From: a virus
Lineage: Duplodnaviria > Caudoviricetes
Virus record (IMG/VR): IMGVR_UViG_3300036855_000026
Location: 1-58,838 of that record
DNA length: 58,838 nucleotides
Reading direction: 5' to 3' (one strand)
In this document: positions 1 through 58,838 of the stretch, piece by piece
Layout: each line of letters opens with the position of its first letter
Position numbering within the stretch: position 1 is the first letter of the stretch
The notes under the pieces: model-generated
What the model was told of the DNA's origin: nothing
The model's database searches: none
The model's input: only the letters and a program-made list of their open reading frames with translations
Position numbers and translations under genes: made by a program

Positions 1-127
1 CCGCTCCGACCCGCGCGTCACCGTCCGGCATGACCAGTGGGACGCCGACCCCTGGGCGCTCAACACGCCCGGCGGCGTCGTCGACCTGCGCACGGGCGGC
101 GTCCGTCCACACGACCCCGCCGAACGG
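1..127. repeat. 127-bp terminal overlap, identical to 58712-58838 (circular assembly)
   Basis: ccgctccgac...cgccgaacgg is repeated exactly at the window end; it falls inside an open reading frame. Confidence 0.97.
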
Positions 128-1102
128 CACACCCGCATGACCACCGTCGCGCCCGACCCGGACGCCGACCCGCGCGCGTGGCTGACCTTCCTCGCCGACA
201 CGTTCGGCGGGCGGGCCGACCTGATCGGCTACGTCCAGCGCCTCGCCGGGTATTCGATCACGGGCGCGGTCGCCGACCACGTGTTGCCGTTCTGCTATGG
301 CAGTGGTGCCAACGGGAAAACTGTCCTGTTGGAAGTGCTCGGCGCCATCCTCGGCGACTACGCGCTCACCTCGCCGTCCGGGTTCCTGATGGCGCGTCAA
401 TTCCCGGCGCACGAAACCGAGATAGCGCGATTGTTCGGTGCACGGTTCGTGACCTGTTCGGAGATCAACGAGAAAGACAAATTCGACGAGGCGCGCGTGA
501 AACTACTGACCGGCGGCGACACGATTACCGCCCGGTTTATGCGGCAAGATCATTTCTCGTTCAGACCGTCACACCACCTATGGTTGATGGGCAATTATCA
601 GCCGAGTGTCACGGCCGGTGGCCCCGCATTCTGGCGCCGGTTGCGTGTTATTCCATTCGATCACATCGTGCCCGTGGAGCAGCGGGACGCGGCGCTCGCC
701 GCCTCGTTGATCGCGGCACACGGCGCGGCCATCCTCGCCTGGCTGGTGTCCGGCGCGGTCGCGTACATCCGGAGTGGACTCGACGAACCGGGCGACGTGG
801 TGACCGCGACCGACCACTACGCGCACGACCAAGACAGCGTGGCGCGGTTCGTCGAAGACGCGTGCCGGGTCGGTGGCGGCGACGCCGTGAAACTACGCAC
901 CGGAGTTGTCCGTGCCGCGTATGAGCGATGGTGCGCGAGCGAAGCACTGTCCCCGGTGGACGGGCCGCGCCTCACCATCGCGTTGAAGCTGATCACTGGA
1001 ATCGGTGCTATCCGGTCAAATGGGGCGCGGTTCTACACGGGACTCAGTCTCGCGGACACCTTCAATGGTTCAGCGCTCAACCTTCCGGGTGGCCAAGAAT
1101 GA
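2..1102 (+). CDS. C-terminal part of primase-helicase (P4 alpha/D5-type SF3 helicase); gene starts at 57381 and runs across the junction (~810 aa)
   Basis: Walker A GSGANGKT, motifs IARLFGARFVTCSEI, VKLLTGGDTITARFM and WRRLRVIPF; in frame with 57381 after removing the overlap. Confidence 0.93.
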   Translation, partial: RSDPRVTVRHDQWDADPWALNTPGGVVDLRTGGVRPHDPAERHTRMTTVAPDPDADPRAWLTFLADTFGGRADLIGYVQRLAGYSITGAVADHVLPFCYGSGANGKTVLLEVLGAILGDYALTSPSGFLMARQFPAHETEIARLFGARFVTCSEINEKDKFDEARVKLLTGGDTITARFMRQDHFSFRPSHHLWLMGNYQPSVTAGGPAFWRRLRVIPFDHIVPVEQRDAALAASLIAAHGAAILAWLVSGAVAYIRSGLDEPGDVVTATDHYAHDQDSVARFVEDACRVGGGDAVKLRTGVVRAAYERWCASEALSPVDGPRLTIALKLITGIGAIRSNGARFYTGLSLADTFNGSALNLPGGQE

Positions 1103-1119
1103 GTATGCGGCGAGTTAAC

Positions 1120-1358
1120 AGTGCCGGTCAGGTGCGGCACTGGCCCCGTCACCGGCACTGTCCACAGTGCCGCACCTCAAGTGTTCGGCCCTTCGCGTGC
1201 GCGCGCGAAGCGGTGAACGCTGAACCACCGGCACTGAAGATCATTAAGTGCCGCACAGTGCCGCATTTTCTCTACCTATCAGCGAATCTCAAGATCTTGA
1301 TAGGCCCGTTAAACAGGAAGTGCGGCACTACCGGCACTGTGCGGCACTGCCCGGCACT
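1120..1358. promoter_or_regulatory. Putative replication origin: 11 CGGCACT iterons around an AT-richer palindromic core
   Basis: CGGCACT at 1135,1153,1229,1323,1332,1342,1352; AGTGCCG at 1120,1166,1247,1257; palindrome TCAAGATCTTGA 1289-1300; directly after the helicase stop. Confidence 0.7.
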
Positions 1359-1373
1359 GTCGAGGCGATCGGC

Positions 1374-1808
1374 GTGACGTACCTGGTGACAAGTTCGCCG
1401 ACCGTCGAACAATGCCCGCGATGTTCGCGGCTACGGCTGACCGGACTCGCCGACGGCGTGCCCTACCGCGTCGACCCGATTCCGCTCACCGCTCACGCAG
1501 AGCTACGGGCGCTTGTGGACGGTGGCGCGAGCTGGTGCGTGATCGCGGGCCGCCTGTGCTGGCGATCTCCCGAGCACATTCGCGGCGACGCCCGCCGAGG
1601 CCGCCCCGCCGTGTTCGCGGATCACCGATGCGCGCATCCGGTCACGGCGGCCGACGTCGAACCGTCACAGGTGGCCGGTGTCGCCCGCCTGTTGTCCTCG
1701 CTTGCCCGGGAGTCGGAATTCAGCGCCCCGGAAATGGCCGCATTCTCGGCGCTCGCGAATCAGCTCGGCGCGCGTGTCGTCGCGGATTCTGATGAACCAC
1801 CATTCTGA
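1374..1808 (+). CDS. Hypothetical protein with CxxC
   Basis: GTG start after the iterons; CPRC motif; acidic end DEPPF. Confidence 0.65.
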   Translation: MTYLVTSSPTVEQCPRCSRLRLTGLADGVPYRVDPIPLTAHAELRALVDGGASWCVIAGRLCWRSPEHIRGDARRGRPAVFADHRCAHPVTAADVEPSQVAGVARLLSSLARESEFSAPEMAAFSALANQLGARVVADSDEPPF

Positions 1809-1825
1809 GACAAGGGGAACTGGCT

Positions 1826-2110
1826 ATGTGGACGTGTGGCGGATGTATCGCCGAATGGTCCGGGTTCGCGGTCGCGCATTGCGGGGCGTGTCACCGGACG
1901 TTTGCCAGCGTGCGACTGTTCGATATTCACCGGTCGCCGGTCGGCAAACACGGGACGTGCCGCAACCCGGAACGCGTGACCGACCGCGACGGCAAGCGGG
2001 TGTTGTTCTGGCGGGACGGCGCGTGGCGCGGTCGGCCGATGACCGACGCCGAGAAGCGGCACGCCCGCGCTCGCCAAAATGAGGGCTCGAACGCGCCGGG
2101 TGACGTGTGA
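1826..2110 (+). CDS. Zinc-binding protein (FDxHR type)
   Basis: CGGC...HCGACHRTFASVRLFDIHR; RBS AAGGGG. Confidence 0.75.
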   Translation: MWTCGGCIAEWSGFAVAHCGACHRTFASVRLFDIHRSPVGKHGTCRNPERVTDRDGKRVLFWRDGAWRGRPMTDAEKRHARARQNEGSNAPGDV

Positions 2111-2355
2111 GTACCGGAAACGCTCGCAGACGCGCCTACGGCGACAGCGTGAGCCAGCAAACGGCACGTGAGAGGAAACGGCGAGCACAGATGACAGATT
2201 ACGACCAGTTGCCGATCGGGCCGTCGCGTTACGCGCTCTCGTGGTGTGAGCGATACGGGTTCGACCCGGACACGTGGGTGGCGCGGCACGATGGCAAGTT
2301 CCGCGTTCCGCTGCATCGCATCGCGGACACGGTGCGCCAGGACGGTGACGAGTGA
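2107..2355 (+). CDS. Hypothetical protein
   Basis: GTGA overlaps with both neighbours. Confidence 0.55.
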   Translation: MSTGNARRRAYGDSVSQQTARERKRRAQMTDYDQLPIGPSRYALSWCERYGFDPDTWVARHDGKFRVPLHRIADTVRQDGDE

Positions 2356-2831
2356 CCCCGCAATCGGCTTCGGCGCGCGGCAAAGCGAACAACGCCAAGG
2401 GAAAAAAGGCGGAACGGGACATCGCCCGCTGGTTGCGCGAACACGGGTTCGGTGTCGCGGAGCGCACCATCCGAACCGGCTACAGCACCAAGGACCGACG
2501 CAGTAGCGACACGGGCGACGTGAGCACGATCGGTGTCTGCTGGCAAGTCAAAGACGTCGCCGAACGCGAGTGGTACCGCGTACCTGAGTGGCTAGACGAC
2601 ACCGCGCACCAGCGTGTCGCATGCGCCGCCGACCTCGGGATACTCGTCATGAAACGCCACGGTCACGCCGACCCTGGCCGCTGGTGGGCGTGGCTACCGC
2701 TGAACGCCATCGTGACGGACACACTGAACGCGGCGATCCCGAGCGTGTACGACGTGCCGGTGCGCTTCGCGCTCGCCGACCTCGTGTCCATCCTGCGCAC
2801 CCTCGGATACGGAACGGAGCAACCCACGTGA
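2352..2831 (+). CDS. Holliday junction resolvase-like PD-(D/E)XK nuclease (Hjc type)
   Basis: KGKKAERDIARWLREHGF...AER...DTGDV...QVK. Confidence 0.8.
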   Translation: MTPQSASARGKANNAKGKKAERDIARWLREHGFGVAERTIRTGYSTKDRRSSDTGDVSTIGVCWQVKDVAEREWYRVPEWLDDTAHQRVACAADLGILVMKRHGHADPGRWWAWLPLNAIVTDTLNAAIPSVYDVPVRFALADLVSILRTLGYGTEQPT

Positions 2832-3511
2832 ACCCGTGCGCGCTCGGCTGTACCACCCGCGACGGTGACCCGTTTCCGGCACCCGAGGGATACCAGATCT
2901 GCGACCGGTGCGTGCTGCGTGTCCGCGAGACGATCAACGACATCGTGACCCGCTACACAGCCGTGCTGAGTCTGTGGGCGAGCCTGCCCGCCGCCGAGGC
3001 CACCGACCGTGCCGCGCCCGGATTCCATTCGAGCCCGCCCGGCGACATTCACATGATGGCGCTCCGCGACCCGCGCACGGTGGCGATCGAGCCCGGTGAC
3101 CTCCGCTCCGCGATCGAGGTATTGCACGCGTGGGCGCGAATCCTGCGCGGACATCGCGGGCTCAGCGCGCCTGCCGAACCGATCACGGTAGACAGCGAAT
3201 CCGCCACGCTGCTGTTTCACGCCGACTGGATTTACCGGGAATGGCGTCCGGCCGTCATCCGCAATTACGTCACCGAATTGAGCGAGACACGCGGACAGTT
3301 GCTGGCGGTGACGCGCATCGACGATCCGCCGCGCATCGTAGGCCGGTGCACGAATCGCGTTGACGGGCAACGGTGCAACACGACGCTGTATGTGCCGCGC
3401 CACGGCGCGATGATCCGGTGTGGACGTTGTCCGGCCACCTATGACGGCGCGAAGCTGATCACGCTCGCGCTCCAAGTACACGAGGAGATCGACAGTGAAC
3501 GTGGGGCCTGA
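2828..3511 (+). CDS. Cys-rich hypothetical protein (possible late regulator)
   Basis: N-terminal C/CxxC and C-terminal zinc ribbon; GTGA coupling. Confidence 0.7.
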   Translation: MNPCALGCTTRDGDPFPAPEGYQICDRCVLRVRETINDIVTRYTAVLSLWASLPAAEATDRAAPGFHSSPPGDIHMMALRDPRTVAIEPGDLRSAIEVLHAWARILRGHRGLSAPAEPITVDSESATLLFHADWIYREWRPAVIRNYVTELSETRGQLLAVTRIDDPPRIVGRCTNRVDGQRCNTTLYVPRHGAMIRCGRCPATYDGAKLITLALQVHEEIDSERGA

Positions 3512-3710
3512 TCTGGCGATCCTGTTTGTACGCGGCAGCGGTGAGGCATGTACACATTCGACACTGCGATCGTGGGTTCATCGCGGCCACATTCGCCGCT
3601 ATCGAAGCGGCTACTCGCTCGTCGAAATAGCCGCCTACCTCGTCAAACGTCAGGCAATTGACGGAACGCGTGGCACGTGCAACGCTCACGAACGGATCAC
3701 CCTGCGCTGA
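3495..3710 (+). CDS. Small HTH DNA-binding protein
   Basis: STLRSWVHRGHI...GYSLVEI MerR/excisionase-like pattern. Confidence 0.6.
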   Translation: MNVGPDLAILFVRGSGEACTHSTLRSWVHRGHIRRYRSGYSLVEIAAYLVKRQAIDGTRGTCNAHERITLR

Positions 3711-3741
3711 CCTCCCCCGGCTGTGTGGGGTGATCCAACTC

Positions 3742-4155
3742 ATGCGACATCCCGCGAACATCGCTCGCCACGTCAACCGTGATGTCGGGCAGCGTGCCGC
3801 CGACCGTGTCACGGGATTCATGGGCTCGTGGAAATTCATCGGTGTACAGAGCGCGTTCATTCTCGTGTGGATCACGTTGAACACGATCGCACTCGTGGCG
3901 CACTGGGACGCGTATCCGTGGATTCTGCTCAACCTGTTGTTCAGTGTGCAAGCCGCATACGCGTCGCCACTGATTCTGCTGGCACAGAATCGTCAAGTAG
4001 AACATGATCGTATTGCCGCTGAACACGACGATGACGTGAACTGCGAAGCATTGCGGTTGATACAGCAGATGCACGCCGCCATTGTCGCGCAACGTACACC
4101 GTTGACCGCAGACGATGGCACTGTCCCAATGACACAGACGGGCGAGGGTGAGTAG
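3742..4155 (+). CDS. DUF1003 family membrane protein
   Basis: GQRAADRVTGFMGSWKFI...WDAYPWILLNLLFSVQAAYASPLILLAQNRQ. Confidence 0.85.
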   Translation: MRHPANIARHVNRDVGQRAADRVTGFMGSWKFIGVQSAFILVWITLNTIALVAHWDAYPWILLNLLFSVQAAYASPLILLAQNRQVEHDRIAAEHDDDVNCEALRLIQQMHAAIVAQRTPLTADDGTVPMTQTGEGE

Positions 4156-4157
4156 TT

Positions 4158-4286
4158 GTGGGTGGCACACCGAGTAAAGGCACGCCCGCCGACAAACGCC
4201 TGGGTAAGAACAAGGGCAGCGGTGGCAAAGGCACTGGCAACAGTGGCACCGGTACCAGCGGTGGCGCTCAGCCGTCGCGGAAGTAG
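4158..4286 (+). CDS. 42-aa Gly/Lys-rich basic peptide (not in the ORF track)
   Basis: GTG...TAG gives MGGTPSKGTPADKRLGKNKGSGGKGTGNSGTGTSGGAQPSRK; fills the gap between neighbours; RBS GAGGGTG. Confidence 0.6.
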   Translation: MGGTPSKGTPADKRLGKNKGSGGKGTGNSGTGTSGGAQPSRK

Positions 4287-4292
4287 TGCGCC

Positions 4293-4601
4293 ATGCCTGG
4301 CCATTGGGTCGGCAGCACGCGACGCACACGACTACCGCACGGCTGGGCAACCGTCACCGTGCCGCGCATCCTCGCGCGAGACCACGGCGTGTGTCACCTG
4401 TGTGGACAGTCCGGGGCGGACACCGTCGACCACATCAGACCAGGCGACGACCACAGTGACGCCAACCTCGCAGCCATCCATGATCGGAACCCCCCGCACT
4501 GCCACCGATTCAAGTCGAGTCGCGAAGGCAACAGCGCCCGGTATCGCTACACAGAGCGACGCCCGCCGGAAGCGCATCCCGGAATACGTGACGCTCCGTG
4601 A
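4293..4601 (+). CDS. HNH endonuclease (packaging-associated)
   Basis: RDHGVCHLCG...VDHI...NL...CHRFKS; precedes terminase. Confidence 0.9.
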   Translation: MPGHWVGSTRRTRLPHGWATVTVPRILARDHGVCHLCGQSGADTVDHIRPGDDHSDANLAAIHDRNPPHCHRFKSSREGNSARYRYTERRPPEAHPGIRDAP

Positions 4602-4856
4602 CTGACGGCCAGTCGATCAAGGCCACAGATTCGGACACGGGGGTCTATACCCCCCGCCGCGGTGATCCACAGTACCGGGAGGTTGGAGGGTCACCATCCG
4701 TATCACTCTGCGTAATCAACTCAGACGTTAGGCCCTCCTCTTTCATGATCCGTCACACCCGGTAACTGCCCCCGTGTCGCGTTCGGCCAGTCCACGGTGG
4801 ACTTAGCGGGTTGATCATTCCAGAACAATTGGACATATATCAGGGAAGTGAGCGCC

Positions 4857-5309
4857 ATGGCTGGTCGTGGTTTCCCCTCCGCCGGTCGTCGGCAGCGCCC
4901 CGACCACCAGGCGACCTTGAACGCGAGCTTTACTGATCTTGCCGACGATGGCGAGGTGCGCGGATTTCCGTTGCCGGACAACGCATTGCCGGGCGGCGAA
5001 GAATGGCACCCGATGACGTTGCAGTGGTGGGACACGTGGCGCCGCTCGCCGCAAGCGCAACGCATGCTGGACACCGACTGGCAAGAGCTTCTGGCCACTG
5101 CCGTGCTCCATCACGCGATCTGGAGTAAAGGACGCTGGGAGCACGCCAGCGAAGTACGGCTACGGGTCGCGAAATTCGGTGCCACCCCCGAGGACCGGAT
5201 GCGGCTCAAGCTCAACGTCACCCTGCCGGAACCGGACGAGGCCCCCATGACCGACGCGTCCGGCGCGGTCACTGACATTTCGTCGAGGCGCTCGCGCTTG
5301 TCGGGGTGA
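4857..5309 (+). CDS. terS: Terminase small subunit
   Basis: MAGRG...WWDTWRRSPQAQ...TDWQEL...EVRLRVAKFGATPEDRMRL; upstream of TerL. Confidence 0.88.
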   Translation: MAGRGFPSAGRRQRPDHQATLNASFTDLADDGEVRGFPLPDNALPGGEEWHPMTLQWWDTWRRSPQAQRMLDTDWQELLATAVLHHAIWSKGRWEHASEVRLRVAKFGATPEDRMRLKLNVTLPEPDEAPMTDASGAVTDISSRRSRLSG

Positions 5310-5313
5310 CCTC

Positions 5314-6954
5314 ATGCCGCACACCGTTGTGCACGCCGACGGACACCACCGAGCCCGGTCACTCGGGTGGCTAGCGCTGGCATGGCTCGAACACTTCTGT
5401 GTACACGGGCCTGGTGACGTGCAAGGCGATCCGGTCGTGCACGGGGACGAACAGAGTGCCTTTGTGGCCGACGCGTACGGGCTGGACGAGGACGGCAGGC
5501 TGTTGTACGACAGCGCTTTCCTGTCCCGCCCCAAAGGCGCGGACAAGTCGGGGCTCGGCGCGCGGCTCGGATTGTTCGAGGCGCTAGGCCCGTGCCGGTT
5601 CGCGGGCTGGGCGAGCGGCGGGGAAACCTACCGCTGGCAAGGTTTCCGCTACACCTACCGTGCCGGTGAGCCGATGGGCCGCGCGATCACCACCCCCTAC
5701 GTCCGGTGCATGGCCACCGAGGAACAACAAACCGGCAACACCTATGACGCCGTGCTGTACAACCTCACAGACGGGCCGTTGGCCGGTACACCCGGTCTCA
5801 GCGCCGGGTTGACCCGCGTCCTGGTGCCCGGCGGCGGCGAGATCACCCCGTCAACGGCGGCGAGTGCGTCCAAAGACGGCGGGAAAGAGACCTTTGTAAT
5901 ATTCGACGAGTCTCATTTGTACAACACCGCCGAGTTGCGGCAGATGTACAAAGTGGTCACCCGGAATTTGCGGAAACGCAAGCGGATCGCGGGTACGTGG
6001 TTCCTGGAAACGACCACGATGTTCGCGCCCGGACACAATTCTGTCGCCGAATCGACGTACGAACTGGCCGAAACGATCAAAGAGGGTCGCGCGCTGCGTT
6101 CGCGGCTGTTTTATGATCACCGGTGGGGCGAGTGTGACGATCTCGCCGACGAACAGGCACTCCGCGCGGCCATTGTGGACGCCTACGGGGACGCGATCGA
6201 GTGGAATGACCTCGATTCGATCGTCAACGAATTCTATGACCCGCGCAGCAACGTCGCCGACAGCCGCCGATATTTCTTGAACGCCCGCACATCGGCATCG
6301 GACGCGTGGTTGGACGCGGCACAGTGGGCGGCATGCACGAAAGCACTGTCCCTGTACGACGATGACACGGTCACGCTCGGGTTTGACGGCAGTGTTCGCG
6401 ATGACTCGACAGCGCTGGTCGCGGCGAGCCTCGAAACCGGGCACGTAGAGGTGCTCGGATGCTGGGAAAAGCCCGATAATCGGGGCGACGACTGGGAAGT
6501 AGACCGGATCGCGGTCGACACCGCCGTCGCCGCCGCGTTCGAGCGTTTCACTGTGGTTGCTTTCTATTGTGATCCGCCGCATTGGCAGGACTATGTGGAC
6601 CGGTGGACACGTGATTTTGGGGATCGTGTCCAGGTGAAAGCGTCGGCGCAGCGACCTTTTGAATGGTGGACGAACCGTCCGAAAGTGATGGTTGATGTGC
6701 TGGCGCGGTTCCATGACGCGGTGATCGACAAGCGTCTGAGCCACGACGGTAGCTCGCTGCTCACGCGGCACGTGCTGAATGCGCGCCGTCGCGCTGGCCG
6801 TACCGGGATCACGATCGCGAAAGAGCACCCGGGCAGTCCCCGGAAAATCGACGCTGCCATGGCCGCTGTCCTCGCCTACGAGGCTAGGGCGGATTCGATC
6901 GCGGCTGGTGTCGGCGTGCGCCGCACAGCGTCCAAACGGCTGTATCGCTTCTGA
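5314..6954 (+). CDS. terL: Terminase large subunit
   Basis: RPKGADKS Walker A-like, FVIFDESH Walker B, LGFDGSVRDDSTALV nuclease motif, KIDAAMAAVLA. Confidence 0.95.
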   Translation: MPHTVVHADGHHRARSLGWLALAWLEHFCVHGPGDVQGDPVVHGDEQSAFVADAYGLDEDGRLLYDSAFLSRPKGADKSGLGARLGLFEALGPCRFAGWASGGETYRWQGFRYTYRAGEPMGRAITTPYVRCMATEEQQTGNTYDAVLYNLTDGPLAGTPGLSAGLTRVLVPGGGEITPSTAASASKDGGKETFVIFDESHLYNTAELRQMYKVVTRNLRKRKRIAGTWFLETTTMFAPGHNSVAESTYELAETIKEGRALRSRLFYDHRWGECDDLADEQALRAAIVDAYGDAIEWNDLDSIVNEFYDPRSNVADSRRYFLNARTSASDAWLDAAQWAACTKALSLYDDDTVTLGFDGSVRDDSTALVAASLETGHVEVLGCWEKPDNRGDDWEVDRIAVDTAVAAAFERFTVVAFYCDPPHWQDYVDRWTRDFGDRVQVKASAQRPFEWWTNRPKVMVDVLARFHDAVIDKRLSHDGSSLLTRHVLNARRRAGRTGITIAKEHPGSPRKIDAAMAAVLAYEARADSIAAGVGVRRTASKRLYRF

Positions 6955-6968
6955 GACGGGGGTCCGTT

Positions 6969-7508
6969 GTGGCCGTTGTCGACTTTACCGGCGTCACGGT
7001 CACCGGCACGTACACGGAGCTGGACGGCTCCCCGGCGATCGGCAATGTGACGTTCGCCGCGCAAGTCACCGGCGCCCTGCTCGACTCCACTGCGGACATC
7101 ATCGTGTTGCCGGACGATCTGACGATCACCCTGGACGCCAACGGTTCCCTGAGCGTCATCCTGCTCGCCACCGACGACCCGAGCGTGTCACCGCAAGGGT
7201 TCACATACCTGGTCACCGAGCATATCGGCCGCGCCATGCGCTCCTACTCGATCCCGGTACCGCTAGGCCCACCCCTCGATCTCCGGTCGGTGGCGCCAGT
7301 CGCCCCCGTCATCCAAGGCCCGTTAACGATCGTGACCAGCGTGAACGGCGTCCGGCCCGACATCAACGGCAACGTGACCATTGATGCGCTCGGCGGCCAC
7401 GGTTCCGCCTGGTTTGTCGATGACGGCGCGCCCGGCGATGTGACCGGGGCCGACCCCGGGGACTACTACCTCGACTGGGTGACCGGTGCGATTTATCAAC
7501 TGAGCTGA
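6969..7508 (+). CDS. Putative fibre base/adaptor protein
   Basis: Beta-rich N domain, VTSVNG motif, C-terminal GSAW...GAP...GDYYLD...GAIYQLS knob. Confidence 0.7.
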   Translation: MAVVDFTGVTVTGTYTELDGSPAIGNVTFAAQVTGALLDSTADIIVLPDDLTITLDANGSLSVILLATDDPSVSPQGFTYLVTEHIGRAMRSYSIPVPLGPPLDLRSVAPVAPVIQGPLTIVTSVNGVRPDINGNVTIDALGGHGSAWFVDDGAPGDVTGADPGDYYLDWVTGAIYQLS

Positions 7509-7519
7509 TTGGACTGGAC

Positions 7520-7858
7520 ATGGCTTGGAGTGCAACCGGCGCCAACCTCAAAGGCCCGACCGGTTCGACCGGCGCGGCAGGCTCAGCGGCCACGGTCGCC
7601 GTCGGCACTGTCACCACCCTGGCGGCGGGCGCGAGCGCCACTGTGGCGAACGCAGGCACCAGCGCGGCGGCCGTGCTCAACTTCGGCATCCCGCAAGGGA
7701 CCACCGGTACCACGGGCACGACCGGTACCACGGGGGCGACCGGCGCGCGGGGCTCGTTGTGGTTCTTCGGCTCTGGTGCGCCCGGCACGGTCGCCGGGGC
7801 GGTGGTCGGTGACGTCTACCTCGACACCAGTGCGGGCGCTGTCTACCAGCTCTCCTGA
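7520..7858 (+). CDS. Short collagen-like fibre protein
   Basis: MAWSATGANLKGPTG start, Gly-X-Thr repeats, C-terminal knob ending GAVYQLS. Confidence 0.8.
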   Translation: MAWSATGANLKGPTGSTGAAGSAATVAVGTVTTLAAGASATVANAGTSAAAVLNFGIPQGTTGTTGTTGTTGATGARGSLWFFGSGAPGTVAGAVVGDVYLDTSAGAVYQLS

Positions 7859-7886
7859 CCACCGGACCAGAGGGGCGTAACCGCGC

Positions 7887-10007
7887 ATGGCTTGGACTCA
7901 AACCGGAACGCTCGTGACGACCAGTACGGGAGTGCTGCGCGGCGCACTCGTCTTCGACGTCAAGGACTACGGCGCGGTCGGCAACGGCAGCACCGACGAC
8001 GCCGCCGCGATACAGGCGACCGTCACGGCCGCGACGTCAACCGGTGGCACCGTCTACCTACCGCCGGGCGTCTATAAAGTCCTGACCGCGATCGTGCCCG
8101 CGAACAACATTGCGATCGTCGGCGCGGGGATCGGCAGCACCGTCATTCAACCGGGCGCCGCCGTATGCGCGATCAACTCGGTACTGTCCGGTACGTACGT
8201 CAAGGCGACGCCGCTGACCCGTTTCACGTTGGCGCACTTGACCATCGACGGTGTCAACCAGGGCGCGACGTTCAATGTCGGCTACAAAGGTGTGTTCTGC
8301 CAGTACTTGGCGCAATGCGAGTTCGAGGATTTGACTATCCAGAACTGTATTGCGACCGGGCTCGGGATCGACTTCTTGACGCAGGGTACGGTGATCCACG
8401 CGGTTCGTGCGATCGGCAACGGGCGGCTGAACCAGGGGGGCGGTTCCGGCGCCGGTTCCAACGGGATTGGTGTCGGGACCGGTCAGTACACGGTGGAGGA
8501 TTTCACGGTCTCCGACTGTTACGCGTCCGGCAACGGGCGTTACGGGATCATGATCGAGTCGCAGACCAGCGCGACCAGCTACGGCCCCCGCATCTCGAAC
8601 TGCTTTTCCACCGCCAACTACAACCACGGATACGGTTCAGCGGGGGGAAACGGCGCCATCTGGTCGCATTGCGTCGCCTACGCGAACAACCTGGACGGGT
8701 TCTCGATCGACAACGGCACTGTGGGCGCGACCGCGCAACCGTCCACAGCGGACACTTATGTCGGGTGCGAGGCGATCGGCAACACGCGGTACGGGTTCTC
8801 CTATCAGCCCACCGCGAACAACGCGGTCAGTGTCGCGGGCGGCGGGAACCACACGTATTCGGGCTGCAAAAGCTACGGCAACACGTCCCTGGGCTTCAAC
8901 ATCAACTCGGCCGCGTCGCATCCCTGCTCCGGGTTCACCTATGTGGGCTGTGAGTCGTTTTCCAATGGTGCCAGCGGGTTTCAGGTGCAGGGCGCCAGCA
9001 ACGACATCAAGATCAGTGGTTGCAAGATCAACGCGAACGGGCAGACATCCGGTACCAGCAAGGTCGGTATCCTGATCGGCGCGGCCGTGACCGGGTTGCA
9101 GATCTCTGACAACCGCGTCTATGACGATGGGTCGACGCAGAAACAAGCCTACGGTCTGCAAATCGCGTCCGGGATCACCGTCACCTCGGCGTCGCTGGTC
9201 GGCAACGATCTACGCGGCAACTTGACCGGGTCCGTGAACATGCTCGGTTCCTGGGCGTCGTCCGTAGTGGACGCGAACCCCGGCTATGACCCGCCCGCGA
9301 CACGCAGCACCGGACCAGGCAGCGCGTTCCGGTTGCGCGGCGACACGGGGGCGAACTGGACCACCAATAACCCGGTGCTCGGTCTCGGCGAATACGGCTA
9401 TGAATCGGATACTGGCTGGGCCAAGATCGGCAACGGCACGTCCGCCTGGACCAGTCTCGCGTACGCGGCAGCTCCGTTCGTGAATTCGGTGCCCACCGCG
9501 CGGGCCATGCAATGGTCAGCCGCGACCGGTGACCCGTCGACCCTGCCCAGCACGTTCACCCCGGCCACCGGGGTTATCTACTTCAGCCGCTGCTACGTCG
9601 ACCAGGCGTACACCTCGTGCGCGCACGTGTATTGCAGCACCATCGTTGCCGGGGTCACGCTCACCAATTGCTACATCGGTGTCTATGACGTGGTGACCGG
9701 CAACCAGCTCGGCAAGACGGCCGACATATCCTCGTCTCTGACCACGATCACCGGTCTCCAAGCAAGCCTTGCGGTTCCGATCACCGGTCTTGTCTACGGT
9801 CAAGAGCTGTACCTAGCACTGCTGATCGGATCGTCGAGCACCACGCCCGGTCTGGCCGGTACCCGCGCCAACGGCGGCAATCTGGGCATGACGTCCAACT
9901 ACCGCGTGCAGATCAGCGCGGGCAGCCAGACGACGTTGCCGGGCACCGTGCCGACACTGAGCCTGCCCGGCTCCGGTGCGTTCCCCGGTCTCGGTATCGG
10001 CCCGTAA
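7887..10007 (+). CDS. Right-handed beta-helix (pectate lyase-like) spike/depolymerase with internal Mtd_N-like domain
   Basis: FDVKDYGAVGNGSTDDAAAIQ...GGTVYLPPGVY; Asn/Gly-rich coils; RGDTGANWTTNNPVLGLGEYGYESDTG. Confidence 0.85.
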   Translation: MAWTQTGTLVTTSTGVLRGALVFDVKDYGAVGNGSTDDAAAIQATVTAATSTGGTVYLPPGVYKVLTAIVPANNIAIVGAGIGSTVIQPGAAVCAINSVLSGTYVKATPLTRFTLAHLTIDGVNQGATFNVGYKGVFCQYLAQCEFEDLTIQNCIATGLGIDFLTQGTVIHAVRAIGNGRLNQGGGSGAGSNGIGVGTGQYTVEDFTVSDCYASGNGRYGIMIESQTSATSYGPRISNCFSTANYNHGYGSAGGNGAIWSHCVAYANNLDGFSIDNGTVGATAQPSTADTYVGCEAIGNTRYGFSYQPTANNAVSVAGGGNHTYSGCKSYGNTSLGFNINSAASHPCSGFTYVGCESFSNGASGFQVQGASNDIKISGCKINANGQTSGTSKVGILIGAAVTGLQISDNRVYDDGSTQKQAYGLQIASGITVTSASLVGNDLRGNLTGSVNMLGSWASSVVDANPGYDPPATRSTGPGSAFRLRGDTGANWTTNNPVLGLGEYGYESDTGWAKIGNGTSAWTSLAYAAAPFVNSVPTARAMQWSAATGDPSTLPSTFTPATGVIYFSRCYVDQAYTSCAHVYCSTIVAGVTLTNCYIGVYDVVTGNQLGKTADISSSLTTITGLQASLAVPITGLVYGQELYLALLIGSSSTTPGLAGTRANGGNLGMTSNYRVQISAGSQTTLPGTVPTLSLPGSGAFPGLGIGP

Positions 10008-10074
10008 GCCCGCTGTCCCGTCAGGACCGTGTCCCGAGTGCAATCGAGTACACATCGTGCGGGCGGGGGTAGCC

Positions 10075-11529
10075 GTGCTTGACGATGCGCCCATCGCGGG
10101 CAGCCCCGATTGGTGGCTGATGCGCCTCGGCGCCAGGCTGTCAGTGGAGCGGAAACGCTTTCACCGCTTGGAAAGCTACCACCGCGGAAATCATCCGCTC
10201 CCGTTCGGCAACCGCAAAATGCGTGAGGCGTACAAGCGGCTTCAGAAGCAGTCGCGGAGCAACTACGCGGGCTTGGTCGCGGAAGCGTTGCTAGAGCGCA
10301 TGAAAGTCCTCGGGTTCCGCGCGGGTGGCAGTGCGACAGACGAGGCCGACACGACCGCCTGGTCCTGGTGGCAGGCCAACAAAATGGATGCCAACAGTGG
10401 TCTAGTCCACCGCGCGGCAGTCGTCATGTCGCGCGCCTACGTGATTGTCGGCGACCAGAACGGGAAACCCCTCGTTACGGGGGAAGACCCCCGCCAGGTC
10501 ATCCACGAAAGCGACCCGGCCGACCGCTACCTGTTGCGGGCCGCGTTGAAAGTGTGGACAGACGACGTCGTGAACTGCGAGCTGGCCGTCCTCTACCTAC
10601 CGGACTCGATTCACTACTACAGCTCGATTCCGACCATGACAGCGGCGACCACCGCGCAACTGTGGAAACCCGTCAACTGGGAAATCGACCTGTCCCAAGA
10701 CTTCGCGCCGAATGGCGTTGCTGCCAACGAGTTCGGAGAAGTGCCGGTAGTGCCGTTCACCAACAGGCCCGACCTCGCCGGTAACGGGCTCGGCGAATTC
10801 GAGGACGTCACCGACATCCAAGACCGGATCAACACGGGAATCTTGGACCGGTGCGTGATCAGTGCCATGCAAGCGTATCGGCAACGGTGGGCTAAAGGGA
10901 TCGACCTCGAAGACGCTCACGGCAACCCGCAAACCGTATTCGACCCGGGCGCGGATCTGCTCTGGGCGGTCCCCGACTCCGATGCGGCGTTCGGCGAGTT
11001 CGGCGCGACCGATCTCAGTTCGCTGATCGCGGCGACCGAATCCGATGTCACACACATGGCCGCGATCACCCGTTGCCCGCCGCAATATCTGCTCGGGTCG
11101 ATCAGCAACCTGAGCGGGGATGCGTTGGCGGCAGCAGAAACCGGCCTCGTGTCCAAAGTGGCTGAACGGGAACAAGAGTTCGGCGAGAGCTGGGAAGCTG
11201 TCTACCGTCTCGCAGGCAAAGTCATCGGGGACACGATTCCCGAAGACGCCGAAGTGATCTGGAAAGATCCCCAATTCCGCACCCTAACAGAGATGGCGAG
11301 CGCGTCCGTACAACTCCAATCCGCTGGCGTCCCGTGGCGGACCCGCATGTCCATGCTGGACAAGGGCCCGACCGAGATTGAGCGGATGGAGAAAGAGCGG
11401 ACCCAAGACGCGGCGGTGGCCGCAGCCGCGATGCCCCCACCTGTGGCGCCCACCGCCGCGCCGGGTTCTTCTAGCGGGGCCGTTGTGCCGGTAACGCCCG
11501 TGCCGCCCATCCCTGACGACCAGAGCTGA
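10075..11529 (+). CDS. Portal protein (SPP1 gp6-like)
   Basis: LESYHRGNHPLP, SRSNYAGLV, VPVVPFTNRP, GEFEDVTDIQDRIN, AYRQRW, NLSGDAL. Confidence 0.93.
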   Translation: MLDDAPIAGSPDWWLMRLGARLSVERKRFHRLESYHRGNHPLPFGNRKMREAYKRLQKQSRSNYAGLVAEALLERMKVLGFRAGGSATDEADTTAWSWWQANKMDANSGLVHRAAVVMSRAYVIVGDQNGKPLVTGEDPRQVIHESDPADRYLLRAALKVWTDDVVNCELAVLYLPDSIHYYSSIPTMTAATTAQLWKPVNWEIDLSQDFAPNGVAANEFGEVPVVPFTNRPDLAGNGLGEFEDVTDIQDRINTGILDRCVISAMQAYRQRWAKGIDLEDAHGNPQTVFDPGADLLWAVPDSDAAFGEFGATDLSSLIAATESDVTHMAAITRCPPQYLLGSISNLSGDALAAAETGLVSKVAEREQEFGESWEAVYRLAGKVIGDTIPEDAEVIWKDPQFRTLTEMASASVQLQSAGVPWRTRMSMLDKGPTEIERMEKERTQDAAVAAAAMPPPVAPTAAPGSSSGAVVPVTPVPPIPDDQS

Positions 11530-11975
11530 TGCGTACGGGGGCCATTATGCGTCGTATCGCGCTGATCGTCGACGAGGCCCGGTCGCACATGGCCGTCAAG
11601 TCGGTCGTGTTCGCGGCGCTGGCGGGCGGGTTGGCGTTTCAGCCGCACCGTTTCGACCGGACACCCGCATACGCGACGTTGCTTGCCATGCTGCCACAAC
11701 AGATCTGGGCCCTGATCTACGGGGTCGCGGCAGTCCTGGTCGTCGCCAGCGTGATCCGGCCACGGTGGCGGCCACTGGTCACCGTCACGCACACATTCAG
11801 TATCACGCTGCTGGCGGTGTGGTGGGTGGCGTTCCTGATCCACTGGCTGACCGACTCCAATACCACCATCGTCAACGTGCTGACGTGGGGTGTGTTCCTG
11901 TACCTGGCGACGCGAAGCGCGTGGCTTGTGGACAGTCACCGCGAGCACGATCGGCATCCGGGTGGCTCGCCATGA
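11529..11975 (+). CDS. Membrane protein with ~4 TM segments (holin-like)
   Basis: Four hydrophobic stretches; TGATG coupling to portal. Confidence 0.6.
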   Translation: MRTGAIMRRIALIVDEARSHMAVKSVVFAALAGGLAFQPHRFDRTPAYATLLAMLPQQIWALIYGVAAVLVVASVIRPRWRPLVTVTHTFSITLLAVWWVAFLIHWLTDSNTTIVNVLTWGVFLYLATRSAWLVDSHREHDRHPGGSP

Positions 11976-12310
11976 CGCCCGTCGAGCTGACAGCGATTGT
12001 CGGCGCGGTCGTCGCGGTGATTGGCAGCATCGGCATTCCCATCTGGCTACAGAAGCGCAAAGACGCCGAAGACAAGGGACTGTCTGCCGTGGTCAGTTGG
12101 AAAGGAATAACGGACGCGCTTCAAAAAGAGCGCGACGAGTTGCGCCGCCAGCTCGACGAAGCCGACGAACGCCAGCGCCGGAAGGTCAAGACCCTGGAAG
12201 CTGACTGGCAGCAACAGATTGCCGCCGCAAAACAACGGATCACCGACCTAGAAAACGAAGTGACCGCACTGCGTCGCGCACTGCGTGACGGTGAATCCAG
12301 CACCAGCTAG
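11972..12310 (+). CDS. Single-TM coiled-coil protein (lysis accessory-like)
   Basis: N-terminal TM then heptad pattern LQKERDELRRQLDE...RITDLENEVTALRRAL. Confidence 0.7.
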   Translation: MTPVELTAIVGAVVAVIGSIGIPIWLQKRKDAEDKGLSAVVSWKGITDALQKERDELRRQLDEADERQRRKVKTLEADWQQQIAAAKQRITDLENEVTALRRALRDGESSTS

Positions 12311-12363
12311 CCCGCACCCCGGCATGGGGCGCGCTTCTCACTCCTGACAAGGACACCAACATC

Positions 12364-12897
12364 ATGACCAGTACCGAAGGAACCGGCGCGTCCGCCACGG
12401 ACACCGACACTTCGACCGACACCGGCACCACCGCGACCGCGACCACCGCCACCGCTAACGGCCAGGCGGACGCGGATACCGATGTGGACAAGGACTGGCA
12501 GGCCGAAGCCGCGAAGTGGAAGTCGTTGGCCCGCAAGCATGAAACGTCGGCCAAGACCAACGCGACCGCCGCGAAAAAGCTTGCCGACATCGAGGAATCG
12601 CAGAAGTCGGCGCAAGAAAAGCTACAGGGCAAAGTGTCCGAACTGGAGACCGAGATCGCGGCGCATCGCGCGCGGGAAATCCAGGCTGACGCCGTGCACG
12701 AAGCTGGCCTGGACGCCGACATGGCGCAGTTCATCACCGAGACCGAGCCGGACAAGGCACTCGCGCAAGCGAAGGCACTCGCAAAGCGTTTGGTGCCACC
12801 GAAAGCGGATCTCAAGCAGGGCGCGCGGCAGAACACGAAATCCGCAGACGACATGAATGCGTGGATTCGCAACGCCGCCGGATATTCATCGACCTAA
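12364..12897 (+). CDS. Head scaffolding protein
   Basis: DWQAEAAKWKSLARKHE, coiled coil, DMNAWIR; precedes capsid gene. Confidence 0.9.
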   Translation: MTSTEGTGASATDTDTSTDTGTTATATTATANGQADADTDVDKDWQAEAAKWKSLARKHETSAKTNATAAKKLADIEESQKSAQEKLQGKVSELETEIAAHRAREIQADAVHEAGLDADMAQFITETEPDKALAQAKALAKRLVPPKADLKQGARQNTKSADDMNAWIRNAAGYSST

Positions 12898-12965
12898 ATT
12901 CGCAGCAGCCATGACGTAGCCACGCCGGGGCGCTCTTGCTGCACACACCCCTAGGGAGTTTCGCC

Positions 12966-13943
12966 GTGGCTGTTTACAATCAGGGCGTTTTCCGTACTGG
13001 CACGTACGGCGGTGGTAGCGGGCCTGATCCGCTGGTGCCGGAACCCGTGTCCGCGCAAATCATTCAAGAACTGCCGAAACAGTCCGCCGTGTTGCAGCGG
13101 GCCCGGCACATCACCATGTCGTCGAAGACTCTCCGTCAGCCCGTGCTCGACGTTCTGCCGGTCGCGTATTTCGTGTCCAGTGGCAACGACACCGGGTTGA
13201 AGCAGACCACCCAGCAGCAGTGGAAGGGTATTACCCTGGTCGCCGAGGAAATCGCGGCGATCGTGCCCATTCCCGAAAGCTATTTGGCGGATGTGGACGT
13301 TCCGATGTGGGGCGAGATCATGCCGCGCCTGGTCGAGGCGATCGGCTCACTGATCGACGCCGCCGCCATCTTCGGCACCGGCCGACCGTCCACCTGGAAC
13401 ACCAGCCTGTACGAAGGTGCTGTCGCGGCAGGCAACACCTACGCGCAGGGTACCGGCGTTGACCTCGCGCAGGACGTCACCCAGGTCGCCCAACTGCTGG
13501 CGCGCGACGGGTATTCGGTCGACGGGTTCATCGTCCGGCCCGGGTTCAACTGGCAATTGGTCGGCATGCGTTCGACCACCCAGAACTACCCGATTTACCA
13601 GCCCGATCTACAGGGCACCCCGGGCGGTTCCCTGTACGGGTATCCGCTCACCGAGATCGACAACGGCTCGTGGGTGGAAACCGAAGCGCAATTGATCGCG
13701 GGCGATTGGGATAATGCGCTGCTCGGTTTGCGACAGGACATCTCGTTCAAGATCTTCACCGAAGGTGTCATTTCCAACGATGCCGGTGGAATCGTGTTGA
13801 ACCTGATGCAACAGGACGCGGTGGCGATGCGGGTAACCATGCGTGTCGCGTTTGCCACGGCGAACCCGGTCACCAAGCTGAACAGCAACGGCGCCACCCG
13901 ATACCCGTTCGCGGTGCTCACTTCGGCGGGCGCTAACAGCTGA
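12966..13943 (+). CDS. Major capsid protein (HK97 fold)
   Basis: LVPEPVSAQII, AEEIAAIVPIPE, AGDW, GLRQDI, NLMQQDAVAMRVTMR; RBS GGGAG. Confidence 0.95.
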   Translation: MAVYNQGVFRTGTYGGGSGPDPLVPEPVSAQIIQELPKQSAVLQRARHITMSSKTLRQPVLDVLPVAYFVSSGNDTGLKQTTQQQWKGITLVAEEIAAIVPIPESYLADVDVPMWGEIMPRLVEAIGSLIDAAAIFGTGRPSTWNTSLYEGAVAAGNTYAQGTGVDLAQDVTQVAQLLARDGYSVDGFIVRPGFNWQLVGMRSTTQNYPIYQPDLQGTPGGSLYGYPLTEIDNGSWVETEAQLIAGDWDNALLGLRQDISFKIFTEGVISNDAGGIVLNLMQQDAVAMRVTMRVAFATANPVTKLNSNGATRYPFAVLTSAGANS

Positions 13944-13982
13944 TTCAGTTCACCGACAAAAACAGTGGTGCGGGGAGTCTCC

Positions 13983-15044
13983 ATGCGTGTGCTCGCCATG
14001 GTGCACCTGTATTCCCCGCATCACTGTGCCGGTGCCGAGATGATGATGCACGCGTTGCTCGTGTCCCTCGTGGACGCTGGCCACACGGTCGATGTGGTGC
14101 TGTCGCGCGAACACGTGCGGATCGTCCGGCCCTACAGCGTCGATGGGGTCACCGTGCACCCGCGCGTCGACAAAGGCGACCCGCTGCGCTGGCTCGGTGA
14201 CCCCGACCGGCGACCCGACCTGATCGTCACCCACCTGGAAAACACTGACCGGGCGAGCATTCTCGGTCGCGTGCATCGCATCCCGGTCGTGCATGTCGCG
14301 CACAACACGTTCGAGGCGACGAAAGTCAGCCTGTTGCGGCGCCCCGCGCTCGTAGTGGCCAACAGTCACTGGATGGCGGCAGACCTGGCGGCCTGGTGGA
14401 CCGCGCACGAGCACGACCGGCCAATGCCGCGCATGGCGGTAGTTCATCCGCCGGTCCGGGTCGCCGACTACGCCACCACCGCCATCGGCCCCATGATCAC
14501 CCTGGTCAACGTGACCGAAGCCAAAGGCGCCAGCCTGTTCTACCGGATCGCGCAGCGCCTGCCGCACCGCCAGTTTCTCGGCGTCGGCGGCGCCTACGGG
14601 GAGCAGGATCGCCGCGAGCAGCAGTCCAACGTGACGTTCATCGAACATGTGCCCGGCCACCGGATGCGGGATGCGGTGTACGCGCGTACCCGGGTGCTGC
14701 TCATGCCCTCGCACTATGAGAGCTGGGGCCGCACCGGGATCGAGGCGGCCTGCTCCGGTATCCCCACCATCGCCCACCCGACACCCGGCCTCATTGAGTC
14801 GCTGGGCGACGCGGGCACCTTCGCTGACCGTGACGACCCGGACGAGTGGGTTCGCGCCCTGCGGACGCTGCTAGAGCGGCGCACGTATGCCGCTGCGTCT
14901 CGGCGGGCCCGCGCCCGCGCGCATGCCCTGGACCCGACCGTCGAGCTTGCCCACTGGGTAGAGACCACGGAGGCGATTGGACATGCCAGCGCTCGCACTC
15001 GTGGACGACGTGACCGCGCGCTATCAGGGGACGCTGTCCGCTGA
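13983..15044 (+). CDS. Glycosyltransferase, GT-B/family 4-like
   Basis: MRVLAMVHLY...GAE...GHTVDV; LLMPSHYESWGRTGIEAACSGIPTIA (EX7E motif). Confidence 0.92.
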   Translation: MRVLAMVHLYSPHHCAGAEMMMHALLVSLVDAGHTVDVVLSREHVRIVRPYSVDGVTVHPRVDKGDPLRWLGDPDRRPDLIVTHLENTDRASILGRVHRIPVVHVAHNTFEATKVSLLRRPALVVANSHWMAADLAAWWTAHEHDRPMPRMAVVHPPVRVADYATTAIGPMITLVNVTEAKGASLFYRIAQRLPHRQFLGVGGAYGEQDRREQQSNVTFIEHVPGHRMRDAVYARTRVLLMPSHYESWGRTGIEAACSGIPTIAHPTPGLIESLGDAGTFADRDDPDEWVRALRTLLERRTYAAASRRARARAHALDPTVELAHWVETTEAIGHASARTRGRRDRALSGDAVR

Positions 15045-15603
15045 CAACCTCGCGCGGCTCCCGGCCCTGATCGCCGACGCGTCCACCGTGGTCACCTCGT
15101 TCACCCGCCAACAGTTCGTGTCCGCGACCACCACCGAACGGATTCGGCCCATCGGCGACCGGGTGCGGCTCCGGCAAGCGCCGGTGGCCAGCGTCGGCAC
15201 CGTCGCCATGGTCGACACGCTCACCACCGGCAACGTGATCGCGTTCCCGATCGGAGCGTGGATCTGGGACGGTGGGCAAGAAATCTGGATCGGCGGCCTG
15301 CGGACCGTCATCAACATTCCCGAGGCGCTGACGCATTTCCTCGAATTTCAGATCCCGCTCATGGAAGTGACCTACACGCACGGGTACACCCAGATTCCCG
15401 ACGCGGTCGTCACCGTCATCTGCGCGATGGTGATCCGCTACATCGGGATACCCGCCAGTACCGGGATGCCGGTCAACCGCGTGGGCGAAGTCGAGTATCG
15501 GCTGAGCTTGCCCGCGCAAGAGGGTTTGCTCGGTCTCACCGACTCAGAGATGCGTCTGTTGGCCCCCTACCGGCGCCCGGGTACGACGGTGGAACTTCGG
15601 TGA
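14983..15603 (+). CDS. Head-to-tail adaptor
   Basis: LALVDDV...LIADAS...VTYTHGY..IPDAV...LLAPYR; RBS GGAGG. Confidence 0.85.
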   Translation: MPALALVDDVTARYQGTLSADNLARLPALIADASTVVTSFTRQQFVSATTTERIRPIGDRVRLRQAPVASVGTVAMVDTLTTGNVIAFPIGAWIWDGGQEIWIGGLRTVINIPEALTHFLEFQIPLMEVTYTHGYTQIPDAVVTVICAMVIRYIGIPASTGMPVNRVGEVEYRLSLPAQEGLLGLTDSEMRLLAPYRRPGTTVELR

Positions 15604-15932
15604 CGCGCCCGTTCGGTCGGCAGATCGTGACCGCCGTGCGGCGCACATGGGGGGCACTCGACGAGTTGGGCGTGCCCGCCCGCATCGACACGCCCACCGA
15701 GGTTGCCGGATGCGTGTTTCAGCCGCTGGCGACCAGCGAACAACTCTCTGACGTCGACCAGGTCACCACCCGCTGGCGGTTGATGCTGCCCGCGTCGGTG
15801 ACCCTGTCCGCAACGGACGCGGTGATCGTGGACGGGCTCGTGTACGAAATCGACGGTGACCCGGTCCTCTGGTCCGACCAGTGCGGCAATCCCGGGTACA
15901 CGTCGTGCCTGGTGCGACGGGCGACCGGCTGA
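15600..15932 (+). CDS. Head-to-tail stopper
   Basis: GCVFQP...D.VIVDGLVYEIDGDP..W; synteny. Confidence 0.85.
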   Translation: MTRPFGRQIVTAVRRTWGALDELGVPARIDTPTEVAGCVFQPLATSEQLSDVDQVTTRWRLMLPASVTLSATDAVIVDGLVYEIDGDPVLWSDQCGNPGYTSCLVRRATG

Positions 15933-16366
15933 TGGCCGCCAACGCCACGCTCACCATGGACTACGCGGCGATTGGGGTGTGGCTGCGCACCTCGCCCGAA
16001 CTCCGCGCCTACCTCGATGAGCTGGGCCGCAAAGGTGTCGCCTACGCACAATCGATCGCGCCGGTTGGCACGCGCACCACGAAACACACCACCCCCGGCC
16101 AATATCGGGACTCGATCTTCTACGAGATCACCGAAGGTCCACACCGGATGATGCTGCGAATCGGTGTCAGCGATTTCACCGCCTGGTGGGTGGAATACGG
16201 CAGCAAACACAACCAGAAACACGCCGTCCTGCGCCGCACCCTCGACTACCTGTCTTCCGGTACAGCGGCCGACGCCAGTTCCTACGCGGGCATCGGCGCC
16301 TATGACGCACTCAACACCGGCAAGCAGGCCCGCCGTCAGGAACGCCGCGCCCAACGAGCCGCCTAG
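15932..16366 (+). CDS. HK97 gp10-like tail completion protein
   Basis: APVGT...GQYRDSI...WVEYGS...LRRTL. Confidence 0.8.
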   Translation: MAANATLTMDYAAIGVWLRTSPELRAYLDELGRKGVAYAQSIAPVGTRTTKHTTPGQYRDSIFYEITEGPHRMMLRIGVSDFTAWWVEYGSKHNQKHAVLRRTLDYLSSGTAADASSYAGIGAYDALNTGKQARRQERRAQRAA

Positions 16367-16383
16367 GCAGGAACGGGGGTCGT

Positions 16384-16770
16384 ATGTACGCGAACGCCGA
16401 AGCCGCCGTCGTCGGATACCTGGCACCCACGCCCGGCGTCGCGGGTGTCTCTGTCGAACTCCCGCTACAACTCCTGACACAACTCCCGTTCGTGTTGGTC
16501 ACCCGAGTATCCGGCGCAGACAACTACATCACCGACTCGGCCACTGTGGACCTGGATGTGTTCAACACGACGCGGGCCCTCGCCGCCGTCACCGCCCGGA
16601 TCATTCACGGGCGCATGATGCGGTTGCGTCACACGTCGGTGAATGGCGTTTTGGTCGACAACGTCGAAACGATCACCGGCCCGAGTTGGCTCAATTATCA
16701 GGACGAAAACGTTCAGCGTTACGTCATGAGTTACATCGTCGAATCCAGGGTTAACGCTTCCGCGTCGTGA
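16384..16770 (+). CDS. Tail terminator
   Basis: PFVLVTRVSGAD...VDLDVF; precedes major tail gene. Confidence 0.85.
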   Translation: MYANAEAAVVGYLAPTPGVAGVSVELPLQLLTQLPFVLVTRVSGADNYITDSATVDLDVFNTTRALAAVTARIIHGRMMRLRHTSVNGVLVDNVETITGPSWLNYQDENVQRYVMSYIVESRVNASAS

Positions 16771-16830
16771 CCCGTCCGGAAATCCTTCACGCGAGCCACC
16801 GAGGCCCGCACCATCGAAAGGGGACCGGTC

Positions 16831-17769
16831 GTGGCCGGTGTTACCTGGGATAGTATTTTTCCTGGAAATGCGTCACTCACTCGCAAGGCCCTTTACGGTT
16901 CCTGTCTCGTTCAGGACTACGTGGCCACCAATGCGTACGCCACCTATTCGCCGTTCGACTCGACTACCGGCCTCCTGTCGTCCACCCTGCTGACCACGGA
17001 TGGCTGGCAGGACATTGGATACCTGGACGAGTCTGGTGTCGAGTTTACGCCGACGTATTCGACCGCTGACACCATGAGTTGGCAGACCCGGCAGGCTCTG
17101 CGCACCGACGTCACCGCCGACACTGAGCAGGCGAAAATCGTCGCGTTGCAGTCCTCGCCGCTGACCGACATGCTTTACAATTCGCTTCCGCTGTCTTCGG
17201 CGGGATTCCTCGGGGCCGCCGGTTATGCGCTGGTGAAACCGAAAGTGCCGCAGACTGTTTACCGGTCGCTGCTATTCCTGGGTGTTGACGGCAGCGCGGG
17301 TAACTACCAATTCGTGGCGACGCTGTACCCACGCGCTTTGATGATCAAACCCGACAAGCAGGACTGGGTTGCGAAAACCGAAATCCAGGTGCCGTTGACG
17401 TTTGAGGCATACCCGGATTCGACAGCGGGATACACCATCAAACGCTTCCGCGACGGCCCCGGGTGGCGTGCGCTCGGCGTCCCCGGTGCGGCGACCGCGC
17501 TCACCATCGGTACCAAGACGTCCACCACGCTTCCGCTCACCTGGACCGCCCCCGCCGGTATCGCGGCCACCAGCTACACCGTGTCCGTTGTGGTCACCTC
17601 AACCGGGCTCCCCGTCGGTGGCGCCACGTTCACGCCCACCAACCCCAACGCGACCACGGCCGCCACGGTCGGCGCGCTCACCACTGCCACCCAATACACG
17701 ATCTCCGTGGTAGCGAACAACAGCGTCGGCAGCGGTCCCGCCGCGACGGTCACCGCCACCACCAGCTGA
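16831..17769 (+). CDS. Major tail protein with C-terminal fibronectin type III domain
   Basis: WQDIGYLDESGV; C-terminal LTWTAP...SYTV...YTISVVANNSVGSGP. Confidence 0.9.
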   Translation: MAGVTWDSIFPGNASLTRKALYGSCLVQDYVATNAYATYSPFDSTTGLLSSTLLTTDGWQDIGYLDESGVEFTPTYSTADTMSWQTRQALRTDVTADTEQAKIVALQSSPLTDMLYNSLPLSSAGFLGAAGYALVKPKVPQTVYRSLLFLGVDGSAGNYQFVATLYPRALMIKPDKQDWVAKTEIQVPLTFEAYPDSTAGYTIKRFRDGPGWRALGVPGAATALTIGTKTSTTLPLTWTAPAGIAATSYTVSVVVTSTGLPVGGATFTPTNPNATTAATVGALTTATQYTISVVANNSVGSGPAATVTATTS

Positions 17770-17784
17770 GCGTCACCCCTGATC

Positions 17785-17828
17785 GCGTGCCGTGGGACGG
17801 GTCGGACGGTGCTCGTCCCCCGGCACGC
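17785..17828 (+). terminator. Stem-loop after major tail gene
   Basis: GCGTGCCG...CGGCACGC outer arms with inner GGGACG/CGTCCC pairing. Confidence 0.55.
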
Positions 17829-17872
17829 ACCCTTGTTCACCGTCCACAACCGTCTGCAAAGGAATCGATCAC

Positions 17873-18190
17873 GTGTCGTCACCGAACAAGCGCCGTCTCA
17901 AGCTGCAAGAAATGCGGGAACAGGCAACGGAAGCGCTCGGCATGGAGCCGGGCATGGACCTTGAATTGGACGACGGGTCCGTTGTGACCATTCCGAACCC
18001 GCTGTTTGTCAGCGAAGAAACCCAGGTCCAAATCGAGGCCGCGACTGGCGCCGTGTCATCCGCGAAAGCTGTCCTCGGGGACGAGGAACACGCGCGGCTC
18101 ATTGCGGGCGGTGGCACTTCCAACGACGTCATGATGGCGTGGCGGTTGCTCGCGGAAGACATGGCGAGCACCCCAAAATTGCCGAGGTAG
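17873..18190 (+). CDS. Tail assembly chaperone (G)
   Basis: Between major tail and tape measure genes; ends TPKLPR with a slippery site. Confidence 0.88.
   Translation: MSSPNKRRLKLQEMREQATEALGMEPGMDLELDDGSVVTIPNPLFVSEETQVQIEAATGAVSSAKAVLGDEEHARLIAGGGTSNDVMMAWRLLAEDMASTPKLPR
18172..18178 (+). other. Programmed -1 frameshift heptamer C CCA AAA
   Basis: X XXY YYZ in the G frame; the -1 frame is open to 18621. Confidence 0.85.
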
Positions 18191-18621
18191 CAACGCTGCT
18201 CCGACACTTCGCGGACGAGGTCGAAGCTGATCTGGCGCGCTTCTACGGCCTCGACGTCGGCGACTACTGGCGGGGCACCTTGTCCGCGCGGCGATTGTGG
18301 GTGCTGGTCAGCCAGCTACCCGACGACGCGGCCACCGTCAAAGCGCAGCGCGGGACACCGTGGCCTGACTTGCTTTACCTGGTGGCGCGCCTGGCGGACG
18401 AGGTGGCCTACGGCCGCGCCGAGTGGGCCAATGCGCACGGTGCGCACGTCCAGCCGCAACCGGTGCCCCGGCCCGGGGACGCGGACACTGTCCGCGACGA
18501 ACGCGAACAAGTACGCGGCGTGCATGACGCGCTCACTGGGATGATGCGCGGCGATGTCGTGCTAGCTCTCCCGTCCGGCGACGCGGAACCCCTGCCACCC
18601 AGCGAAGAAGTCATCCGGTGA
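18178..18621 (+). CDS. Tail assembly chaperone T segment (GT fusion)
   Basis: EVEADLARFYGLD...LSARRLWVLVSQLP; reached by -1 shift. Confidence 0.85.
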   Translation: MAEVATLLRHFADEVEADLARFYGLDVGDYWRGTLSARRLWVLVSQLPDDAATVKAQRGTPWPDLLYLVARLADEVAYGRAEWANAHGAHVQPQPVPRPGDADTVRDEREQVRGVHDALTGMMRGDVVLALPSGDAEPLPPSEEVIR

Positions 18622-18633
18622 GGGGGCTGCGCG

Positions 18634-21600
18634 GTGGGTGCTGCTGGAAGTCTTGCCCTGTCCGTCTATCCGGTCGCAACAGACTGGGTCGGGTCCCTCA
18701 CCGCGCAAACCGTCGGGCCCTCCGCTGGTGTCGGCGCGAAAGCGGGCAAGTCCTTTTCGGATGCGTTCGCGGCGTCGTCAACCAAGGGCGGCGCCGCCGC
18801 GTCCACCGCGATCGCCACCGAGGCGCAGACGGCCGCCGACGCGGTTGCGAAAGCGTCGCAAGGTGTCGTCGCCGCGCGGGCCCGTGAGGAAACCGCCGCT
18901 GGGCGGGTCAAGGTTGCTGAGCAGCAACTCGCCGAAGCACGCACGAAGTTCGGTGCGGGAGCGTCCCAAGTCACTGCGGCGGAAGAGAAGTTGGCCGCCG
19001 CGACCCGCAACGTCCAGATTGCGTCGGGGAACTCGGAGCTCGCGAGTACGAAACTCACGCGCGCCCGGCAAGCCGAAGCCGACGCGTCCAAGGTCACCGT
19101 CACCGCGACCGAGTCTGAATCGGCGGCGCTGGGCAAGTGGAAGACGATCGCGTCCGACAGCAATTCCACCATCGGCGGCCTGATCTCCCAGTATGGGGCG
19201 CTGGGCGCCATGGTCGGTGTTGCCGTGGTCGTCGGTATCGGTGTGAAAGCGGTGCAAGCCGCGTCGAACTTTCAGACCAGCCAAGAGCGCCTGGTCACCA
19301 CGGCCGGTGAAACACAGTCGGCGCTGGCCGGTGTCAGCTCAGGCATTCTCGCTATGGCTGGACAGGTCGGCTATACCGCGCAGCAGATCTCCACCGGAAT
19401 GTACACAGTGGAGAGTGCCGGGTTTCACGGGGCCGACGCGTTGACCGTGATGAAAGCGGCGGCGCAAGGGGCCAAAGAGGAAAACGCCGACCTGGGCACC
19501 GTGACGAACGCCGTCACGTCGGTGATCCAAGACTACGGTCTGAAAGCGACCGACGCGGCCATGGTCACATCCAAGCTGGTGACCGCCGTCAGTCTCGGCA
19601 AGACGACTTTTCAAGATCTCACCGGCTCATTGTCTGCGGTGCTCCCGAAAGCGGCGGCGCTCGGGCTGAGCCTGCCCGAAGTGACCGGCGACCTCGCCTC
19701 GATGACGTTGCACGGCATGTCCGCGCAGCAAGCCGCCGACAACCTCGCCGACGCGATCGGACACTTGTCCAACCCGACATTGGGCATGACAAAGGAAATG
19801 GCCTCGCTGGGCCTCACCTCGTCGGAGCTGTCGCAGAAGCTCGGCAAGACCGGCGTGCAAGGCACCATGACCGAGATCGCGACCGCGATCCTGCAACACA
19901 TGGGGCCCGCCGGAACCACACTGTTGAACGCGTTCAATCAGTCCACAGTGGCCGCAACGGACGCCAACACCGAATACAAGGCGCTGCCCCCCGCGTTGCA
20001 GACCATGGCGGACGGATACACCAAGGGCACCACGAGCGTGCTGGCCTGGCGCACCCAGCTTCGGGCGATGCCTGCCGACCAGCAAAACTTGATCACCCAG
20101 TGGCGCGCCGCGCAGGACTCGGCGAACGGATTCAATGCCGCGCTGAAAGGTGGCGGCAATGCCGCCCAAACCTTTTCGCAGGCGCTGCAAAAGGCCACCG
20201 GCGACTCCGCGTCCATGAATGTCGCGTTGATGCTGACCGGCACGAACGGGCCCAACGCGGCGGCGAGCATCCGCAAAGTGGCGAGCGCCAGCACCGAAGC
20301 GGGCGGCAACGTCAAAGGCTGGGCGGACATTCAGCAGACGCTCAACCAGAAGATCGCCGAAATCAAGGACGGCATCGGCGCGTGGGTCACTCAACTGGGC
20401 ACGAAACTTGTTCCCGTCGTGACCGCTGTCGCGAACGGTCTCGCTGGCCTGATTGGGTTCCTGGTCCAAAACCGCGTCTGGGTAGGACTGTTGGCGGCCA
20501 TGGTAGGCGGCCTCGTCGTCGGCCTGGTCGCGTTCAAGATAGCGTCGCTCGCCTCGGCGGCGGCAACGTGGCTCGTGACCACCGCGCAGAAAGCGGCAAC
20601 GCTCGCGTCGATATTCATGACCGATGGTTTCGCCGGACTGAATGCCGTCATGGACGCGAACGTCTTTGTCATTATTGCGTTGGCCATTATCGCATTGGTC
20701 GCCGGGGTGATCTATGCCTACACGCACTTTCAGACCTTCCGGAATATCGTCAACGACATCGCCAACTTTTTCAAGGTCGTCTTTCTCGCCGTGTTTCACG
20801 CGGTCGGCGACGTGATCGATTGGCTTGTGGGCCACTGGAAAATCTTTGCGGCGATCCTCGCGGTCGCGTTCCTGCCGGTCACTGTCGGGGTGGGACTGCT
20901 GGTCCTGTTGATCACCCACCTGCGTCAAGTCGGCGCAGTGTTCGCGGCCGTTGGCGACGCGATAGCTATCGGTGCCAAGGCAATCGGATCCGCGTTCGTG
21001 TGGTTGTGGAACGTGATCTTGCACCCGATCTTTAACGTGATCATGGACATCGTGGTGATCGTCGCCAAGATTCTGATCGCCATTTTCGTGGTGCCCATCG
21101 TCATCGCCGTGCAAGAGCTGGGCAAAGTGTTCGTGTGGCTGTACAACGTCGCCATCAAGCCAGCGTTCGACGCGATCTCGTTTGCTGCCCGGGTCTTCTC
21201 GGCGGCACTTCAAGGCGCGTTCATGATGATCGGCGACGCTGTGTCCTTTGTGTACGATCACACGCTGCTCGTGATCTGGCATGCGATGCAAACCGACTGG
21301 CTGCTTCTCGAAGACGCACTGTCCTACTTGTACAACACGGTGATCAAGCCGATCTGGACGCTGGTCGGCGCGATCTTCAGTTTCGTGTACCAGAACGTCA
21401 TTCGGCCGATCTGGGTAGGCTTGAAGCTCGACTGGATGATCTTGCAAGCGGCGCTGCAATACCTGTACGACAACGTAATCCGGCCCATCTGGCAGGCGAT
21501 CGGCAGCGTGATCGAGACGGTTTATCACTCGGCCATGGAACCGATCTGGGCAGCGTTCAAGCTCGCACTTGCCGGGCTGAAAGACGCATTTAGCGGCGCG

Positions 21601-22833
21601 GTGTCCGGCATCCAGACTGCGTGGAACGTGCTCGAAAAGGTCTTCGGCACACCGATTGAATTCGTCATCCGGACCGTGCTCAACAACGGTCTGATCAAAG
21701 GCATCAACGACCTGTTGAAAGTCGTGGGGATCTCGGGTATTCCGAACGTTCCGGACCCGAACCTGCCCACGTTCGCGACCGGTGGTTACGTGCCCGGCAC
21801 CGGTACCGGGGACACCGTCCACGCGCTACTGACACCCGGCGAAGGTGTGTTGACCGCGAACGCGACGCGCACACTCGGCGGGGCCGCTGGCATCCAGGCG
21901 CTCAACGCCGCATTGGGTGGTAGTGGCGGCGGGCCGACCATGCTGGGTGGCATGCCCGCGTTCGGGCTCGGCGGGCTCGTGTCCGACATCATCAGCGGCA
22001 TTGGCCACGCTGCCTCGTCAGCGTGGAACGCAGTGTCCAATGTGGTCTTGGGTGGCCTGCGCGCCGGGGCGTCCGCGTTCTTTGACGACGTGGTAAAGCC
22101 GCTCGTGAACCTGATCCCGAACGCGCCGGACGGTACCCCCGGGCTGGCGAAACAAACCGTCATGGGGTTCGTGTCCACACTGGAAAACGACCTGTTGACC
22201 TTTTTCGGTGCGAAAGACGCCAGCGCCCCCAAGGGCGGCGGTCCCATCGGCGGGTCTATTCCGTCTGGGTCGCGGCTCGCGATCCTGACGCAAGCACTCG
22301 CCGCCGACGGCGTACCGGCGCCCGCGTGGCCCATGTGGGAGGCAGGACTCAACACCCTGATCACCCGCGAAAGCGGCTGGAACCCCAACGCGGTCAACAA
22401 CACTGACAGCAACGCGAAAGCGGGCCACCCGTCGACCGGCCTCATGCAGACGATCATCGGAACCTTTGAGGCGAACCGGAATCCGGCGTTTCCCGACTCG
22501 ATGACCAACCCGGTAGCGAACGTGGCGGCGGGCGTCAACTACATCATCAAACGCTACGGCTCGATATCCAATGTGCAGCAGGCCAACGCGGCCATGCCAC
22601 CCAAAGGCTATGACGCGGGCGGCATGCTCCCCCCGGGTGTCAGCATGGTCGCGAACATGACCGGACGCCCGGAACCCGTGTTCTCGCCGTCCCAGTGGGA
22701 CACGATGCGCAGCGCCGCCGGTCAGGGCAGCGCGCCGAATACACACAACTATTTCATCACCTCAACCGACCCGGTATCGGTCGCCTACGAACTGGAACGC
22801 CGGGAAGCGGCACACATGCGGGCCAAGCTGTGA
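18634..22833 (+). CDS. Tape measure protein with C-terminal lytic transglycosylase (SLT) domain
   Basis: 1399 aa, Ala-rich, Trp-spaced repeats; RESGWNPNAVN...GLMQTI...NVAAGVNYIIKRYG. Confidence 0.96.
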   Translation: MGAAGSLALSVYPVATDWVGSLTAQTVGPSAGVGAKAGKSFSDAFAASSTKGGAAASTAIATEAQTAADAVAKASQGVVAARAREETAAGRVKVAEQQLAEARTKFGAGASQVTAAEEKLAAATRNVQIASGNSELASTKLTRARQAEADASKVTVTATESESAALGKWKTIASDSNSTIGGLISQYGALGAMVGVAVVVGIGVKAVQAASNFQTSQERLVTTAGETQSALAGVSSGILAMAGQVGYTAQQISTGMYTVESAGFHGADALTVMKAAAQGAKEENADLGTVTNAVTSVIQDYGLKATDAAMVTSKLVTAVSLGKTTFQDLTGSLSAVLPKAAALGLSLPEVTGDLASMTLHGMSAQQAADNLADAIGHLSNPTLGMTKEMASLGLTSSELSQKLGKTGVQGTMTEIATAILQHMGPAGTTLLNAFNQSTVAATDANTEYKALPPALQTMADGYTKGTTSVLAWRTQLRAMPADQQNLITQWRAAQDSANGFNAALKGGGNAAQTFSQALQKATGDSASMNVALMLTGTNGPNAAASIRKVASASTEAGGNVKGWADIQQTLNQKIAEIKDGIGAWVTQLGTKLVPVVTAVANGLAGLIGFLVQNRVWVGLLAAMVGGLVVGLVAFKIASLASAAATWLVTTAQKAATLASIFMTDGFAGLNAVMDANVFVIIALAIIALVAGVIYAYTHFQTFRNIVNDIANFFKVVFLAVFHAVGDVIDWLVGHWKIFAAILAVAFLPVTVGVGLLVLLITHLRQVGAVFAAVGDAIAIGAKAIGSAFVWLWNVILHPIFNVIMDIVVIVAKILIAIFVVPIVIAVQELGKVFVWLYNVAIKPAFDAISFAARVFSAALQGAFMMIGDAVSFVYDHTLLVIWHAMQTDWLLLEDALSYLYNTVIKPIWTLVGAIFSFVYQNVIRPIWVGLKLDWMILQAALQYLYDNVIRPIWQAIGSVIETVYHSAMEPIWAAFKLALAGLKDAFSGAVSGIQTAWNVLEKVFGTPIEFVIRTVLNNGLIKGINDLLKVVGISGIPNVPDPNLPTFATGGYVPGTGTGDTVHALLTPGEGVLTANATRTLGGAAGIQALNAALGGSGGGPTMLGGMPAFGLGGLVSDIISGIGHAASSAWNAVSNVVLGGLRAGASAFFDDVVKPLVNLIPNAPDGTPGLAKQTVMGFVSTLENDLLTFFGAKDASAPKGGGPIGGSIPSGSRLAILTQALAADGVPAPAWPMWEAGLNTLITRESGWNPNAVNNTDSNAKAGHPSTGLMQTIIGTFEANRNPAFPDSMTNPVANVAAGVNYIIKRYGSISNVQQANAAMPPKGYDAGGMLPPGVSMVANMTGRPEPVFSPSQWDTMRSAAGQGSAPNTHNYFITSTDPVSVAYELERREAAHMRAKL

Positions 22834-22845
22834 CCGGGGGGCGGC

Positions 22846-23712
22846 ATGCAATATGACCCGGTTACATACGGGTGCCAGTTCACGATCGGCGGCATCACCA
22901 TCAACGGGTCGACGGACAGCACCGGATGCGACTGGGTGCTCACCAGTGAAACCGGCTGGTTCGCGTCGCCCGCGATCAAAACCGCCCGCGTCGACAAGCC
23001 CGCCGCACGCGGCACCTTTCGTGGCAACGAATTCCGTGGCGCCCGTGTGATCGTTCTGCAATGCACGGTGTCCGCGCCGACGGTCGCCGCGTTGCGGGCC
23101 GCCGAGTACCGCGCGCTGGGTATCTGTCCCAACCCGCACCTGCAATACCCGTTGACCGTGGTCGACGAAACCGGGCTCAGCCTGTACGCGAACGTGGTGC
23201 TGGACGGCGAAATCCTGATCACCCCGATTTCCTGGTCCTCGGCGACCGTCTCAATCCAGCTTGTCGCGCCCGACCCGCGCAAGTTCTCATCGAACCCCAC
23301 CGTCGTGTCCGTGCTGCTCGCTTCGGCCGGTACGGGCGGCATCGCGTATCCGGTGGCCTATCCGGTCTCCTACGGCACTCCCGGGCTCCCCGGGGCGGTG
23401 GTACTCACCAACACCGGCAGCGCCGACTCAGACCCCACGGTGACCCTGACAGGGCCCCTCACCAACCCGAGCCTGATCCGCGCCGACACGGGCGACACAG
23501 TCACCTATCTCGGGACTCTCCTCGCCACCGACACACTCGTGATCGACTTCGGTGCGGGTAGCGCCATGCTCAACGGCATCAACCGGCGCTCGCTGCTGTC
23601 CGCAGGCTGGTTCACGATCCCGGGCTATTCGTCGATCACGATGCTGTTTCGTACCACCAATATCGCCGACACGGGCTCGATGTCCGTGAGCTACGGCAAT
23701 ACCAGCTACTGA
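22846..23712 (+). CDS. Distal tail protein (Dit-like)
   Basis: GWFASP, LVAPDPRKF, YPVAYPVSYG, NTGSAD...GPLTNP. Confidence 0.85.
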   Translation: MQYDPVTYGCQFTIGGITINGSTDSTGCDWVLTSETGWFASPAIKTARVDKPAARGTFRGNEFRGARVIVLQCTVSAPTVAALRAAEYRALGICPNPHLQYPLTVVDETGLSLYANVVLDGEILITPISWSSATVSIQLVAPDPRKFSSNPTVVSVLLASAGTGGIAYPVAYPVSYGTPGLPGAVVLTNTGSADSDPTVTLTGPLTNPSLIRADTGDTVTYLGTLLATDTLVIDFGAGSAMLNGINRRSLLSAGWFTIPGYSSITMLFRTTNIADTGSMSVSYGNTSY

Positions 23713-23727
23713 CACGGAGGCTCTGCG

Positions 23728-24852
23728 ATGGCTTGGGCTGGGACTCCCGTGCAAGCGGCGGGTGCGGTGCCGTTGATGAACGCGGCGGGCACTAGCCCGG
23801 TGAACACGGCCGCGAACTATCGGCAGGCGTTCATCGGGGCACTCGTTGCCCCCGCCCCGGGCGGCCCGATGATATGGCGTTCCGGCGTCATTCCAACGTC
23901 GCTGACCTCCGGTGCCACCATCAACGTCGACCTGTCGGTCAACCAGACCACGACGGCGAGCAGCTCGGTCACCGTCACCCCCGGCAACTGTGTCATCAGC
24001 CGCAGCGGCGCATCCGGCGGCCCCTATGCGATCAGCTTCCCTACCGTGTCCACCTTGGTCAGTGACCCGGCAGCATCCACCAACCCGCGTATCGATGTGG
24101 TCGCGATCCAACTCACCGACGCGGCAATCGGCGACAGCGGCACCCAGGGCGGTCAGCTGATCATCGTCAACGGGGTGGCGGGCGCCATTCCCGCTGTTCC
24201 CGCCGTACCGACCGGCGCCATCGCGATCGCCCAGCTTTACCGGGCCACCAACACAAACCCGGTCGCCACCGCGAACATTACTGACGTGCGGCGCTCTACC
24301 TGTAGCTATGGCGGCATGCGGGCGCTGCTCCCCGGCGACCTCGCCGCCGACGCCGGTTCCTACATCGGGGAGTGGAGTTTCGACGCGGTCACCAGCTTGA
24401 AACGCGGACCGTGCTACTGGGACGGTACGGCCTGGCGCGGCATGCTCACCACGCTGATCTCCTCGACGCTGGTAATCGCCACATCGGCGGCACTGACCTA
24501 CAACAGCGGTACGCCCTACGTCGTGTGCAGTGCCACCGTCGCAGACCCCGGATTCCCGTACCTGCTCAATCTGAGCGGCAAATGTGGCGGGTCGAACATG
24601 ACCGCGCCCTCACAGGCTCTGACGTATCTCACCCTCGACAGCACGGCCGCGACGTCACCACTGTCGATCGCCTGGTCCACGTTCGCGGCAAACACCGTGT
24701 GGGAGTCCAACAATTCGACCACGCACACCGGGAAACTCACGGGCGCGCACACCGCCTACCTGTTGGTGGGAATGAACGCCTCCGGCAACACGGCCAACAT
24801 GTCGGCGAGCGCCAACGACATGCTGCTCAACGTCCAGCTGATTCCCTGGTAG
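23728..24852 (+). CDS. Minor tail protein
   Basis: NPRIDVV...PAVPTGAIAIAQ...NITDVR. Confidence 0.8.
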   Translation: MAWAGTPVQAAGAVPLMNAAGTSPVNTAANYRQAFIGALVAPAPGGPMIWRSGVIPTSLTSGATINVDLSVNQTTTASSSVTVTPGNCVISRSGASGGPYAISFPTVSTLVSDPAASTNPRIDVVAIQLTDAAIGDSGTQGGQLIIVNGVAGAIPAVPAVPTGAIAIAQLYRATNTNPVATANITDVRRSTCSYGGMRALLPGDLAADAGSYIGEWSFDAVTSLKRGPCYWDGTAWRGMLTTLISSTLVIATSAALTYNSGTPYVVCSATVADPGFPYLLNLSGKCGGSNMTAPSQALTYLTLDSTAATSPLSIAWSTFAANTVWESNNSTTHTGKLTGAHTAYLLVGMNASGNTANMSASANDMLLNVQLIPW

Positions 24853-24862
24853 GGCGGCGCGC

Positions 24863-26020
24863 ATGCCACTGCAAGACTGGACGGTGTACGCGTTCGAGAC
24901 CACCACTGGCCGGATCGCGGCAGAAATTCCGTTCATCAACGTGTCCCAGTTCGAGTATGGCCTGAACAATCTGGGTAGCGGCACCGTCACGGTTCCGCTC
25001 GGCGGCAACGGCATGTCCACAGCAGACATTGACGAACTGACTCAACCGTGGCGGTGGTCGTGGGCGGTCTGCTATCGACAGTTCATTTGCCAGGCAGGCC
25101 CGGTGATCAGTGAACAAATGACGGACACCCAGCCGTATACGCAAGTCACGTTCGCGGGAATCTGGAAACTGTTCAGCAAGCGAATCTTGTTTCCGTCGAC
25201 ATTCACGAGCGGCACCAATCCAGCCGTGACTGCCGCCGACACCCAATATACTGGGCTCACCTATTTGCAGATGGCCAGCAACATCGTGGGTACGTCGATG
25301 GCGCGCGGTGCCCTGCCGATCATCCTGCCGCCCACTGATCCGCCTGGTACCAGCACGATCCAATACTACGGCTACGAGATGGATCTTGTCGCGGACATGC
25401 TGTCGAATCTGACAGGACTCGTCGGTGGCCCGGAAATAGAATTCCGTCCGCAATTCAACCCGAGCCAACCGAACTACATTCAATGGGTCATGCGGGTCGG
25501 GTCACCGCGACTCGGTCAGATCGGTTCATCCTGGGCGTTCGACTACGGCCCGCGCGGCTCCATTCAACAAATGGACTTTACCCGCGACGGCAGCCAGATG
25601 ACCTTCAGCGACTACCTGCGCGGGTCCGGCAGCGAATACGATTTGGTGGTCGGCAACGGTCAAGACCTCGGACTAGTGGCCGCCGGTTATCCGCTGCTCG
25701 AAGACGTCAACGGCGACCACACCACCGTGGTTGACCCGGACACCGCGAACTCCTACGCACAACAATGGTGCGACACATACCAATACCCGGTGAACACCCC
25801 CGGGGCGCTGGTCCGGGTCGATGCGCTCGACCTGTCGGGAGCGGTCAGCGGTAGCCCCACCCTCGACCAAATCGCGGTTGGCGACACGGCCGCGTTCACG
25901 ATCCAATCGCACCGCCGGATACCGGACGGGACATACACCTACCGGATTGTGCAAATCGACAACGGTTCGTCATACGACAACGTCAAGCTCACGTTGCAGC
26001 CGGTGACGGGGATGGGGTGA
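24863..26020 (+). CDS. Minor tail/baseplate hub protein
   Basis: TTGRIAAEIP, LNNLGSG, GGPEIEFRP, GYPLLE. Confidence 0.8.
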   Translation: MPLQDWTVYAFETTTGRIAAEIPFINVSQFEYGLNNLGSGTVTVPLGGNGMSTADIDELTQPWRWSWAVCYRQFICQAGPVISEQMTDTQPYTQVTFAGIWKLFSKRILFPSTFTSGTNPAVTAADTQYTGLTYLQMASNIVGTSMARGALPIILPPTDPPGTSTIQYYGYEMDLVADMLSNLTGLVGGPEIEFRPQFNPSQPNYIQWVMRVGSPRLGQIGSSWAFDYGPRGSIQQMDFTRDGSQMTFSDYLRGSGSEYDLVVGNGQDLGLVAAGYPLLEDVNGDHTTVVDPDTANSYAQQWCDTYQYPVNTPGALVRVDALDLSGAVSGSPTLDQIAVGDTAAFTIQSHRRIPDGTYTYRIVQIDNGSSYDNVKLTLQPVTGMG

Positions 26021-26880
26021 CCGTGACCGCTCCCGGATTCGTGCCGCGCCCCGACCGCACCATTGTGGACCGTATCGCGAAGATCGAGGCGCGTTTGCGG
26101 TCGATGCAACAGAACACGGCCGGTGCCACCACGGCCAGTGGCGGCGCGGCACTGTCCAACCTGGCCGCGATCCCGGTAGGCCCGCTCGGGTCGGCGGGCG
26201 CGGCACTCACCGCATCGCGCAGCGACCACGTGCACACGTCGGCACTCGCCGCACAGCAAGACGTCACTGTGTCCGCGCCGGTCGCGGGAAACGTGCTGGC
26301 CTACAGCGGGACCGCGTGGGCGAACACGCCCGCCACGCTCGCGGCTGGCTCCGACGTGACGATCACGACGCCCGTCACGGGGCAAGCGCTGGTCTACAAC
26401 GGGTCGAAGTGGGCGAACACCACGCCTGCCGTCGGCACCCTGAACGGGCAAGTCCTGCTCGGCGCCGGGCTCGCCGGGACGCTCGGCACCGCCATCTACA
26501 CGACCAGTGGCACCGTCGAGATGAACATGCCGAAGCTGGCATTGGCGAGCGTTCCCGTCGTGAGTGGACGCGCCTATGTGTTTCACCTGTACATCTATGG
26601 AAACCCGTCCGTGACGGCCACCGACTATTGGTTTCTGGTGCGGACCGCGACCGCGTTGACCGGAACGAACATCCTGCGCTGGAACGCATACGCGATGGGT
26701 GTTGCCGGATTCGACGAGATGGCCGGATATCTCGCGCCCTGGATTGCCACGTCCACCGGCAACGTGAACTTCTACCTGAGCGCCGTCCAAAAAGCCGGAA
26801 GCGGCGCCTTGAACATCTGCGCAGGTAGCGCGTTCTGGGTTGCCGACGGTGGCGCCGCAACCCAATGGAGCTACACGTAA
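26017..26880 (+). CDS. Tail fibre-like protein
   Basis: N-terminal coiled coil, ASRSDHVH, two ~30-aa DVT...G..L.Y.G..WANT repeats. Confidence 0.8.
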   Translation: MTVTAPGFVPRPDRTIVDRIAKIEARLRSMQQNTAGATTASGGAALSNLAAIPVGPLGSAGAALTASRSDHVHTSALAAQQDVTVSAPVAGNVLAYSGTAWANTPATLAAGSDVTITTPVTGQALVYNGSKWANTTPAVGTLNGQVLLGAGLAGTLGTAIYTTSGTVEMNMPKLALASVPVVSGRAYVFHLYIYGNPSVTATDYWFLVRTATALTGTNILRWNAYAMGVAGFDEMAGYLAPWIATSTGNVNFYLSAVQKAGSGALNICAGSAFWVADGGAATQWSYT

Positions 26881-26901
26881 GCAACGAAAGGGTTCCGTCC
26901 C

Positions 26902-27225
26902 ATGGCCGCTGCGCCCTACAGCTACTCGCCCCCGCCCTTCGTGGTCGCTCTGCAATGGACTGGCGCGAACATCAGCGATTTCACAGACGCCGGATACACC
27001 AGCGGCTATCTCGCGCTTGCCGACGACGGAACCACGCTCATCGTCGGTGTCACCCTGCCCGGAATCGGTCAGCCCCAATATGTTCCGCTGCAACTGGACC
27101 ATTGGATCGTGTCGTTGCCGATGAACGCGGCGATCCCCGATCCGCTTCCGCAGCTCGCGACCCTCAATGTGGGCGTGGTGGACCCGGACACGTTCGCCGC
27201 CACCTACGCGGCGGTGACGCCGTGA
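26902..27225 (+). CDS. Hypothetical protein
   Basis: RBS AAAGGG; VVALQWTGAN motif. Confidence 0.7.
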   Translation: MAAAPYSYSPPPFVVALQWTGANISDFTDAGYTSGYLALADDGTTLIVGVTLPGIGQPQYVPLQLDHWIVSLPMNAAIPDPLPQLATLNVGVVDPDTFAATYAAVTP

Positions 27226-27431
27226 CGCGAGCGCTGGTCCTGGTGGCGATGGCGGCCATCCTCGGATCGGCGACCGCCGCGTTCGTCGCGGTCGTCACGA
27301 CCATGGTTGTCGGCCGCCGGGTCGCCGACGCTGACGACGAATCGGGTCTCAACATCATGGTCGAGGACGAGATATCACCGTCCACACGGCACGACTCGCA
27401 CGGCTTTTTCGCATCCGAAAAGGACCAGTAA
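27222..27431 (+). CDS. Small single-TM protein
   Basis: Hydrophobic N-terminus, acidic tail; GTGA coupling. Confidence 0.55.
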   Translation: MTRALVLVAMAAILGSATAAFVAVVTTMVVGRRVADADDESGLNIMVEDEISPSTRHDSHGFFASEKDQ

Positions 27432-27465
27432 AAGCAGCGCGAGCCCAGACGGAGGTGATTCCGCG

Positions 27466-28407
27466 GTGCTCGGTATAGACCTTTATGGACGATATAACTT
27501 GGTGACAGACTGGCGTTTGGTCGCCGGTGCCGGTGTCCGCGACTGTTACGTGAAACTTTCCGATGGTGGCGGGCCTGCCGCCGTGCGCGGTGATGCCTAC
27601 GTGGCTGGTGCGCGCGCCGCCGGAATCGCGGTCGGCGGCTACCACTACATGCAACCCTCGCCATCACCGGAAGCGCAAGCCGACGTTTTCGCGGCCGAAC
27701 TGACGCGGCTGGGTGCCCTCGACATCGCGCCCGCCCTCGACCTCGAACAGGCCACGATCCCCGCCGCGAGCAGAGTCGACTATGGACGGCGGTTTCTGCT
27801 GCACCTGCAAGCGAAGCTGAACATTTCGCGGGTGGCGGTCTACTCCTCGGCGAGCTGGTTCGCTGCTTTGAAACCGGATGCGTGGGGCGTGCCCGGTCTC
27901 GTGGACTGGGTGGCGCAGTACGGCGTCAACGACGGTGGCGAGCACGCGATCACCTACAGCGTCGGACATGTCGACGTGCACCAGTACACGTCATCGGGCC
28001 ACGTGCCGGGCATCACCGGGTCGGTCGACCTGGACGACGTCCTCGCCGACATCAGCGAACAACCAACCGCAGTCGCAACCGTAGCGGAGGATGACGTGGG
28101 TTTGATCACGGGCGATTGGCCCGCTGGCACAGCACAACGCCACTATCTCGTCTGTCCCATGGGCAGCGTGTCCAGCATCATCGCGCAAGGCTGGTTCTCA
28201 CTGGCCACCGGCTGGGCCAACGCGACCGGGCACATCTGGTTTGTCGGCACCACGGGCGGCAAGGCCAACTATCTGTCCGAAGAGGACTTCACGCTCTCGA
28301 TGAATTGCCGGTCACTGTGGTCACTGCCGGACGGCACCGACCAGATCGGGATTCTTTTCACCTCACCGAATGCGGTCGGCTGGTGCCTGGAAACACAAGC
28401 GAAATAG
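27466..28407 (+). CDS. Endolysin, GH25 muramidase
   Basis: GID, YVKLSDG, GGYHY, PALDLE, HQYTSSGHVPGITGSVDLD; RBS GGAGGTGA. Confidence 0.92.
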   Translation: MLGIDLYGRYNLVTDWRLVAGAGVRDCYVKLSDGGGPAAVRGDAYVAGARAAGIAVGGYHYMQPSPSPEAQADVFAAELTRLGALDIAPALDLEQATIPAASRVDYGRRFLLHLQAKLNISRVAVYSSASWFAALKPDAWGVPGLVDWVAQYGVNDGGEHAITYSVGHVDVHQYTSSGHVPGITGSVDLDDVLADISEQPTAVATVAEDDVGLITGDWPAGTAQRHYLVCPMGSVSSIIAQGWFSLATGWANATGHIWFVGTTGGKANYLSEEDFTLSMNCRSLWSLPDGTDQIGILFTSPNAVGWCLETQAK

Positions 28408-28505
28408 ACGACCCGAATCGGATGATCGAAATGCTCGGTCGTCGGCAGCTCGCCGAACTACTCGCGTACCTGAATACGCGATTTACGAAAATGGAGAAAC
28501 TCATC

Positions 28506-28733
28506 ATGGCCACTCAGGCTGACATTGATGCGATCACGACCGAACTGGGCGGCCTGACCACGCAGCTGGCCGCCGACGACGCCGCGATTCAAGAGGCGCT
28601 CGCCACTCTCGCCGCGCAAGGGGTTGACGTGACCGCCCTCCAGGCTGCCGCGTCCTCGCTGTCTGACACGGTCGCCGCGACCACGGCCCTGGTGCCCGCT
28701 CCGGTGACCCCGCCTGCGCCGCCCAGCGCCTGA
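28506..28733 (+). CDS. Small coiled-coil protein (start may be 28422 or 28431)
   Basis: MATQADIDAITTEL...; RBS GGAG; Pro-rich end. Confidence 0.7.
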   Translation: MATQADIDAITTELGGLTTQLAADDAAIQEALATLAAQGVDVTALQAAASSLSDTVAATTALVPAPVTPPAPPSA

Positions 28734-28827
28734 GCGGACCAGCTAGCGACCCCTACGGCCCGGCCATTGCGACTGGCCACGATCTGACCACTTCCTGACC
28801 TGTTTCTGTCCCGTGCGCACGCACTAG

Positions 28828-28870
28828 AGCCCCCGCCTGCCTGGTCCTGGTGACCGGGTGGACGGGGGCT
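28828..28870. terminator. Long hairpin ending the late operon
   Basis: AGCCCCCG...CGGGGGCT arms between convergent genes. Confidence 0.7.
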
Positions 28871-28924
28871 ATTCGTCTGCTTTAATACCATGTTTCGCTG
28901 TCACCGCTGATCATGTGCGCGTGC

Positions 28925-29110
28925 TCAGCCGTCGCCTTTCTCGATCGCCTTGCCCAGCATGGTATAGACCCCTGCTGTTGTCACGTCACCATCCTTAGCG
29001 GAATCAATGGCGGCCAGACGCAATTCTTCGAGGTTTTTCTTCTGCTGAGCTTTCTGTTCAGGCGTCAACTCTGTCACGTCGAATTCCCTTTTCTGCTGCT
29101 GGTACGCCAT
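28925..29110 (-). CDS. Small charged hypothetical protein
   Basis: MAYQQQKREFDVTELTPEQK...; upstream GAAGAAAC. Confidence 0.6.
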   Translation of the reverse strand: MAYQQQKREFDVTELTPEQKAQQKKNLEELRLAAIDSAKDGDVTTAGVYTMLGKAIEKGDG

Positions 29111-30039
29111 GTTTCTTCGAGATCGGGTCGGTGCTGGGCCGCATAGGTGACTTGCTGACATATCTGCTCGTCCCGATCGGACAACCCCGTGTCGTGATTC
29201 ATATAGGTAGCGGTGTAAACGTTCGCCCATAGGTTAATGTCGCGCCATTCGCGGAATCGTTTCTGTGCCGTGGCACCCGATATGCGAAAGCGTGGCGGCA
29301 GATCGCCCCATTTACACTCGTTGATGAGAACGTAAATGATCGCCGCGTAAGTTCTCCGGTCCTCCCGTGGGCGGCCAGACTGCTGCACGGGAACGAACGG
29401 CTTGACGAACGCCCACAAGTCGCCGGAGCACACGTCGACCGATGTCCAGTTGAGACGATGCTGCCGTGCCATTTCGACCCGTGCGGCCTCACACAGTGCC
29501 GCGAGCCGTCCCGCCGTCGCCGCGTCCACCACGAGCGCCACGCGTCCGCCCCCGGCATGGCTGAGTTCGAGGGTCGCGTGCGTGTCCCTCGCCGGGTCCA
29601 CGCTTACCTCCATCACAGTGCCACTGTCCAGCCGGATGCGCCTCATTTTCTGCTGCGTGCTCATGTCGACCCCTTTCAGACTGCCGCCCTGTCGCATCTC
29701 GACTCCCGCCGCGACGAGGTTATTGCGAATCGCGGAGAGAGACCCCTTGGTGTCCGCTTCTATGTCTCGCAGAGTTTCCCCCGCGCGGTAGCGCGTTACG
29801 AGCTCCGCAACTTCGGTGGTGCTGAAGGAGTGTGGCGGCTTACGTGTCGTGCAGTGCTGCTTATCCCAGTCATCTACAAAGGACTCAAGTTCCGCCAAGG
29901 TCATCCCGTTTCGAGCTACATTGTTCCCGCGCAGGGTGCAATACCATTCGTCGTTTTTGCGGTAGGAGGTGGACTGGAACCCCCGGGTCGCTAGTCGACC
30001 TTTGAGCTTCTGGAACCGGCTTGCGCGCGCGGTCAGCAT
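29074..30039 (-). CDS. HTH protein fused to an IS5-type transposase N-terminal (DUF4096-like) domain, no DDE domain
   Basis: YRAGETLRDI...SAIRNNLVAAGVEMR; LWAFVKPFVP..GRPRED..AAIIYVL..C.W.DLP..SGATAQKRFREW. Confidence 0.7.
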   Translation of the reverse strand: MLTARASRFQKLKGRLATRGFQSTSYRKNDEWYCTLRGNNVARNGMTLAELESFVDDWDKQHCTTRKPPHSFSTTEVAELVTRYRAGETLRDIEADTKGSLSAIRNNLVAAGVEMRQGGSLKGVDMSTQQKMRRIRLDSGTVMEVSVDPARDTHATLELSHAGGGRVALVVDAATAGRLAALCEAARVEMARQHRLNWTSVDVCSGDLWAFVKPFVPVQQSGRPREDRRTYAAIIYVLINECKWGDLPPRFRISGATAQKRFREWRDINLWANVYTATYMNHDTGLSDRDEQICQQVTYAAQHRPDLEETWRTSSRKGNST

Positions 30040-30076
30040 TACCTTCCCCCTTTGGTTTTCTCGTGGACACGAACAA

Positions 30077-30134
30077 CTGGGCAGGGCCCCGTGACGTGAT
30101 CCCCTGCGCGATGGCGGTCACTGGCCCTGCCCAG
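30077..30134. terminator. Hairpin (terminator or attenuator)
   Basis: CTGGGCAGGGCC/GGCCCTGCCCAG 12-bp arms plus inner GTGAC/GTCAC. Confidence 0.6.
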
Positions 30135-30201
30135 CTTTTAGTACATCAGTACATCAGTAGACCGTCTGGCGTCATCACATGATCACCCCCCTTCGCTCCA
30201 T

Positions 30202-30223
30202 TGTGGTCAGTCGCGGTCGGGTG
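30202..30223. repeat. 22-bp direct repeat, copy 1
   Basis: TGTGGTCAGTCGCGGTCGGGTG, identical at 31175-31196. Confidence 0.9.
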
Positions 30224-30236
30224 TGACGCGCTCGCC

Positions 30237-31064
30237 CTACTGCGTCACGAGGTTTGCCCGCTCCACGCGCCATGCCTCGGACACGATCCACGGCAGATAG
30301 TCAGTCACGCTGACATCGACACCCGTGTCACCACGGCAGCCACTCGGCCCGGTGGGGTTCGCGTCGCCGTCACGACTGACCGACCCGGCCAGGAACCAGC
30401 GTCCGAAGTGGCGTACTAGCACGGGACTTCCGGAGTCACCCGCGCACTGCTGGCCGCCGTTCTCCGCAGGGCCGTTACAGAATTCGCTCGGGTGGATCAT
30501 CCCGCCGGTACACAAGTTGGACGCCACCACCCGAGTGTCCAACTGTTGCAACGTGGTGGGCAAGGTAGCCCGGGTGCACGCGCTCGGCTCGACGGTGCAA
30601 CCGAAACCGATGCTCCGTACCTGGTCACCAGGCGCGGGCTTGCGCAAGGTGATTGGGATCGGCTCGTACGGCACGGAACGCGTGAGCCTCAAGAGCGCGA
30701 TGTCGCCATCGGCCGTGTCCTCGTTCCACTGCGGATTGACGATGATCTCGCTTACCCCCGTGACGGTGCCACCGGCCGTGTCGCTGTTCGAGCCAACCCG
30801 GACGTGCAGCTGTGCCGCAGTGATCGGCTCCTCTTTCAATCCCACGCAGTCAGCCCCGGTTACCACGAGATCGTGCGTGATCAGCGATGCGCCGCAGGTG
30901 AAATGATCCACGCCGCCAACGATGATGCTCAGCGACGCCATAAACGGGTACTGCTGTGTGGCCGGTTGACCACCTACGATCGCGTTAGCCGGTCCCGCGA
31001 TCAGCGCCGTACCCACCATCGCCGCGCCAATGACGGAGGCGGCGGCGACTAATTTTCTGCGCAT
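30237..31064 (-). CDS. Secreted trypsin-like (S1) protease homologue with catalytic His replaced by Asp
   Basis: Signal peptide ...PANA|IVGG, CGASLI, TGADC in place of TAAHC, DIALLRL, GDSGSP. Confidence 0.92.
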   Translation of the reverse strand: MRRKLVAAASVIGAAMVGTALIAGPANAIVGGQPATQQYPFMASLSIIVGGVDHFTCGASLITHDLVVTGADCVGLKEEPITAAQLHVRVGSNSDTAGGTVTGVSEIIVNPQWNEDTADGDIALLRLTRSVPYEPIPITLRKPAPGDQVRSIGFGCTVEPSACTRATLPTTLQQLDTRVVASNLCTGGMIHPSEFCNGPAENGGQQCAGDSGSPVLVRHFGRWFLAGSVSRDGDANPTGPSGCRGDTGVDVSVTDYLPWIVSEAWRVERANLVTQ

Positions 31065-31171
31065 GCCCTACCTTTCAATTTTTGTTACGCCAGAACGGTT
31101 TCCTGGCGGCCTGGTCGATCCGCTGGTGAGGTGCGGGGCCGTCAACCCCTGCTCGAACCGGCGGAACGCTG

Positions 31172-31459
31172 CTATGTGGTCAGTCGCGGTCGGGTGGTCG
31201 GTGTGCGCAGCTCGAACGCTCGCGCGAGTACCGGTGGGACAATGGGCGCGGTTGGCGTGTCGGCCCGCTTCTGGCACTGCGCAACGGTGAGTTGATGATC
31301 GTTGCCACCGATGCGGCTCCCGGACACCTCCTCGCCGTAGAAGGCATGTTCGCCGCGAGCCTTGCGCCACCGGAACATGATGCCCAGCACGAACCCGCCC
31401 GCGAACACCAGCGGGACAACGAGGAAATACCAGTCAAGGTTGATCAGGATCGGGGGCAT
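31172..31459 (-). CDS. Small single-TM protein
   Basis: WYFLVVPLVFAGGFVLGIMFRWRK; RBS GAAGGGA. Confidence 0.7.
   Translation of the reverse strand: MPPILINLDWYFLVVPLVFAGGFVLGIMFRWRKARGEHAFYGEEVSGSRIGGNDHQLTVAQCQKRADTPTAPIVPPVLARAFELRTPTTRPRLTT
31175..31196. repeat. 22-bp direct repeat, copy 2
   Basis: Identical to 30202-30223. Confidence 0.9.
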
Positions 31460-31685
31460 CGATGGTGGCAGTCCCTTCGGGAATGATCAAGTTGTTTCGC
31501 TGGAGATGCTGGGCGTGTGTCGAGAGCATCATGGACAGTCCCGCGCAGATCCTCGCCAGGTTCGAGTATTCGTCCACGGACAGGTCCGCGCGGCAGAGCT
31601 GGTGGGCAGCGTTGGCCAGCACGCGCACCGCGTCCAACAGATAGCCTCTGATCGCGGTGGGGGTTTCCGACTCGGACTCGCTCAT
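31434..31685 (-). CDS. Hypothetical helical protein
   Basis: ATGA coupling with upstream gene. Confidence 0.6.
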   Translation of the reverse strand: MSESESETPTAIRGYLLDAVRVLANAAHQLCRADLSVDEYSNLARICAGLSMMLSTHAQHLQRNNLIIPEGTATIDAPDPDQP

Positions 31686-32092
31686 CGTCCCGCGCTCACC
31701 GCGTCAACCACGTTGGCCACGAATTCGCGCAGCGCGCGGTTTGCTCGCTCAAAGTCGGGGCCGTAGGGCGCCATGTGCTGGCGCTCGTGTACCGCCATGT
31801 AGGAACCGCCTGCTTTCAGGCATTCGAGCGCTGTCCCGCGCAGGAATTGCAGCGCGTTCCCGGGCACCAAAGGATCTTCGATCGCGTGCGGTTTCGCGGT
31901 CAGGTAGGCGACCGCCGTGTCTTCGCTGATCGCGGCGATTACTACCGCCCAAAAGCGTCGCTGATACAAGGCGTAGAACGGCAGCGGGCCACCGCCCGGC
32001 GCCCGCGCGACAGTCCACTTGGGCTCAGCCAGGGAGCGCGTCAAGTCGTTCAGCCGTAGGTCGATGTCCGCGTGCGCTGTCAGGTCGGTCAT
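31682..32092 (-). CDS. Hypothetical protein
   Basis: RBS GAGG before MTDLTAHAD. Confidence 0.65.
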   Translation of the reverse strand: MTDLTAHADIDLRLNDLTRSLAEPKWTVARAPGGGPLPFYALYQRRFWAVVIAAISEDTAVAYLTAKPHAIEDPLVPGNALQFLRGTALECLKAGGSYMAVHERQHMAPYGPDFERANRALREFVANVVDAVSAGR

Positions 32093-32314
32093 GGGCGGTG
32101 CCTCGTGTCGGTTGTGAGCGGAGGTTGAGCGGCTGGGCCGCAACGGCGGGCAACGATCAGTGGTTGGTGCATGGGAAGTGCCGCGCATCGGACGTGACAC
32201 CTTTTCGACCGTCGCCCGCCGTGCGGGTCCGTGGGGGTGTGATCGGACGCTGGGCGCGCGGCGGGGGGTCTCGGGGGAAGAGTCACCAGATCGGGGCTGG
32301 CGCTCGCACACCCC

Positions 32315-32447
32315 CGCCACGCGCGTCTATGGGCCGTACGGCGGGGGGCGTGACCCAGGGGCGATTGCGAGACCCTGGCGCCCCGGACGAGGAACGCCGC
32401 CGCGTCCGGGTCGCTGCCCCCCGCCGTACGGGGTTCGGTGGCGTGGC
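32315..32447. other. Multi-stem structured intergenic element
   Basis: 16-bp perfect inverted repeat 32334-32349/32416-32431 enclosing two hairpins. Confidence 0.55.
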
Positions 32448-32450
32448 CGG

Positions 32451-32663
32451 TCACGTGGGCCACGCAGGCGAGTCGGCGCGCCGCACGAGGGCGTCACCGA
32501 CCCGTAAGAGGTGCTGGCCGACCTGGCGGAGCAGGTCAAGCGGTAGCTCAGGCTCTAGCTCGGGAATGATCATCATGTCTTGGACGGTGACGGTCAGCGC
32601 GTAGTCGATGCCGATGTGCGCCCCGGCGAGACGCGCGATCAGCCGGTGATCATCGACGGTCAT
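32451..32663 (-). CDS. Hypothetical protein
   Basis: RBS GGAGG; ATGA coupling. Confidence 0.65.
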   Translation of the reverse strand: MTVDDHRLIARLAGAHIGIDYALTVTVQDMMIIPELEPELPLDLLRQVGQHLLRVGDALVRRADSPAWPT

Positions 32664-32875
32664 CGGTGCGCCTCCCATGCGGTGATCACCGTCGGCGGGG
32701 TGCCGGGTGCCCACACGGACACGGGGTTGGCTTCGATCAGCGCGTTGACGTCGGCGCGTTCGAGGCGCTCAAGCTCGGCTTGCCGGTCGCGGTCCCATCG
32801 GAAGATGAGCAGGACGCTGGCAACCAGCAGGGTCACCATGAGCGCGAGCGCCCCCCAAATCAGCACGTCACCCAT
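32660..32875 (-). CDS. Small membrane protein
   Basis: MGDVLIWGALALMVTLLVASVLLIFRW; RBS GAGGGG. Confidence 0.65.
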   Translation of the reverse strand: MGDVLIWGALALMVTLLVASVLLIFRWDRDRQAELERLERADVNALIEANPVSVWAPGTPPTVITAWEAHR

Positions 32876-33218
32876 GACCACCCCTCGGGGTCGTGGTCGC
32901 AGAGCTGAGCGCACGGCCTGATCAGGCCAGTGACCAGGGCGAATCTGTGTTGAACCGTCCTCACGCGAGCCTCCCAACCCGATCGCGAACAGGGCGACGG
33001 CACCCGCCATAGCGCGCCAACGAACCCGCCGCCCTGCTTCCTGACATGCCGATCTATGCAGCGTGCGAGCGCGCAGGTCCGTTGCAACCCGCCCGGTGTG
33101 GACCGCTACCCTTGACCGGCACGGTTGAGACGTTATCGTTTGTGCCGCTCAAACGTCCTGGTGCAAACGGGTGAATCTCGCTATGAGCGGCGCGACTCTC
33201 TGTGGTTAGGTTGGGTGC

Positions 33219-34049
33219 ATGGCAGTGGGTACGACACGCGGGAAGCGGCGTTTGGGTCGGTTCGTGAAACCGATCCGGATCCGCTCTGGGTTGAAGCCAG
33301 AGACTGTGGCCACGTTGGCCCGGTGCTCGCGGCAGACTGTGACGCGTCTGGAGTCCGGCGACAATTTGCCGCGCATCCACCTCTTTATGAAGCTCTTGGA
33401 CGTCATCAACGCGACCGACGCCGAGAGCGAAAAGGCTTTGGAACTGTGGGAAGTCGCCGACGCCAGCATGTCGTCGATCGAGCGCGCGCACGACCTGCCC
33501 GGCAAGTACCTTCGATTCCGGCTGGACGAAAGCGAAGCGATCGAAGAAAGAACGCTCGACGGATCGATGATCCCGGGCATGCTCCAGACTCCTGACTACG
33601 CGTTCGCTAGCTCTCGCCGCGTGCAAAGTAGTCATTCGGCCGATGAGCGTCGCGAACGTCAGCAGTTGCTTACGCGTGAGGTCAATCCGCTCCGCTTGCA
33701 CGCACTCATTGACGAGGCGGCATTGCGGCGACTGGTCGGTGGTCCCGGTGTCATGAGTGCCCAGTGTGATCACCTGTTGCGAATGGGCAGACGGCCCAAC
33801 ATCACGATTCAGGTCATACCGTTTGAGCTCGGCGCTTACGGTGCCATAGGTCCCGTGGTCTTCTTGAGCTTTCCGGAAAAGGATGAGCCGGTTTCGCTCT
33901 ATGTGGACGGCGTGACATCCATGCAAACGGTGGTAGACCCCACGGATGTGTCGGCGCTTTCGGCTGTGTGGAACGAGGTCGCTGACGCTGCTCCATCGGC
34001 CGAACGGTCGGCGGAGATCATCCAGTCAATGAAGGATTCACTGAGTTAA
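33219..34049 (+). CDS. XRE HTH regulator with DUF5753 domain (WhiJ/Scr1-like)
   Basis: RRLGR..IRIRSGL...VTRLESG; IPGMLQTPDYA; LIDEAALRRLVGG..VM; NITIQVIPF. Confidence 0.93.
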   Translation: MAVGTTRGKRRLGRFVKPIRIRSGLKPETVATLARCSRQTVTRLESGDNLPRIHLFMKLLDVINATDAESEKALELWEVADASMSSIERAHDLPGKYLRFRLDESEAIEERTLDGSMIPGMLQTPDYAFASSRRVQSSHSADERRERQQLLTREVNPLRLHALIDEAALRRLVGGPGVMSAQCDHLLRMGRRPNITIQVIPFELGAYGAIGPVVFLSFPEKDEPVSLYVDGVTSMQTVVDPTDVSALSAVWNEVADAAPSAERSAEIIQSMKDSLS

Positions 34050-34051
34050 TC

Positions 34052-34249
34052 ATGGACGACAAACCGCGAATCTGGCGCAAGAGTAGCCGTAGCAACAATC
34101 CGAACCAGTCCTGTGTCGAGCTGTCCGTTGCTCCGACCAGGACATTCGTCCGCGACACCAAGAACAGGGCCGGTGGGATGCTCGAATTCGGTGCTGAGCA
34201 CTGGGCAGAGTTCCTGACCATGGCAAAGAACGCGAAGCCGATCAACTAG
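34052..34249 (+). CDS. DUF397 protein (Scr2-like)
   Basis: WRKSSRS...CVEL...VRDTKN..GG.LEF...W..FL. Confidence 0.95.
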   Translation: MDDKPRIWRKSSRSNNPNQSCVELSVAPTRTFVRDTKNRAGGMLEFGAEHWAEFLTMAKNAKPIN

Positions 34250-34256
34250 CCGCCCT

Positions 34257-34307
34257 AGCACGGGACCCTGGTCACTCCCCACTCGAATGGGACCAGGGTC
34301 CCGTGCT
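34257..34307. terminator. Bidirectional terminator hairpin
   Basis: 17-bp perfect IR AGCACGGGACCCTGGTC/GACCAGGGTCCCGTGCT between convergent genes. Confidence 0.8.
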
Positions 34308-34356
34308 GTGCCGCACAAGTAGCCCCGCTCCGGCCACCAGGCGACCACGTCTGTTG

Positions 34357-34530
34357 CTAGGGCGGCGTGCCCGCCGACTCCGGCACCCGGCACCACGGAC
34401 ACCGCTCAGTCCGGACCTCGATGTCCCGCATCCTGACCAGCGTGCGACGCCACACCCGCACCGCCGCGACGATCAACGCCGCCAGTTCGACTTCCAGCAC
34501 GATCAGGCTCACCGCCGCCAAGATCATCAT
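34357..34530 (-). CDS. Small membrane protein with CxxC
   Basis: Hydrophobic N-terminus, CPWC; ATGA coupling. Confidence 0.55.
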   Translation of the reverse strand: MMILAAVSLIVLEVELAALIVAAVRVWRRTLVRMRDIEVRTERCPWCRVPESAGTPP

Positions 34531-34865
34531 TTGCGCACGGCCTCGTCCGCAGCCATCAGGTTCGCTTGCAGCTCCATGAAGCTCTGATGGTGTGCCTCGA
34601 ACACCCTGTCCGCGTCCGGGGCGAGCGTGCACAGTGCCACCATGGCCGCCGTGATCAACCCGCACACTTGCGCGATCACCGGGTCCTGATTCCAGACGTT
34701 GCCCTCACGTGTCCTCCACCAGTCCCGATAGGACTCGGCGACCGCCCCCACCTGCGTCGTGAGTTCGATCATCTGGGAACCGAACGGCGTGTCCGACAAC
34801 GGACTCATCGTGTCACGGCGGAAGTTCGCTACCCGGTCCACGTCCGCCCACTGTTCCATGTTCAT
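34527..34865 (-). CDS. MazG-like protein with degenerate acidic motif
   Basis: LTTQVGAVAE...QVCGLITAAMVAL...DADRVF follows the actinophage MazG-like pattern. Confidence 0.55.
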   Translation of the reverse strand: MNMEQWADVDRVANFRRDTMSPLSDTPFGSQMIELTTQVGAVAESYRDWWRTREGNVWNQDPVIAQVCGLITAAMVALCTLAPDADRVFEAHHQSFMELQANLMAADEAVRK

Positions 34866-35293
34866 CGCAGCCCCCTGCCCACAGTGTTCGCGACCCGGCG
34901 GAAACCGGGCTCGTCATAGCGGATCGCGAGTAACTGCGCGACCATCGCCGTCTCATGTGGACCGCCGTGCGGGACAGGGTGCGCACACATCATCGTCCAC
35001 CGTGGTAGCTCGATGACGTTGCCGCTGTAGCCGTACTCCAGACGGAACAGGCCACCGGACGAACCGCGCACGAGAACGAAATGGTTGGCGCCGTAGAACG
35101 TCCGGTCATCGTCGGTGAGCAGGCTCGCCCAGACCGCCCGCGACCGGGCCTGTTCCGCGAGCCATTCTAGGTCACTGTCACGCGGGCATCCGAGCATCCG
35201 ATAGCTCCGCGCGAGCACGTCTTGCAGATTGACGGATGCGTTGTCGAGCGGCTCGAAACCGTCCGGCCGAAACCATCTCGCGAAAGGATCCAT
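34862..35293 (-). CDS. Hypothetical protein with CAHP motif
   Basis: LLTDDDR..FVLVRGSSG..FRL..GYSGNV..CAHP..AQLLAIRYDEPGFRRVAN. Confidence 0.75.
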   Translation of the reverse strand: MDPFARWFRPDGFEPLDNASVNLQDVLARSYRMLGCPRDSDLEWLAEQARSRAVWASLLTDDDRTFYGANHFVLVRGSSGGLFRLEYGYSGNVIELPRWTMMCAHPVPHGGPHETAMVAQLLAIRYDEPGFRRVANTVGRGLR

Positions 35294-35297
35294 GGTG

Positions 35298-35582
35298 TCA
35301 GCCGCCCGTCAAGGGCGCGGTATAGAGGATGCGGGGCACCGTCTCATCGAAACGGTGCAACTGCGTTCCGCCCACGTTGTCGGCGTCCGGCGCGTACGCC
35401 AGGAACCCTTGTCCGCCAGGGCCCGCAAGCGACGTGAACATGGCCTGCGCGGCGATCACCTCATCGGGAACGGTGGTACGCCACGTGAGTGTCTTCCCGT
35501 CCGGGCATTCCATGATGTGAATCTCTTCGGCGTCCGCGATGAACATGATGTCAAGGTCAGGCTCAGCAAGTGTGGCAGTCAT
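35298..35582 (-). CDS. Small protein with C-terminal Gly-Gly
   Basis: 94 aa ending RILYTAPLTGG-stop; RBS GAAGGGA. Confidence 0.8.
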   Translation of the reverse strand: MTATLAEPDLDIMFIADAEEIHIMECPDGKTLTWRTTVPDEVIAAQAMFTSLAGPGGQGFLAYAPDADNVGGTQLHRFDETVPRILYTAPLTGG

Positions 35583-35585
35583 TGA

Positions 35586-35777
35586 TCAGATCCCTTCGGG
35601 TTGGGTGGTGAGGTCGGGTGCGTGCATCGGGCAGCCGAGGTCGATGACATAGGCGACGTTGCCGTGTTCGTCGCGAGCACCGCCCATGTAGCCGCGTCCG
35701 CCCGCGTTGTCCATACGAGGGCACAGGCAGCCCGCGTCATGCGCGGCGTCGCTGCCTGGCGGCGGAGTGTCGGTCAC
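35586..35777 (-). CDS. Small Cys/His metal-binding protein
   Basis: PGSDAA..AGCLCP.MDN..GRG...CPMH; RBS GAGGA. Confidence 0.75.
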   Translation of the reverse strand: MTDTPPPGSDAAHDAGCLCPRMDNAGGRGYMGGARDEHGNVAYVIDLGCPMHAPDLTTQPEGI

Positions 35778-35785
35778 GGCGTCCT

Positions 35786-36010
35786 CTATCCAAAGTCGGC
35801 GATGATCTTTGTGTTGGGCGGCAGCGGAGCCGCCACGGCTAAGAGCGCGGGGCCGCTGTTGCCGCGTACCGCGACGGTCGCTTGCCACCAATGCCGTCCG
35901 CCGCGATCATCACCGAGATAGAGACAGTGGACAGGTGCGCTGTATCCGTCCGGGTAGACGGCGCGCACATCGACGGGGCGGTCAGGTTCGGGCGGTGGGG
36001 ACGAGGGCAT
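35786..36010 (-). CDS. Hypothetical protein
   Basis: Fills the operon gap; VRAVYPDG motif. Confidence 0.6.
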   Translation of the reverse strand: MPSSPPPEPDRPVDVRAVYPDGYSAPVHCLYLGDDRGGRHWWQATVAVRGNSGPALLAVAAPLPPNTKIIADFG

Positions 36011-36013
36011 CGG

Positions 36014-36475
36014 CTATCGCTTCCGCCCTTTGGTCACTGTGGACGGTTTCGTGGTGCGCCCGGCAGCGCGTTGGGTCGCGGTCGTGCGGCGCTGTTTCTG
36101 CTCTGCCGCTTTTGCTTCCGCCAGGGCAAGATCGATCTCATAGTCGCGGATCTCGCGGCGGAGCAGGCGCGCGCCCTCGATGTAATAGGCGCTGTCGATA
36201 TAGTAAAAGTTGCGGTACTCGCCCTCGATCTGTTTGACGATCTTGACGCCCTGGCAACCGTTCACGCACCGGTAGGTTTTCTGGAACGGCTCAGTCGACC
36301 GGTTCCGAATCCAGCCTTTGTGTTGCCGCTTCCAATGGTGACCTTCCTCGCGGCACTCGATGTACGGTGCCTTGCTCGGGTCGGCCAGGTAAGCGAGTTT
36401 GATCAAATCGTCGTCGTCGACTTCGGCGGGAGCGGCAGCCTGGAACACGGGTTTAGTGACTGTCTTCGAGACCAT
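36014..36475 (-). CDS. Zinc-ribbon protein with basic tail
   Basis: CREEGHHW...CVNGC. Confidence 0.7.
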   Translation of the reverse strand: MVSKTVTKPVFQAAAPAEVDDDDLIKLAYLADPSKAPYIECREEGHHWKRQHKGWIRNRSTEPFQKTYRCVNGCQGVKIVKQIEGEYRNFYYIDSAYYIEGARLLRREIRDYEIDLALAEAKAAEQKQRRTTATQRAAGRTTKPSTVTKGRKR

Positions 36476-36478
36476 GTC

Positions 36479-36997
36479 CTACGCACCCCGCTTCGCGGCG
36501 ACACTCGCGAGTGGACGTTTCGCCTTGGACGGTTTCGAGATCAACGCTGGTTGATCCTCACTCTCCGGACTGTCCTCTGTGGCGTCATCGTCGGCATCGT
36601 CAGATTCCTCCGTCACCCGATGCCGCTGGGTGTCTTTGTTGGCCTGCGCATACGCGGCGGCGAGGTCGGCCGGTATCCGCCCCATGTCACCGAGATCAGG
36701 CCACCCGTTGTCCCGTGCCCACTCGCGCATGTCGGTGCGAAGCTGCTTTTTGTCTTTACCCAGCCACCATGGGGGACCTGTACTCGTGAACGCGTTCGGC
36801 GGCTTGGCGCGGGTTGTCACGATCGCGGGCGGCTTGCCGGGGCGGCGGGCAAACTCCGCCCATTCGCGGACGATGTCCGCTAGCTCGGCGTGATGTGCTT
36901 CGCACAGATCCATCTCGTTGTCGAGACGGCCAAGGCCAAACAGGAACGTTCCTATCGCGACATCCTGACAGAGATCACATACCAGCATTTGTGCCAT
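36479..36997 (-). CDS. lsr2: Lsr2-like protein (Cys-containing variant)
   Basis: CDLC...FGL...EMDLCEAH; MREWARDNGW...GRIP...AY. Confidence 0.82.
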   Translation of the reverse strand: MAQMLVCDLCQDVAIGTFLFGLGRLDNEMDLCEAHHAELADIVREWAEFARRPGKPPAIVTTRAKPPNAFTSTGPPWWLGKDKKQLRTDMREWARDNGWPDLGDMGRIPADLAAAYAQANKDTQRHRVTEESDDADDDATEDSPESEDQPALISKPSKAKRPLASVAAKRGA

Positions 36998-37051
36998 GGT
37001 CGGGGACGGCTCCCTCGTGAATAGACGGCGTGGGGACGGGGAGGGACACCG

Positions 37052-37393
37052 TTAGGCGCGCATGGACCGCGCGTAGGCTTCTTGGACCACGATGGGAATG
37101 CGGCCACGGTCGGACACCTCATAGCCCTGATCGCGGGCCCATTCGCGGACAGCGGTCACGTCATTTCTGGGCGCGGGAACGGCTTTGGCCTGAGCTAGTC
37201 CGCGTCGCCGCTTGCCCCCCATACGTCGCGCCGCGTCGGTAAATTCGGCGATGCCGTCGCGGAGCCGCGCCGCTTCCTCCTCGGTCAGATCAATCTCGTA
37301 TTCGGCGCCGTCCAGTCCGAAAGCGACGGTTTCGTCCGCCGGAAGGTCCCGTTGGAGATCGCTATACCGCTCGATCGTTATTTTTTCCGCCAC
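37052..37393 (-). CDS. lsr2: Lsr2 nucleoid-associated protein
   Basis: ADETVAFGLDGAEYEIDL...VREWARDQGYEVSDRGRIP. Confidence 0.95.
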   Translation of the reverse strand: MAEKITIERYSDLQRDLPADETVAFGLDGAEYEIDLTEEEAARLRDGIAEFTDAARRMGGKRRRGLAQAKAVPAPRNDVTAVREWARDQGYEVSDRGRIPIVVQEAYARSMRA

Positions 37394-37449
37394 GCTCGCC
37401 GCCCTCTGTTGCCCGCTGAGTGATTCGGCCATTGAACACCTAGCGTCTA

Positions 37450-37477
37450 CGTCTGGCAATGGTGGATTGCCACACGA
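37450..37477 (-). promoter_or_regulatory. Operator/-35 element shared with the repressor-Cro region
   Basis: 26/28 identity to the reverse complement of 49564-49591; TGGCAAT-N5-ATTGCCA. Confidence 0.75.
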
Positions 37478-37735
37478 TTTACGTGGTCACGCAGGTTGTG
37501 TGCCTATTTCGGATGATCTACCGGTCGGTAATGGCGCGTGGCCTGCCGATTCAGTAGGTCCAACCGATCACAGATTTGCGGCACATGGTGAATGGCAATC
37601 GAACGGATGATCGATTGATCAGGGGCTGCGGTCGCCCGCTTTTTAGTTGTGCGCGCAACGAGCCGTCGCCGAGAGCGTGTGCGTGTGCACATCGGGGCGT
37701 GTGACCTGCGAGATAGATCAACTGGGTAACGGTTC

Positions 37736-37750
37736 GTCGTACGGTACGAC
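37736..37750. promoter_or_regulatory. Palindromic operator GTCGTAC-N-GTACGAC, copy 1
   Basis: GTCGTACGGTACGAC containing a TANNNT -10. Confidence 0.65.
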
Positions 37751-37798
37751 ATACCAGGGAGAGGGGCAGCCGCCCCCACCGCCCGGAAGGTGTGCACC

Positions 37799-38161
37799 AT
37801 GGCTTGGACTAATTCGCAACTCATCGAATTCTTCGATGCCTACCTACAGACGGCACTGTGGGCGAGCACGGACAACCGGCGCGCACTGGCCGCTGAATAC
37901 GGCGTTGACGACTTCGCAGAGAGCGCGCGGGAAACCCTGCTCGCCGACGCCACCGCGTTCGCCCGGGACAACGCGGCCGACCTGGCCAACCTGAACCCGG
38001 CGCGGTGCGGACACGACTTCTGGCTGAACCGCTGTCGGCACGGTGCCGGATTCTGGGACAGGGGCCTCGGCGAGGTCGGCGACCGGCTGTCCGCCGCGAG
38101 CCGCGTCTTCGGTGACCCGTCGCTCTACATCGGGGACGACGGCATGATCTACGTGGGCTGA
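37799..38161 (+). CDS. Conserved-type phage hypothetical protein
   Basis: YLQTALW...GHDFWLNRCRHGAGFWDRG; RBS GGAAGG. Confidence 0.85.
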   Translation: MAWTNSQLIEFFDAYLQTALWASTDNRRALAAEYGVDDFAESARETLLADATAFARDNAADLANLNPARCGHDFWLNRCRHGAGFWDRGLGEVGDRLSAASRVFGDPSLYIGDDGMIYVG

Positions 38162-38173
38162 TAGCCTCCCTGA

Positions 38174-38188
38174 GTCGTACCGTACGAC
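38174..38188. promoter_or_regulatory. Palindromic operator, copy 2
   Basis: GTCGTACCGTACGAC immediately before ATG 38190. Confidence 0.65.
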
Positions 38189-38189
38189 C

Positions 38190-38435
38190 ATGGGAGACGT
38201 CATGGCCACGCCGCCAGAACCGGAGCACTGGACAACCGAGGACGTAGGCGCATTCCTCGGTTATCCAGGCCCCACAGAGAAGCGCATCCGGTCCGCCGCC
38301 AGTTGGCTCTACCGCGCGGGAATCAGCCCGGTCGGTCGACAGCCCGGACGCAGCGGGCAGAACCTCTATGACGCCGACGCCGTGCAATCCGCGAAAGCGG
38401 CCATGCCCGGCAGAGGTAACGCCACGGACGGCTAG
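38190..38435 (+). CDS. Small winged-HTH DNA-binding protein
   Basis: WTTEDVGAFLG...LYDADAV...MPGRG. Confidence 0.75.
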   Translation: MGDVMATPPEPEHWTTEDVGAFLGYPGPTEKRIRSAASWLYRAGISPVGRQPGRSGQNLYDADAVQSAKAAMPGRGNATDG

Positions 38436-38467
38436 CCGATCATCGACGCAACGGAAAGAGCGCCCCC

Positions 38468-38686
38468 ATGGGCCGCAAGAAGATCGCCGACCACCACTGG
38501 ACCACGGTGGGCGACAACGGACACCAGCGCTGCGACACGTGCCGCATGCGCGTGATCTGGATCGGGAGCGAAATGTGGTTCAAGGTGCCTGGCACGCCCG
38601 CCGCAACGGCACTGAATGTCAGCAAGCTACCGAGATGCGCCGGTCAACCGGTGCCCGCACCCGTCACGTTCGGAGACCTGACATGA
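38468..38686 (+). CDS. Small hypothetical protein (CxxC)
   Basis: HHW...CDTC. Confidence 0.6.
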   Translation: MGRKKIADHHWTTVGDNGHQRCDTCRMRVIWIGSEMWFKVPGTPAATALNVSKLPRCAGQPVPAPVTFGDLT

Positions 38687-38910
38687 AGATCACGATTCCC
38701 GTCACGATCGACGTCGACCCCGACGAATGGCGCAAGGTGATGAACGGCGACGCGAGCAACCGCGACGGTCGCAACGGCTACAGCCTCGCCAGTGTCCGCG
38801 AAGACATCATCGAACACGTCTTCGGCCTGATTGACGGAACCTCGCTCGTCGAGGAAACCGGCGCGCGCGTCACCATTCGCGGGACACGCTTCGACGCCAC
38901 AAAGGACTGA
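38683..38910 (+). CDS. Hypothetical protein
   Basis: MKITIPVTIDVDPDEW; RBS GGAG. Confidence 0.7.
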   Translation: MKITIPVTIDVDPDEWRKVMNGDASNRDGRNGYSLASVREDIIEHVFGLIDGTSLVEETGARVTIRGTRFDATKD

Positions 38911-38915
38911 TCATC

Positions 38916-39659
38916 ATGTCGAAGGCGACCGCCAAAAAGATCACCAGCCCCGCCAAGGCCACTCCCATTGAGATTGACACCGCGCTCGCCGATCTTTACA
39001 TCGATCGTGCCCGCCTGCTCGGGGGTCTCACGGCCACCGTCGCGCACCTCCACACGATCGACGGTCAGCGGGCCCGCTACATCTCGCGCACCGTCAAGTC
39101 GTGGCCAAGTACCGACGCCGACACGATCGCGTCCGTACGGGCCAAGCTGGCCACCGGAAAAGGCATGATGGCGTATGAGGTGCGGTCCGCGCAGGACACG
39201 ATCGACCGGTACGACGAATACCGTGCCGCGATCGAGGCGAACGAGCGTGAAACGGCCCGGTTCAGCGCCGAATACGACCGGCGTCCGTGGCAGCGCTACA
39301 TCGGCGTACTCGGCGGACACATCCACAGTGACACGCGGTGCGCGGGTGGCACCATCCGACCGAGGACCCGACTGCAATGGCAACCGGAACTGTCTGGCCT
39401 CGACGTCGCCGGGGCTATGGCCACACTCGGCACCCAAGATTGGTTGCTGTGCTCGCATTGTTTCCCTGACGCTCCGGTCCAATGGCAGGCAGGCGCAGAG
39501 AAGAAACCCGCCCGGTGTGAGGGCAGCGGCAAACCCGGGAAACCGGAAACCGATGTCCAGATCGGCATGCGCTACTACGCGGTGTGCACCGGGTGTGATG
39601 AGCGGCAGCTACTCACCAGTGGCCACGTGATCCGCGCACACAAGCTGGTGACGTCATGA
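38916..39659 (+). CDS. Hypothetical Cys/His-rich protein
   Basis: GGHIHS...LCSHCFPDAPV...CEGSG...CTGC. Confidence 0.8.
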   Translation: MSKATAKKITSPAKATPIEIDTALADLYIDRARLLGGLTATVAHLHTIDGQRARYISRTVKSWPSTDADTIASVRAKLATGKGMMAYEVRSAQDTIDRYDEYRAAIEANERETARFSAEYDRRPWQRYIGVLGGHIHSDTRCAGGTIRPRTRLQWQPELSGLDVAGAMATLGTQDWLLCSHCFPDAPVQWQAGAEKKPARCEGSGKPGKPETDVQIGMRYYAVCTGCDERQLLTSGHVIRAHKLVTS

Positions 39660-39892
39660 CCGACTACTACAGCCCGGTGTCCGCAGACGAGGTGACCGAC
39701 GAAATCTTGACCATGGTCACCGAGACCGTTGACGGCTGGTATCAGGACGGCCGTATCGACTGGCAAGACGTCTGGGACCGGGTCGACGGGTCCACCTTGG
39801 ACGATGGGCGCACGGTCGACTTCGGCGATTCGCTCGACTCGCCCGCCATCCGCAAGATCAAAAAGCATGTGAGGGATCACCGTCATGACTGA
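39656..39892 (+). CDS. Small acidic protein
   Basis: DGWYQDGRIDW...DSPAIRKIK. Confidence 0.75.
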   Translation: MTDYYSPVSADEVTDEILTMVTETVDGWYQDGRIDWQDVWDRVDGSTLDDGRTVDFGDSLDSPAIRKIKKHVRDHRHD

Positions 39893-40055
39893 CGGCCCGT
39901 TCGCGGAGTTCACCATTCACGACGACGAGATCGGGCCGACCCTCGTTCACGATTGTGTCTGGTATTGCACGATCTCAGGCTGTTCGCTGGCCGACGTGAT
40001 CGCGATCGCCGAGGCACACACCGCCACCCATGCAACAGGAAACGGATCATCATGA
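39885..40055 (+). CDS. 56-aa hypothetical protein (not in the ORF track)
   Basis: MTDGPFAEFTIH...; RBS GAGGG; ATGA coupling downstream. Confidence 0.55.
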   Translation: MTDGPFAEFTIHDDEIGPTLVHDCVWYCTISGCSLADVIAIAEAHTATHATGNGSS

Positions 40056-40306
40056 CTGACATCGACCGAGAATGCATCGACGCCGACAAGGGCGGCGTGT
40101 GTCGCGGCGACGTGACCGAACAACCGTCGCGGTCCGGCGCCACCGTCAGCGCGCGGTGCGAGGCACATTGGGTGGCCTATGAGAGACGCATGGACGAGGT
40201 GTACGCGGCTGTCGATGCGCGTTACCCCGGCTGGGACACCCCCGGCAGCGTGCCGCCCGCGTGGTTCGATCCGGCCAACGCAGGCGAATCCTGGGACGAA
40301 TCATGA
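40052..40306 (+). CDS. Small Cys-containing protein
   Basis: C...CRGDV...RCEAH...PAWFDPANAGESWDE. Confidence 0.75.
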   Translation: MTDIDRECIDADKGGVCRGDVTEQPSRSGATVSARCEAHWVAYERRMDEVYAAVDARYPGWDTPGSVPPAWFDPANAGESWDES

Positions 40307-40343
40307 CCACCGTCTACACGGGACTAAACGAGGAGAGATGATC

Positions 40344-40652
40344 ATGACTACTAGTGAACCGACCATGATCGTGATCGGCGAGTGTTTCGCCTGCCACGTC
40401 ACGTTTTCGTTCTGCGATGAGTGCGTGACCAGCGTCCGCGTGGACCCGGAAACGAACCAACCACCGGACGTGACCGCACAGGCCACGCCGTGTACGCCCG
40501 ACCCTGCCGCCGTGGCGCGGGCCGTTCGCTGCCCGGTCTGTGAATCCTGTACCGAACGCGCCAACGCCCGACGATCGGCCGGTGACCAGGTCGAAACCGA
40601 GTCGCAACGGCACGCGCGCCACATCGGACGGGCGACGGACGGCCAATCATGA
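40344..40652 (+). CDS. Zinc-binding hypothetical protein
   Basis: CFAC, CDEC, CPVCESC; RBS GAGGAG. Confidence 0.7.
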   Translation: MTTSEPTMIVIGECFACHVTFSFCDECVTSVRVDPETNQPPDVTAQATPCTPDPAAVARAVRCPVCESCTERANARRSAGDQVETESQRHARHIGRATDGQS

Positions 40653-40861
40653 CCGAGTGGACCGAGGTCGGGGACGGCACATACACGACCCGTGTCGGTG
40701 ATCAACTCTGGCACTTGGGCATGGTCGATGATGGTGCGTGGCCCGCAGGCTGGTGTGTGTGGAAGGACGGGCAACGGCGCGCGCGACCGGTAGCCGCCCC
40801 CGGTCGTGACATGGCGCTAGTGTTCGCCCCCGCGAGTCGCGCTGTCCTAGTATGGCGATAG
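40649..40861 (+). CDS. Hypothetical protein
   Basis: ATGA coupling; last gene before hairpins. Confidence 0.6.
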   Translation: MTEWTEVGDGTYTTRVGDQLWHLGMVDDGAWPAGWCVWKDGQRRARPVAAPGRDMALVFAPASRAVLVWR

Positions 40862-40865
40862 CCCC

Positions 40866-40915
40866 GCCGGGGTGAGCAGCCCCGGCCCGACGGCCCTCCG
40901 AACCCGGGGGGCCGT
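40866..40915 (+). terminator. Tandem hairpins/terminator
   Basis: GCCGGGG/CCCCGGC and ACGGCCCTCCG/CGGGGGGCCGT followed by TT. Confidence 0.65.
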
Positions 40916-41066
40916 TTCCATGTGGCCTGCCGACACCAGGGCGGCGCGCTTGCTAGCCTGCGTGCCGGACGGTGGCGCGGACAGTCACGCGGGTAAGCAC
41001 CGGGGTTAGCGCGCTGGACTGGTCGGGCGCGAATGGCCCGGAAATGGCCCCGGTCGCCACCGTCTC

Positions 41067-41822
41067 TCAGCAACTCGCCGACGGGTCGGGCGCCGCGCCC
41101 GGCATGTCCGACACGGACGCGTCATTGAACGTCGTTGGCTGATTCGAGGGCGCCACGCCCGGCACCACATCCGAGAATTCGACCAGCGCGTCACCGACAT
41201 CGGTATTCCCGATCGCGGCGTGAATGGTCGCGCTCGCGTACTCGACTTGCACACATCCGCTGACGTGCTGCGTCCACAGAATGTGTGCGTCCGGCGGAAA
41301 CTCGCCCGCGATCGCGGATTCGGCGCCCGCCAACGAGGCAGACGGCAGATTGACCGTGTAGTCGGTGATGCGCCCGCCGATCGGTTGCACGGCAACATAC
41401 TTGTCGGTCGTGCGCCCTGCGGTACGCGGCAGCGATGAGTCCGGATCGTAGGCACTGCCCGCCGCGAAGTAGCTATCCGCCGTGTGCGTCCGCGCCCAGT
41501 TGGCGACCGTGGCGCCGTAGCCGGTGAGCGTGACCGGTGGCGGGGTGACTGGGCGCGTGGTCGCCGGGGGCAGTGCCGTTGTGCGCACGGTGGTCGGTGC
41601 GGGCGCCCTGGTGGCCGTGGCGCGGCTCGCGGAGCTGACCGGGGAAGTGGTAGCGGTCGGCGCGGATGCGGCCGTGGTGGCGGGGGTGGGTGGCAGGACG
41701 GCGCTCAACACGACACCGAGCACGATCAGCGCGCCGACGACCGAGCCTGAAATGATCAGCGTCTTGCGAAGTCGGTGACGGCGCGGCGGGGTGACGTCGG
41801 TGGGTTCGGTGGGTGCGGACAT
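41067..41822 (-). CDS. Membrane-anchored exported protein with Pro/Thr linker
   Basis: RRHRLRK + TM + PT-rich stalk + globular domain with two Cys. Confidence 0.8.
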   Translation of the reverse strand: MSAPTEPTDVTPPRRHRLRKTLIISGSVVGALIVLGVVLSAVLPPTPATTAASAPTATTSPVSSASRATATRAPAPTTVRTTALPPATTRPVTPPPVTLTGYGATVANWARTHTADSYFAAGSAYDPDSSLPRTAGRTTDKYVAVQPIGGRITDYTVNLPSASLAGAESAIAGEFPPDAHILWTQHVSGCVQVEYASATIHAAIGNTDVGDALVEFSDVVPGVAPSNQPTTFNDASVSDMPGAAPDPSASC

Positions 41823-41920
41823 GGTGATCCCTCGGGTAGCCGGACGGCTCGCGAACACCGGTTACTCATCGTATCCGTGATCGTCACCAGAGTGTTAACC
41901 GCTGGTTTATACTCGCGACC

Positions 41921-42322
41921 ATGACGGAGCTTGCCGACCGAGACGCGACAACGGCGCCCGCATCCGCCCTGCCGCAGGAATATTACGACGTCCTCGCCTA
42001 CCTGGTTCCGGCGAGCGACCACGACCCGGACGCGCATTGCGTCGCGGTCACCAGCCTTGACCTGTACCACCTTGACCCCGACACCTCAGAGCGAGTGCGG
42101 TCCGGGTGGGCGTTTCTGTGGAATGTGTTGCTGCGTATGGAAAATCGTGGCCTGGTGGTTCGGTCGACGATGCGGGAAGACATGATCGGCACGTCCAGCA
42201 GGGCGTACACGGTCGCGCGGATCACCGAGGCGGGCCGACAGGCGTACGCATGCGACGCGCGAACCGCGCGGCCCGCCGAGGATTCGGGGCGGCGTCCACG
42301 CGGTTCTGCGCGTCGCGGATAA
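41921..42322 (+). CDS. Winged-helix-like hypothetical protein
   Basis: LLRMENRGLV...ARITEAGRQA; -10 TATACT 7 nt before ATG. Confidence 0.6.
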   Translation: MTELADRDATTAPASALPQEYYDVLAYLVPASDHDPDAHCVAVTSLDLYHLDPDTSERVRSGWAFLWNVLLRMENRGLVVRSTMREDMIGTSSRAYTVARITEAGRQAYACDARTARPAEDSGRRPRGSARRG

Positions 42323-42458
42323 CGTCCTACTGAGCGGTTTTACCGGTGCCGGAACACTGTTTTTGCGAGCCCGCAGGGGTGTGCGGGGGCACCGTTTTTC
42401 CCGCTTCCACCGCGAGAGTCTGTCCACAATTTGGGCATGATCCGTTTGCCACGTCTAC

Positions 42459-42704
42459 CTACTTTCGGGCCGCGATGCTGTCCTTGGTCATGATGATCTC
42501 GGGTTGCGTGCGATCCTCGCCGCCGGGTGGCGACGACCGTACGGTGAGCAGCACCCAGACGTTTCCGTCCGTGTCGGTGACATGCAATTCCGTCAGCGGA
42601 GTGGGGTTCCCCGCCATCTGGACCTGTTCAACTGTGACGATGCCGGGGTGTTCGCCGCTGCTCAGCCGCTCGAACAGAAAGTCTTTGTATCGGTCGGCCC
42701 ACAT
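42459..42704 (-). CDS. Hypothetical protein
   Basis: MWADRYKDFL...HPGIV; RBS GAGGTG. Confidence 0.7.
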   Translation of the reverse strand: MWADRYKDFLFERLSSGEHPGIVTVEQVQMAGNPTPLTELHVTDTDGNVWVLLTVRSSPPGGEDRTQPEIIMTKDSIAARK

Positions 42705-42706
42705 GA

Positions 42707-42940
42707 TCAGAACACCTCGCGCGGCATCGTGTACGGCTCGTGCCGGGGGATGCCCGGCCCGCTCACCTGGCGCACCATGGTGAACGCCTGCGCCCCGCTC
42801 GCGAAGTTGACACGGACCAGGTTGTGGTTCGAGTGTTTGTCCTCGGGGCCGTAGTCGAAGGTCTCGGCGGAAACGATCTCCGGATGGTCCGCGCCGTTCA
42901 CCGCGTCGGCGATGATGTCGGCGAGCTCGCGGATTTTCAT
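42707..42940 (-). CDS. Hypothetical protein
   Basis: MKIRELADII...HPEIV. Confidence 0.7.
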   Translation of the reverse strand: MKIRELADIIADAVNGADHPEIVSAETFDYGPEDKHSNHNLVRVNFASGAQAFTMVRQVSGPGIPRHEPYTMPREVF

Positions 42941-43055
42941 AGGCACAAGATCCATTCTCGTGGTCGGCGTGACGTGTCGCCCAGGGTAGAGCGTGACCCT
43001 GACGGGGGCACCAGGACGCGCCAGGACGTGTTGCCCGCTGGTTTACGCTGGGTGG

Positions 43056-43433
43056 GTGACGGGACTGACGCGCTACACCCTGCCGGACGATCAGCCGTTC
43101 GTTGACTGTCGCCCCACCGGGCATGCCTGCTGGGCGCCCGTCGGTTCGGCGAACTCGGATACGGAGCAATGCGGCCGATGTGGCATACAGCGCACCCCGC
43201 GCCGCGAGCCCGGTCTACACGACCCCGTCCACCGGTGGACCATGCACCGAACGGCAGGGGCGCGCGTCGTCGGCGACCAGCGCCAATGGTGGACGTCGTG
43301 CCGGGTCTGTGCGGCGGTGCGCGTGAAGACGACCGCGAACGGGGCACTGGTCAGTGACCTCACCTACCCGCCCGGCTACACGGCGGCGGACTGGGACGCT
43401 GAGCAGTGTGTTCGCGATCCGGGGTCACTCTGA
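43056..43433 (+). CDS. Cys/His-rich hypothetical protein
   Basis: GHAC...CGRC...H.W...CRVC; -10 TACGCT 6 nt before GTG. Confidence 0.6.
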   Translation: MTGLTRYTLPDDQPFVDCRPTGHACWAPVGSANSDTEQCGRCGIQRTPRREPGLHDPVHRWTMHRTAGARVVGDQRQWWTSCRVCAAVRVKTTANGALVSDLTYPPGYTAADWDAEQCVRDPGSL

Positions 43434-43459
43434 CCTGCTGGTTTGCCCGTGCAAAGTAT

Positions 43460-43507
43460 TGTGCTCTAACCCCTTTTAGGTTTTGCCGAACCTAGGGATA
43501 AAGCACA
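43460..43507. other. Candidate attP site
   Basis: 48-bp AT-rich imperfect IR (11/13 arms) centred on TT, upstream of the integrase operon. Confidence 0.5.
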
Positions 43508-43565
43508 TTGGGGGAGCATACTGGGAGCAGGCCCACCCCGGGCCGCTTACCAGGGAGAACACCCC

Positions 43566-43832
43566 ATGAGCGCCACCCCCGCCCCCCGGATCACTGCCAC
43601 CATGCGCGCCGCACTCGACACGATCGCCGCCGACCCGAGCGCCCCCGGTGTCAGTGGCGCCACGCTTGACCGGCTGAACATGCGCGGCCTCGTCCGGTGC
43701 GTACAGCCGCGCGACGCCAACGGCTACGCGCTCACCTTTCCGCGCTGGTATCTCACCCACGCGGCGCAGGTTGCGCGCTCGTCGGGTGTTCGCCCCGCCG
43801 TCAACGAGAGCACCACGGACGGTGCCCTGTGA
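43566..43832 (+). CDS. Small winged-helix-like protein
   Basis: TLDRLNMRGLV...WYLT; RBS GGGAG. Confidence 0.65.
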   Translation: MSATPAPRITATMRAALDTIAADPSAPGVSGATLDRLNMRGLVRCVQPRDANGYALTFPRWYLTHAAQVARSSGVRPAVNESTTDGAL

Positions 43833-44020
43833 GCGCCGCTGCGTTCCTCCGCAGACACCCGAGCGAAGTGACCACCATGCTTCTCGTCCTCGCCCTGGTC
43901 GCCGCGTTCCTGGTCCCCGCTAGCCGCACGCTGCTTGTCGGCGACGTGTTCGGCCCGGTCGCCATCTACCTCCTGTCCACCCTGTCCGCGTTCGGCCACT
44001 TCCTCGGGGGTCTGCTGTGA
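43829..44020 (+). CDS. Small membrane protein
   Basis: Two hydrophobic segments; GTGA overlaps on both sides. Confidence 0.6.
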   Translation: MSAAAFLRRHPSEVTTMLLVLALVAAFLVPASRTLLVGDVFGPVAIYLLSTLSAFGHFLGGLL

Positions 44021-45558
44021 GCACCCGCCCCGCCGCCATCACCCACGTGACCAACGCAGTGATCTACCTCCGACTCTCCGACTTGCACGCCGACGACCTC
44101 GACGAGGACGGCAACGGCAAGACGTTCGCCGACCGCGAAACCAAGGTCCGAGAACTCGCCGTGCGACTCGGGTGGAACGTCGTCAAGGTGATCACCGAAA
44201 ATGACATGTTCACCCGGAACGGGAAGCAACGCAACGCGTCCGCGTTCAAACGGAAGATGATGGCGTTGCCCGGCGGCGGGACCGCCATGCGGGTAGACCG
44301 CCCCGGGTTCCGGTCGATTCTCGCCATGCTCACCGACGGCCGCGCAAACGCCCTGCTGGCGGAAGATCTCGACAGGTGTATGCGTGACCCCCGCGACCTC
44401 GAAGATCTGATCGACATCGCCGAGGCTCACAAGATCAACGTGAGGTCCCTGTCCGGGTCGTTGACGTTCACCGACGGCGGCACGGACGGCGAAATCACCA
44501 TGGCCAGGATGATGGTCACCATGGCGAACAAGTCCAGTCGTGACACGTCGCGTCGTGTCCGCGCTGCCCGGGAGCGGATGGCAGGCGAGGAAGACTATCG
44601 GGGTGGGCAGCGGCCCTACGGTTTCGAGGTGGACCGCGTGACGCCACGCGCGGACGAGGCCGCGATCATCGAACAGGCATCCCGGCGCGTGCTGCTCATC
44701 GACGGACGCCAAGGCCACCGGGCGGACTCCGGACAGCGCACGTCGCTGCGCTCCCTCGCCCGGGAACTTCGCGAAGCAGACGCCCCGTCGCCGACCGGGC
44801 GACCGTGGACACCCGCGATGCTGCGCGGCGTGCTGCTCCGCCCGCGCAACGCGGCGCGGAAAACGTTTCGTGGCGAGGAAATCGGGGATGCGCCCTGGGA
44901 GCCGATTGTGCCGCTGGACGTGTTCCGGGAGGTGCAACGCATCCTCGACGACCCGGCGCGCAGCACAGTCGGCGGCAGGGCGCCCCGGTGGCTGGGCAGC
45001 GGGATCTACCGATGTGGTATTTGCGACGTGACGAGTCTCCAGGTGGGTGGCGGCGCCGGACACGCACCCCGCTACGTCTGTAAGCGCATCAGTCATCTGT
45101 CCCGCAACGCGGAACGCACCGACGTATGGGTGCGGGAGAACCTGATCAACTTCCTGTCCCTGCCCGGCGTGATCGACACGTTGTGTATCGAGCAAGAGTC
45201 CACTGTGGATGCTCCCGCGTTGCGGGCGGAAGCGCGGGCGTTGCGGCTGAAACTGAACGGGATCGCCGCTGACTACGCTCTGGACCTCTTGGACCGCGAA
45301 CAGATGTTGACCGTGTCGGCGACCGGGCGCGCGCGCCTCGCCGAGATCCGCGAACAACTCTCGAACGCGGTCAGCGAATCGCCGTTCGCGCCGTTCATCG
45401 ACGCCGACGACATCGGCGCCACGTTCGACGACCAGCCGCTGAGTGCCCGCCGCGTCATCGTCGACAGTCTGATGACGGTCACGCTCAAGCCGACCGGGCA
45501 CCAAGGGTCCGTGTTCAAGCCACAATCGGTCTTGTGTGAGCGCCGCGCCGCTGCTTAG
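44017..45558 (+). CDS. int: Large serine recombinase (integrase)
   Basis: IYLRLS catalytic Ser, RPGF...DLDR..RD, recombinase domain PYGF, zinc ribbon CGIC...YVC, coiled coil. Confidence 0.95.
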   Translation: MSTRPAAITHVTNAVIYLRLSDLHADDLDEDGNGKTFADRETKVRELAVRLGWNVVKVITENDMFTRNGKQRNASAFKRKMMALPGGGTAMRVDRPGFRSILAMLTDGRANALLAEDLDRCMRDPRDLEDLIDIAEAHKINVRSLSGSLTFTDGGTDGEITMARMMVTMANKSSRDTSRRVRAARERMAGEEDYRGGQRPYGFEVDRVTPRADEAAIIEQASRRVLLIDGRQGHRADSGQRTSLRSLARELREADAPSPTGRPWTPAMLRGVLLRPRNAARKTFRGEEIGDAPWEPIVPLDVFREVQRILDDPARSTVGGRAPRWLGSGIYRCGICDVTSLQVGGGAGHAPRYVCKRISHLSRNAERTDVWVRENLINFLSLPGVIDTLCIEQESTVDAPALRAEARALRLKLNGIAADYALDLLDREQMLTVSATGRARLAEIREQLSNAVSESPFAPFIDADDIGATFDDQPLSARRVIVDSLMTVTLKPTGHQGSVFKPQSVLCERRAAA

Positions 45559-45635
45559 CTGGCAGGGCTGGATTCCACTACGCCGCCTGGACTCTGTCAC
45601 TCCAGTGACGCCGTAGCTCCCATCCGGGAGAGCGA

Positions 45636-45788
45636 ATGGCCGTCCGTCCGTTTGAGATCACCCCCGACCTACGCGAGCTGGCCCGGCGCAACGTCGCCAC
45701 GTGGGCGCCGCTCACCGCCGACGAAATCGAGCTACTGCGCGAACTGCTCGGCCCGATCAGGAAACGCAACCCCCTTCCCGCCGCCTAG
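45636..45788 (+). CDS. 50-aa protein after integrase (not in the ORF track)
   Basis: MAVRPFEITPDLRELARRNVATWAPLTADEIELLRELLGPIRKRNPLPAA; RBS GGGAG. Confidence 0.6.
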   Translation: MAVRPFEITPDLRELARRNVATWAPLTADEIELLRELLGPIRKRNPLPAA

Positions 45789-45795
45789 CGGCACG

Positions 45796-45851
45796 GTAGC
45801 GGCCCCCGTCAACCCGGTACGTGCGACCGGACCAGCGGGGGCCTTTGCTAC
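45796..45851. terminator. Hairpin between convergent units
   Basis: GTAGCGGCCCCCG...CGGGGGCCTTTGCTAC. Confidence 0.65.
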
Positions 45852-45875
45852 GTCCCAGAGGCAAGGCAGAGGCGC

Positions 45876-46223
45876 CTACCACACTCGGGAGATTTTTCCC
45901 GGCGTCACCCATCGCGTGGTGCAATCGTCGCCCAGCGAATTGCGCACGATCTTCCCGCACACGGCGCAGTATTCCTGCTCGCAGCACCGCCAGTATGAGC
46001 AGCACGCCCCGTTGCGCCACGCAGGCCACGGCCAGTTGTCGCGCGACCACACCACCCAGCCGCACGGTTGATCATATGACCACTGATTGCGTAGACGTCC
46101 GTACGCCCCCTCGTGCTCGACACCCGGTTTGCCGCGACACCACCGCTTCCGGTCCTTTCGCTGGTGCCCGCGCGCAGTGCGGCTCATCGCCGGGTCGCGT
46201 CGCCGTTCCCAGTCACCCCCCAT
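45876..46223 (-). CDS. Cys/Trp-rich hypothetical protein
   Basis: WCRGKPGVEH...CAVCGK. Confidence 0.6.
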   Translation of the reverse strand: MGGDWERRRDPAMSRTARGHQRKDRKRWCRGKPGVEHEGAYGRLRNQWSYDQPCGWVVWSRDNWPWPAWRNGACCSYWRCCEQEYCAVCGKIVRNSLGDDCTTRWVTPGKISRVW

Positions 46224-46425
46224 GTGGTCCGCCTCTCGCGTCATTGTCGATGTCGTCCGGCACTGCGCACAGAAAGAACCCGACCTGACCGCACGACGGC
46301 GGCACATAGTGAGGCTGATCCCCATACGGACACTGTGGATAGTCGCGTCGGTGAATGTCGCGAATCAGCCGACTCAGCTTGCCGCGTGGTGCGGGGCGAG
46401 GTTTGCTGCGCCGTCGAGCCACCAC
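46213..46425 (-). CDS. Small basic hypothetical protein
   Basis: CPY...HYVPPSCG..GFFLC. Confidence 0.55.
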   Translation of the reverse strand: MVARRRSKPRPAPRGKLSRLIRDIHRRDYPQCPYGDQPHYVPPSCGQVGFFLCAVPDDIDNDARGGPHGG

Positions 46426-46429
46426 AGGG

Positions 46430-46768
46430 TTACCTTGCCCCCGGTGGCAGCGTCCGCGCTTCCGGCCACGTCATCGACAGGTGCGCCCACTTCTGGGTGT
46501 AATCGTCATACGGGCACACCCAGCCGTCCCGCGTCGCAATCAGCACATGGTGCGAGTCCTGGCCGCACGTGAACGGATGCATCGCGCCCGCACGTTGAAA
46601 CTCGTTCAATGCGTCCACAATCGACTCAGCCCACGGTGGCTCAATCCGATCCGTCCGCATGGCAAACAACCCCGTTCTCCGTACCGGCATGAGTGACTGC
46701 TGTCCGCAATCCATCTTGTGTCCGACCGTGCCCCGGCACTCCGAACACCGTCGAGGGCCCTCACCCAT
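46430..46768 (-). CDS. Hypothetical zinc-binding protein
   Basis: PW...LNEFQ...HPFTC...GWVCP...YTQKWAH. Confidence 0.7.
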   Translation of the reverse strand: MGEGPRRCSECRGTVGHKMDCGQQSLMPVRRTGLFAMRTDRIEPPWAESIVDALNEFQRAGAMHPFTCGQDSHHVLIATRDGWVCPYDDYTQKWAHLSMTWPEARTLPPGAR

Positions 46769-47375
46769 ACCGCTCCGCATCTCGTTGACAGCATGGACAG
46801 TCGCACGGGTCGGCGCTGCGCCGCGCACACACCAGACACGTCCACTGATCGTCCTGGAAGCGGTGCGGTGTCCGCGCGGGTCGGCCGTCGCCCTCCCAGC
46901 CGCACACCGGGCACCAGCGCGCGAGTGGACGGTGCACGGCAATCAAGTGCTGCGTCACTGCGACCGCGATATACAGGACGCCCAACGCCAGCGCCGGGTT
47001 ATCGCCGACGACCCACAGCACGCCCGCGACCGGCAGCATGATCACAGCCACCGGCGCCCAGACTGTACGCACCGGGCGAGCCCAGATCGCATGTATTGCC
47101 AGCAGCATCCGTGTCTGCCGCGCTGCCTGGTCGGGTCCGTCGGCGGGCACGTTCGCCGCACACCGCACACACAGCCCCCGGTCGTGGCTGCACGTCGCGA
47201 GTGCCGTGGCGAACACGACCAGCATTGCGCACGCATCGCACGCCATCGCGGCCATCGTGCTCGCGATCGTTGCGCCGAGACCGAACAGGCCCCCGGCGAC
47301 CAGCCACGCGAGCGCTGAGCCGTGCGCAAACCAGGATGTCAGCGCGGTGGGGGGCTTAGCTTTCCGTGTCGTCAC
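46761..47375 (-). CDS. Multi-TM protein with CxxC motifs
   Basis: Hydrophobic helices; LCVRC, WCPVC. Confidence 0.7.
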   Translation of the reverse strand: MTTRKAKPPTALTSWFAHGSALAWLVAGGLFGLGATIASTMAAMACDACAMLVVFATALATCSHDRGLCVRCAANVPADGPDQAARQTRMLLAIHAIWARPVRTVWAPVAVIMLPVAGVLWVVGDNPALALGVLYIAVAVTQHLIAVHRPLARWCPVCGWEGDGRPARTPHRFQDDQWTCLVCARRSADPCDCPCCQRDAERYG

Positions 47376-47955
47376 CGAACTGTGCCACTTCCTGCGGATT
47401 CCCGGTCGTCGCGCGAGGCCAGAAATTGTTGATACTGCCGATCAGTGCGCGCGCGTACGGCTCCGTCATGCCCACCGCATCGGTTAACGCCGCCAGTAGG
47501 TCACTGTCCAATGTAGTCACCGACAGCACGCTGAGCACATCGTTGCCGTGACTGCGCAAATCGTGCGGGGTCACACCGCCGACATGCCGATCCTGTAGAT
47601 ACATGTCCAGGTGCGGACCATAGCGCAATCCGAGTATCGGGTCGAAACGCAGTGGCGCCGTGGCCGTATTCGGCGGGCGTCGCGGACGCAGATGGTCGAC
47701 GATCAACGCCACCACCTCGTTTTCCGGGACGCCCGCGTTCGTCATCAGCCGGTGCACGGCCGCGTCATACTCGATCCGGGTTGCCTCGTCGCAACATGCG
47801 ACAGCGTAGGCGATCGCGCCGGACGTGGTGAGCACACACGCCCAGTCTTTGCCGTACGTGATCGCGACGCCATAGCTACCGTTCGGCAACACTTCCGACC
47901 GCGCCCACAGTCCATCATCCTCACCGTCACCAGTGGACGCGTGCTGGCCGGTCAC
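47356..47955 (-). CDS. Hypothetical protein
   Basis: Operonic, GTGA coupling. Confidence 0.7.
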   Translation of the reverse strand: MTGQHASTGDGEDDGLWARSEVLPNGSYGVAITYGKDWACVLTTSGAIAYAVACCDEATRIEYDAAVHRLMTNAGVPENEVVALIVDHLRPRRPPNTATAPLRFDPILGLRYGPHLDMYLQDRHVGGVTPHDLRSHGNDVLSVLSVTTLDSDLLAALTDAVGMTEPYARALIGSINNFWPRATTGNPQEVAQFGDDTES

Positions 47956-48236
47956 GTGTACAGCCGCAGTGACAGCACCGACAACGCATAGCCGCGATAC
48001 TCGTCCAGTTCATCGGGCCGCAAGTCAGCTTGAGTGCGCGGCTGGTCGAGCGAGCCGCCCTCGTACTCGAACCGCAGCATGGCGTCTACGCCCGCGTCGA
48101 TGTCCGCCTCGTTGATCTTGTCGGGCGGATGCGTGTCGAGGTAGAAGTCTGTCTTGCGCCGTAGCTCCGCTGCCTGCCACCAGGCCCGCCATTCGGCCAG
48201 CAATGTCCGCGCGGTCTCACCGTCTACTGTGGTCAT
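47952..48236 (-). CDS. Hypothetical protein
   Basis: RBS GGAG; ATGA coupling. Confidence 0.65.
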   Translation of the reverse strand: MTTVDGETARTLLAEWRAWWQAAELRRKTDFYLDTHPPDKINEADIDAGVDAMLRFEYEGGSLDQPRTQADLRPDELDEYRGYALSVLSLRLYT

Positions 48237-48616
48237 TCGCTCTCCGTCAGTCCATGTGTGGTGATCAATGGTGCGACCATGCTGGACGCCAGCGCTTCCA
48301 CGATCTCCGCGTGGCCGATGCGCGCGCCGTGTTCGGTCGCGTACCGCGCACATTCCACCCCCCGGGTTTGGCTGTCTGGTCCGATCATGCCGCCCGTTTG
48401 AAAGGCCATCGTCTCAAAGATCGCGGGGAACGGACTCCCCGGCATCGAATCCAGGCCATCCCAGATCGTTGACACCGTCCACTCGTCGCCCGCCTCCCCG
48501 ACGGCGGTGATCCTGGTCAACGCGATATGGCGGTATGCCGGGTTTTCGAGCAGCCGTCGCCATTCGTCCACAGATATGTTATTGCCGTCGCGATCATAGA
48601 AATGCAATACGCTCAT
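48233..48616 (-). CDS. Conserved-type phage hypothetical protein
   Basis: YDRDG...VSTIWDGLD...IFETM...RYAT...GH. Confidence 0.8.
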   Translation of the reverse strand: MSVLHFYDRDGNNISVDEWRRLLENPAYRHIALTRITAVGEAGDEWTVSTIWDGLDSMPGSPFPAIFETMAFQTGGMIGPDSQTRGVECARYATEHGARIGHAEIVEALASSMVAPLITTHGLTESE

Positions 48617-48640
48617 CGGAGCTATTTCCCCCGCCGCAAT

Positions 48641-48826
48641 TCAATCGCTGGCGTCGGTGTCCTCGACCCCGAGACGTGCCAGCACATCCCACACAACCCG
48701 GTCGGTTTCGTCCGGTGTCAACGTTTCGTCCACGACAATCACCGTCTGTCCGTTGTCGACGACGTACCCGCCGCACGGCACGCCCAACGCAGCACACACA
48801 ATCAGGATGTCGGTATTCTGACGCAT
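48641..48826 (-). CDS. Small hypothetical protein
   Basis: GYVV...VIVVDETLTPDE. Confidence 0.5.
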   Translation of the reverse strand: MRQNTDILIVCAALGVPCGGYVVDNGQTVIVVDETLTPDETDRVVWDVLARLGVEDTDASD

Positions 48827-49016
48827 TCAGCGCGTCCCATCCGTACAACGCGAGGACCACTGCCCCCCGCTATGGTGGCGAGAACAAAACTCCACTGTTC
48901 CCTTGGGCCCGTCACGCTATCGAGGACCTAGCCACCGTCTACAAGGGTGCGGCAACCGCTGCACCCATTTGGCTCAGCGTCAACCCCCGCTTGGTTGGCA
49001 CCAACCCAGATTTTCG

Positions 49017-49487
49017 CTACTGATCGTTACGTGTCTCGGCGGCGCGTTCCCGCGCAAGCCTGGCCAGTTCGGCCGTCGCATGCATCCGCACCTGCTCGCG
49101 CGCCACCCGCAACCGTTCCGGCTGCAACGGTTGTAGGGACACGATCGTGACGTCCGCGTCGTCCATCGTGGATGGCATGTAGGCGTAGAGGCCAAGACTC
49201 ACCTCGAACGCTTCGACGATCACCCGTGCGGGCATGGCAAGCGCCTCCGCCAACGCGAATATCACCGTGTTCGCGGGGATGCCCTCGAATCTGCCCGCCG
49301 CGATGTTATTGATGCTCTGGCGCGCGATCTTGCGCCCGGCCCGGGTGGCGCGCTCCGCTAACGGCCCGTGGCCTAGCCCCGTCGTGGCCTGGACCTGCCA
49401 AATCAACTCCTCGATGCCGACCGGCGCCGGGGGCCCGCTCAGCTCGTGCTCGGTAACATTCCTACTCCCGTGCTCATCAGTGCCCAT
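49017..49487 (-). CDS. Immunity repressor (XRE HTH)
   Basis: LAERA...IARQSINNIAAG...IP...IFALAEAL; RBS GGAGGA; divergent from Cro-like gene. Confidence 0.8.
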   Translation of the reverse strand: MGTDEHGSRNVTEHELSGPPAPVGIEELIWQVQATTGLGHGPLAERATRAGRKIARQSINNIAAGRFEGIPANTVIFALAEALAMPARVIVEAFEVSLGLYAYMPSTMDDADVTIVSLQPLQPERLRVAREQVRMHATAELARLARERAAETRNDQ

Positions 49488-49563
49488 GGCGCTGTCCTCC
49501 GCAGGTGAGACGGCAGCCCCGAGGTCTAGGGGGTGCTTGGCGCAGAGTAAACCACGGGGCAAC

Positions 49564-49610
49564 TCGTGTGGCAATCGGCCATTGCCAGACGGGCAACATC
49601 GGCCTACTGT
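49564..49610 (+). promoter_or_regulatory. Sigma70-type promoter with overlapping palindromic operator
   Basis: TTGCCA-N17-TACTGT; TGGCAAT-N5-ATTGCCA covers the -35. Confidence 0.75.
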
Positions 49611-49680
49611 CAGCCTCCTGATCAGCGCCATCGCCCGGACGTCACTATCCGGTGCCGATGAGCGAAGCCACGGGAGCACC

Positions 49681-49941
49681 GTGACTACCTACGTGCGAGT
49701 GCGCGACCACCAGGAATTTCAGCGCCTGGTGACCGCGACCGGTCGTGCTCAGGCGCGGCTCGCCACCGAAGCGGGAATGACCCCGCAATCCCTGTCGCAA
49801 CTTCTCGCCGGACGCCGATCGCGGGTCACCGTGGAAACGGCCGTCCGGATCGAGCAATCGTTGAATATCAAACGCGGCACACTGTTCCTTTTGGACGGTG
49901 GGCCTGTGCTCGCCGACTACGTGGACATTCACGCGGCATAA
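49681..49941 (+). CDS. Cro-like HTH protein
   Basis: QARLATEAGMTPQSLSQLLAGRR...AVRIEQSL...LF. Confidence 0.85.
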   Translation: MTTYVRVRDHQEFQRLVTATGRAQARLATEAGMTPQSLSQLLAGRRSRVTVETAVRIEQSLNIKRGTLFLLDGGPVLADYVDIHAA

Positions 49942-49987
49942 ACCCGCGCACCCCAACATCTTTCACGTATTCGGCGAGGAGTCCACC

Positions 49988-50227
49988 GTGTCCATTGTTG
50001 TCGTTGACGCACGCACACACGCCACCACCAGACGGCATCCGGCCGTCGAATTCGTGTTGTGGCTGGTCTGGCGCGTGCACGCAATCGCCTCACTTCTGGC
50101 CACGGCAGCGATATGCGCCGCCGACACGGCCACCACATTCGCGCGCAACCGCCAGCACGGGCCTTACATCGTCCTGATTGGCGTCGTTCTTTTGCTGTCC
50201 ATCATTCCCGCGCTAGCCGGGCATTGA
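49988..50227 (+). CDS. Small membrane protein
   Basis: RBS GAGGAG; C-terminal TM. Confidence 0.6.
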   Translation: MSIVVVDARTHATTRRHPAVEFVLWLVWRVHAIASLLATAAICAADTATTFARNRQHGPYIVLIGVVLLLSIIPALAGH

Positions 50228-50243
50228 AACGGAGGCAATTCCC

Positions 50244-50477
50244 TTGCATAGCTTGACGTCTTTCACTGTCGACCAGGTGACATGTCGACCGCCGCAAATC
50301 TGGGAACCGTCGACCGTCACCGTACGGCCGATAGTGCAACTACTGCCCACCGGCTGCTATTGCGACGCGGAGTACGGACAGATCGACGCCGCCATGTGTC
50401 TGTATCTCAGCGCGGATGCGTACACATGGGGCTCCGGCGAGCCGTTCGCGCGATTCGTTCCGGCCGGTGCGTCATGA
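50244..50477 (+). CDS. Hypothetical protein
   Basis: RBS GGAGG, TTG start. Confidence 0.55.
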   Translation: MHSLTSFTVDQVTCRPPQIWEPSTVTVRPIVQLLPTGCYCDAEYGQIDAAMCLYLSADAYTWGSGEPFARFVPAGAS

Positions 50478-50803
50478 CCGTGACCGACGCCGCCGAGCCA
50501 TTCGACATCGAAGACGCGTTGACCACCGTCGCACAGTTGCGGCGCCGACGTGACCCCGGCAGCGTCACCACCATTCGCATTGCCGATTTGACCGTCGACT
50601 ACATGCGCAGCAAATTCGGTCCCGAAGCACACGAGACGGTAGGGCTCGCGTTCGTGTGGGCGGCGGCCACCCTCGGCGCACTCGTCACCGAAATCGACGA
50701 CATGCCGCCCGCCGCGCTGCTCAACGTGCTGGCGTTCACCGGGCAGCGCCTGACCACAGACGCGCGTCTCGCCGACAACCGGGCGGGCCTGTCATGTCCG
50801 TGA
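50474..50803 (+). CDS. Hypothetical protein
   Basis: ATGA coupling. Confidence 0.65.
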   Translation: MTVTDAAEPFDIEDALTTVAQLRRRRDPGSVTTIRIADLTVDYMRSKFGPEAHETVGLAFVWAAATLGALVTEIDDMPPAALLNVLAFTGQRLTTDARLADNRAGLSCP

Positions 50804-51066
50804 TCGTGCATCGGTGCGTCGCGTGCGGACACCCCGACATGTGGCATGAGAACAGCGGCGGTTGCGCGCACGGATACTGCGCCGCGCACGACCCCGTGTA
50901 CGGGCCGTCCGAAATCCTGCCGACCTATGACACGCACGGGAAACGGGTCGCCGCGATCGCGTCACCGGGGACCGCGTTCCGCGCGTTCGGGAAAGGTGTC
51001 GTCGACCTCTGTGGCTGTCACACGTGCCACGCGCTGTACACGTCCACTCGGGACGGTGCGGCGTGA
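50794..51066 (+). CDS. Small Cys-rich protein
   Basis: CVACGHP...H, CGCHTC. Confidence 0.65.
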   Translation: MSVIVHRCVACGHPDMWHENSGGCAHGYCAAHDPVYGPSEILPTYDTHGKRVAAIASPGTAFRAFGKGVVDLCGCHTCHALYTSTRDGAA

Positions 51067-52322
51067 CGTTGCTCGCGATGCCGACGATCATTCGCGCCGA
51101 CGCGCGCTCGTTGCCCCTCGACGATCGCAGCGTCGACCTGGTCGTGACGTCGCCACCCTACTTCGGCATGCGTTCCTATCAGGACGGCGGCCGACACTAT
51201 GAGTCGCAAATCGGCAGTGAGGCCACGCCCATCGAATATCTGGACGCATTGTGTGCGGTCACCCGCGAATGCATGCGGGTGCTCAAGCCGACAGGTTCGT
51301 TGTGGGTGAACCTGGGCGACAAATACGGCGGCGCCGCGTGGGCCAATAAGAACGGGACCGGTGAAAGTGGACTCACGGGCGTTGTGATCACCGAGCGAAC
51401 GCAAGCCATGGCAACCGCCCGATCACTACCGGGCACCCGCCAGAAGTCGCTGATCGGCATCCCGTGGCGCTACGCGTTGCGCTGTACAGACGACCTCGGA
51501 CTGATCCTCCGCGCCGAAGTGATCTGGTCGAAGCCGAACGGGCTACCTGAATCCGTGACTGACCGCGTGCGACGGTCACACGAACAATGGTTCCATTTCA
51601 CGCTACAGCCCCGGTATTACTCGGCGGTCGACGAGATTCGGGAAGCGACCACGCGGACCGGGCTCACCTGGGCAGAACGTAAGGCGGCGGGCAACCGCAC
51701 GCACGCACCCGACAACGGACATGCAACCGGGGGCCCTGGCATGGCCGCGCACACGCTCGGGAAGCTGCCCGATTCTGTGTGGACAGTCGCCACGCAGCCG
51801 CTGACCGTGCCCGAATACCTGGGCGCCGACCACTACGCCGCGTTTCCGACCGAACTCCCGCGTCGCATCATCCTCGGGTGGTCGCCCCGCGACGTGTGCA
51901 CCGTGTGCGGCGAAGGGCGTCGGCCCGTATCCGACCGGGAATCCGTCCTGCGTGGCTACGCGAAGGGGCGTGTCACCAACCTTCCCAACATGCTTGACGG
52001 TCGGCAAGGCGCACGACGCGCCAGCGCGATCACAGTGACCGGGTACGCATGTGCCTGCCCGGATGTGAGCGCCGCCAGCACGCCCGGCGTTGTCGTCGAC
52101 CCGTTCGGGGGCACCGGCACTACCGCCCTCGTCGCGACCATGCTCGGACGCAGCGGGATCACCGTGGACGCGTCCGCCGACTATTGCCGGATAGCGCAAT
52201 GGCGTTGCCACGAAGCGAAAGAACGCGCCCGCGCCGCTGGTCTCGACCCGGACGCCGTGTCGAAGATCAAACCACCGGGCCGTGACCAAGGTGACCTGTT
52301 CGCCGAGGACGGTGCGGCATGA
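51063..52322 (+). CDS. DNA amino-methyltransferase (beta class, N4-C/N6-A)
   Basis: DLVVTSPPY motif IV precedes HYAAFP and VVDPFGGTGTT motif I. Confidence 0.93.
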   Translation: MTLLAMPTIIRADARSLPLDDRSVDLVVTSPPYFGMRSYQDGGRHYESQIGSEATPIEYLDALCAVTRECMRVLKPTGSLWVNLGDKYGGAAWANKNGTGESGLTGVVITERTQAMATARSLPGTRQKSLIGIPWRYALRCTDDLGLILRAEVIWSKPNGLPESVTDRVRRSHEQWFHFTLQPRYYSAVDEIREATTRTGLTWAERKAAGNRTHAPDNGHATGGPGMAAHTLGKLPDSVWTVATQPLTVPEYLGADHYAAFPTELPRRIILGWSPRDVCTVCGEGRRPVSDRESVLRGYAKGRVTNLPNMLDGRQGARRASAITVTGYACACPDVSAASTPGVVVDPFGGTGTTALVATMLGRSGITVDASADYCRIAQWRCHEAKERARAAGLDPDAVSKIKPPGRDQGDLFAEDGAA

Positions 52323-52828
52323 CCACGCCGAAACCGTGGACGATCCCGCTCAACGGCACGCCATGCATCCAATGTGGACAGCCAGCAGACCACGTGAGCG
52401 TCTACCCAGCTGGCCGCGTCATCGTCCACAACAGAGGCATCGTCAGCGGGCCCTGCGCCCTCGCCAACCCCATTATCCCAGTACAACCGGAGTGCACCAT
52501 GGCGGAAGACACGCACACCACCGCACTAGACCAGCTCGCCGACTGGATCGAGGCATATCGGCGCGCCCACGAACAAGCCGGGCATTACAAGAACCTCGCC
52601 GACAATATCCAGAAAAAGATCACGAACGCGCTCGACAAAGCAGACGCCACCGTCGGCACCGTCGCAGGCGCCCCCGTCGTCCGGTGGGTGCCGGTCACCT
52701 CCTACCGCATCGACACGGTCACCTTGCGGGCCGAACACCCGATCATCGCCGCCGACTATTCGGTGCCGATCGTCAGTCGGCGTTTTACGGTAGTCGGCCC
52801 CGCCGCGACGCTCGCCGAGTCCGCGTGA
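52319..52828 (+). CDS. Hypothetical protein, C-part resembles the YqaJ-type C-terminal segment
   Basis: G.PVVRW...RIDT..LRAEHP...Y...SRRFTV. Confidence 0.65.
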   Translation: MTTPKPWTIPLNGTPCIQCGQPADHVSVYPAGRVIVHNRGIVSGPCALANPIIPVQPECTMAEDTHTTALDQLADWIEAYRRAHEQAGHYKNLADNIQKKITNALDKADATVGTVAGAPVVRWVPVTSYRIDTVTLRAEHPIIAADYSVPIVSRRFTVVGPAATLAESA

Positions 52829-53052
52829 TGGCGATCATCCAATGCCCCTGGTGCGGGCGTGACGCACCCACCCGGCTGGACGGACTGCTCGCGAAACACA
52901 AGCGCACCACCCGATCCGGGGGGCGAGCATTCAAGATGTGGTGCGAAGGCGGCGCGTCAACCACCCTCGACCTGCCCCCATCCCAACGGGACTATCTACG
53001 TCGCCAGTGGCGCGACGACCACGGGCGGCGCATCGGGGGTGACACCCCATGA
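52828..53052 (+). CDS. Small zinc-finger protein
   Basis: CPWCG...H...C. Confidence 0.6.
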   Translation: MAIIQCPWCGRDAPTRLDGLLAKHKRTTRSGGRAFKMWCEGGASTTLDLPPSQRDYLRRQWRDDHGRRIGGDTP

Positions 53053-53819
53053 CACTGTCCACGTTCACGCCGTCCGCTCGGCGCGGTGAACATCCCATCG
53101 CGGCCGACCTGCGCGGCGTCATCACCGAAGCCGCCCGGCGGGCGCCACGCTCCCAACAGGTCGCGCTCGGACCCTCCGAAATCGGCGAACCGTGCGCCCG
53201 GCAACTCGCCTACAAACTCATGCATCATCCGGCGAGCAACGCCGAATCCGACCCGTGGCCCTCCATTGTGGGCACCGCTGTACACGAATGGCTCGCGTCC
53301 GCGTTCACCGCCGCCAACACCCGGCTGGGTCGCATTCGGTACCTCGTCGAACAGTCCGTGACGATCCGCGACGGCCTGTCCGGCACGTGCGATCTGTACG
53401 ACGCCGACCACGCGCGAGTGATCGACCACAAAGTACCGGGCGCCACGTCCATGACCGAACAGAAAAAGCGCGGGCCGCGCGCCGGATACCGGTCACAGAT
53501 CCACCTGTACGGGCTCGGGTTCGCGCGCATGGGCCTGCCGGTACGGGACGTGGCGCTCGCCCTGTATCCGCGTGGCGGCCTGCTCTCCGGACTCTGGATA
53601 TGGAGCGAACCCTATGACGAGACGGTGGCGCTCGCGGCGCTCGCCCGCCATGACGCGATCCTCGAAGCCGCGAGCGCGTTGGACGTGAGCGGCCACCCAG
53701 ACCGGTACCGGATGCTGCCCCGGGAAACCGGCCACCACTGCACCTACTGTCCCTTTTGGAGTGCCGGTCCGGACACGGGCGACGGATGCCCCGGCACGCT
53801 CGCGGACGGTGCACCGTGA
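53049..53819 (+). CDS. PD-(D/E)XK (Cas4/RecB-like) exonuclease
   Basis: GPSEIGEPCARQL, GTAVH, GTCDL, DHK, QIHLYG, CTYCPF. Confidence 0.9.
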   Translation: MTLSTFTPSARRGEHPIAADLRGVITEAARRAPRSQQVALGPSEIGEPCARQLAYKLMHHPASNAESDPWPSIVGTAVHEWLASAFTAANTRLGRIRYLVEQSVTIRDGLSGTCDLYDADHARVIDHKVPGATSMTEQKKRGPRAGYRSQIHLYGLGFARMGLPVRDVALALYPRGGLLSGLWIWSEPYDETVALAALARHDAILEAASALDVSGHPDRYRMLPRETGHHCTYCPFWSAGPDTGDGCPGTLADGAP

Positions 53820-54019
53820 ACCAGACCACACATGCCTGCCCCGGGTGCCGACGATCCGTGGTCGCCGCGCGATTCGCGTGCGGACCGTGCTGGCGACAGC
53901 TGCCCGCCGACCTACGGCGCTCCCTCTGGGACACCTATCAGATAGACCGTGACGGCCACACCCGCGCCATGACACGAGCACGCGCCTGGTTTACCGACAA
54001 TCCTGTGAGGACACGTTGA
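53816..54019 (+). CDS. Small zinc-binding protein
   Basis: CPGC...ACGPCWRQLP. Confidence 0.7.
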   Translation: MNQTTHACPGCRRSVVAARFACGPCWRQLPADLRRSLWDTYQIDRDGHTRAMTRARAWFTDNPVRTR

Positions 54020-54405
54020 GCTACAACGAATACACCGATGAATGCTCCGACGACTACGCCACCGCCGAATCGGTCGGCAGCGTCGCCGACACTCTCCTGA
54101 GCGCCGCGAACGAGGCCATCGCCGCGCTCGGCGCCGAATACGAATCCCTCAAAGACACGTTGTCCTATAAGACTTCCGCGCTCGGCTCCGCGCACGCCGA
54201 ACTGATCGCGTTGCACCGGCGGCTACGCCAGTACCGGACCGGGAGCCACAACCCGCGCAACATCTACCGGTCCGGTGCCGACCGCGACACGGACGAACAC
54301 ATCGGGGTCATGTTCACGCCCGAAGTAGCGCGCCTCGTGGTGTGGGCGCTCAACACCCACGTGACGCCGAACGCCTCCCGAGTGGACGAGGCGAACGCCC
54401 GATGA
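54016..54405 (+). CDS. Hypothetical protein
   Basis: YRTGSHNPRNIY...IGVM...A..VV.ALN. Confidence 0.65.
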   Translation: MSYNEYTDECSDDYATAESVGSVADTLLSAANEAIAALGAEYESLKDTLSYKTSALGSAHAELIALHRRLRQYRTGSHNPRNIYRSGADRDTDEHIGVMFTPEVARLVVWALNTHVTPNASRVDEANAR

Positions 54406-54581
54406 GCAAACACATCGTGACCATCGTCCGATTCGACTACACGCTGACCGATCCGCAGTTCACCGCGTTCGAGCACGACGACCCCTTGGGGATGGCCATC
54501 GACGCCTACCTAGACCCCGAACCCGGCGACGCATTCGACGTCACCGTGCATTCCATTGTGGAAGCGGAGAACGCGACGTGA
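54402..54581 (+). CDS. Small acidic protein
   Basis: Coupled on both sides. Confidence 0.55.
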   Translation: MSKHIVTIVRFDYTLTDPQFTAFEHDDPLGMAIDAYLDPEPGDAFDVTVHSIVEAENAT

Positions 54582-55267
54582 CCGCCGCACTGTTCCCGCT
54601 CACCGACGACGCCGACATTGACATGCGCGCGCTCGCCAAAGTGAGTTGCCGAGACCTGACCGTCAACCAACGAGCCATGATCGGCGCGGCCGTCCTCGAC
54701 CGGTACACCAGCCCGGACGCCCGGACACCGTCCCCCGCTGGTGGCGGCGTGATGCGGCAACCCGTCACGCGCAGCGCCGCCGCGCGCATGTTCGACGTGT
54801 CCACCGCGCAAATCGACCGGGCCCGCATCGTCACCAACCGTGCAATCGACGAGTTGAAAACCGCAGCCTACCAAGGGAAAGTGCCGATCACCACGGCCGC
54901 GCGGGTCGCCACCACGATGACGCCAACCGAGCAACGTCAGTTTGTGCGCAAAGTAGCCGGTGGCGCCAAGCCACGCGTTATCGCGCCCCCCGACGGGCGG
55001 CCATCCGGCGCATTGCCCCCCATCGTGGCCAAGCCGATCACCGGCACCGCGCGCATCCGCAAACGAGTCAACGTCCTCGACGCGGACACCATCGCACGCA
55101 TTACCGCCACCTGGTCCGGGTACGCGTTCGGGCTCGCCGACATCACCGGCATCGACCCTGCCGCCACCGCCGACCAATGCGAACAGTGGGCGCGCAGCAT
55201 CACCGCGACCATCAAAGCACTGAGCAGGCTCCGCAAACTCATCAGGGAAACGGACACGACACCATGA
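54578..55267 (+). CDS. HTH protein resembling the ParB/Spo0J central region
   Basis: RDLTVNQRAMI...AARMFDVSTAQIDRAR...GKVPITTA. Confidence 0.7.
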   Translation: MTAALFPLTDDADIDMRALAKVSCRDLTVNQRAMIGAAVLDRYTSPDARTPSPAGGGVMRQPVTRSAAARMFDVSTAQIDRARIVTNRAIDELKTAAYQGKVPITTAARVATTMTPTEQRQFVRKVAGGAKPRVIAPPDGRPSGALPPIVAKPITGTARIRKRVNVLDADTIARITATWSGYAFGLADITGIDPAATADQCEQWARSITATIKALSRLRKLIRETDTTP

Positions 55268-56067
55268 CCGAGACCGCGTCCACAGTAGAACTGCTGGTCG
55301 TTGACACGTTGATCGTCGACCACGATGTACAGCGACCGCTTGACGAGCAACGGGCCGACCGGATGGCCGCCGACCTGCGACCCGAAGCGCTCGGCGTGCT
55401 GCACGTCTCGCAACGCGGCAACGGCGCACACCACATCATCGATGGACAGCACCGCGCCGCCGCCCTGCGCCGTGCTGGCCTCGGCGACACCACCGTGCGC
55501 TGCGTCGTCTACACGGGACTATCCCGCGCGACCGAAGCCGCGATGTTCGTTCGGCTCAACGAATCCCGCAACGTCATGGCGATCGACCGGTTCCGTATCA
55601 GGGTCGTCGAAGGTGACCCGGTCGCGGTCGCCATCACCGACCTGCTCACTGAATACGGGTGGCGTGTCCAATCCAGCACCAGCGACGGATCGTTTTCGGC
55701 GGTCGCCGCGATCGAAACCGTGTTCCGGGGCGCGAAAATGACCGACGGCGAAGCCAATGTGGACGCGTGTCACACGCTGCTCGGGATCATTACGGCCGCG
55801 TTCGGGCACAACGCGGATGGTGTCCGCCGCGAAATCGTCGCCGGACTCGGCCGGATCGTGCTCCGGCATGACATCGAACTCGACACCCGCAAACTCGTCG
55901 GGGAAATGTCGACGTTCCCGGGCGGCGCACGCGGCATCGTCGGTAAAGCCAAGGCGCTCAAAGACTTGCGCAACATCAACGTGTCGGATGCCATGGCGGA
56001 ATTCTTGGTGAGCCTGCACAACAAAGGCAAACGCACGCGGCGGCTACCCGAATGGCGCACCAGCTAG
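55264..56067 (+). CDS. ParB-like N-terminal domain protein (DUF6551/DGQHR type)
   Basis: VQRPLD...IIDGQHR...EAAMFVRLN. Confidence 0.85.
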   Translation: MTETASTVELLVVDTLIVDHDVQRPLDEQRADRMAADLRPEALGVLHVSQRGNGAHHIIDGQHRAAALRRAGLGDTTVRCVVYTGLSRATEAAMFVRLNESRNVMAIDRFRIRVVEGDPVAVAITDLLTEYGWRVQSSTSDGSFSAVAAIETVFRGAKMTDGEANVDACHTLLGIITAAFGHNADGVRREIVAGLGRIVLRHDIELDTRKLVGEMSTFPGGARGIVGKAKALKDLRNINVSDAMAEFLVSLHNKGKRTRRLPEWRTS

Positions 56068-56111
56068 GCCACTGACAACCGACCTCGTCAACGTCCACAA
56101 CAGAGAGAACA

Positions 56112-56819
56112 GTGATCATGCAACTTGACACGTATACGCCGCCCAGCTCTGATGACGGCGACCGGTTGCCCGCGAAAGAGATGGCGGGGCGCCCGCTGAT
56201 CGTCGCCGTACGCGAACACCGCACCGGCATCAAAACGGCGTTCAACTCCAACCCTGCCGACCCGGCGAAATACAAGCCGGAAGGGGGCGACGCGATCGGC
56301 CTCGACGTCGCCGACCTGTCCACCAACGCCATATATCTGGGCGTGCTGTGGTTCAACGGGGCCATTGTGGACGGTTTGCGCCCCTATGTGGGGCAGACGC
56401 TTCCGGTCAAGCTCGTGTTCACGGCGGCGAAAGGCGGGGGGAACGCGTACCTGGCGCCGGAACCGTTGGACGGGGCAGAGTTGGCCGCCGCTCGCGGGTG
56501 GGCGGCGAGCAACCCCACCCGGTTCGAGACCGAACGCGCCAGCCGGGCGGCCAACGGCATTCCGCCGATCCCGGGAGCACCGGACGCGCCGCCCGCGTGG
56601 GCAGCGCCCGTCAACCACACGGCAACCCCGCCGCTCGCCTACACGGCAGCGACCACCACGCAGGTTCCGGTTGCCACGCCCGCGTATGCGCCGCCTGCCG
56701 CTGCGCAACCGTCCTATGTGGCGCCCGCCGCGACGCCCACGTACGACCCGAACGATCCGGCGGTGCAAGCGCTGCTCGCGCAGATCGCGAACGGACAGAT
56801 CCCGGTCCCGCCCGCGTGA
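56112..56819 (+). CDS. Putative ssDNA-binding/recombination protein with Pro/Ala-rich tail
   Basis: Beta-rich N domain GRPLIV...DVADL...GGNAYL; position in replication arm. Confidence 0.5.
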   Translation: MIMQLDTYTPPSSDDGDRLPAKEMAGRPLIVAVREHRTGIKTAFNSNPADPAKYKPEGGDAIGLDVADLSTNAIYLGVLWFNGAIVDGLRPYVGQTLPVKLVFTAAKGGGNAYLAPEPLDGAELAAARGWAASNPTRFETERASRAANGIPPIPGAPDAPPAWAAPVNHTATPPLAYTAATTTQVPVATPAYAPPAAAQPSYVAPAATPTYDPNDPAVQALLAQIANGQIPVPPA

Positions 56820-56968
56820 ACAGTCCACTAGAACCGAGCGCTGACATTCGGCAATTCTCGTCGGCCATGCGGCAAATGTTTGTGGCCTTGACGTTGGAAG
56901 GATTCACCGAAAAACAGGCACTCGTGATCATTGGTCAAGTGCTGGCCGGTCGATCACCCGGTAAATGA
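56816..56968 (+). CDS. Small hypothetical protein
   Basis: MRQMFVAL..EGFTEKQAL.IIG. Confidence 0.65.
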   Translation: MNSPLEPSADIRQFSSAMRQMFVALTLEGFTEKQALVIIGQVLAGRSPGK

Positions 56969-56988
56969 ACAAGGAAAGGAATGCCACT

Positions 56989-57222
56989 GTGGACAATCAG
57001 CAGACGCTGATCACCGGCTATCGGGAACTCAACCCGGCCGAAATCGACGCCGTCAACCTGATCAAAGGCGCCGAAATCGACCTCGGTCACCTGTGGCGGG
57101 ATTTCTTCGAGTCCGGCACCGTCGATGTTGACCGCCGGTGGATGGCGGTCGCGAAAACCCACTTTGAGGAAGGGTTCTCCGCGTTCGTCCGCGCCATCGC
57201 GCAACCCGTGCCGAGGTTCTGA
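56989..57222 (+). CDS. acb2: Acb2-like anti-CBASS cyclic-nucleotide sponge
   Basis: MDNQ...GYREL...EID..N.IK...RW.A.AKT...VRAIAQP; RBS AAAGGA. Confidence 0.85.
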   Translation: MDNQQTLITGYRELNPAEIDAVNLIKGAEIDLGHLWRDFFESGTVDVDRRWMAVAKTHFEEGFSAFVRAIAQPVPRF

Positions 57223-57380
57223 CACGCCGCACCGAACACAACTCCATATCGTCTCGTCCGGTGGCCGACCCGCAGATAAGAGCGAGCAGCACACGGTTTC
57301 CCAGCAGAGAGCGGGTGGACCAACTCGCCGCCACCATCCCCGCACCAGGTCAACGCAACCCCGGCCCGGAGGCATGTCCG

Positions 57381-58838
57381 ATGGACACCACCACAGCCCC
57401 ACCCGACATGCTCACCGTGGCGTTGGCCTGGTGCGCGGCGGGATTCTCCGTGATCCCCACCGCCACCAACGGAACCAAAGCCACGCTCGGCACCTGGAAG
57501 ACAAACCAGGAACACGCCGCCGACACTGCCACCGTCACCGGATGGTTCCGCAATGGACACCCCGGGCTCGGCGTTGTGTGCGGCACTGTCAGCGGCAACC
57601 TCGAAATGCTCGAACTGGAAGGGCGCGCCATCCTCGACGGAACCGGCGAACGGTTCCTTGCCGCCCTCGACGAATGCGGTTTGGGTGAGGTGAAACGGCG
57701 CGTCCTCGCCGGATACTGCGAACAGTCACCCAGCGGCGGAATCCACATCCTGTACCGGGTGGACGGAGCGCCCGTCGCCGGAAACGCGAAACTCGCGCAG
57801 CGGCCCAACCCCGCCGAGGACGGCGCGCGGGCGTATCCGCTGATCGAAACGCGCGGCAGCGGCGGGTACGTGGTCGTCGCGCCCTCGCACGGTCCCGTGC
57901 ACCAGAGCGGCAGACCCTGGGTGCTGGTCGCGGGCGCACCGTCCACTATCGCCACCATCAGCGCCGACGAATGCGCGGCACTCCATTCGGTCGCGCGCAG
58001 CTTCGACGAAATGCCCGCGCCCGACCCGATCCCCGATCCGGTCGCGATTGAACGCGGCGGCGGGCGCCTGCAACCCGGCACCGACTACAACGAACGCGCG
58101 AGTTGGGACGAGGTGCTCGGCCCCGCTGGCTGGGTCGCGGTCACCCGCAACGCGGTGCGGACACTGTGGCGCAGGCCCGGCAAGCGGCTGGGTGTCAGCG
58201 CGGCGACCGGCGGCGCGAGCGGCGACTTCCTGTACGTGTGGACCACATCCACCGAACTGCCCGCCGAGGTCGGCTTGTCGAAATGGCGGGCGTACGCGCT
58301 GCTCCACCACGGCGGCGATTTCTCGGCAGCGGCGAAAGCTCTGGGCGTGCTCGGTTACGGTAACCCCGTCGAACAGCCGCACCGTCCCGTGTTCACCGTC
58401 CTGCCGGGAGGCGGCAACGCGCTCGCGCCCGTCGTCGAGCTGGTGCCCGCCACCACCCACAGCAGAACCGACGACGCCCTAGCCCTCGCCCTGGTCGACG
58501 CGTACGGGTCCCGCATCCGGCACTGCGTCGACTGTGGCCAGTGGGTGGACTGGTCCGGTCAACGCTGGGAGCACGGGCCCGCCGCGACCGACACCGTCCG
58601 CGAACACGCCAAGACGATCGGGCGTGCCCTGCCTGACCAGGAGAGCGCCGACGTCCGGCACAAGGTGCATGCCCTGTCCGCGCAAGGCACCACGAACATG
58701 CTCACGCAGGCCCGCTCCGACCCGCGCGTCACCGTCCGGCATGACCAGTGGGACGCCGACCCCTGGGCGCTCAACACGCCCGGCGGCGTCGTCGACCTGC
58801 GCACGGGCGGCGTCCGTCCACACGACCCCGCCGAACGG
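57381..58838 (+). CDS. N-terminal part of primase-helicase (bifunctional primase/polymerase domain); continues across the junction to 1102
   Basis: GFSVIP...WK, GLGVVCG.VSGNLEMLELE, SPSGGIH, IETRGSGGYVVVAPS; no stop before the window end. Confidence 0.92.
   Translation, partial: MDTTTAPPDMLTVALAWCAAGFSVIPTATNGTKATLGTWKTNQEHAADTATVTGWFRNGHPGLGVVCGTVSGNLEMLELEGRAILDGTGERFLAALDECGLGEVKRRVLAGYCEQSPSGGIHILYRVDGAPVAGNAKLAQRPNPAEDGARAYPLIETRGSGGYVVVAPSHGPVHQSGRPWVLVAGAPSTIATISADECAALHSVARSFDEMPAPDPIPDPVAIERGGGRLQPGTDYNERASWDEVLGPAGWVAVTRNAVRTLWRRPGKRLGVSAATGGASGDFLYVWTTSTELPAEVGLSKWRAYALLHHGGDFSAAAKALGVLGYGNPVEQPHRPVFTVLPGGGNALAPVVELVPATTHSRTDDALALALVDAYGSRIRHCVDCGQWVDWSGQRWEHGPAATDTVREHAKTIGRALPDQESADVRHKVHALSAQGTTNMLTQARSDPRVTVRHDQWDADPWALNTPGGVVDLRTGGVRPHDPAER
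58712..58838. repeat. 127-bp terminal overlap, identical to 1-127
   Basis: Direct comparison of the two ends. Confidence 0.97.

Follow-up and report, generated by a model that had tools for sequence, protein, structure and literature searches.

Three neighbouring genes (A, B and C) of a virus of the Caudoviricetes probably encode the subunits of one trimeric siphovirus fibre, most likely a tail fibre, which would be joined through a small β-module divided between successive proteins. They lie on the + strand of the window, the whole 58.8-kb stretch (58,838 nucleotides) of viral DNA analysed here. At both gene junctions, A/B and B/C, a stop codon follows strand 3 of a knob module, and the sequence corresponding to the fourth strand stands at the start of the next protein. 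The locus seems to encode a tail fibre that is made from several genes and joined in a new way, and no description of a split-module joint in phage fibres was found in the literature. The locus is laid out as follows.

5314-6954, + strand: terL, terminase large subunit (phrog_9, E 5.6e-72); left flank, outside the fibre
6969-7508, + strand: gene A, 179 aa, GTG start, candidate anchor subunit of the fibre (ORF and homologues)
6969-7310, + strand: A residues ~1-114, anchor (putative virion-attachment) domain (N-terminus of phrog_14726, 'tail fiber protein', E 1.8e-12)
7392-7505, + strand: A residues ~142-179, acceptor half-module, strands 1-3, ending YQLS (unsplit-module profile)
7509-7519, + strand: A/B gap, 11 nt, frame 0 to frame 2 (from the sequence)
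7520-7858, + strand: gene B, 112 aa, candidate linker subunit (ORF and database relatives)
7520-7564, + strand: B residues 1-15 (MAWSATGANLKGPTG), predicted donor strand, the counterpart of module strand 4 (profile match)
7736-7855, + strand: B residues ~73-112, acceptor half-module, ending YQLS (unsplit-module profile)
7859-7886, + strand: B/C gap, 28 nt, frame 2 to frame 0; GAGGGG is a possible ribosome-binding site, picked out by eye
7887-10007, + strand: gene C, 706 aa, candidate tip subunit, tailspike-like (ORF and Pfam)
7887-7931, + strand: C residues 1-15 (MAWTQTGTLVTTSTG), predicted donor strand without the collagen-like continuation (M-A-W, adjoining an acceptor end)
7953-9236, + strand: C residues 23-450, right-handed β-helix, pectate-lyase-like, putative glycan depolymerase (Pfam)
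9330-9443, + strand: C residues 482-519, Mtd_N/hyaluronidase-type fibre motif (PF18454, E 1.4e-7)
9525-9962, + strand: C residues 547-692, distal domain (35.5% identity to a hypothetical protein of Streptomyces phage pSt2308)
9976-11529, + strand: portal protein (phrog_104, E 1.1e-119); right flank, outside the fibre

The ORFs, their sequences, the MAW starts of B and C, the two gap lengths and the differing frames are as the original prediction gave them. A and B both end in ...GDxYLDxxxGAxYQLS followed by a stop codon. Their shared 35-residue tails are identical at 22 of 35 positions without a gap (counted from the translations), and a regular expression for the knob core, run over all six frames of the window, matched only twice, at the C-termini of A and B. 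A database search found no near-identical phage DNA.

The knob had been said normally to continue in one chain, and such forms (…GDxYLxTxxGDVYxxxxxxWxxxGNIKGP) do exist in relatives: 29 distinct unsplit modules were taken from the loci fetched, 27 of which were aligned (alignment A2) and made into a 55-position profile. The unsplit module, of about 45 aa, is four-stranded in its AlphaFold2 model (pLDDT 89; strands at 9-12, 27-30, 35-40 and 43-49). W44, which corresponds to the W of M-x-W, is invariant among the 27 aligned modules. All 62 acceptor tails run from profile position ~2 to 37-41, and 60 of 62 donor heads begin at position 43 or 44, from their own residue 2 or 3. Since the two halves tile the unsplit profile, and given the AlphaFold2 strands, the cut is in the β3-β4 turn; the gene borders thus fall precisely before the last strand of the module, as had been proposed. 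In the window, the tail of A matches positions 3-39 (35.1 bits, E 7e-11), that of B positions 1-40 (60.8 bits, E 1.9e-17) and B residues 2-15 match positions 43-55 (11.7 bits, E 0.0015). The head of C (residues 2-9 against positions 43-50) reaches 2.3 bits (E 1.3), which is insignificant alone.

The fold has marginal structural relatives. The unsplit profile matches the anchor protein VP88 of SGIV (8HIF chain y4, E 0.0018), and Foldseek with the unsplit module returned the same chain (8hif_y4, E 0.013, TMq 0.61, a marginal match) and, again marginally, ORF18 of Geobacillus virus E2 (7chu_A, TMq 0.60, rmsd 2.4 over 51 columns). Both are single-chain copies of the module in unrelated proteins and are uninformative on the split. 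The passages on VP88 in PMC10090177 cover a crown domain and do not describe the knob module, and a literature search on GVE2 ORF18 yielded nothing useful. Pfam SH3_19 (29.4 bits on unsplit modules) and the collagen XVIII trimerisation domain (Foldseek, E above 2) were both too weak to name the fold.

Gene A has the character of an anchor. Two homologues (P0099 and P0100) are 81% identical to it, equal in length and alike in where they end, and in another protein (P0101) the A N-domain is fused to a different tip. This domain is 36% identical to the N-terminus of the tail fibre gp28 of Streptomyces phage Samy; Samora gp18 also matches, and Tubberson gp21 and SoJo gp21 are further homologues in the match listing. 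No Pfam family was matched by gene A at E up to 1, a T4gp10-like docking domain was not found, and a search of viral contigs for close relatives of A returned none.

Gene B begins with a donor head and ends in an acceptor tail, and it also has Gly-X-Y stretches and a small central domain. Its Gly-X-Y runs (GPTGSTGAAG and GTTGTTGTTGTTGATGARG) are short, scoring 15.9 bits with Pfam Collagen, below the cut-off of 27.2, which relatives exceed. Among 97 database relatives of B, roughly 40 have an M-x-W start together with a knob-motif end (read by eye), and many linkers are only 75-82 aa long. A tblastn search of phages with B gave no match. PF02839 (CBM_5_12) was considered as the identity of the knob and dropped, because the alignment places its matches in a separate insert in the middle of some B-type proteins.

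Gene C carries the putative depolymerase. PF12708 (residues 23-227, 53.3 bits against a cut-off of 27, E 4.2e-14) and PF13229 (residues 310-450, 29.4 bits against 25.9, E 7.4e-7) both score above cut-off, confirming the predicted β-helix. The fibre motif (482-519) matches minor tail proteins and esterases of Arthrobacter and Gordonia phages. C has no closely related protein that is characterised, its best phage match being a hypothetical protein with 26.8% identity. C is probably a β-helix tailspike tip that would cleave a glycan of the host surface. The roles originally assigned are supported, with A as anchor, B as a linker bearing both ends of the joint and C as a β-helix tip with a donor only.

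The split arrangement is widespread. At least one junction was present in 46 of 84 loci fetched with a B-type query, some of them near-duplicates (one junction in 11 loci, two in 32 and three in 3); the 32 two-junction loci have the anchor-linker-tip layout of the window. Non-conservation in other phages, which the original prediction had named as a reason for abandoning the idea, therefore fails as an objection. On the + strand of these B-type-query loci, near-duplicates included, 65 of 78 ORFs (≥ 80 codons) ending in the acceptor motif had an M-x-W start in the next 20 nt, compared with 81 of 2348 ORF ends lacking the motif (Fisher P = 6.5e-73), so that the predicted pairing of acceptor ends with M-x-W starts is far above chance. 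Counting distinct open acceptor ends only, 61 of 75 had such a start in the same 20-nt range, and in 57 of these 61 it continued in a W…GNIKG-like manner; the other 14 had no such start in that range, some of them lying at locus ends. The gap at the 61 junctions was -1 to 18 nt (median 6), and ATG directly preceded x-W in 56. The ORFs downstream ranged from 36 to 814 codons, in keeping with the predicted wide variation of tips between loci.

The same chain is found in a cultured phage, Nocardia phage NBR1 (Orf16/17/18), and in prophages of Corynebacterium falsenii and of an Alcaligenaceae genome; overall, the class occurs in viral contigs and prophages of Actinomycetota and Proteobacteria. Pro at position 2 of the donor was seen in 1 of 24 first junctions and 6 of 26 later ones, a difference too small to indicate donor specificity. 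In one prophage, linker and tip are alike in their first eight residues.

In the proposed assembly, A would dock on the virion as the anchor, B would form a short collagen-like linker and C the β-helix tailspike tip, with probable cleavage of host surface glycan. The three would be translated separately and joined end to end non-covalently. At each joint a four-stranded β-module of ~45 residues, divided at the β3-β4 turn, would be shared: the upstream protein would supply strands 1-3 (…GDxYLDxxxGxxYQLS), the M-A-W… start of the next would supply strand 4, and the invariant Trp of the donor head would enter the module core.

Structure prediction lends weak support to such contact. A complex of three copies of A(100-179) with three of B gave an ipSAE of 0.48 (runs 0.44, 0.50 and 0.48), compared with 0.00 for the best of three controls; partner pLDDT was at least 84 and the runs agreed in at least 92% of contacts. 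Of the pairs on which the method was calibrated, and from which the A:B job differs, 58 of 80 solved complexes passed its mark, as did 2 of 110 mismatched pairs. Scores of 0.60 or under comprise 7 of the 80 solved complexes and both mismatched pairs that passed, and the A:B score was accordingly graded weak. In an AlphaFold2 monomer model of an 82-aa minimal linker (P0010; mean pLDDT 59.9), residues 3-9 (block pLDDT 69) are in the strand state, and all remaining strands belong to the C-terminal module (51-54, 69-72 and 77-81, pLDDT ~80), with the collagen part disordered. The original claim that the MAW strand physically completes the knob of the upstream protein is thus weakly supported by the models, at the level of secondary structure and score.

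Several other readings of the locus were weighed. The position of the chain between terL and portal, which is unusual for a tail fibre, had led to the suggestion of a head or neck fibre, and in NBR1 too the chain is separate from the distal tail module, the genes on either side being those of the major tail protein and the tape measure. This location is nevertheless unlikely, because the A N-domain heads single-chain tail fibres in Streptomyces phage tail modules: it has homologues at the N-termini of minor tail and tail fibre proteins from the ends of such modules (Samy gp28, Samora gp18), and the family it matches, phrog_14726, is labelled tail fiber. In one locus (L047), moreover, the chain is located after the genes for the tape measure, two minor tail proteins and a virion structural protein, and the endolysin comes next.

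Phage fibres are known to exchange modules by way of conserved flanks, and the shared ends might be recombination or cassette borders only, with A, B and C attaching or acting separately. Capped junctions, of which there are at least three separate examples (L002, L023 and L039 = L041 = L044), would suit this: in them a gene ending in a complete module, its own Trp strand included, is followed by a MAW…GNIKGP gene, so that a vacancy in the upstream module is not always needed. The weak grade of the A:B score would suit it too. Even so, the idea that the ends are borders alone is quite improbable given that the halves tile one fold, with the invariant core Trp on the donor side, and that the gene order, acceptor then donor, is near-constant. 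Nor do B (112 aa) and the many 75-82 aa linkers have any other domain for docking on the virion. That A, B and C are really one gene, joined by stop read-through or frameshifting or broken by sequencing error or decay, is hardly credible. The gap is a multiple of 3 at 30 of the 61 junctions, so that read-through could in principle fuse those pairs, and the profile places LDWTW, the product of reading through the TGA of A, at the Trp position; this was judged a by-product of the ATGG/TGG overlap. Against it, the gap is not a multiple of 3 at the other 31, the frames in the window are 0, 2 and 0, the argument against read-through made in the original prediction, and the A read-through frame runs on as 123 Pro/Arg-rich codons. 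The ATG directly before x-W is conserved, and the stop has the same position in the 81%-identical homologues (independent assemblies), in a cultured phage and in bacterial genomes.

The joint between separate subunits remains the preferred reading. As B carries both donor and acceptor, it had been predicted to polymerise head to tail (A-B-B-…-C), giving pilus-like fibres of variable length. Joints between a B-type acceptor and a B-type donor do occur, between different linker genes of one locus (L005); in two loci (L047 and L087) the donors at both junctions have the same first 8 residues, which may mean that more than the strand is needed to fix the order; and in the P0010 model the linker head, in the strand state, has its own tail module as only partner. 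Self-extension of B was nonetheless not borne out and is unlikely: 32 of the 46 junction-bearing loci carry just two junctions and hence a single linker gene, and a third junction occurs in only 3 loci. In L005 the third reflects a second, different linker gene, which suggests that fibre length is set by gene number. The acceptors also sort consistently by sequence into an anchor-end and a linker-end class, a distinction that could impose an order. It is similarly improbable that the split module is a universal plug and socket with promiscuous donors, by which an anchor would take either linker or tip, linkers would join further linkers, and one phage would make fibres of mixed lengths and tips through pilus-like complementation of trimers, head to tail.

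The closest known fibres are those of actinobacteriophages, such as Samora gp18 (660 aa) and Samy gp28, which hold an A-like N-domain, unsplit modules and a tip in one polypeptide. They share with A-B-C the anchor domain, the knob between Gly-X-Y stretches and the variable tip; unlike them, A-B-C has the module cut at two gene borders and consists of three proteins. In the long tail fibre of T4 (gp34-gp35-gp36-gp37), neighbouring genes encode consecutive segments that are joined non-covalently, and a monomeric hinge protein is included. To our knowledge, no account of its joints presents them as a single small domain divided between partners. A-B-C resembles it as a multi-gene fibre built end to end, as in one account of the T4 fibre (PMC5537660), but no sequence relation was seen, the Pfam and PHROG matches of A, B and C including no gp34/35/36/37 family.

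Chaperone-usher pili and the endospore appendages F-ENA, for which strand complementation is reported (PMC12357932), are alike in mechanism: the N-terminal strand of the next subunit would complete the preceding β-fold, and a two-ended subunit could form a chain. The fold and the machinery differ. The chaperone-usher pilin is Ig-like, whereas the ~45-aa four-stranded module has 8hif_y4 and 7chu_A, rather than pilins, as its best fold matches, and A-B-C is proposed to consist of trimers on a common axis, assembled without chaperone or usher in the fixed order anchor, linker, tip. The pilus analogy drawn in the original prediction holds for the mechanism only. Klebsiella and E. coli phages have sets of receptor-binding proteins in which exchangeable depolymerase tailspikes are attached, by conserved docking peptides at their N-termini, to a short anchor with T4gp10-like docking domains. 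A-B-C differs from these anchor-branch sets in that Pfam found no T4gp10-like domain in A and that the proposed joint is formed by a split module lying along the fibre axis.

This arrangement probably benefits phages in that they could swap anchors, linkers and tips with one another through a standard joint. If the proposed assembly is correct, it explains a class of fibre whose anchor, linker and tip are encoded separately and can be exchanged freely, and it would add a principle to phage assembly, in which a small fold cut at a hairpin turn is shared by two trimers; shared folds of this kind are so far mainly known from bacterial pili. It would also provide a natural standard connector for the engineering of receptor-binding proteins. 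Annotation would gain as well, since many such small genes, for example Orf16-18 of NBR1, are unnamed or 'hypothetical'.

The virus record is complete (58,838 bp, with direct terminal repeats and a G+C content of about 64 to 66%), and its gene set is that of a normal siphovirus. The genes for an anchor (A), a linker (B) and a tip (C) sit between terL and the portal gene.

4848-5309: presumed small terminase
5314-6954: terL
6969-7508: gene A, 179 aa, C-terminal end ...GSAWFVDDGAPGDVTGADPGDYYLDWVTGAIYQLS
7520-7858: gene B, 112 aa, N-terminal start MAWSATGANLKGPTG, C-terminal end ...GSLWFFGSGAPGTVAGAVVGDVYLDTSAGAVYQLS
7887-10007: gene C, 706 aa, N-terminal start MAWTQTGTL
9976-11529: portal
12936-13943: major head protein
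16831-17769: major tail protein
18634-22833: 1399-aa ORF, putative tape measure (from its position)
22846-28407: Dit-like protein, additional minor tail proteins, endolysin

An ORF (4293-4601) directly 5' of the presumed small terminase and terL has an HNH-endonuclease-like motif (...CHLCGQSGADTVDHIRPGDDHSDANLAAIHDRNPPHCH...), seen by eye; an HNH-like gene beside the terminase genes is a frequent phage packaging layout.

Translation bore out exactly the ORFs and peptide ends originally described for A, B and C. The tails of A and B are identical at 22 of 35 residues, and a six-frame search of the window gave no further copy of the knob core. The complete module of about 45 aa was recovered uncut from 80 viral-contig loci, fetched with the B-type family as query. 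These yielded 29 distinct uncut modules, and the 27 that were aligned give the consensus GSxWYxGxGAPGTIxGxxxGDxYLNTxxGDVYxxxxGxWxLxGNIKGPxG, in which W44 is invariant, confirming the one-chain form given in the original prediction. An AlphaFold2 model of the unsplit module, graded confident (mean pLDDT 89, pTM 0.72), has four strands, at residues 9-12, 27-30, 35-40 and 43-49. Pfam contains no family specific to the module, matching only Collagen and, weakly, SH3_19. The nearest solved structures, both marginal, are SGIV VP88 (8HIF; profile E 0.0018, Foldseek E 0.013, TMq 0.61) and Geobacillus virus E2 ORF18 (7CHU; Foldseek TMq 0.60).

The tails (acceptors) and heads (donors) of split pairs were searched separately with a profile HMM built from the uncut modules. 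All 62 acceptor tails match profile positions from about 2 to 37-41, and 60 of 62 donor heads begin at position 43 or 44, the first aligned residue being their own residue 2 or 3. By this profile comparison the split halves together tile the fold, the turn between strands 3 and 4 alone being absent. Within the window, the A tail covers positions 3-39 (35.1 bits), the B head 43-55 (11.7 bits, E 0.0015), the B tail 1-39 (60.8 bits) and the C head 43-50 (2.3 bits, insignificant taken alone).

The split arrangement recurs in other phages, as the original prediction required. The set comprised 84 loci (80 viral contigs, the window, Nocardia phage NBR1 and two prophages), which came via the B-type query with near-duplicates included, so that junction counts are non-independent samples. 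Open acceptor ends are present in 46 of them (one in 11, two in 32, three in 3); the anchor-linker-tip layout of the window is thus the commonest form among loci with junctions. An M-x-W start lies within 20 nt of 61 of the 75 distinct open acceptor ends, and 57 of these 61 continue in a W...GNIKG-like manner. Between M and W stands Ala (44), Pro (11), Gly (3), Ser (1) or Val (1); the lone 'Asp', at window gene A, was generated by the script and is not real, the true start being the ATG 11 nt downstream. As a control, M-x-W starts follow 65 of 78 motif-bearing ORF ends vs 81 of 2348 other ORF ends. Both the upstream acceptor end and the downstream donor start are query-independent features. 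The three-gene chain is carried by a cultured phage, NBR1, in which all three genes are annotated as hypothetical.

Orf16: 96 aa, C-terminal end ...GDYYIDTSTGTIYRLGD
Orf17: 187 aa, MAWNVTGNIQGP...GDVYLLS
Orf18: 125 aa, start MAWDKV...

It also occurs in prophages of Corynebacterium falsenii and of an Alcaligenaceae genome. On bacterial contigs, counting one genome per species, uncut forms predominate over cut ones by 100 to 4.

That A, B and C are one gene expressed by recoding, or that the split is an artefact, is very improbable. Their frames in the window differ (0, 2, 0; gaps of 11 nt for A-B and 28 nt for B-C). Over the 61 junctions the gap ranges from -1 to 18 nt (median 6), every relative frame is represented (30, 20 and 11), and at 31 of them the gap length is not divisible by 3. 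In addition, x-W is preceded by ATG in 56 of 61, and A homologues of 81% identity, taken from independent assemblies, have their stop at the same position. The read-through frame past A, open for 123 further codons, is Pro/Arg-rich text, which likewise argues against recoding. In-frame read-through of A's TGA (7506-7880) would give LDWTW..., and the module profile places this on its Trp position; the match was judged to be chance in a high-GC genome.

Does the donor strand complete the knob? When three copies each of A (residues 100-179) and B were modelled with custom alignments, ipSAE was 0.48 (runs 0.44, 0.50 and 0.48; best of three controls 0.00), graded as weak support by the tool, whose threshold 58 of 80 solved complexes pass, as do 2 of 110 mismatched pairs, with scores of 0.60 or below in only 7 of the 80 and in both passing mismatches. 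Partner pLDDT was at least 84 and contact agreement among runs at least 92%. An AlphaFold2 monomer of an 82-aa minimal linker (P0010; mean pLDDT 59.9) has residues 3-9 in strand state (block pLDDT 69) and its Gly-X-Y part disordered. Its three remaining strands all belong to the C-terminal half-module of the linker itself (pLDDT about 80), and this secondary structure suggests that the model pairs head with tail. We infer a physical joint between the halves, as originally proposed, well founded by register and conservation and weakly by modelling.

Fibres encoded by several genes and joined non-covalently, such as the T4 long tail fibre, are an established kind, as are sets of an anchor with exchangeable tailspikes. 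Donor-strand complementation is established in pili and is also reported in endospore appendages (PMC12357932). What appears new is the joint, a single small fold shared by two consecutive fibre proteins and cut at a hairpin turn. No description of it was found in full-text searches, which covered the main text of non-subscription journals and do not prove its absence. Homologous fibres have the fold in both states, uncut in those of the Samora gp18/Samy gp28 type and cut in A-B-C.

A-B-C is best read as a tail fibre, from the homologues of the A N-domain, the domains of C and the gene context of one locus (L047). Residues 1-114 of A, approximately, match phrog_14726 (tail fiber). Two single-chain fibre proteins of Streptomyces phages, Samy gp28 (36% identity) and Samora gp18, match this domain with their N-termini. 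Each has its gene at the end of the tail module, and in each the A-like domain leads into uncut modules and a tip; in P0101, an Actinokineospora protein, the domain is fused to a different tip. C contains a pectate-lyase-like beta-helix (PF12708, PF13229). After it come an Mtd_N/hyaluronidase-type fibre motif (residues 482-519; window 9330-9443) and a further distal domain (547-692; 9525-9962), so the tip may be two-part, an enzyme with a separate binding domain. In L047 the three-gene chain comes after the tape measure, two minor tail proteins and a structural protein and before the endolysin. None of these three lines supports the head or neck location originally suggested, though the odd gene position, between terL and portal in the window and between major tail protein and tape measure in NBR1, leaves it with a low probability. 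Another non-standard place for fibre genes is thus that of NBR1 (5480-7698), whose Orf16-18, with small genes beside them, separate the major tail protein from the tape measure region.

B as query returned 97 proteins. About 40 are small relatives (75-196 aa) that start M-A-W-x-x-x-G-N-I-K-G-P and end ...GDxYLDTxxGxVYxLS (ends read by eye), so B is a member of a widespread linker family with conserved ends and variable middles. One returned protein (P0006) has one complete internal module plus one cut terminal module. Middle inserts differ between the constant ends (P0017, P0020-P0025, P0031, P0040 and others), being a CBM_5_12-like domain (PF02839), a 'VAVGTVTTLxxGxxATVTNxGTxxAAVLNFGIPQG' unit, as in window B, or Gly-X-Y alone.

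Acceptors form two consistent sequence classes, anchor-end and linker-end, and donors hardly vary from junction to junction. At L047 (5314-7428) and in the C. falsenii prophage, linker and tip open with the same eight donor residues, MAWVQTGN, and the two acceptors fall in different classes. The shared donor start keeps alive, without supporting, the earlier idea of promiscuous or self-extending assembly. Exactly one linker gene prevails, and the third junction of one locus (L005) involves a second, different linker gene, which mildly favours a genetically fixed length. Capped junctions were seen in three or more distinct cases (L002, L023 and L039 = L041 = L044): a module that is complete, with its own Trp strand, closes the upstream protein, yet MAW...GNIKGP genes come next. 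Either the head can dock on such a module as well, or the proteins are attached somewhere else. Two such genes in succession at L039 (5341-7604; also L041 and L044), of 119 and 358 aa and identical in their first 12 residues, may encode alternative tips.

Follow-up and report, generated by a model that had tools for sequence, protein, structure and literature searches.

To date, descriptions of ubiquitin-like conjugation in bacteria have cast it as an anti-phage weapon of the host, in the Bil, Bub and type II CBASS systems. The locus analyzed here raises the question of whether this chemistry also serves phages and plasmids, cut down to two small proteins without an E1 of their own. If it does, a sharper question arises: in the absence of an E1, which enzyme activates the free Gly-Gly end? 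The window, by which we mean the whole stretch of DNA analyzed, is a complete 58.8-kb (58,838 bp) temperate actinophage-like genome. A sequence-only reading of it had singled out two small adjacent genes as a possible minimal conjugation system, made up of a ubiquitin-like modifier and an unrecognized ligase or peptidase. The roles it offered were a hijacker of the host E1 or a decoy against E1/E2-based defences that would complement an Acb2 gene, and these would be possibilities only. Taken as a whole, that interpretation is partly supported by the analysis described below.

A close-packed gene pair in a phage genome without E1 or JAB

The two adjacent ORFs of that reading are real, as are the PLTGG-stop end of the first, the 4-nt gap between them and the motifs it had listed; both lie on the minus strand, which it had not stated. 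The first ORF called, gpA (35298..35582, minus strand), encodes a putative ubiquitin-like modifier of 94 aa with the C-terminus ...RILYTAPLTGG-stop, in which the codons of Gly93 and Gly94 occupy 35301-35306 and the TGA stop 35298-35300 (together 35298..35306, minus strand). The second, gpB (34862..35293, minus strand), encodes 143 aa and starts 4 nt past the gpA stop. GC content by codon position is coding-like in both genes (GC3 0.77 and GC2 0.48 in gpA, GC3 0.76 and GC2 0.49 in gpB). Both flanking ORFs are close-packed against the pair and neither is common to related loci. The upstream ORF (35586..35891, minus strand, start tentative) has its stop 3 nt ahead of the gpA start and matched phrog_13324 only weakly (E 0.0076), while the downstream ORF of 112 aa (34527..34865, minus strand) overlaps the gpB stop by 4 nt at its start and had no match in the family search. 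The surroundings of gpA and gpB consist of early and regulatory genes (Lsr2-like, XRE/DUF397), and a promoter and terminator scan of 34200-37900 returned scores no better than those of shuffles. The Acb2 gene claimed for this genome is present as an Acb2/Tad1 hairpin-domain gene at 56965-57219 on the plus strand (Pfam, E 6.4e-15).

It had also been claimed that no E1 or JAB is visible in the genome, and this is borne out. ThiF (PF00899) and Prok-JAB (PF14464) had 0 matches when all six frames of the complete 58,838-bp sequence were searched, and the same searches were positive in control genomes (14/14 for ThiF, 9/14 for Prok-JAB). E1 and JAB were likewise absent from Pfam searches of 79 phage ORFs and PHROGs searches of 58. 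In related loci, no E1-like enzyme was found in the 10-12-kb neighbourhoods of four metagenome loci, searched with Pfam, or of two plasmid loci, inspected by annotation.

gpA relatives end exactly at Gly-Gly

The sequence-only reading depends on an invariant terminal Gly-Gly, and this end is kept in 69/69 gpA relatives with nothing after it, across lengths of 54-172 aa and identities down to about 25%. The same end is found in 14/14 IMG/VR loci, in a 595-kb phage and in 2/2 plasmid loci. The single exception lies outside the 69-member set, where the copy of Virus Rctr197k ends in PG instead of GG. As translated, gpA thus has a free Gly-Gly C-terminus without a propeptide. The family comprises at least 69 clusters at 90% identity. 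Its conserved core spans residues ~20-94, with near-invariant positions at G28/D29 (aligned as 'GD'), W34, E41, A45, F49, A62 and F78, and the tail residues ahead of the GG vary across the 69 relatives. Searches of gpA against Pfam, PHROGs, NCBIfam and PADLOC returned zero matches. Pup was considered as an identity for gpA and rejected on the grounds that gpA ends in GG, the C-terminus of Pup being GGQ or GGE.

An AF2 model of gpA, built from an alignment of just 3 sequences, was poor (pLDDT 46), with elements called at E21-25, E31-35 and H39-53. The conservation pattern of the family suggests an element order of strand-strand-helix-strand-strand-strand-tail, and gpA may adopt a beta-grasp fold.

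The exact end of gpA is also what one would expect if the two proteins followed the logic of MoaD-MoaE or ThiS-ThiG. Under this alternative, which we judge quite unlikely, gpA would be thiocarboxylated by a host E1-like enzyme and a sulfurtransferase, its tail would enter gpB, and a small molecule or nucleic acid would receive the sulfur by way of Cys103 of gpB. The product of E. coli moaD also has its GG end at translation, without a processing peptidase, and ThiS is likewise made with an exact GG end. In a protein atlas the neighbours of gpA are unnamed clusters, the nearest Pfam-bearing one being ThiS at a weak 0.77, and alignment of the gpA profile with E. coli MoaD gave a sole local match, over the last strand and tail (..FD..h.h.PP.TGG), that was insignificant (hhalign Prob 0.9%). 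Against a sulfur-carrier origin, Pfam at E<=1 matched ThiS/MoaD (PF02597) in none of the 69 gpA members. Ubiquitin was absent from the same search.

gpB relatives share an invariant cysteine

The motifs of gpB are GNV (91-93), CAHP (103-106), AQLL (119-122), DE (127-128), F131 and AN (135-136). Those named in the sequence-only reading are conserved columns of the two families, far beyond chance, as the GG of gpA (69/69) and Cys103 of gpB (150/150) illustrate. The proposed nucleophile Cys103 (codon 34985..34987, minus strand) and Gln120 (codon 34934..34936, minus strand) are each present in 150/150 aligned members. Asn92 of the GNV motif (codon 35018..35020, minus strand), 11 residues N-terminal to Cys103, is present in 149/150 and His105 in 135/150. 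Cys103 is retained in every gpB-like ORF of the loci examined, and Asn92 in 14/14 IMG/VR and 2/2 plasmid loci. His105 is replaced in 15/150 representatives and in 5/14 IMG/VR loci (by Gln, Asn or Ala), and Val takes its place on the two Bradyrhizobium plasmids and in the 595-kb phage L010, whose copy also lacks Gln120. In the CxHP motif, whose Cys the earlier reading had proposed to test for invariance, the Cys is invariant and the His is not.

The gpB family comprises at least 254 representative clusters (50% identity) at E<=1e-3, from which 150 members were aligned; the conserved domain covers residues ~40-140 and the N-terminal ~35 residues are variable. gpB had zero matches in Pfam, PHROGs, NCBIfam and PADLOC. 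When the 150 members were searched with Pfam at E<=1, UQ_con, RWD, Prok-E2 and the CBASS/Cap2 E2 were absent among the best 25 of 92 families matched. Weak LTXXQ and DUF6400 rows in a few members fall on the 'LLSLL..Q' helix and were judged uninformative. PADLOC gave zero matches on 9 gpB-family members and NCBIfam two weak, unrelated rows far under the cut-off, and a PDB sequence-profile search returned chance rows only. gpA and gpB belong to sizeable unnamed protein families, and if the proposed reading is true two new families would be defined, at the sizes given above.

The HPN motif of classical E2s is absent from gpB. In its stead there is the invariant Asn92, 11 residues N-terminal to the Cys, and in most members His105 follows the Cys. 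Bacterial E2-like proteins whose conserved His is C-terminal to the Cys have been described, as have families among them that lack the classical His (Iyer 2006, PMC1779556). In BilB the Cys and His are Cys138 and His151 (PMC10557695). Two other candidate features of gpB were set aside: a lysine-poor 'desert', as low-GC relatives are Lys-rich in the same domain, and a zinc site, for which there are just one conserved Cys and one variable His.

The two genes are strictly linked

In 23/23 distinct assessable loci, window included, a gpB-like gene is directly preceded by one resembling gpA. These loci are drawn from phage contigs, two large phages and Bradyrhizobium plasmids, so the adjacency noted in the window extends to the family. 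Searches started from gpB found a gpA-like gene just upstream in 5/5 assessable metagenome loci. Searches started from gpA found an ORF with the gpB domain just downstream on the same strand in 2/2 INPHARED loci, in 14/14 IMG/VR loci (one of which is the same contig as L007) and in 2/2 Bradyrhizobium plasmids (the 2 examined of 11 matching records). In 13/20 other loci, the two plasmid loci being left out, the gpB start falls -14 to +17 nt from the gpA stop. No third gene is common to related loci.

This arrangement, a small gene directly upstream of one for a ~140-aa partner with the E1 elsewhere, is similar to that of moaD-moaE (1 nt apart) and would suit the transfer of sulfur. However, no sulfur-metabolism gene lies beside the cassette in any locus examined.

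Predicted fold of gpB

The AF2 model of gpB, built from 150 sequences, has a pLDDT of 84.4, with blocks of 41-140 at 81-98. Its layout consists of two helices (H39-58, H61-70), a four-stranded meander (E72-76, E82-86, E93-96, E100-103), the Cys103 loop and a long helix (H113-134) that carries Gln120. By DSSP of the model, Cys103 ends strand 4 (E100-103) and is followed by loop 104-112 and then helix 113-134, which in the order of secondary-structure elements of the model is an E2-like placement of the cysteine.

A structure search by a tool other than Foldseek, covering 48,161 chains, returned chains that are E2 or RWD by title in 11 of the top 20 rows. The top match was RWDD2 (rmsd 4.2, 93 aligned) at a Z of 4.8. 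This is weak: where Foldseek has no clear match for a model, the best Z that this tool reports is typically 7-8. The other E2 or RWD rows of the 11 are Ubc9 (Z 4.5), GCN2 RWD (twice), RWDD1, UBE2F, UBE2S, Ube2W, UBE2E1, UBE2G2 and the Serratia CdnG-E2 protein (8hsb_B; Z 3.0, rmsd 5.2, 90 aligned). Five further top-20 rows (BRISC chain C, FANCL three times and VPS37A) we take to be of E2/UEV/RWD type. Foldseek with the gpB model found zero matches in the PDB at E<=1e-3; its weak rows were RWD-type kinetochore proteins, and the rescored Foldseek list reached Z<=2.4. A BFVD search with gpB gave two unnamed entries, which from their length are probably the two copies of Rctr197k, plus Agrobacterium phage Atu_ph07 at E 0.068. 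From the model, the conserved domain of gpB appears weakly UBC/RWD-like, and gpB would accordingly be E2-like in nature.

The sequence-only reading had left the partner as either a ligase or a peptidase. Because the nearest folds are E2, RWD and UEV, a transfer enzyme is the better fit, and the peptidase half of that suggestion fares less well. If gpB were a Cys-His peptidase or deconjugase, stripping for instance host ubiquitin-like marks, gpA would be a product-like regulator or a substrate mimic. A Cys-x-His-Pro motif beside a predicted bound Gly-Gly tail (see below) is in keeping with that arrangement, and there is a precedent in an E2 with protease activity that needs a nearby His (10.1101/2022.05.25.493364). 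But His105 has proved dispensable in evolution while Cys, Asn and, L010 excepted, Gln stay. The structural matches of gpB also include no peptidase fold, papain-like or otherwise, and gpA has no extension to cleave. We therefore consider a peptidase very improbable. The same structural matches speak against sulfur transfer, as they include no known sulfur-acceptor enzyme; the profile of gpB aligned with that of E. coli MoaE, the only acceptor compared directly, at an hhalign Prob of 0.09%.

Predicted complex of gpA and gpB

Prediction of the gpA-gpB complex gave ipSAE values of 0.73, 0.72 and 0.75, compared with 0.00 for the best control. The ipSAE mark applied is reached by 58/80 solved complexes and by 2/110 mismatched pairs, with own alignments used and the counts being approximate. 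Between runs, 91% or more of the contacts are shared, and the pLDDT of the partner does not fall below 81. The predicted interface is formed by gpB residues 103-108, 111-136 and 47-63 and gpA residues 25-29, 61-74, 86 and 88-94. The predicted contacts of the tail (gpB-gpA) are A104/H105-L91, H105-T92 and Q120-L91, with an expected error of 1.0 A for the contact between gpB 120 and gpA 91. In this non-covalent pose, the gpA tail including the GG is predicted to sit at Cys103, His105 and Gln120, and 12/17 of the most conserved gpB positions fall inside the predicted gpA interface. Docking of the Gly-Gly tail at the cysteine, which had been proposed along with the original reading, is thus seen in a complex prediction that passes its controls.

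Such a tail-in-pocket geometry would also suit a sulfur carrier and its acceptor. The conserved domain of gpB is however only ~100 residues, and since its conserved surface is mostly spent holding gpA, little is left for a site that would bind a sulfur substrate.

The strongest direct computational result is one of binding, not of chemistry, and a pair that simply binds has to be weighed. In that case the gpB groove would hold gpA as its plug, chaperone or antitoxin-like partner, or the complex would be a decoy or binder of a host ubiquitin-like defence, and gpA would never be activated or transferred. Two small, close-set genes of mobile elements with the small one first are reminiscent of type II toxin-antitoxin pairs, the phage has no activating enzyme, and the most conserved residues of gpB sit in the gpA interface. 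Binding alone nevertheless explains poorly an exact GG-stop in 69/69 relatives whose tail otherwise varies. A single Cys that is invariant in 150/150 cytosolic proteins and placed beside the gpA terminus points to chemistry. Moreover, no DNA-binding domain such as antitoxins usually have is recognizable in gpA, which also has no PADLOC match. We regard a purely non-covalent pair as unlikely, though a credible alternative.

A possible E1-less conjugation cassette

We favor, at about even chances, the reading that gpA and gpB form an E1-less cassette of a Ubl and an E2-like protein on mobile elements, probably charged by an E1-like enzyme of the host. The two ORFs, the conservation of the GG, Cys, Asn and Gln, the strict linkage, a phage without E1 or JAB and the controlled complex prediction support it directly. 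According to this proposal gpA would be a small modifier-like protein with a ready, free Gly-Gly end. A face of its sheet would bind gpB, and its C-terminal tail would run along the long helix of gpB so that the Gly-Gly reaches Cys103. An enzyme outside the cassette, most likely an E1-like adenylyltransferase that the host supplies (MoeB/ThiF/MoeZ type), would activate the gpA carboxylate with ATP. Activated gpA would then form a thioester on Cys103 and pass from there to an amino group of a target protein. Asn92 may shape or stabilize the active site, and the variable N-terminal region of gpB-like proteins would be the likely part that recognizes targets. Every covalent step and the involvement of a host E1 are thus proposed rather than observed. 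Since a free carboxylate needs activation to form a thioester and no enzyme for that step is encoded, the absence of an E1 counts against this reading. So do the failure of any sequence profile to tie gpB to E2 or RWD families or gpA to ubiquitin or ThiS, the weak structural matches and missing HPN motif of gpB, the poor model of gpA, the PG end of the Rctr197k relative and the replacements of His105. The biological role could be counter-defence, a defence borne by prophages or plasmids, or host takeover.

A stronger version of the proposal, which is possible but which we put forward tentatively, is that this is the first ubiquitin-type conjugation system encoded by bacterial viruses. It would be a two-gene, E1-less system whose Ubl is charged by a host sulfur-carrier E1 (MoeB/ThiF/MoeZ), handed directly from the adenylate to the E2-like Cys and finally joined to those proteins of the host or of rival phages that the variable N-terminal domain of the E2-like protein picks. 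Searches of openly accessible full texts, main articles only, yielded no account of a Ubl and an E2-like protein paired on phages or plasmids without an E1.

Comparison with known systems

The cassette resembles MoaD-MoaE and ThiS in that a small protein terminating precisely in GG is encoded directly before a ~140-150-aa partner, and in a similar last strand and tail. In pairs of this type the partner takes up the tail, and the gene for the E1-like enzyme lies elsewhere. The cassette differs in that gpB is unrelated to MoaE, appears UBC/RWD-like and keeps its Cys, Asn and Gln invariant, and in that the carriers are mobile and offer no cofactor or sulfur context. A relation to the PRTRC system was not found: gpA and gpB have no match in NCBIfam, which includes PRTRC models, and the phage has no ThiF.

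TAPI, the tail-assembly Ubl of lambdoid phages and T1, is a beta-grasp protein, as gpA may be, and like gpA it is encoded by phages and keeps a glycine at its C-terminus (PMC1779556). In contrast to gpA, which pairs with a Cys protein, TAPI has its gene in the block for tail assembly, carries an additional fused domain and has peptidases as partners (JAB/NlpC TAPK).

The Bil system (BilABCD, the '6d' or CEHH-type of Iyer) shares with the cassette a small modifier acting via a C-terminal glycine, an E2-like protein with one Cys and a setting of phage-bacterium conflict. Bil always comes with its own E1 and JAB and its Ubl needs trimming, whereas the cassette has neither enzyme and gpA is made mature. 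There is zero detectable sequence similarity between the two, and the His is not essential in gpB.

The system that offers a precedent for working without an E1 is E2-CBASS, in which the E2 needs no E1 and binds a tail with a C-terminal Gly (10.1101/2022.05.25.493364; PMC12948482). There the E2, acting as a protease, begins by cutting off the residue that follows the glycine (10.1101/2022.05.25.493364), and this cleavage presumably supplies the bond energy. Serratia CdnG-E2 is alike in combining an E1-less E2 fold with a partner Gly tail at the Cys, and its chain 8hsb_B matches gpB weakly. However, its partner is a 46-kDa cyclase with a residue after the glycine, whereas gpA is 94 aa with nothing after the GG. 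As gpA has no residue past the GG, the energy source must differ from that of E2-CBASS. The cassette also contains no CD-NTase or effector, and neither protein has a CBASS match in PADLOC.

Carriers of the cassette

The carriers are phage contigs of 45-67% G+C, phages of 197 kb and 595 kb, and Bradyrhizobium plasmids. A phage modifier had been suggested, and the gene is indeed found on phages but is not specific to them, as the plasmids carry the cassette too. Megablast and tblastn searches of INPHARED phages with the window region, gpA and gpB found no close relatives, and tblastn of a typical gpB (P0014) against INPHARED gave nothing. Pattern scans of IMG/VR with the window's own gpA subfamily and with gpB, and of 185,579 species-representative genomes with gpB and with a typical gpA, also gave nothing. 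Since Bradyrhizobium plasmids carry the cassette, the miss in the genome scan reflects narrow patterns more than true absence. Among sequencing runs, the listing gave two soil-metagenome DNA data sets, one of which may be the source sample, and no RNA data set. One such plasmid copy is in a cultured strain, Bradyrhizobium japonicum USDA 123, in which the pair is encoded by QIH92_53600 and QIH92_53595.

Genomic setting of the gene pair

At 58,838 bp, the window is a complete viral record; it has direct terminal repeats and a G+C content of 64.8%. It encodes terminase, an SPP1-type portal, capsid, tape-measure and tail proteins, a GH25 lysin and a serine integrase (44017-45555), a gene make-up like that of a temperate siphovirus infecting an actinomycete. 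Because DUF397/DUF5753 and Lsr2 genes are present, we infer a Streptomyces-like host. gpA, a putative ubiquitin-like (Ubl) modifier of 94 aa ending in ...RILYTAPLTGG-stop, is encoded on the minus strand at 35298-35582, and gpB, its 143-aa partner with a cysteine at position 103, starts 4 nt after the gpA stop on the same strand (34862-35293). The sequence-only reading had described both ORFs correctly in all details and had left the strand unstated. Codon-position G+C is coding-like for both genes, which lie within a tightly packed leftward string; upstream, an ORF stops 3 nt ahead of gpA, and the end of gpB shares a 4-nt overlap with a 112-aa ORF. Beginning at two Lsr2-like genes, the string converges on an XRE/DUF397 pair. 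The gpA-gpB cassette sits among early and regulatory genes and not among virion genes.

The Lsr2-like genes encode consecutive nucleoid-associated proteins (37052-37459 and 36479-36997, both minus), with a weaker dimerisation-domain match in the second; the metagenome locus L004 likewise has an Lsr2-like gene close to the cassette. The converging XRE-type regulator with DUF5753 (33219-34049, plus; E 1.4e-41) is followed after 2 nt by the DUF397 gene (34052-34249, plus; E 9.3e-17), a pair that we take to be typical of Streptomyces and that is here phage-borne. Between the lysin and this regulatory region, a DUF4096 (IS4/IS5 transposase-like) plus HTH protein adjoins a trypsin-family serine protease (E 1.2e-30; 29077-30039 and 30240-31064, both minus), which is unusual cargo for a phage. 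Immediately after the major capsid gene lies a GT4-family glycosyltransferase gene (13965-15041, plus) whose match to 'GT4 in conflict systems' is weak. An 85-aa protein (56965-57219, plus) carries an Acb2/Tad1 hairpin domain (PF24729, E 6.4e-15) and is likely a cyclic-nucleotide sponge. The first ORF (137-1099, plus) matches only the C-terminal part of a DNA polymerase/primase PHROG (positions 536-843 of 854), and the gene possibly extends over the ends at which the record was cut.

Conservation of gpA and gpB

An exhaustive HMMER search over 1.84 billion representatives (E ≤ 1e-3) retrieved 254 clusters of gpB relatives, in which the similarity spans residues ~45-137 and lies at the C-terminus of proteins of 66-456 aa. 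Cys103 and Gln120 never vary across 150 aligned members; Asn92 and Leu59 are retained in 149 each and His105 in 135. Of the C-x-H-P motif to which the sequence-only reading had drawn attention, the cysteine thus proved invariant and the histidine did not. In place of the histidine, 5 of 14 IMG/VR loci have Gln, Asn or Ala, and the two plasmid copies and the copy of a 595-kb phage have Val. Throughout the examined loci Cys and Asn are kept, as is Gln except in the 595-kb phage copy. Since a dispensable, variable histidine argues against a Cys-His peptidase, we consider it very improbable that gpB is such an enzyme with gpA as its product-like partner.

The N-terminal parts of gpB relatives are variable, many being Thr/Asn/Trp-rich and some having a Cys-rich start. 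Most of these proteins (P0011-P0154; L006 1877-2995; L007 4197-5309) have an additional N-terminal region that often begins 'MP' and connects to the conserved domain through an Arg/Glu/Ala-rich helix, and 370-aa forms begin with a Cys-rich, zinc-ribbon-like stretch. These extra regions gave no Pfam match, and the gpB of the window is without one.

A word-based search with gpA found two relatives at 63% identity, both ending in LTGG. For a wider search the gpA profile took in the upstream genes of gpB-like loci, and this retrieved 69 proteins of 54-172 aa. All 69 terminate in Gly-Gly, mostly as P-x-[LM]-x-G-G, and the end is thus invariant in this set. A gpA-like protein of Virus Rctr197k, seemingly a tandem duplicate, has a PG end rather than GG.

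Neither gpA nor gpB has a match in Pfam, PHROGs, NCBIfam or PADLOC, and the window's own pair gave no tblastn match among 50,697 deposited phage records. Two weak rows for one gpB-like ORF (E about 0.005) were the only PHROG matches of typical members of either family. Relaxed Pfam scans showed no E2, RWD, ubiquitin or ThiS family, for all 150 gpB members among the 25 families listed of 92 matched and for all 69 gpA members.

Linkage and distribution of the cassette

Linkage was tested both ways, with gpB-first and gpA-first searches. A gpB-first scan of JGI metagenomes gave seven loci, and a GG-ended gpA-like ORF lies directly upstream on the same strand in all five with enough upstream sequence (L002, L004-L007); the other two end at contig ends and were left out of the count. 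By tblastn a typical gpA matched two deposited phages, Virus Rctr197k (197 kb) and the uncultured 595-kb phage, each with a gpB-domain ORF next downstream. The gpA-first scan of IMG/VR yielded 14 loci (contigs of 29-197 kb, locus G+C 45-67%), one of them the same contig as L007, and every one has a GG-ended gpA and a downstream gpB-domain ORF. In PLSDB, tblastn with gpA matched 11 Bradyrhizobium plasmids; the two examined encode a 73-aa protein ending in PRLVGG and, 18 or 48 nt on, a protein of some 140 aa that is gpB-like (HMM E about 3e-27). Counting the window, the two genes are linked in 23 of 23 distinct assessable loci, and their proposed adjacency holds. Among 20 other loci measured, without the two plasmid loci, gpB starts -14 to +17 nt from the gpA stop in 13, and the gap is 128-668 nt in the remaining seven. 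When the surroundings of the cassette in the window and in nine loci were compared all against all, no third common gene emerged. Carriers of the cassette include temperate phages, large lytic-type phages and plasmids.

At two loci (L009 6237-6974, in Virus Rctr197k, and L020 5132-6067) the pair is followed, 1-2 kb further downstream, by another gpB-like paralogue that is more divergent, and one gpA there accompanies two Cys-domain proteins; the annotation of L009 places a CRISPR repeat region some 1.5 kb upstream. On the large rhizobial plasmids pUSDA123-1 of B. japonicum USDA 123 (L027) and p195_1 of Bradyrhizobium sp. 195 (L028), the cassette lies amid IS elements, tyrosine recombinases and an AbiEi antitoxin gene, and p195_1 matches gpA in two places.

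Predicted structures and complex

The AlphaFold2 model of gpB (150 sequences) has a mean pLDDT of 84.4, with ten-residue blocks 41-140 at 81-98. It consists of helices 39-58 and 61-70, meander strands 72-76, 82-86, 93-96 and 100-103, a loop (104-112) and a long helix (113-134), with Cys103 at the end of strand 4. Foldseek gave no PDB match at E ≤ 1e-3; its weak best rows were the Mad1 C-terminal domain, Ndc80/Spc24-25, Csm1 and MIND, which we take to be RWD-type. In a Foldseek-independent search of 48,161 chains, 11 of the 20 top rows are RWD or E2 by title (RWDD2, Ubc9, GCN2 RWD twice, RWDD1, UBE2F, a Serratia CdnG-E2 complex, UBE2S, Ube2W, UBE2E1 and UBE2G2), and five more (FANCL three times, BRISC chain C and VPS37A) presumably belong to the same superfamily. 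The list is thus consistent, yet the best Z was only 4.8, and because values below 8 can reflect a common arrangement we regard the UBC/RWD-like fold of the gpB model as not proven. In the model Cys103 lies between strand 4 and the helix after it, which is the place of the catalytic cysteine in an E2; the HPN motif is absent from gpB.

The gpA fold run, from three sequences, reached a pLDDT of 46. The conservation pattern of gpA would fit the order strand-strand-helix-strand-strand-strand-tail within about 75 residues, as in ubiquitin. An hhalign comparison with E. coli MoaD was not significant (Prob 0.9%), and the alignment was limited to the last strand and tail (..FD..h.h.PP.TGG). This MoaD-like tail pattern, together with the exact GG end and the gene order, would suit a sulfur-carrier pair on the MoaD-MoaE model; however, gpB is unrelated to MoaE (Prob 0.09%), its nearest folds are E2-type and a sulfur pathway context is absent, which makes this reading quite unlikely.

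Complex prediction with gpB 36-143 (150-row alignment) and gpA (69-row alignment) gave ipSAE values of 0.73, 0.72 and 0.75 against 0.00 for the best control, a mark that 58 of 80 solved complexes and 2 of 110 mismatched pairs attained in a benchmark only roughly valid for custom alignments. Contact agreement between runs was at least 91% and partner pLDDT at least 81, and the prediction supports binding of gpA to gpB. The modeled interface comprises gpB residues 47-63, 90-91, 103-108 and 111-136 and gpA residues 25-29, 61-74, 86 and 88-94, including Cys103 of gpB and Gly93 and Gly94 of gpA; of the 17 positions best conserved in gpB, 12 belong to this interface. Tail contacts with the lowest expected error are A104/H105-L91, H105-T92 and Q120-L91 (gpB-gpA), which agrees with the earlier suggestion that the GG tail docks at the cysteine. 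A sheet face of gpA packs against the gpB helix after the Cys loop, an arrangement that to us resembles closed E2~ubiquitin.

Binding alone is what these models directly support, and the layout is like that of toxin-antitoxin pairs on mobile elements; gpA and gpB might accordingly act together as a plug, regulator or decoy without covalent chemistry. Against this speak the invariant cysteine and the absolute GG end, and we hold it to be unlikely.

A putative E1-less Ubl and E2-like cassette

From the free GG end (69/69), the invariant Cys, Asn and Gln, the E2/RWD-like scaffold, the strict linkage and the predicted GG-at-Cys pose, we give about an even chance to a ubiquitin-type pair, a putative Ubl plus E2-like cassette lacking an E1. 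gpA would be the modifier, with a free Gly-Gly end that is never extended, gpB its minimal E2-like carrier, and target choice would fall to the variable N-terminal domain of gpB. Neither a ThiF-type E1 nor a JAB peptidase was found in the window, as the sequence-only reading had said, or in four 10-kb metagenome neighbourhoods or the plasmid annotations. Energy supply is the weak point of this reading, since a free carboxylate requires ATP activation. In E2-CBASS, the one documented E1-less E2, the protease activity of the E2 itself first cuts the residue after the glycine (10.1101/2022.05.25.493364, section 6). That cleavage would supply the energy for its bond; gpA has no residue beyond Gly-Gly to remove. 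Because the phage is without an E1, the carboxylate needs ATP and gpA lacks a cleavable residue, a MoeB/ThiF/MoeZ-type E1-like enzyme of the host may activate gpA. Such enzymes are nearly universal, and their substrates are GG-ended beta-grasp carriers.

Among known systems, the closest functional parallels to the cassette would be E2-CBASS and the Ubl-E2 step in Bil and other bacterial ubiquitination operons; the cassette falls outside those families by every sequence test, and their E1 and JAB are missing from it. It differs as well from the lambdoid tail-assembly Ubl, whose partners are peptidases (PMC1779556). The full-text literature covered, outside which lie supplements and subscription-only papers, describes no such pair on phages or plasmids. 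Its role could be counter-defence, prophage- or plasmid-borne defence, or host takeover. The cassette is widespread, unannotated and sharply defined in sequence, and cultured Bradyrhizobium strains make it testable.

In BFVD, the gpB model has as its third-best structural match A0A2L0UZL2 (E 0.068, prob 0.89). This 397-aa uncharacterised protein of the cultured jumbo phage Atu_ph07 of Agrobacterium might be a remote gpB-like protein from a phage that can be grown.
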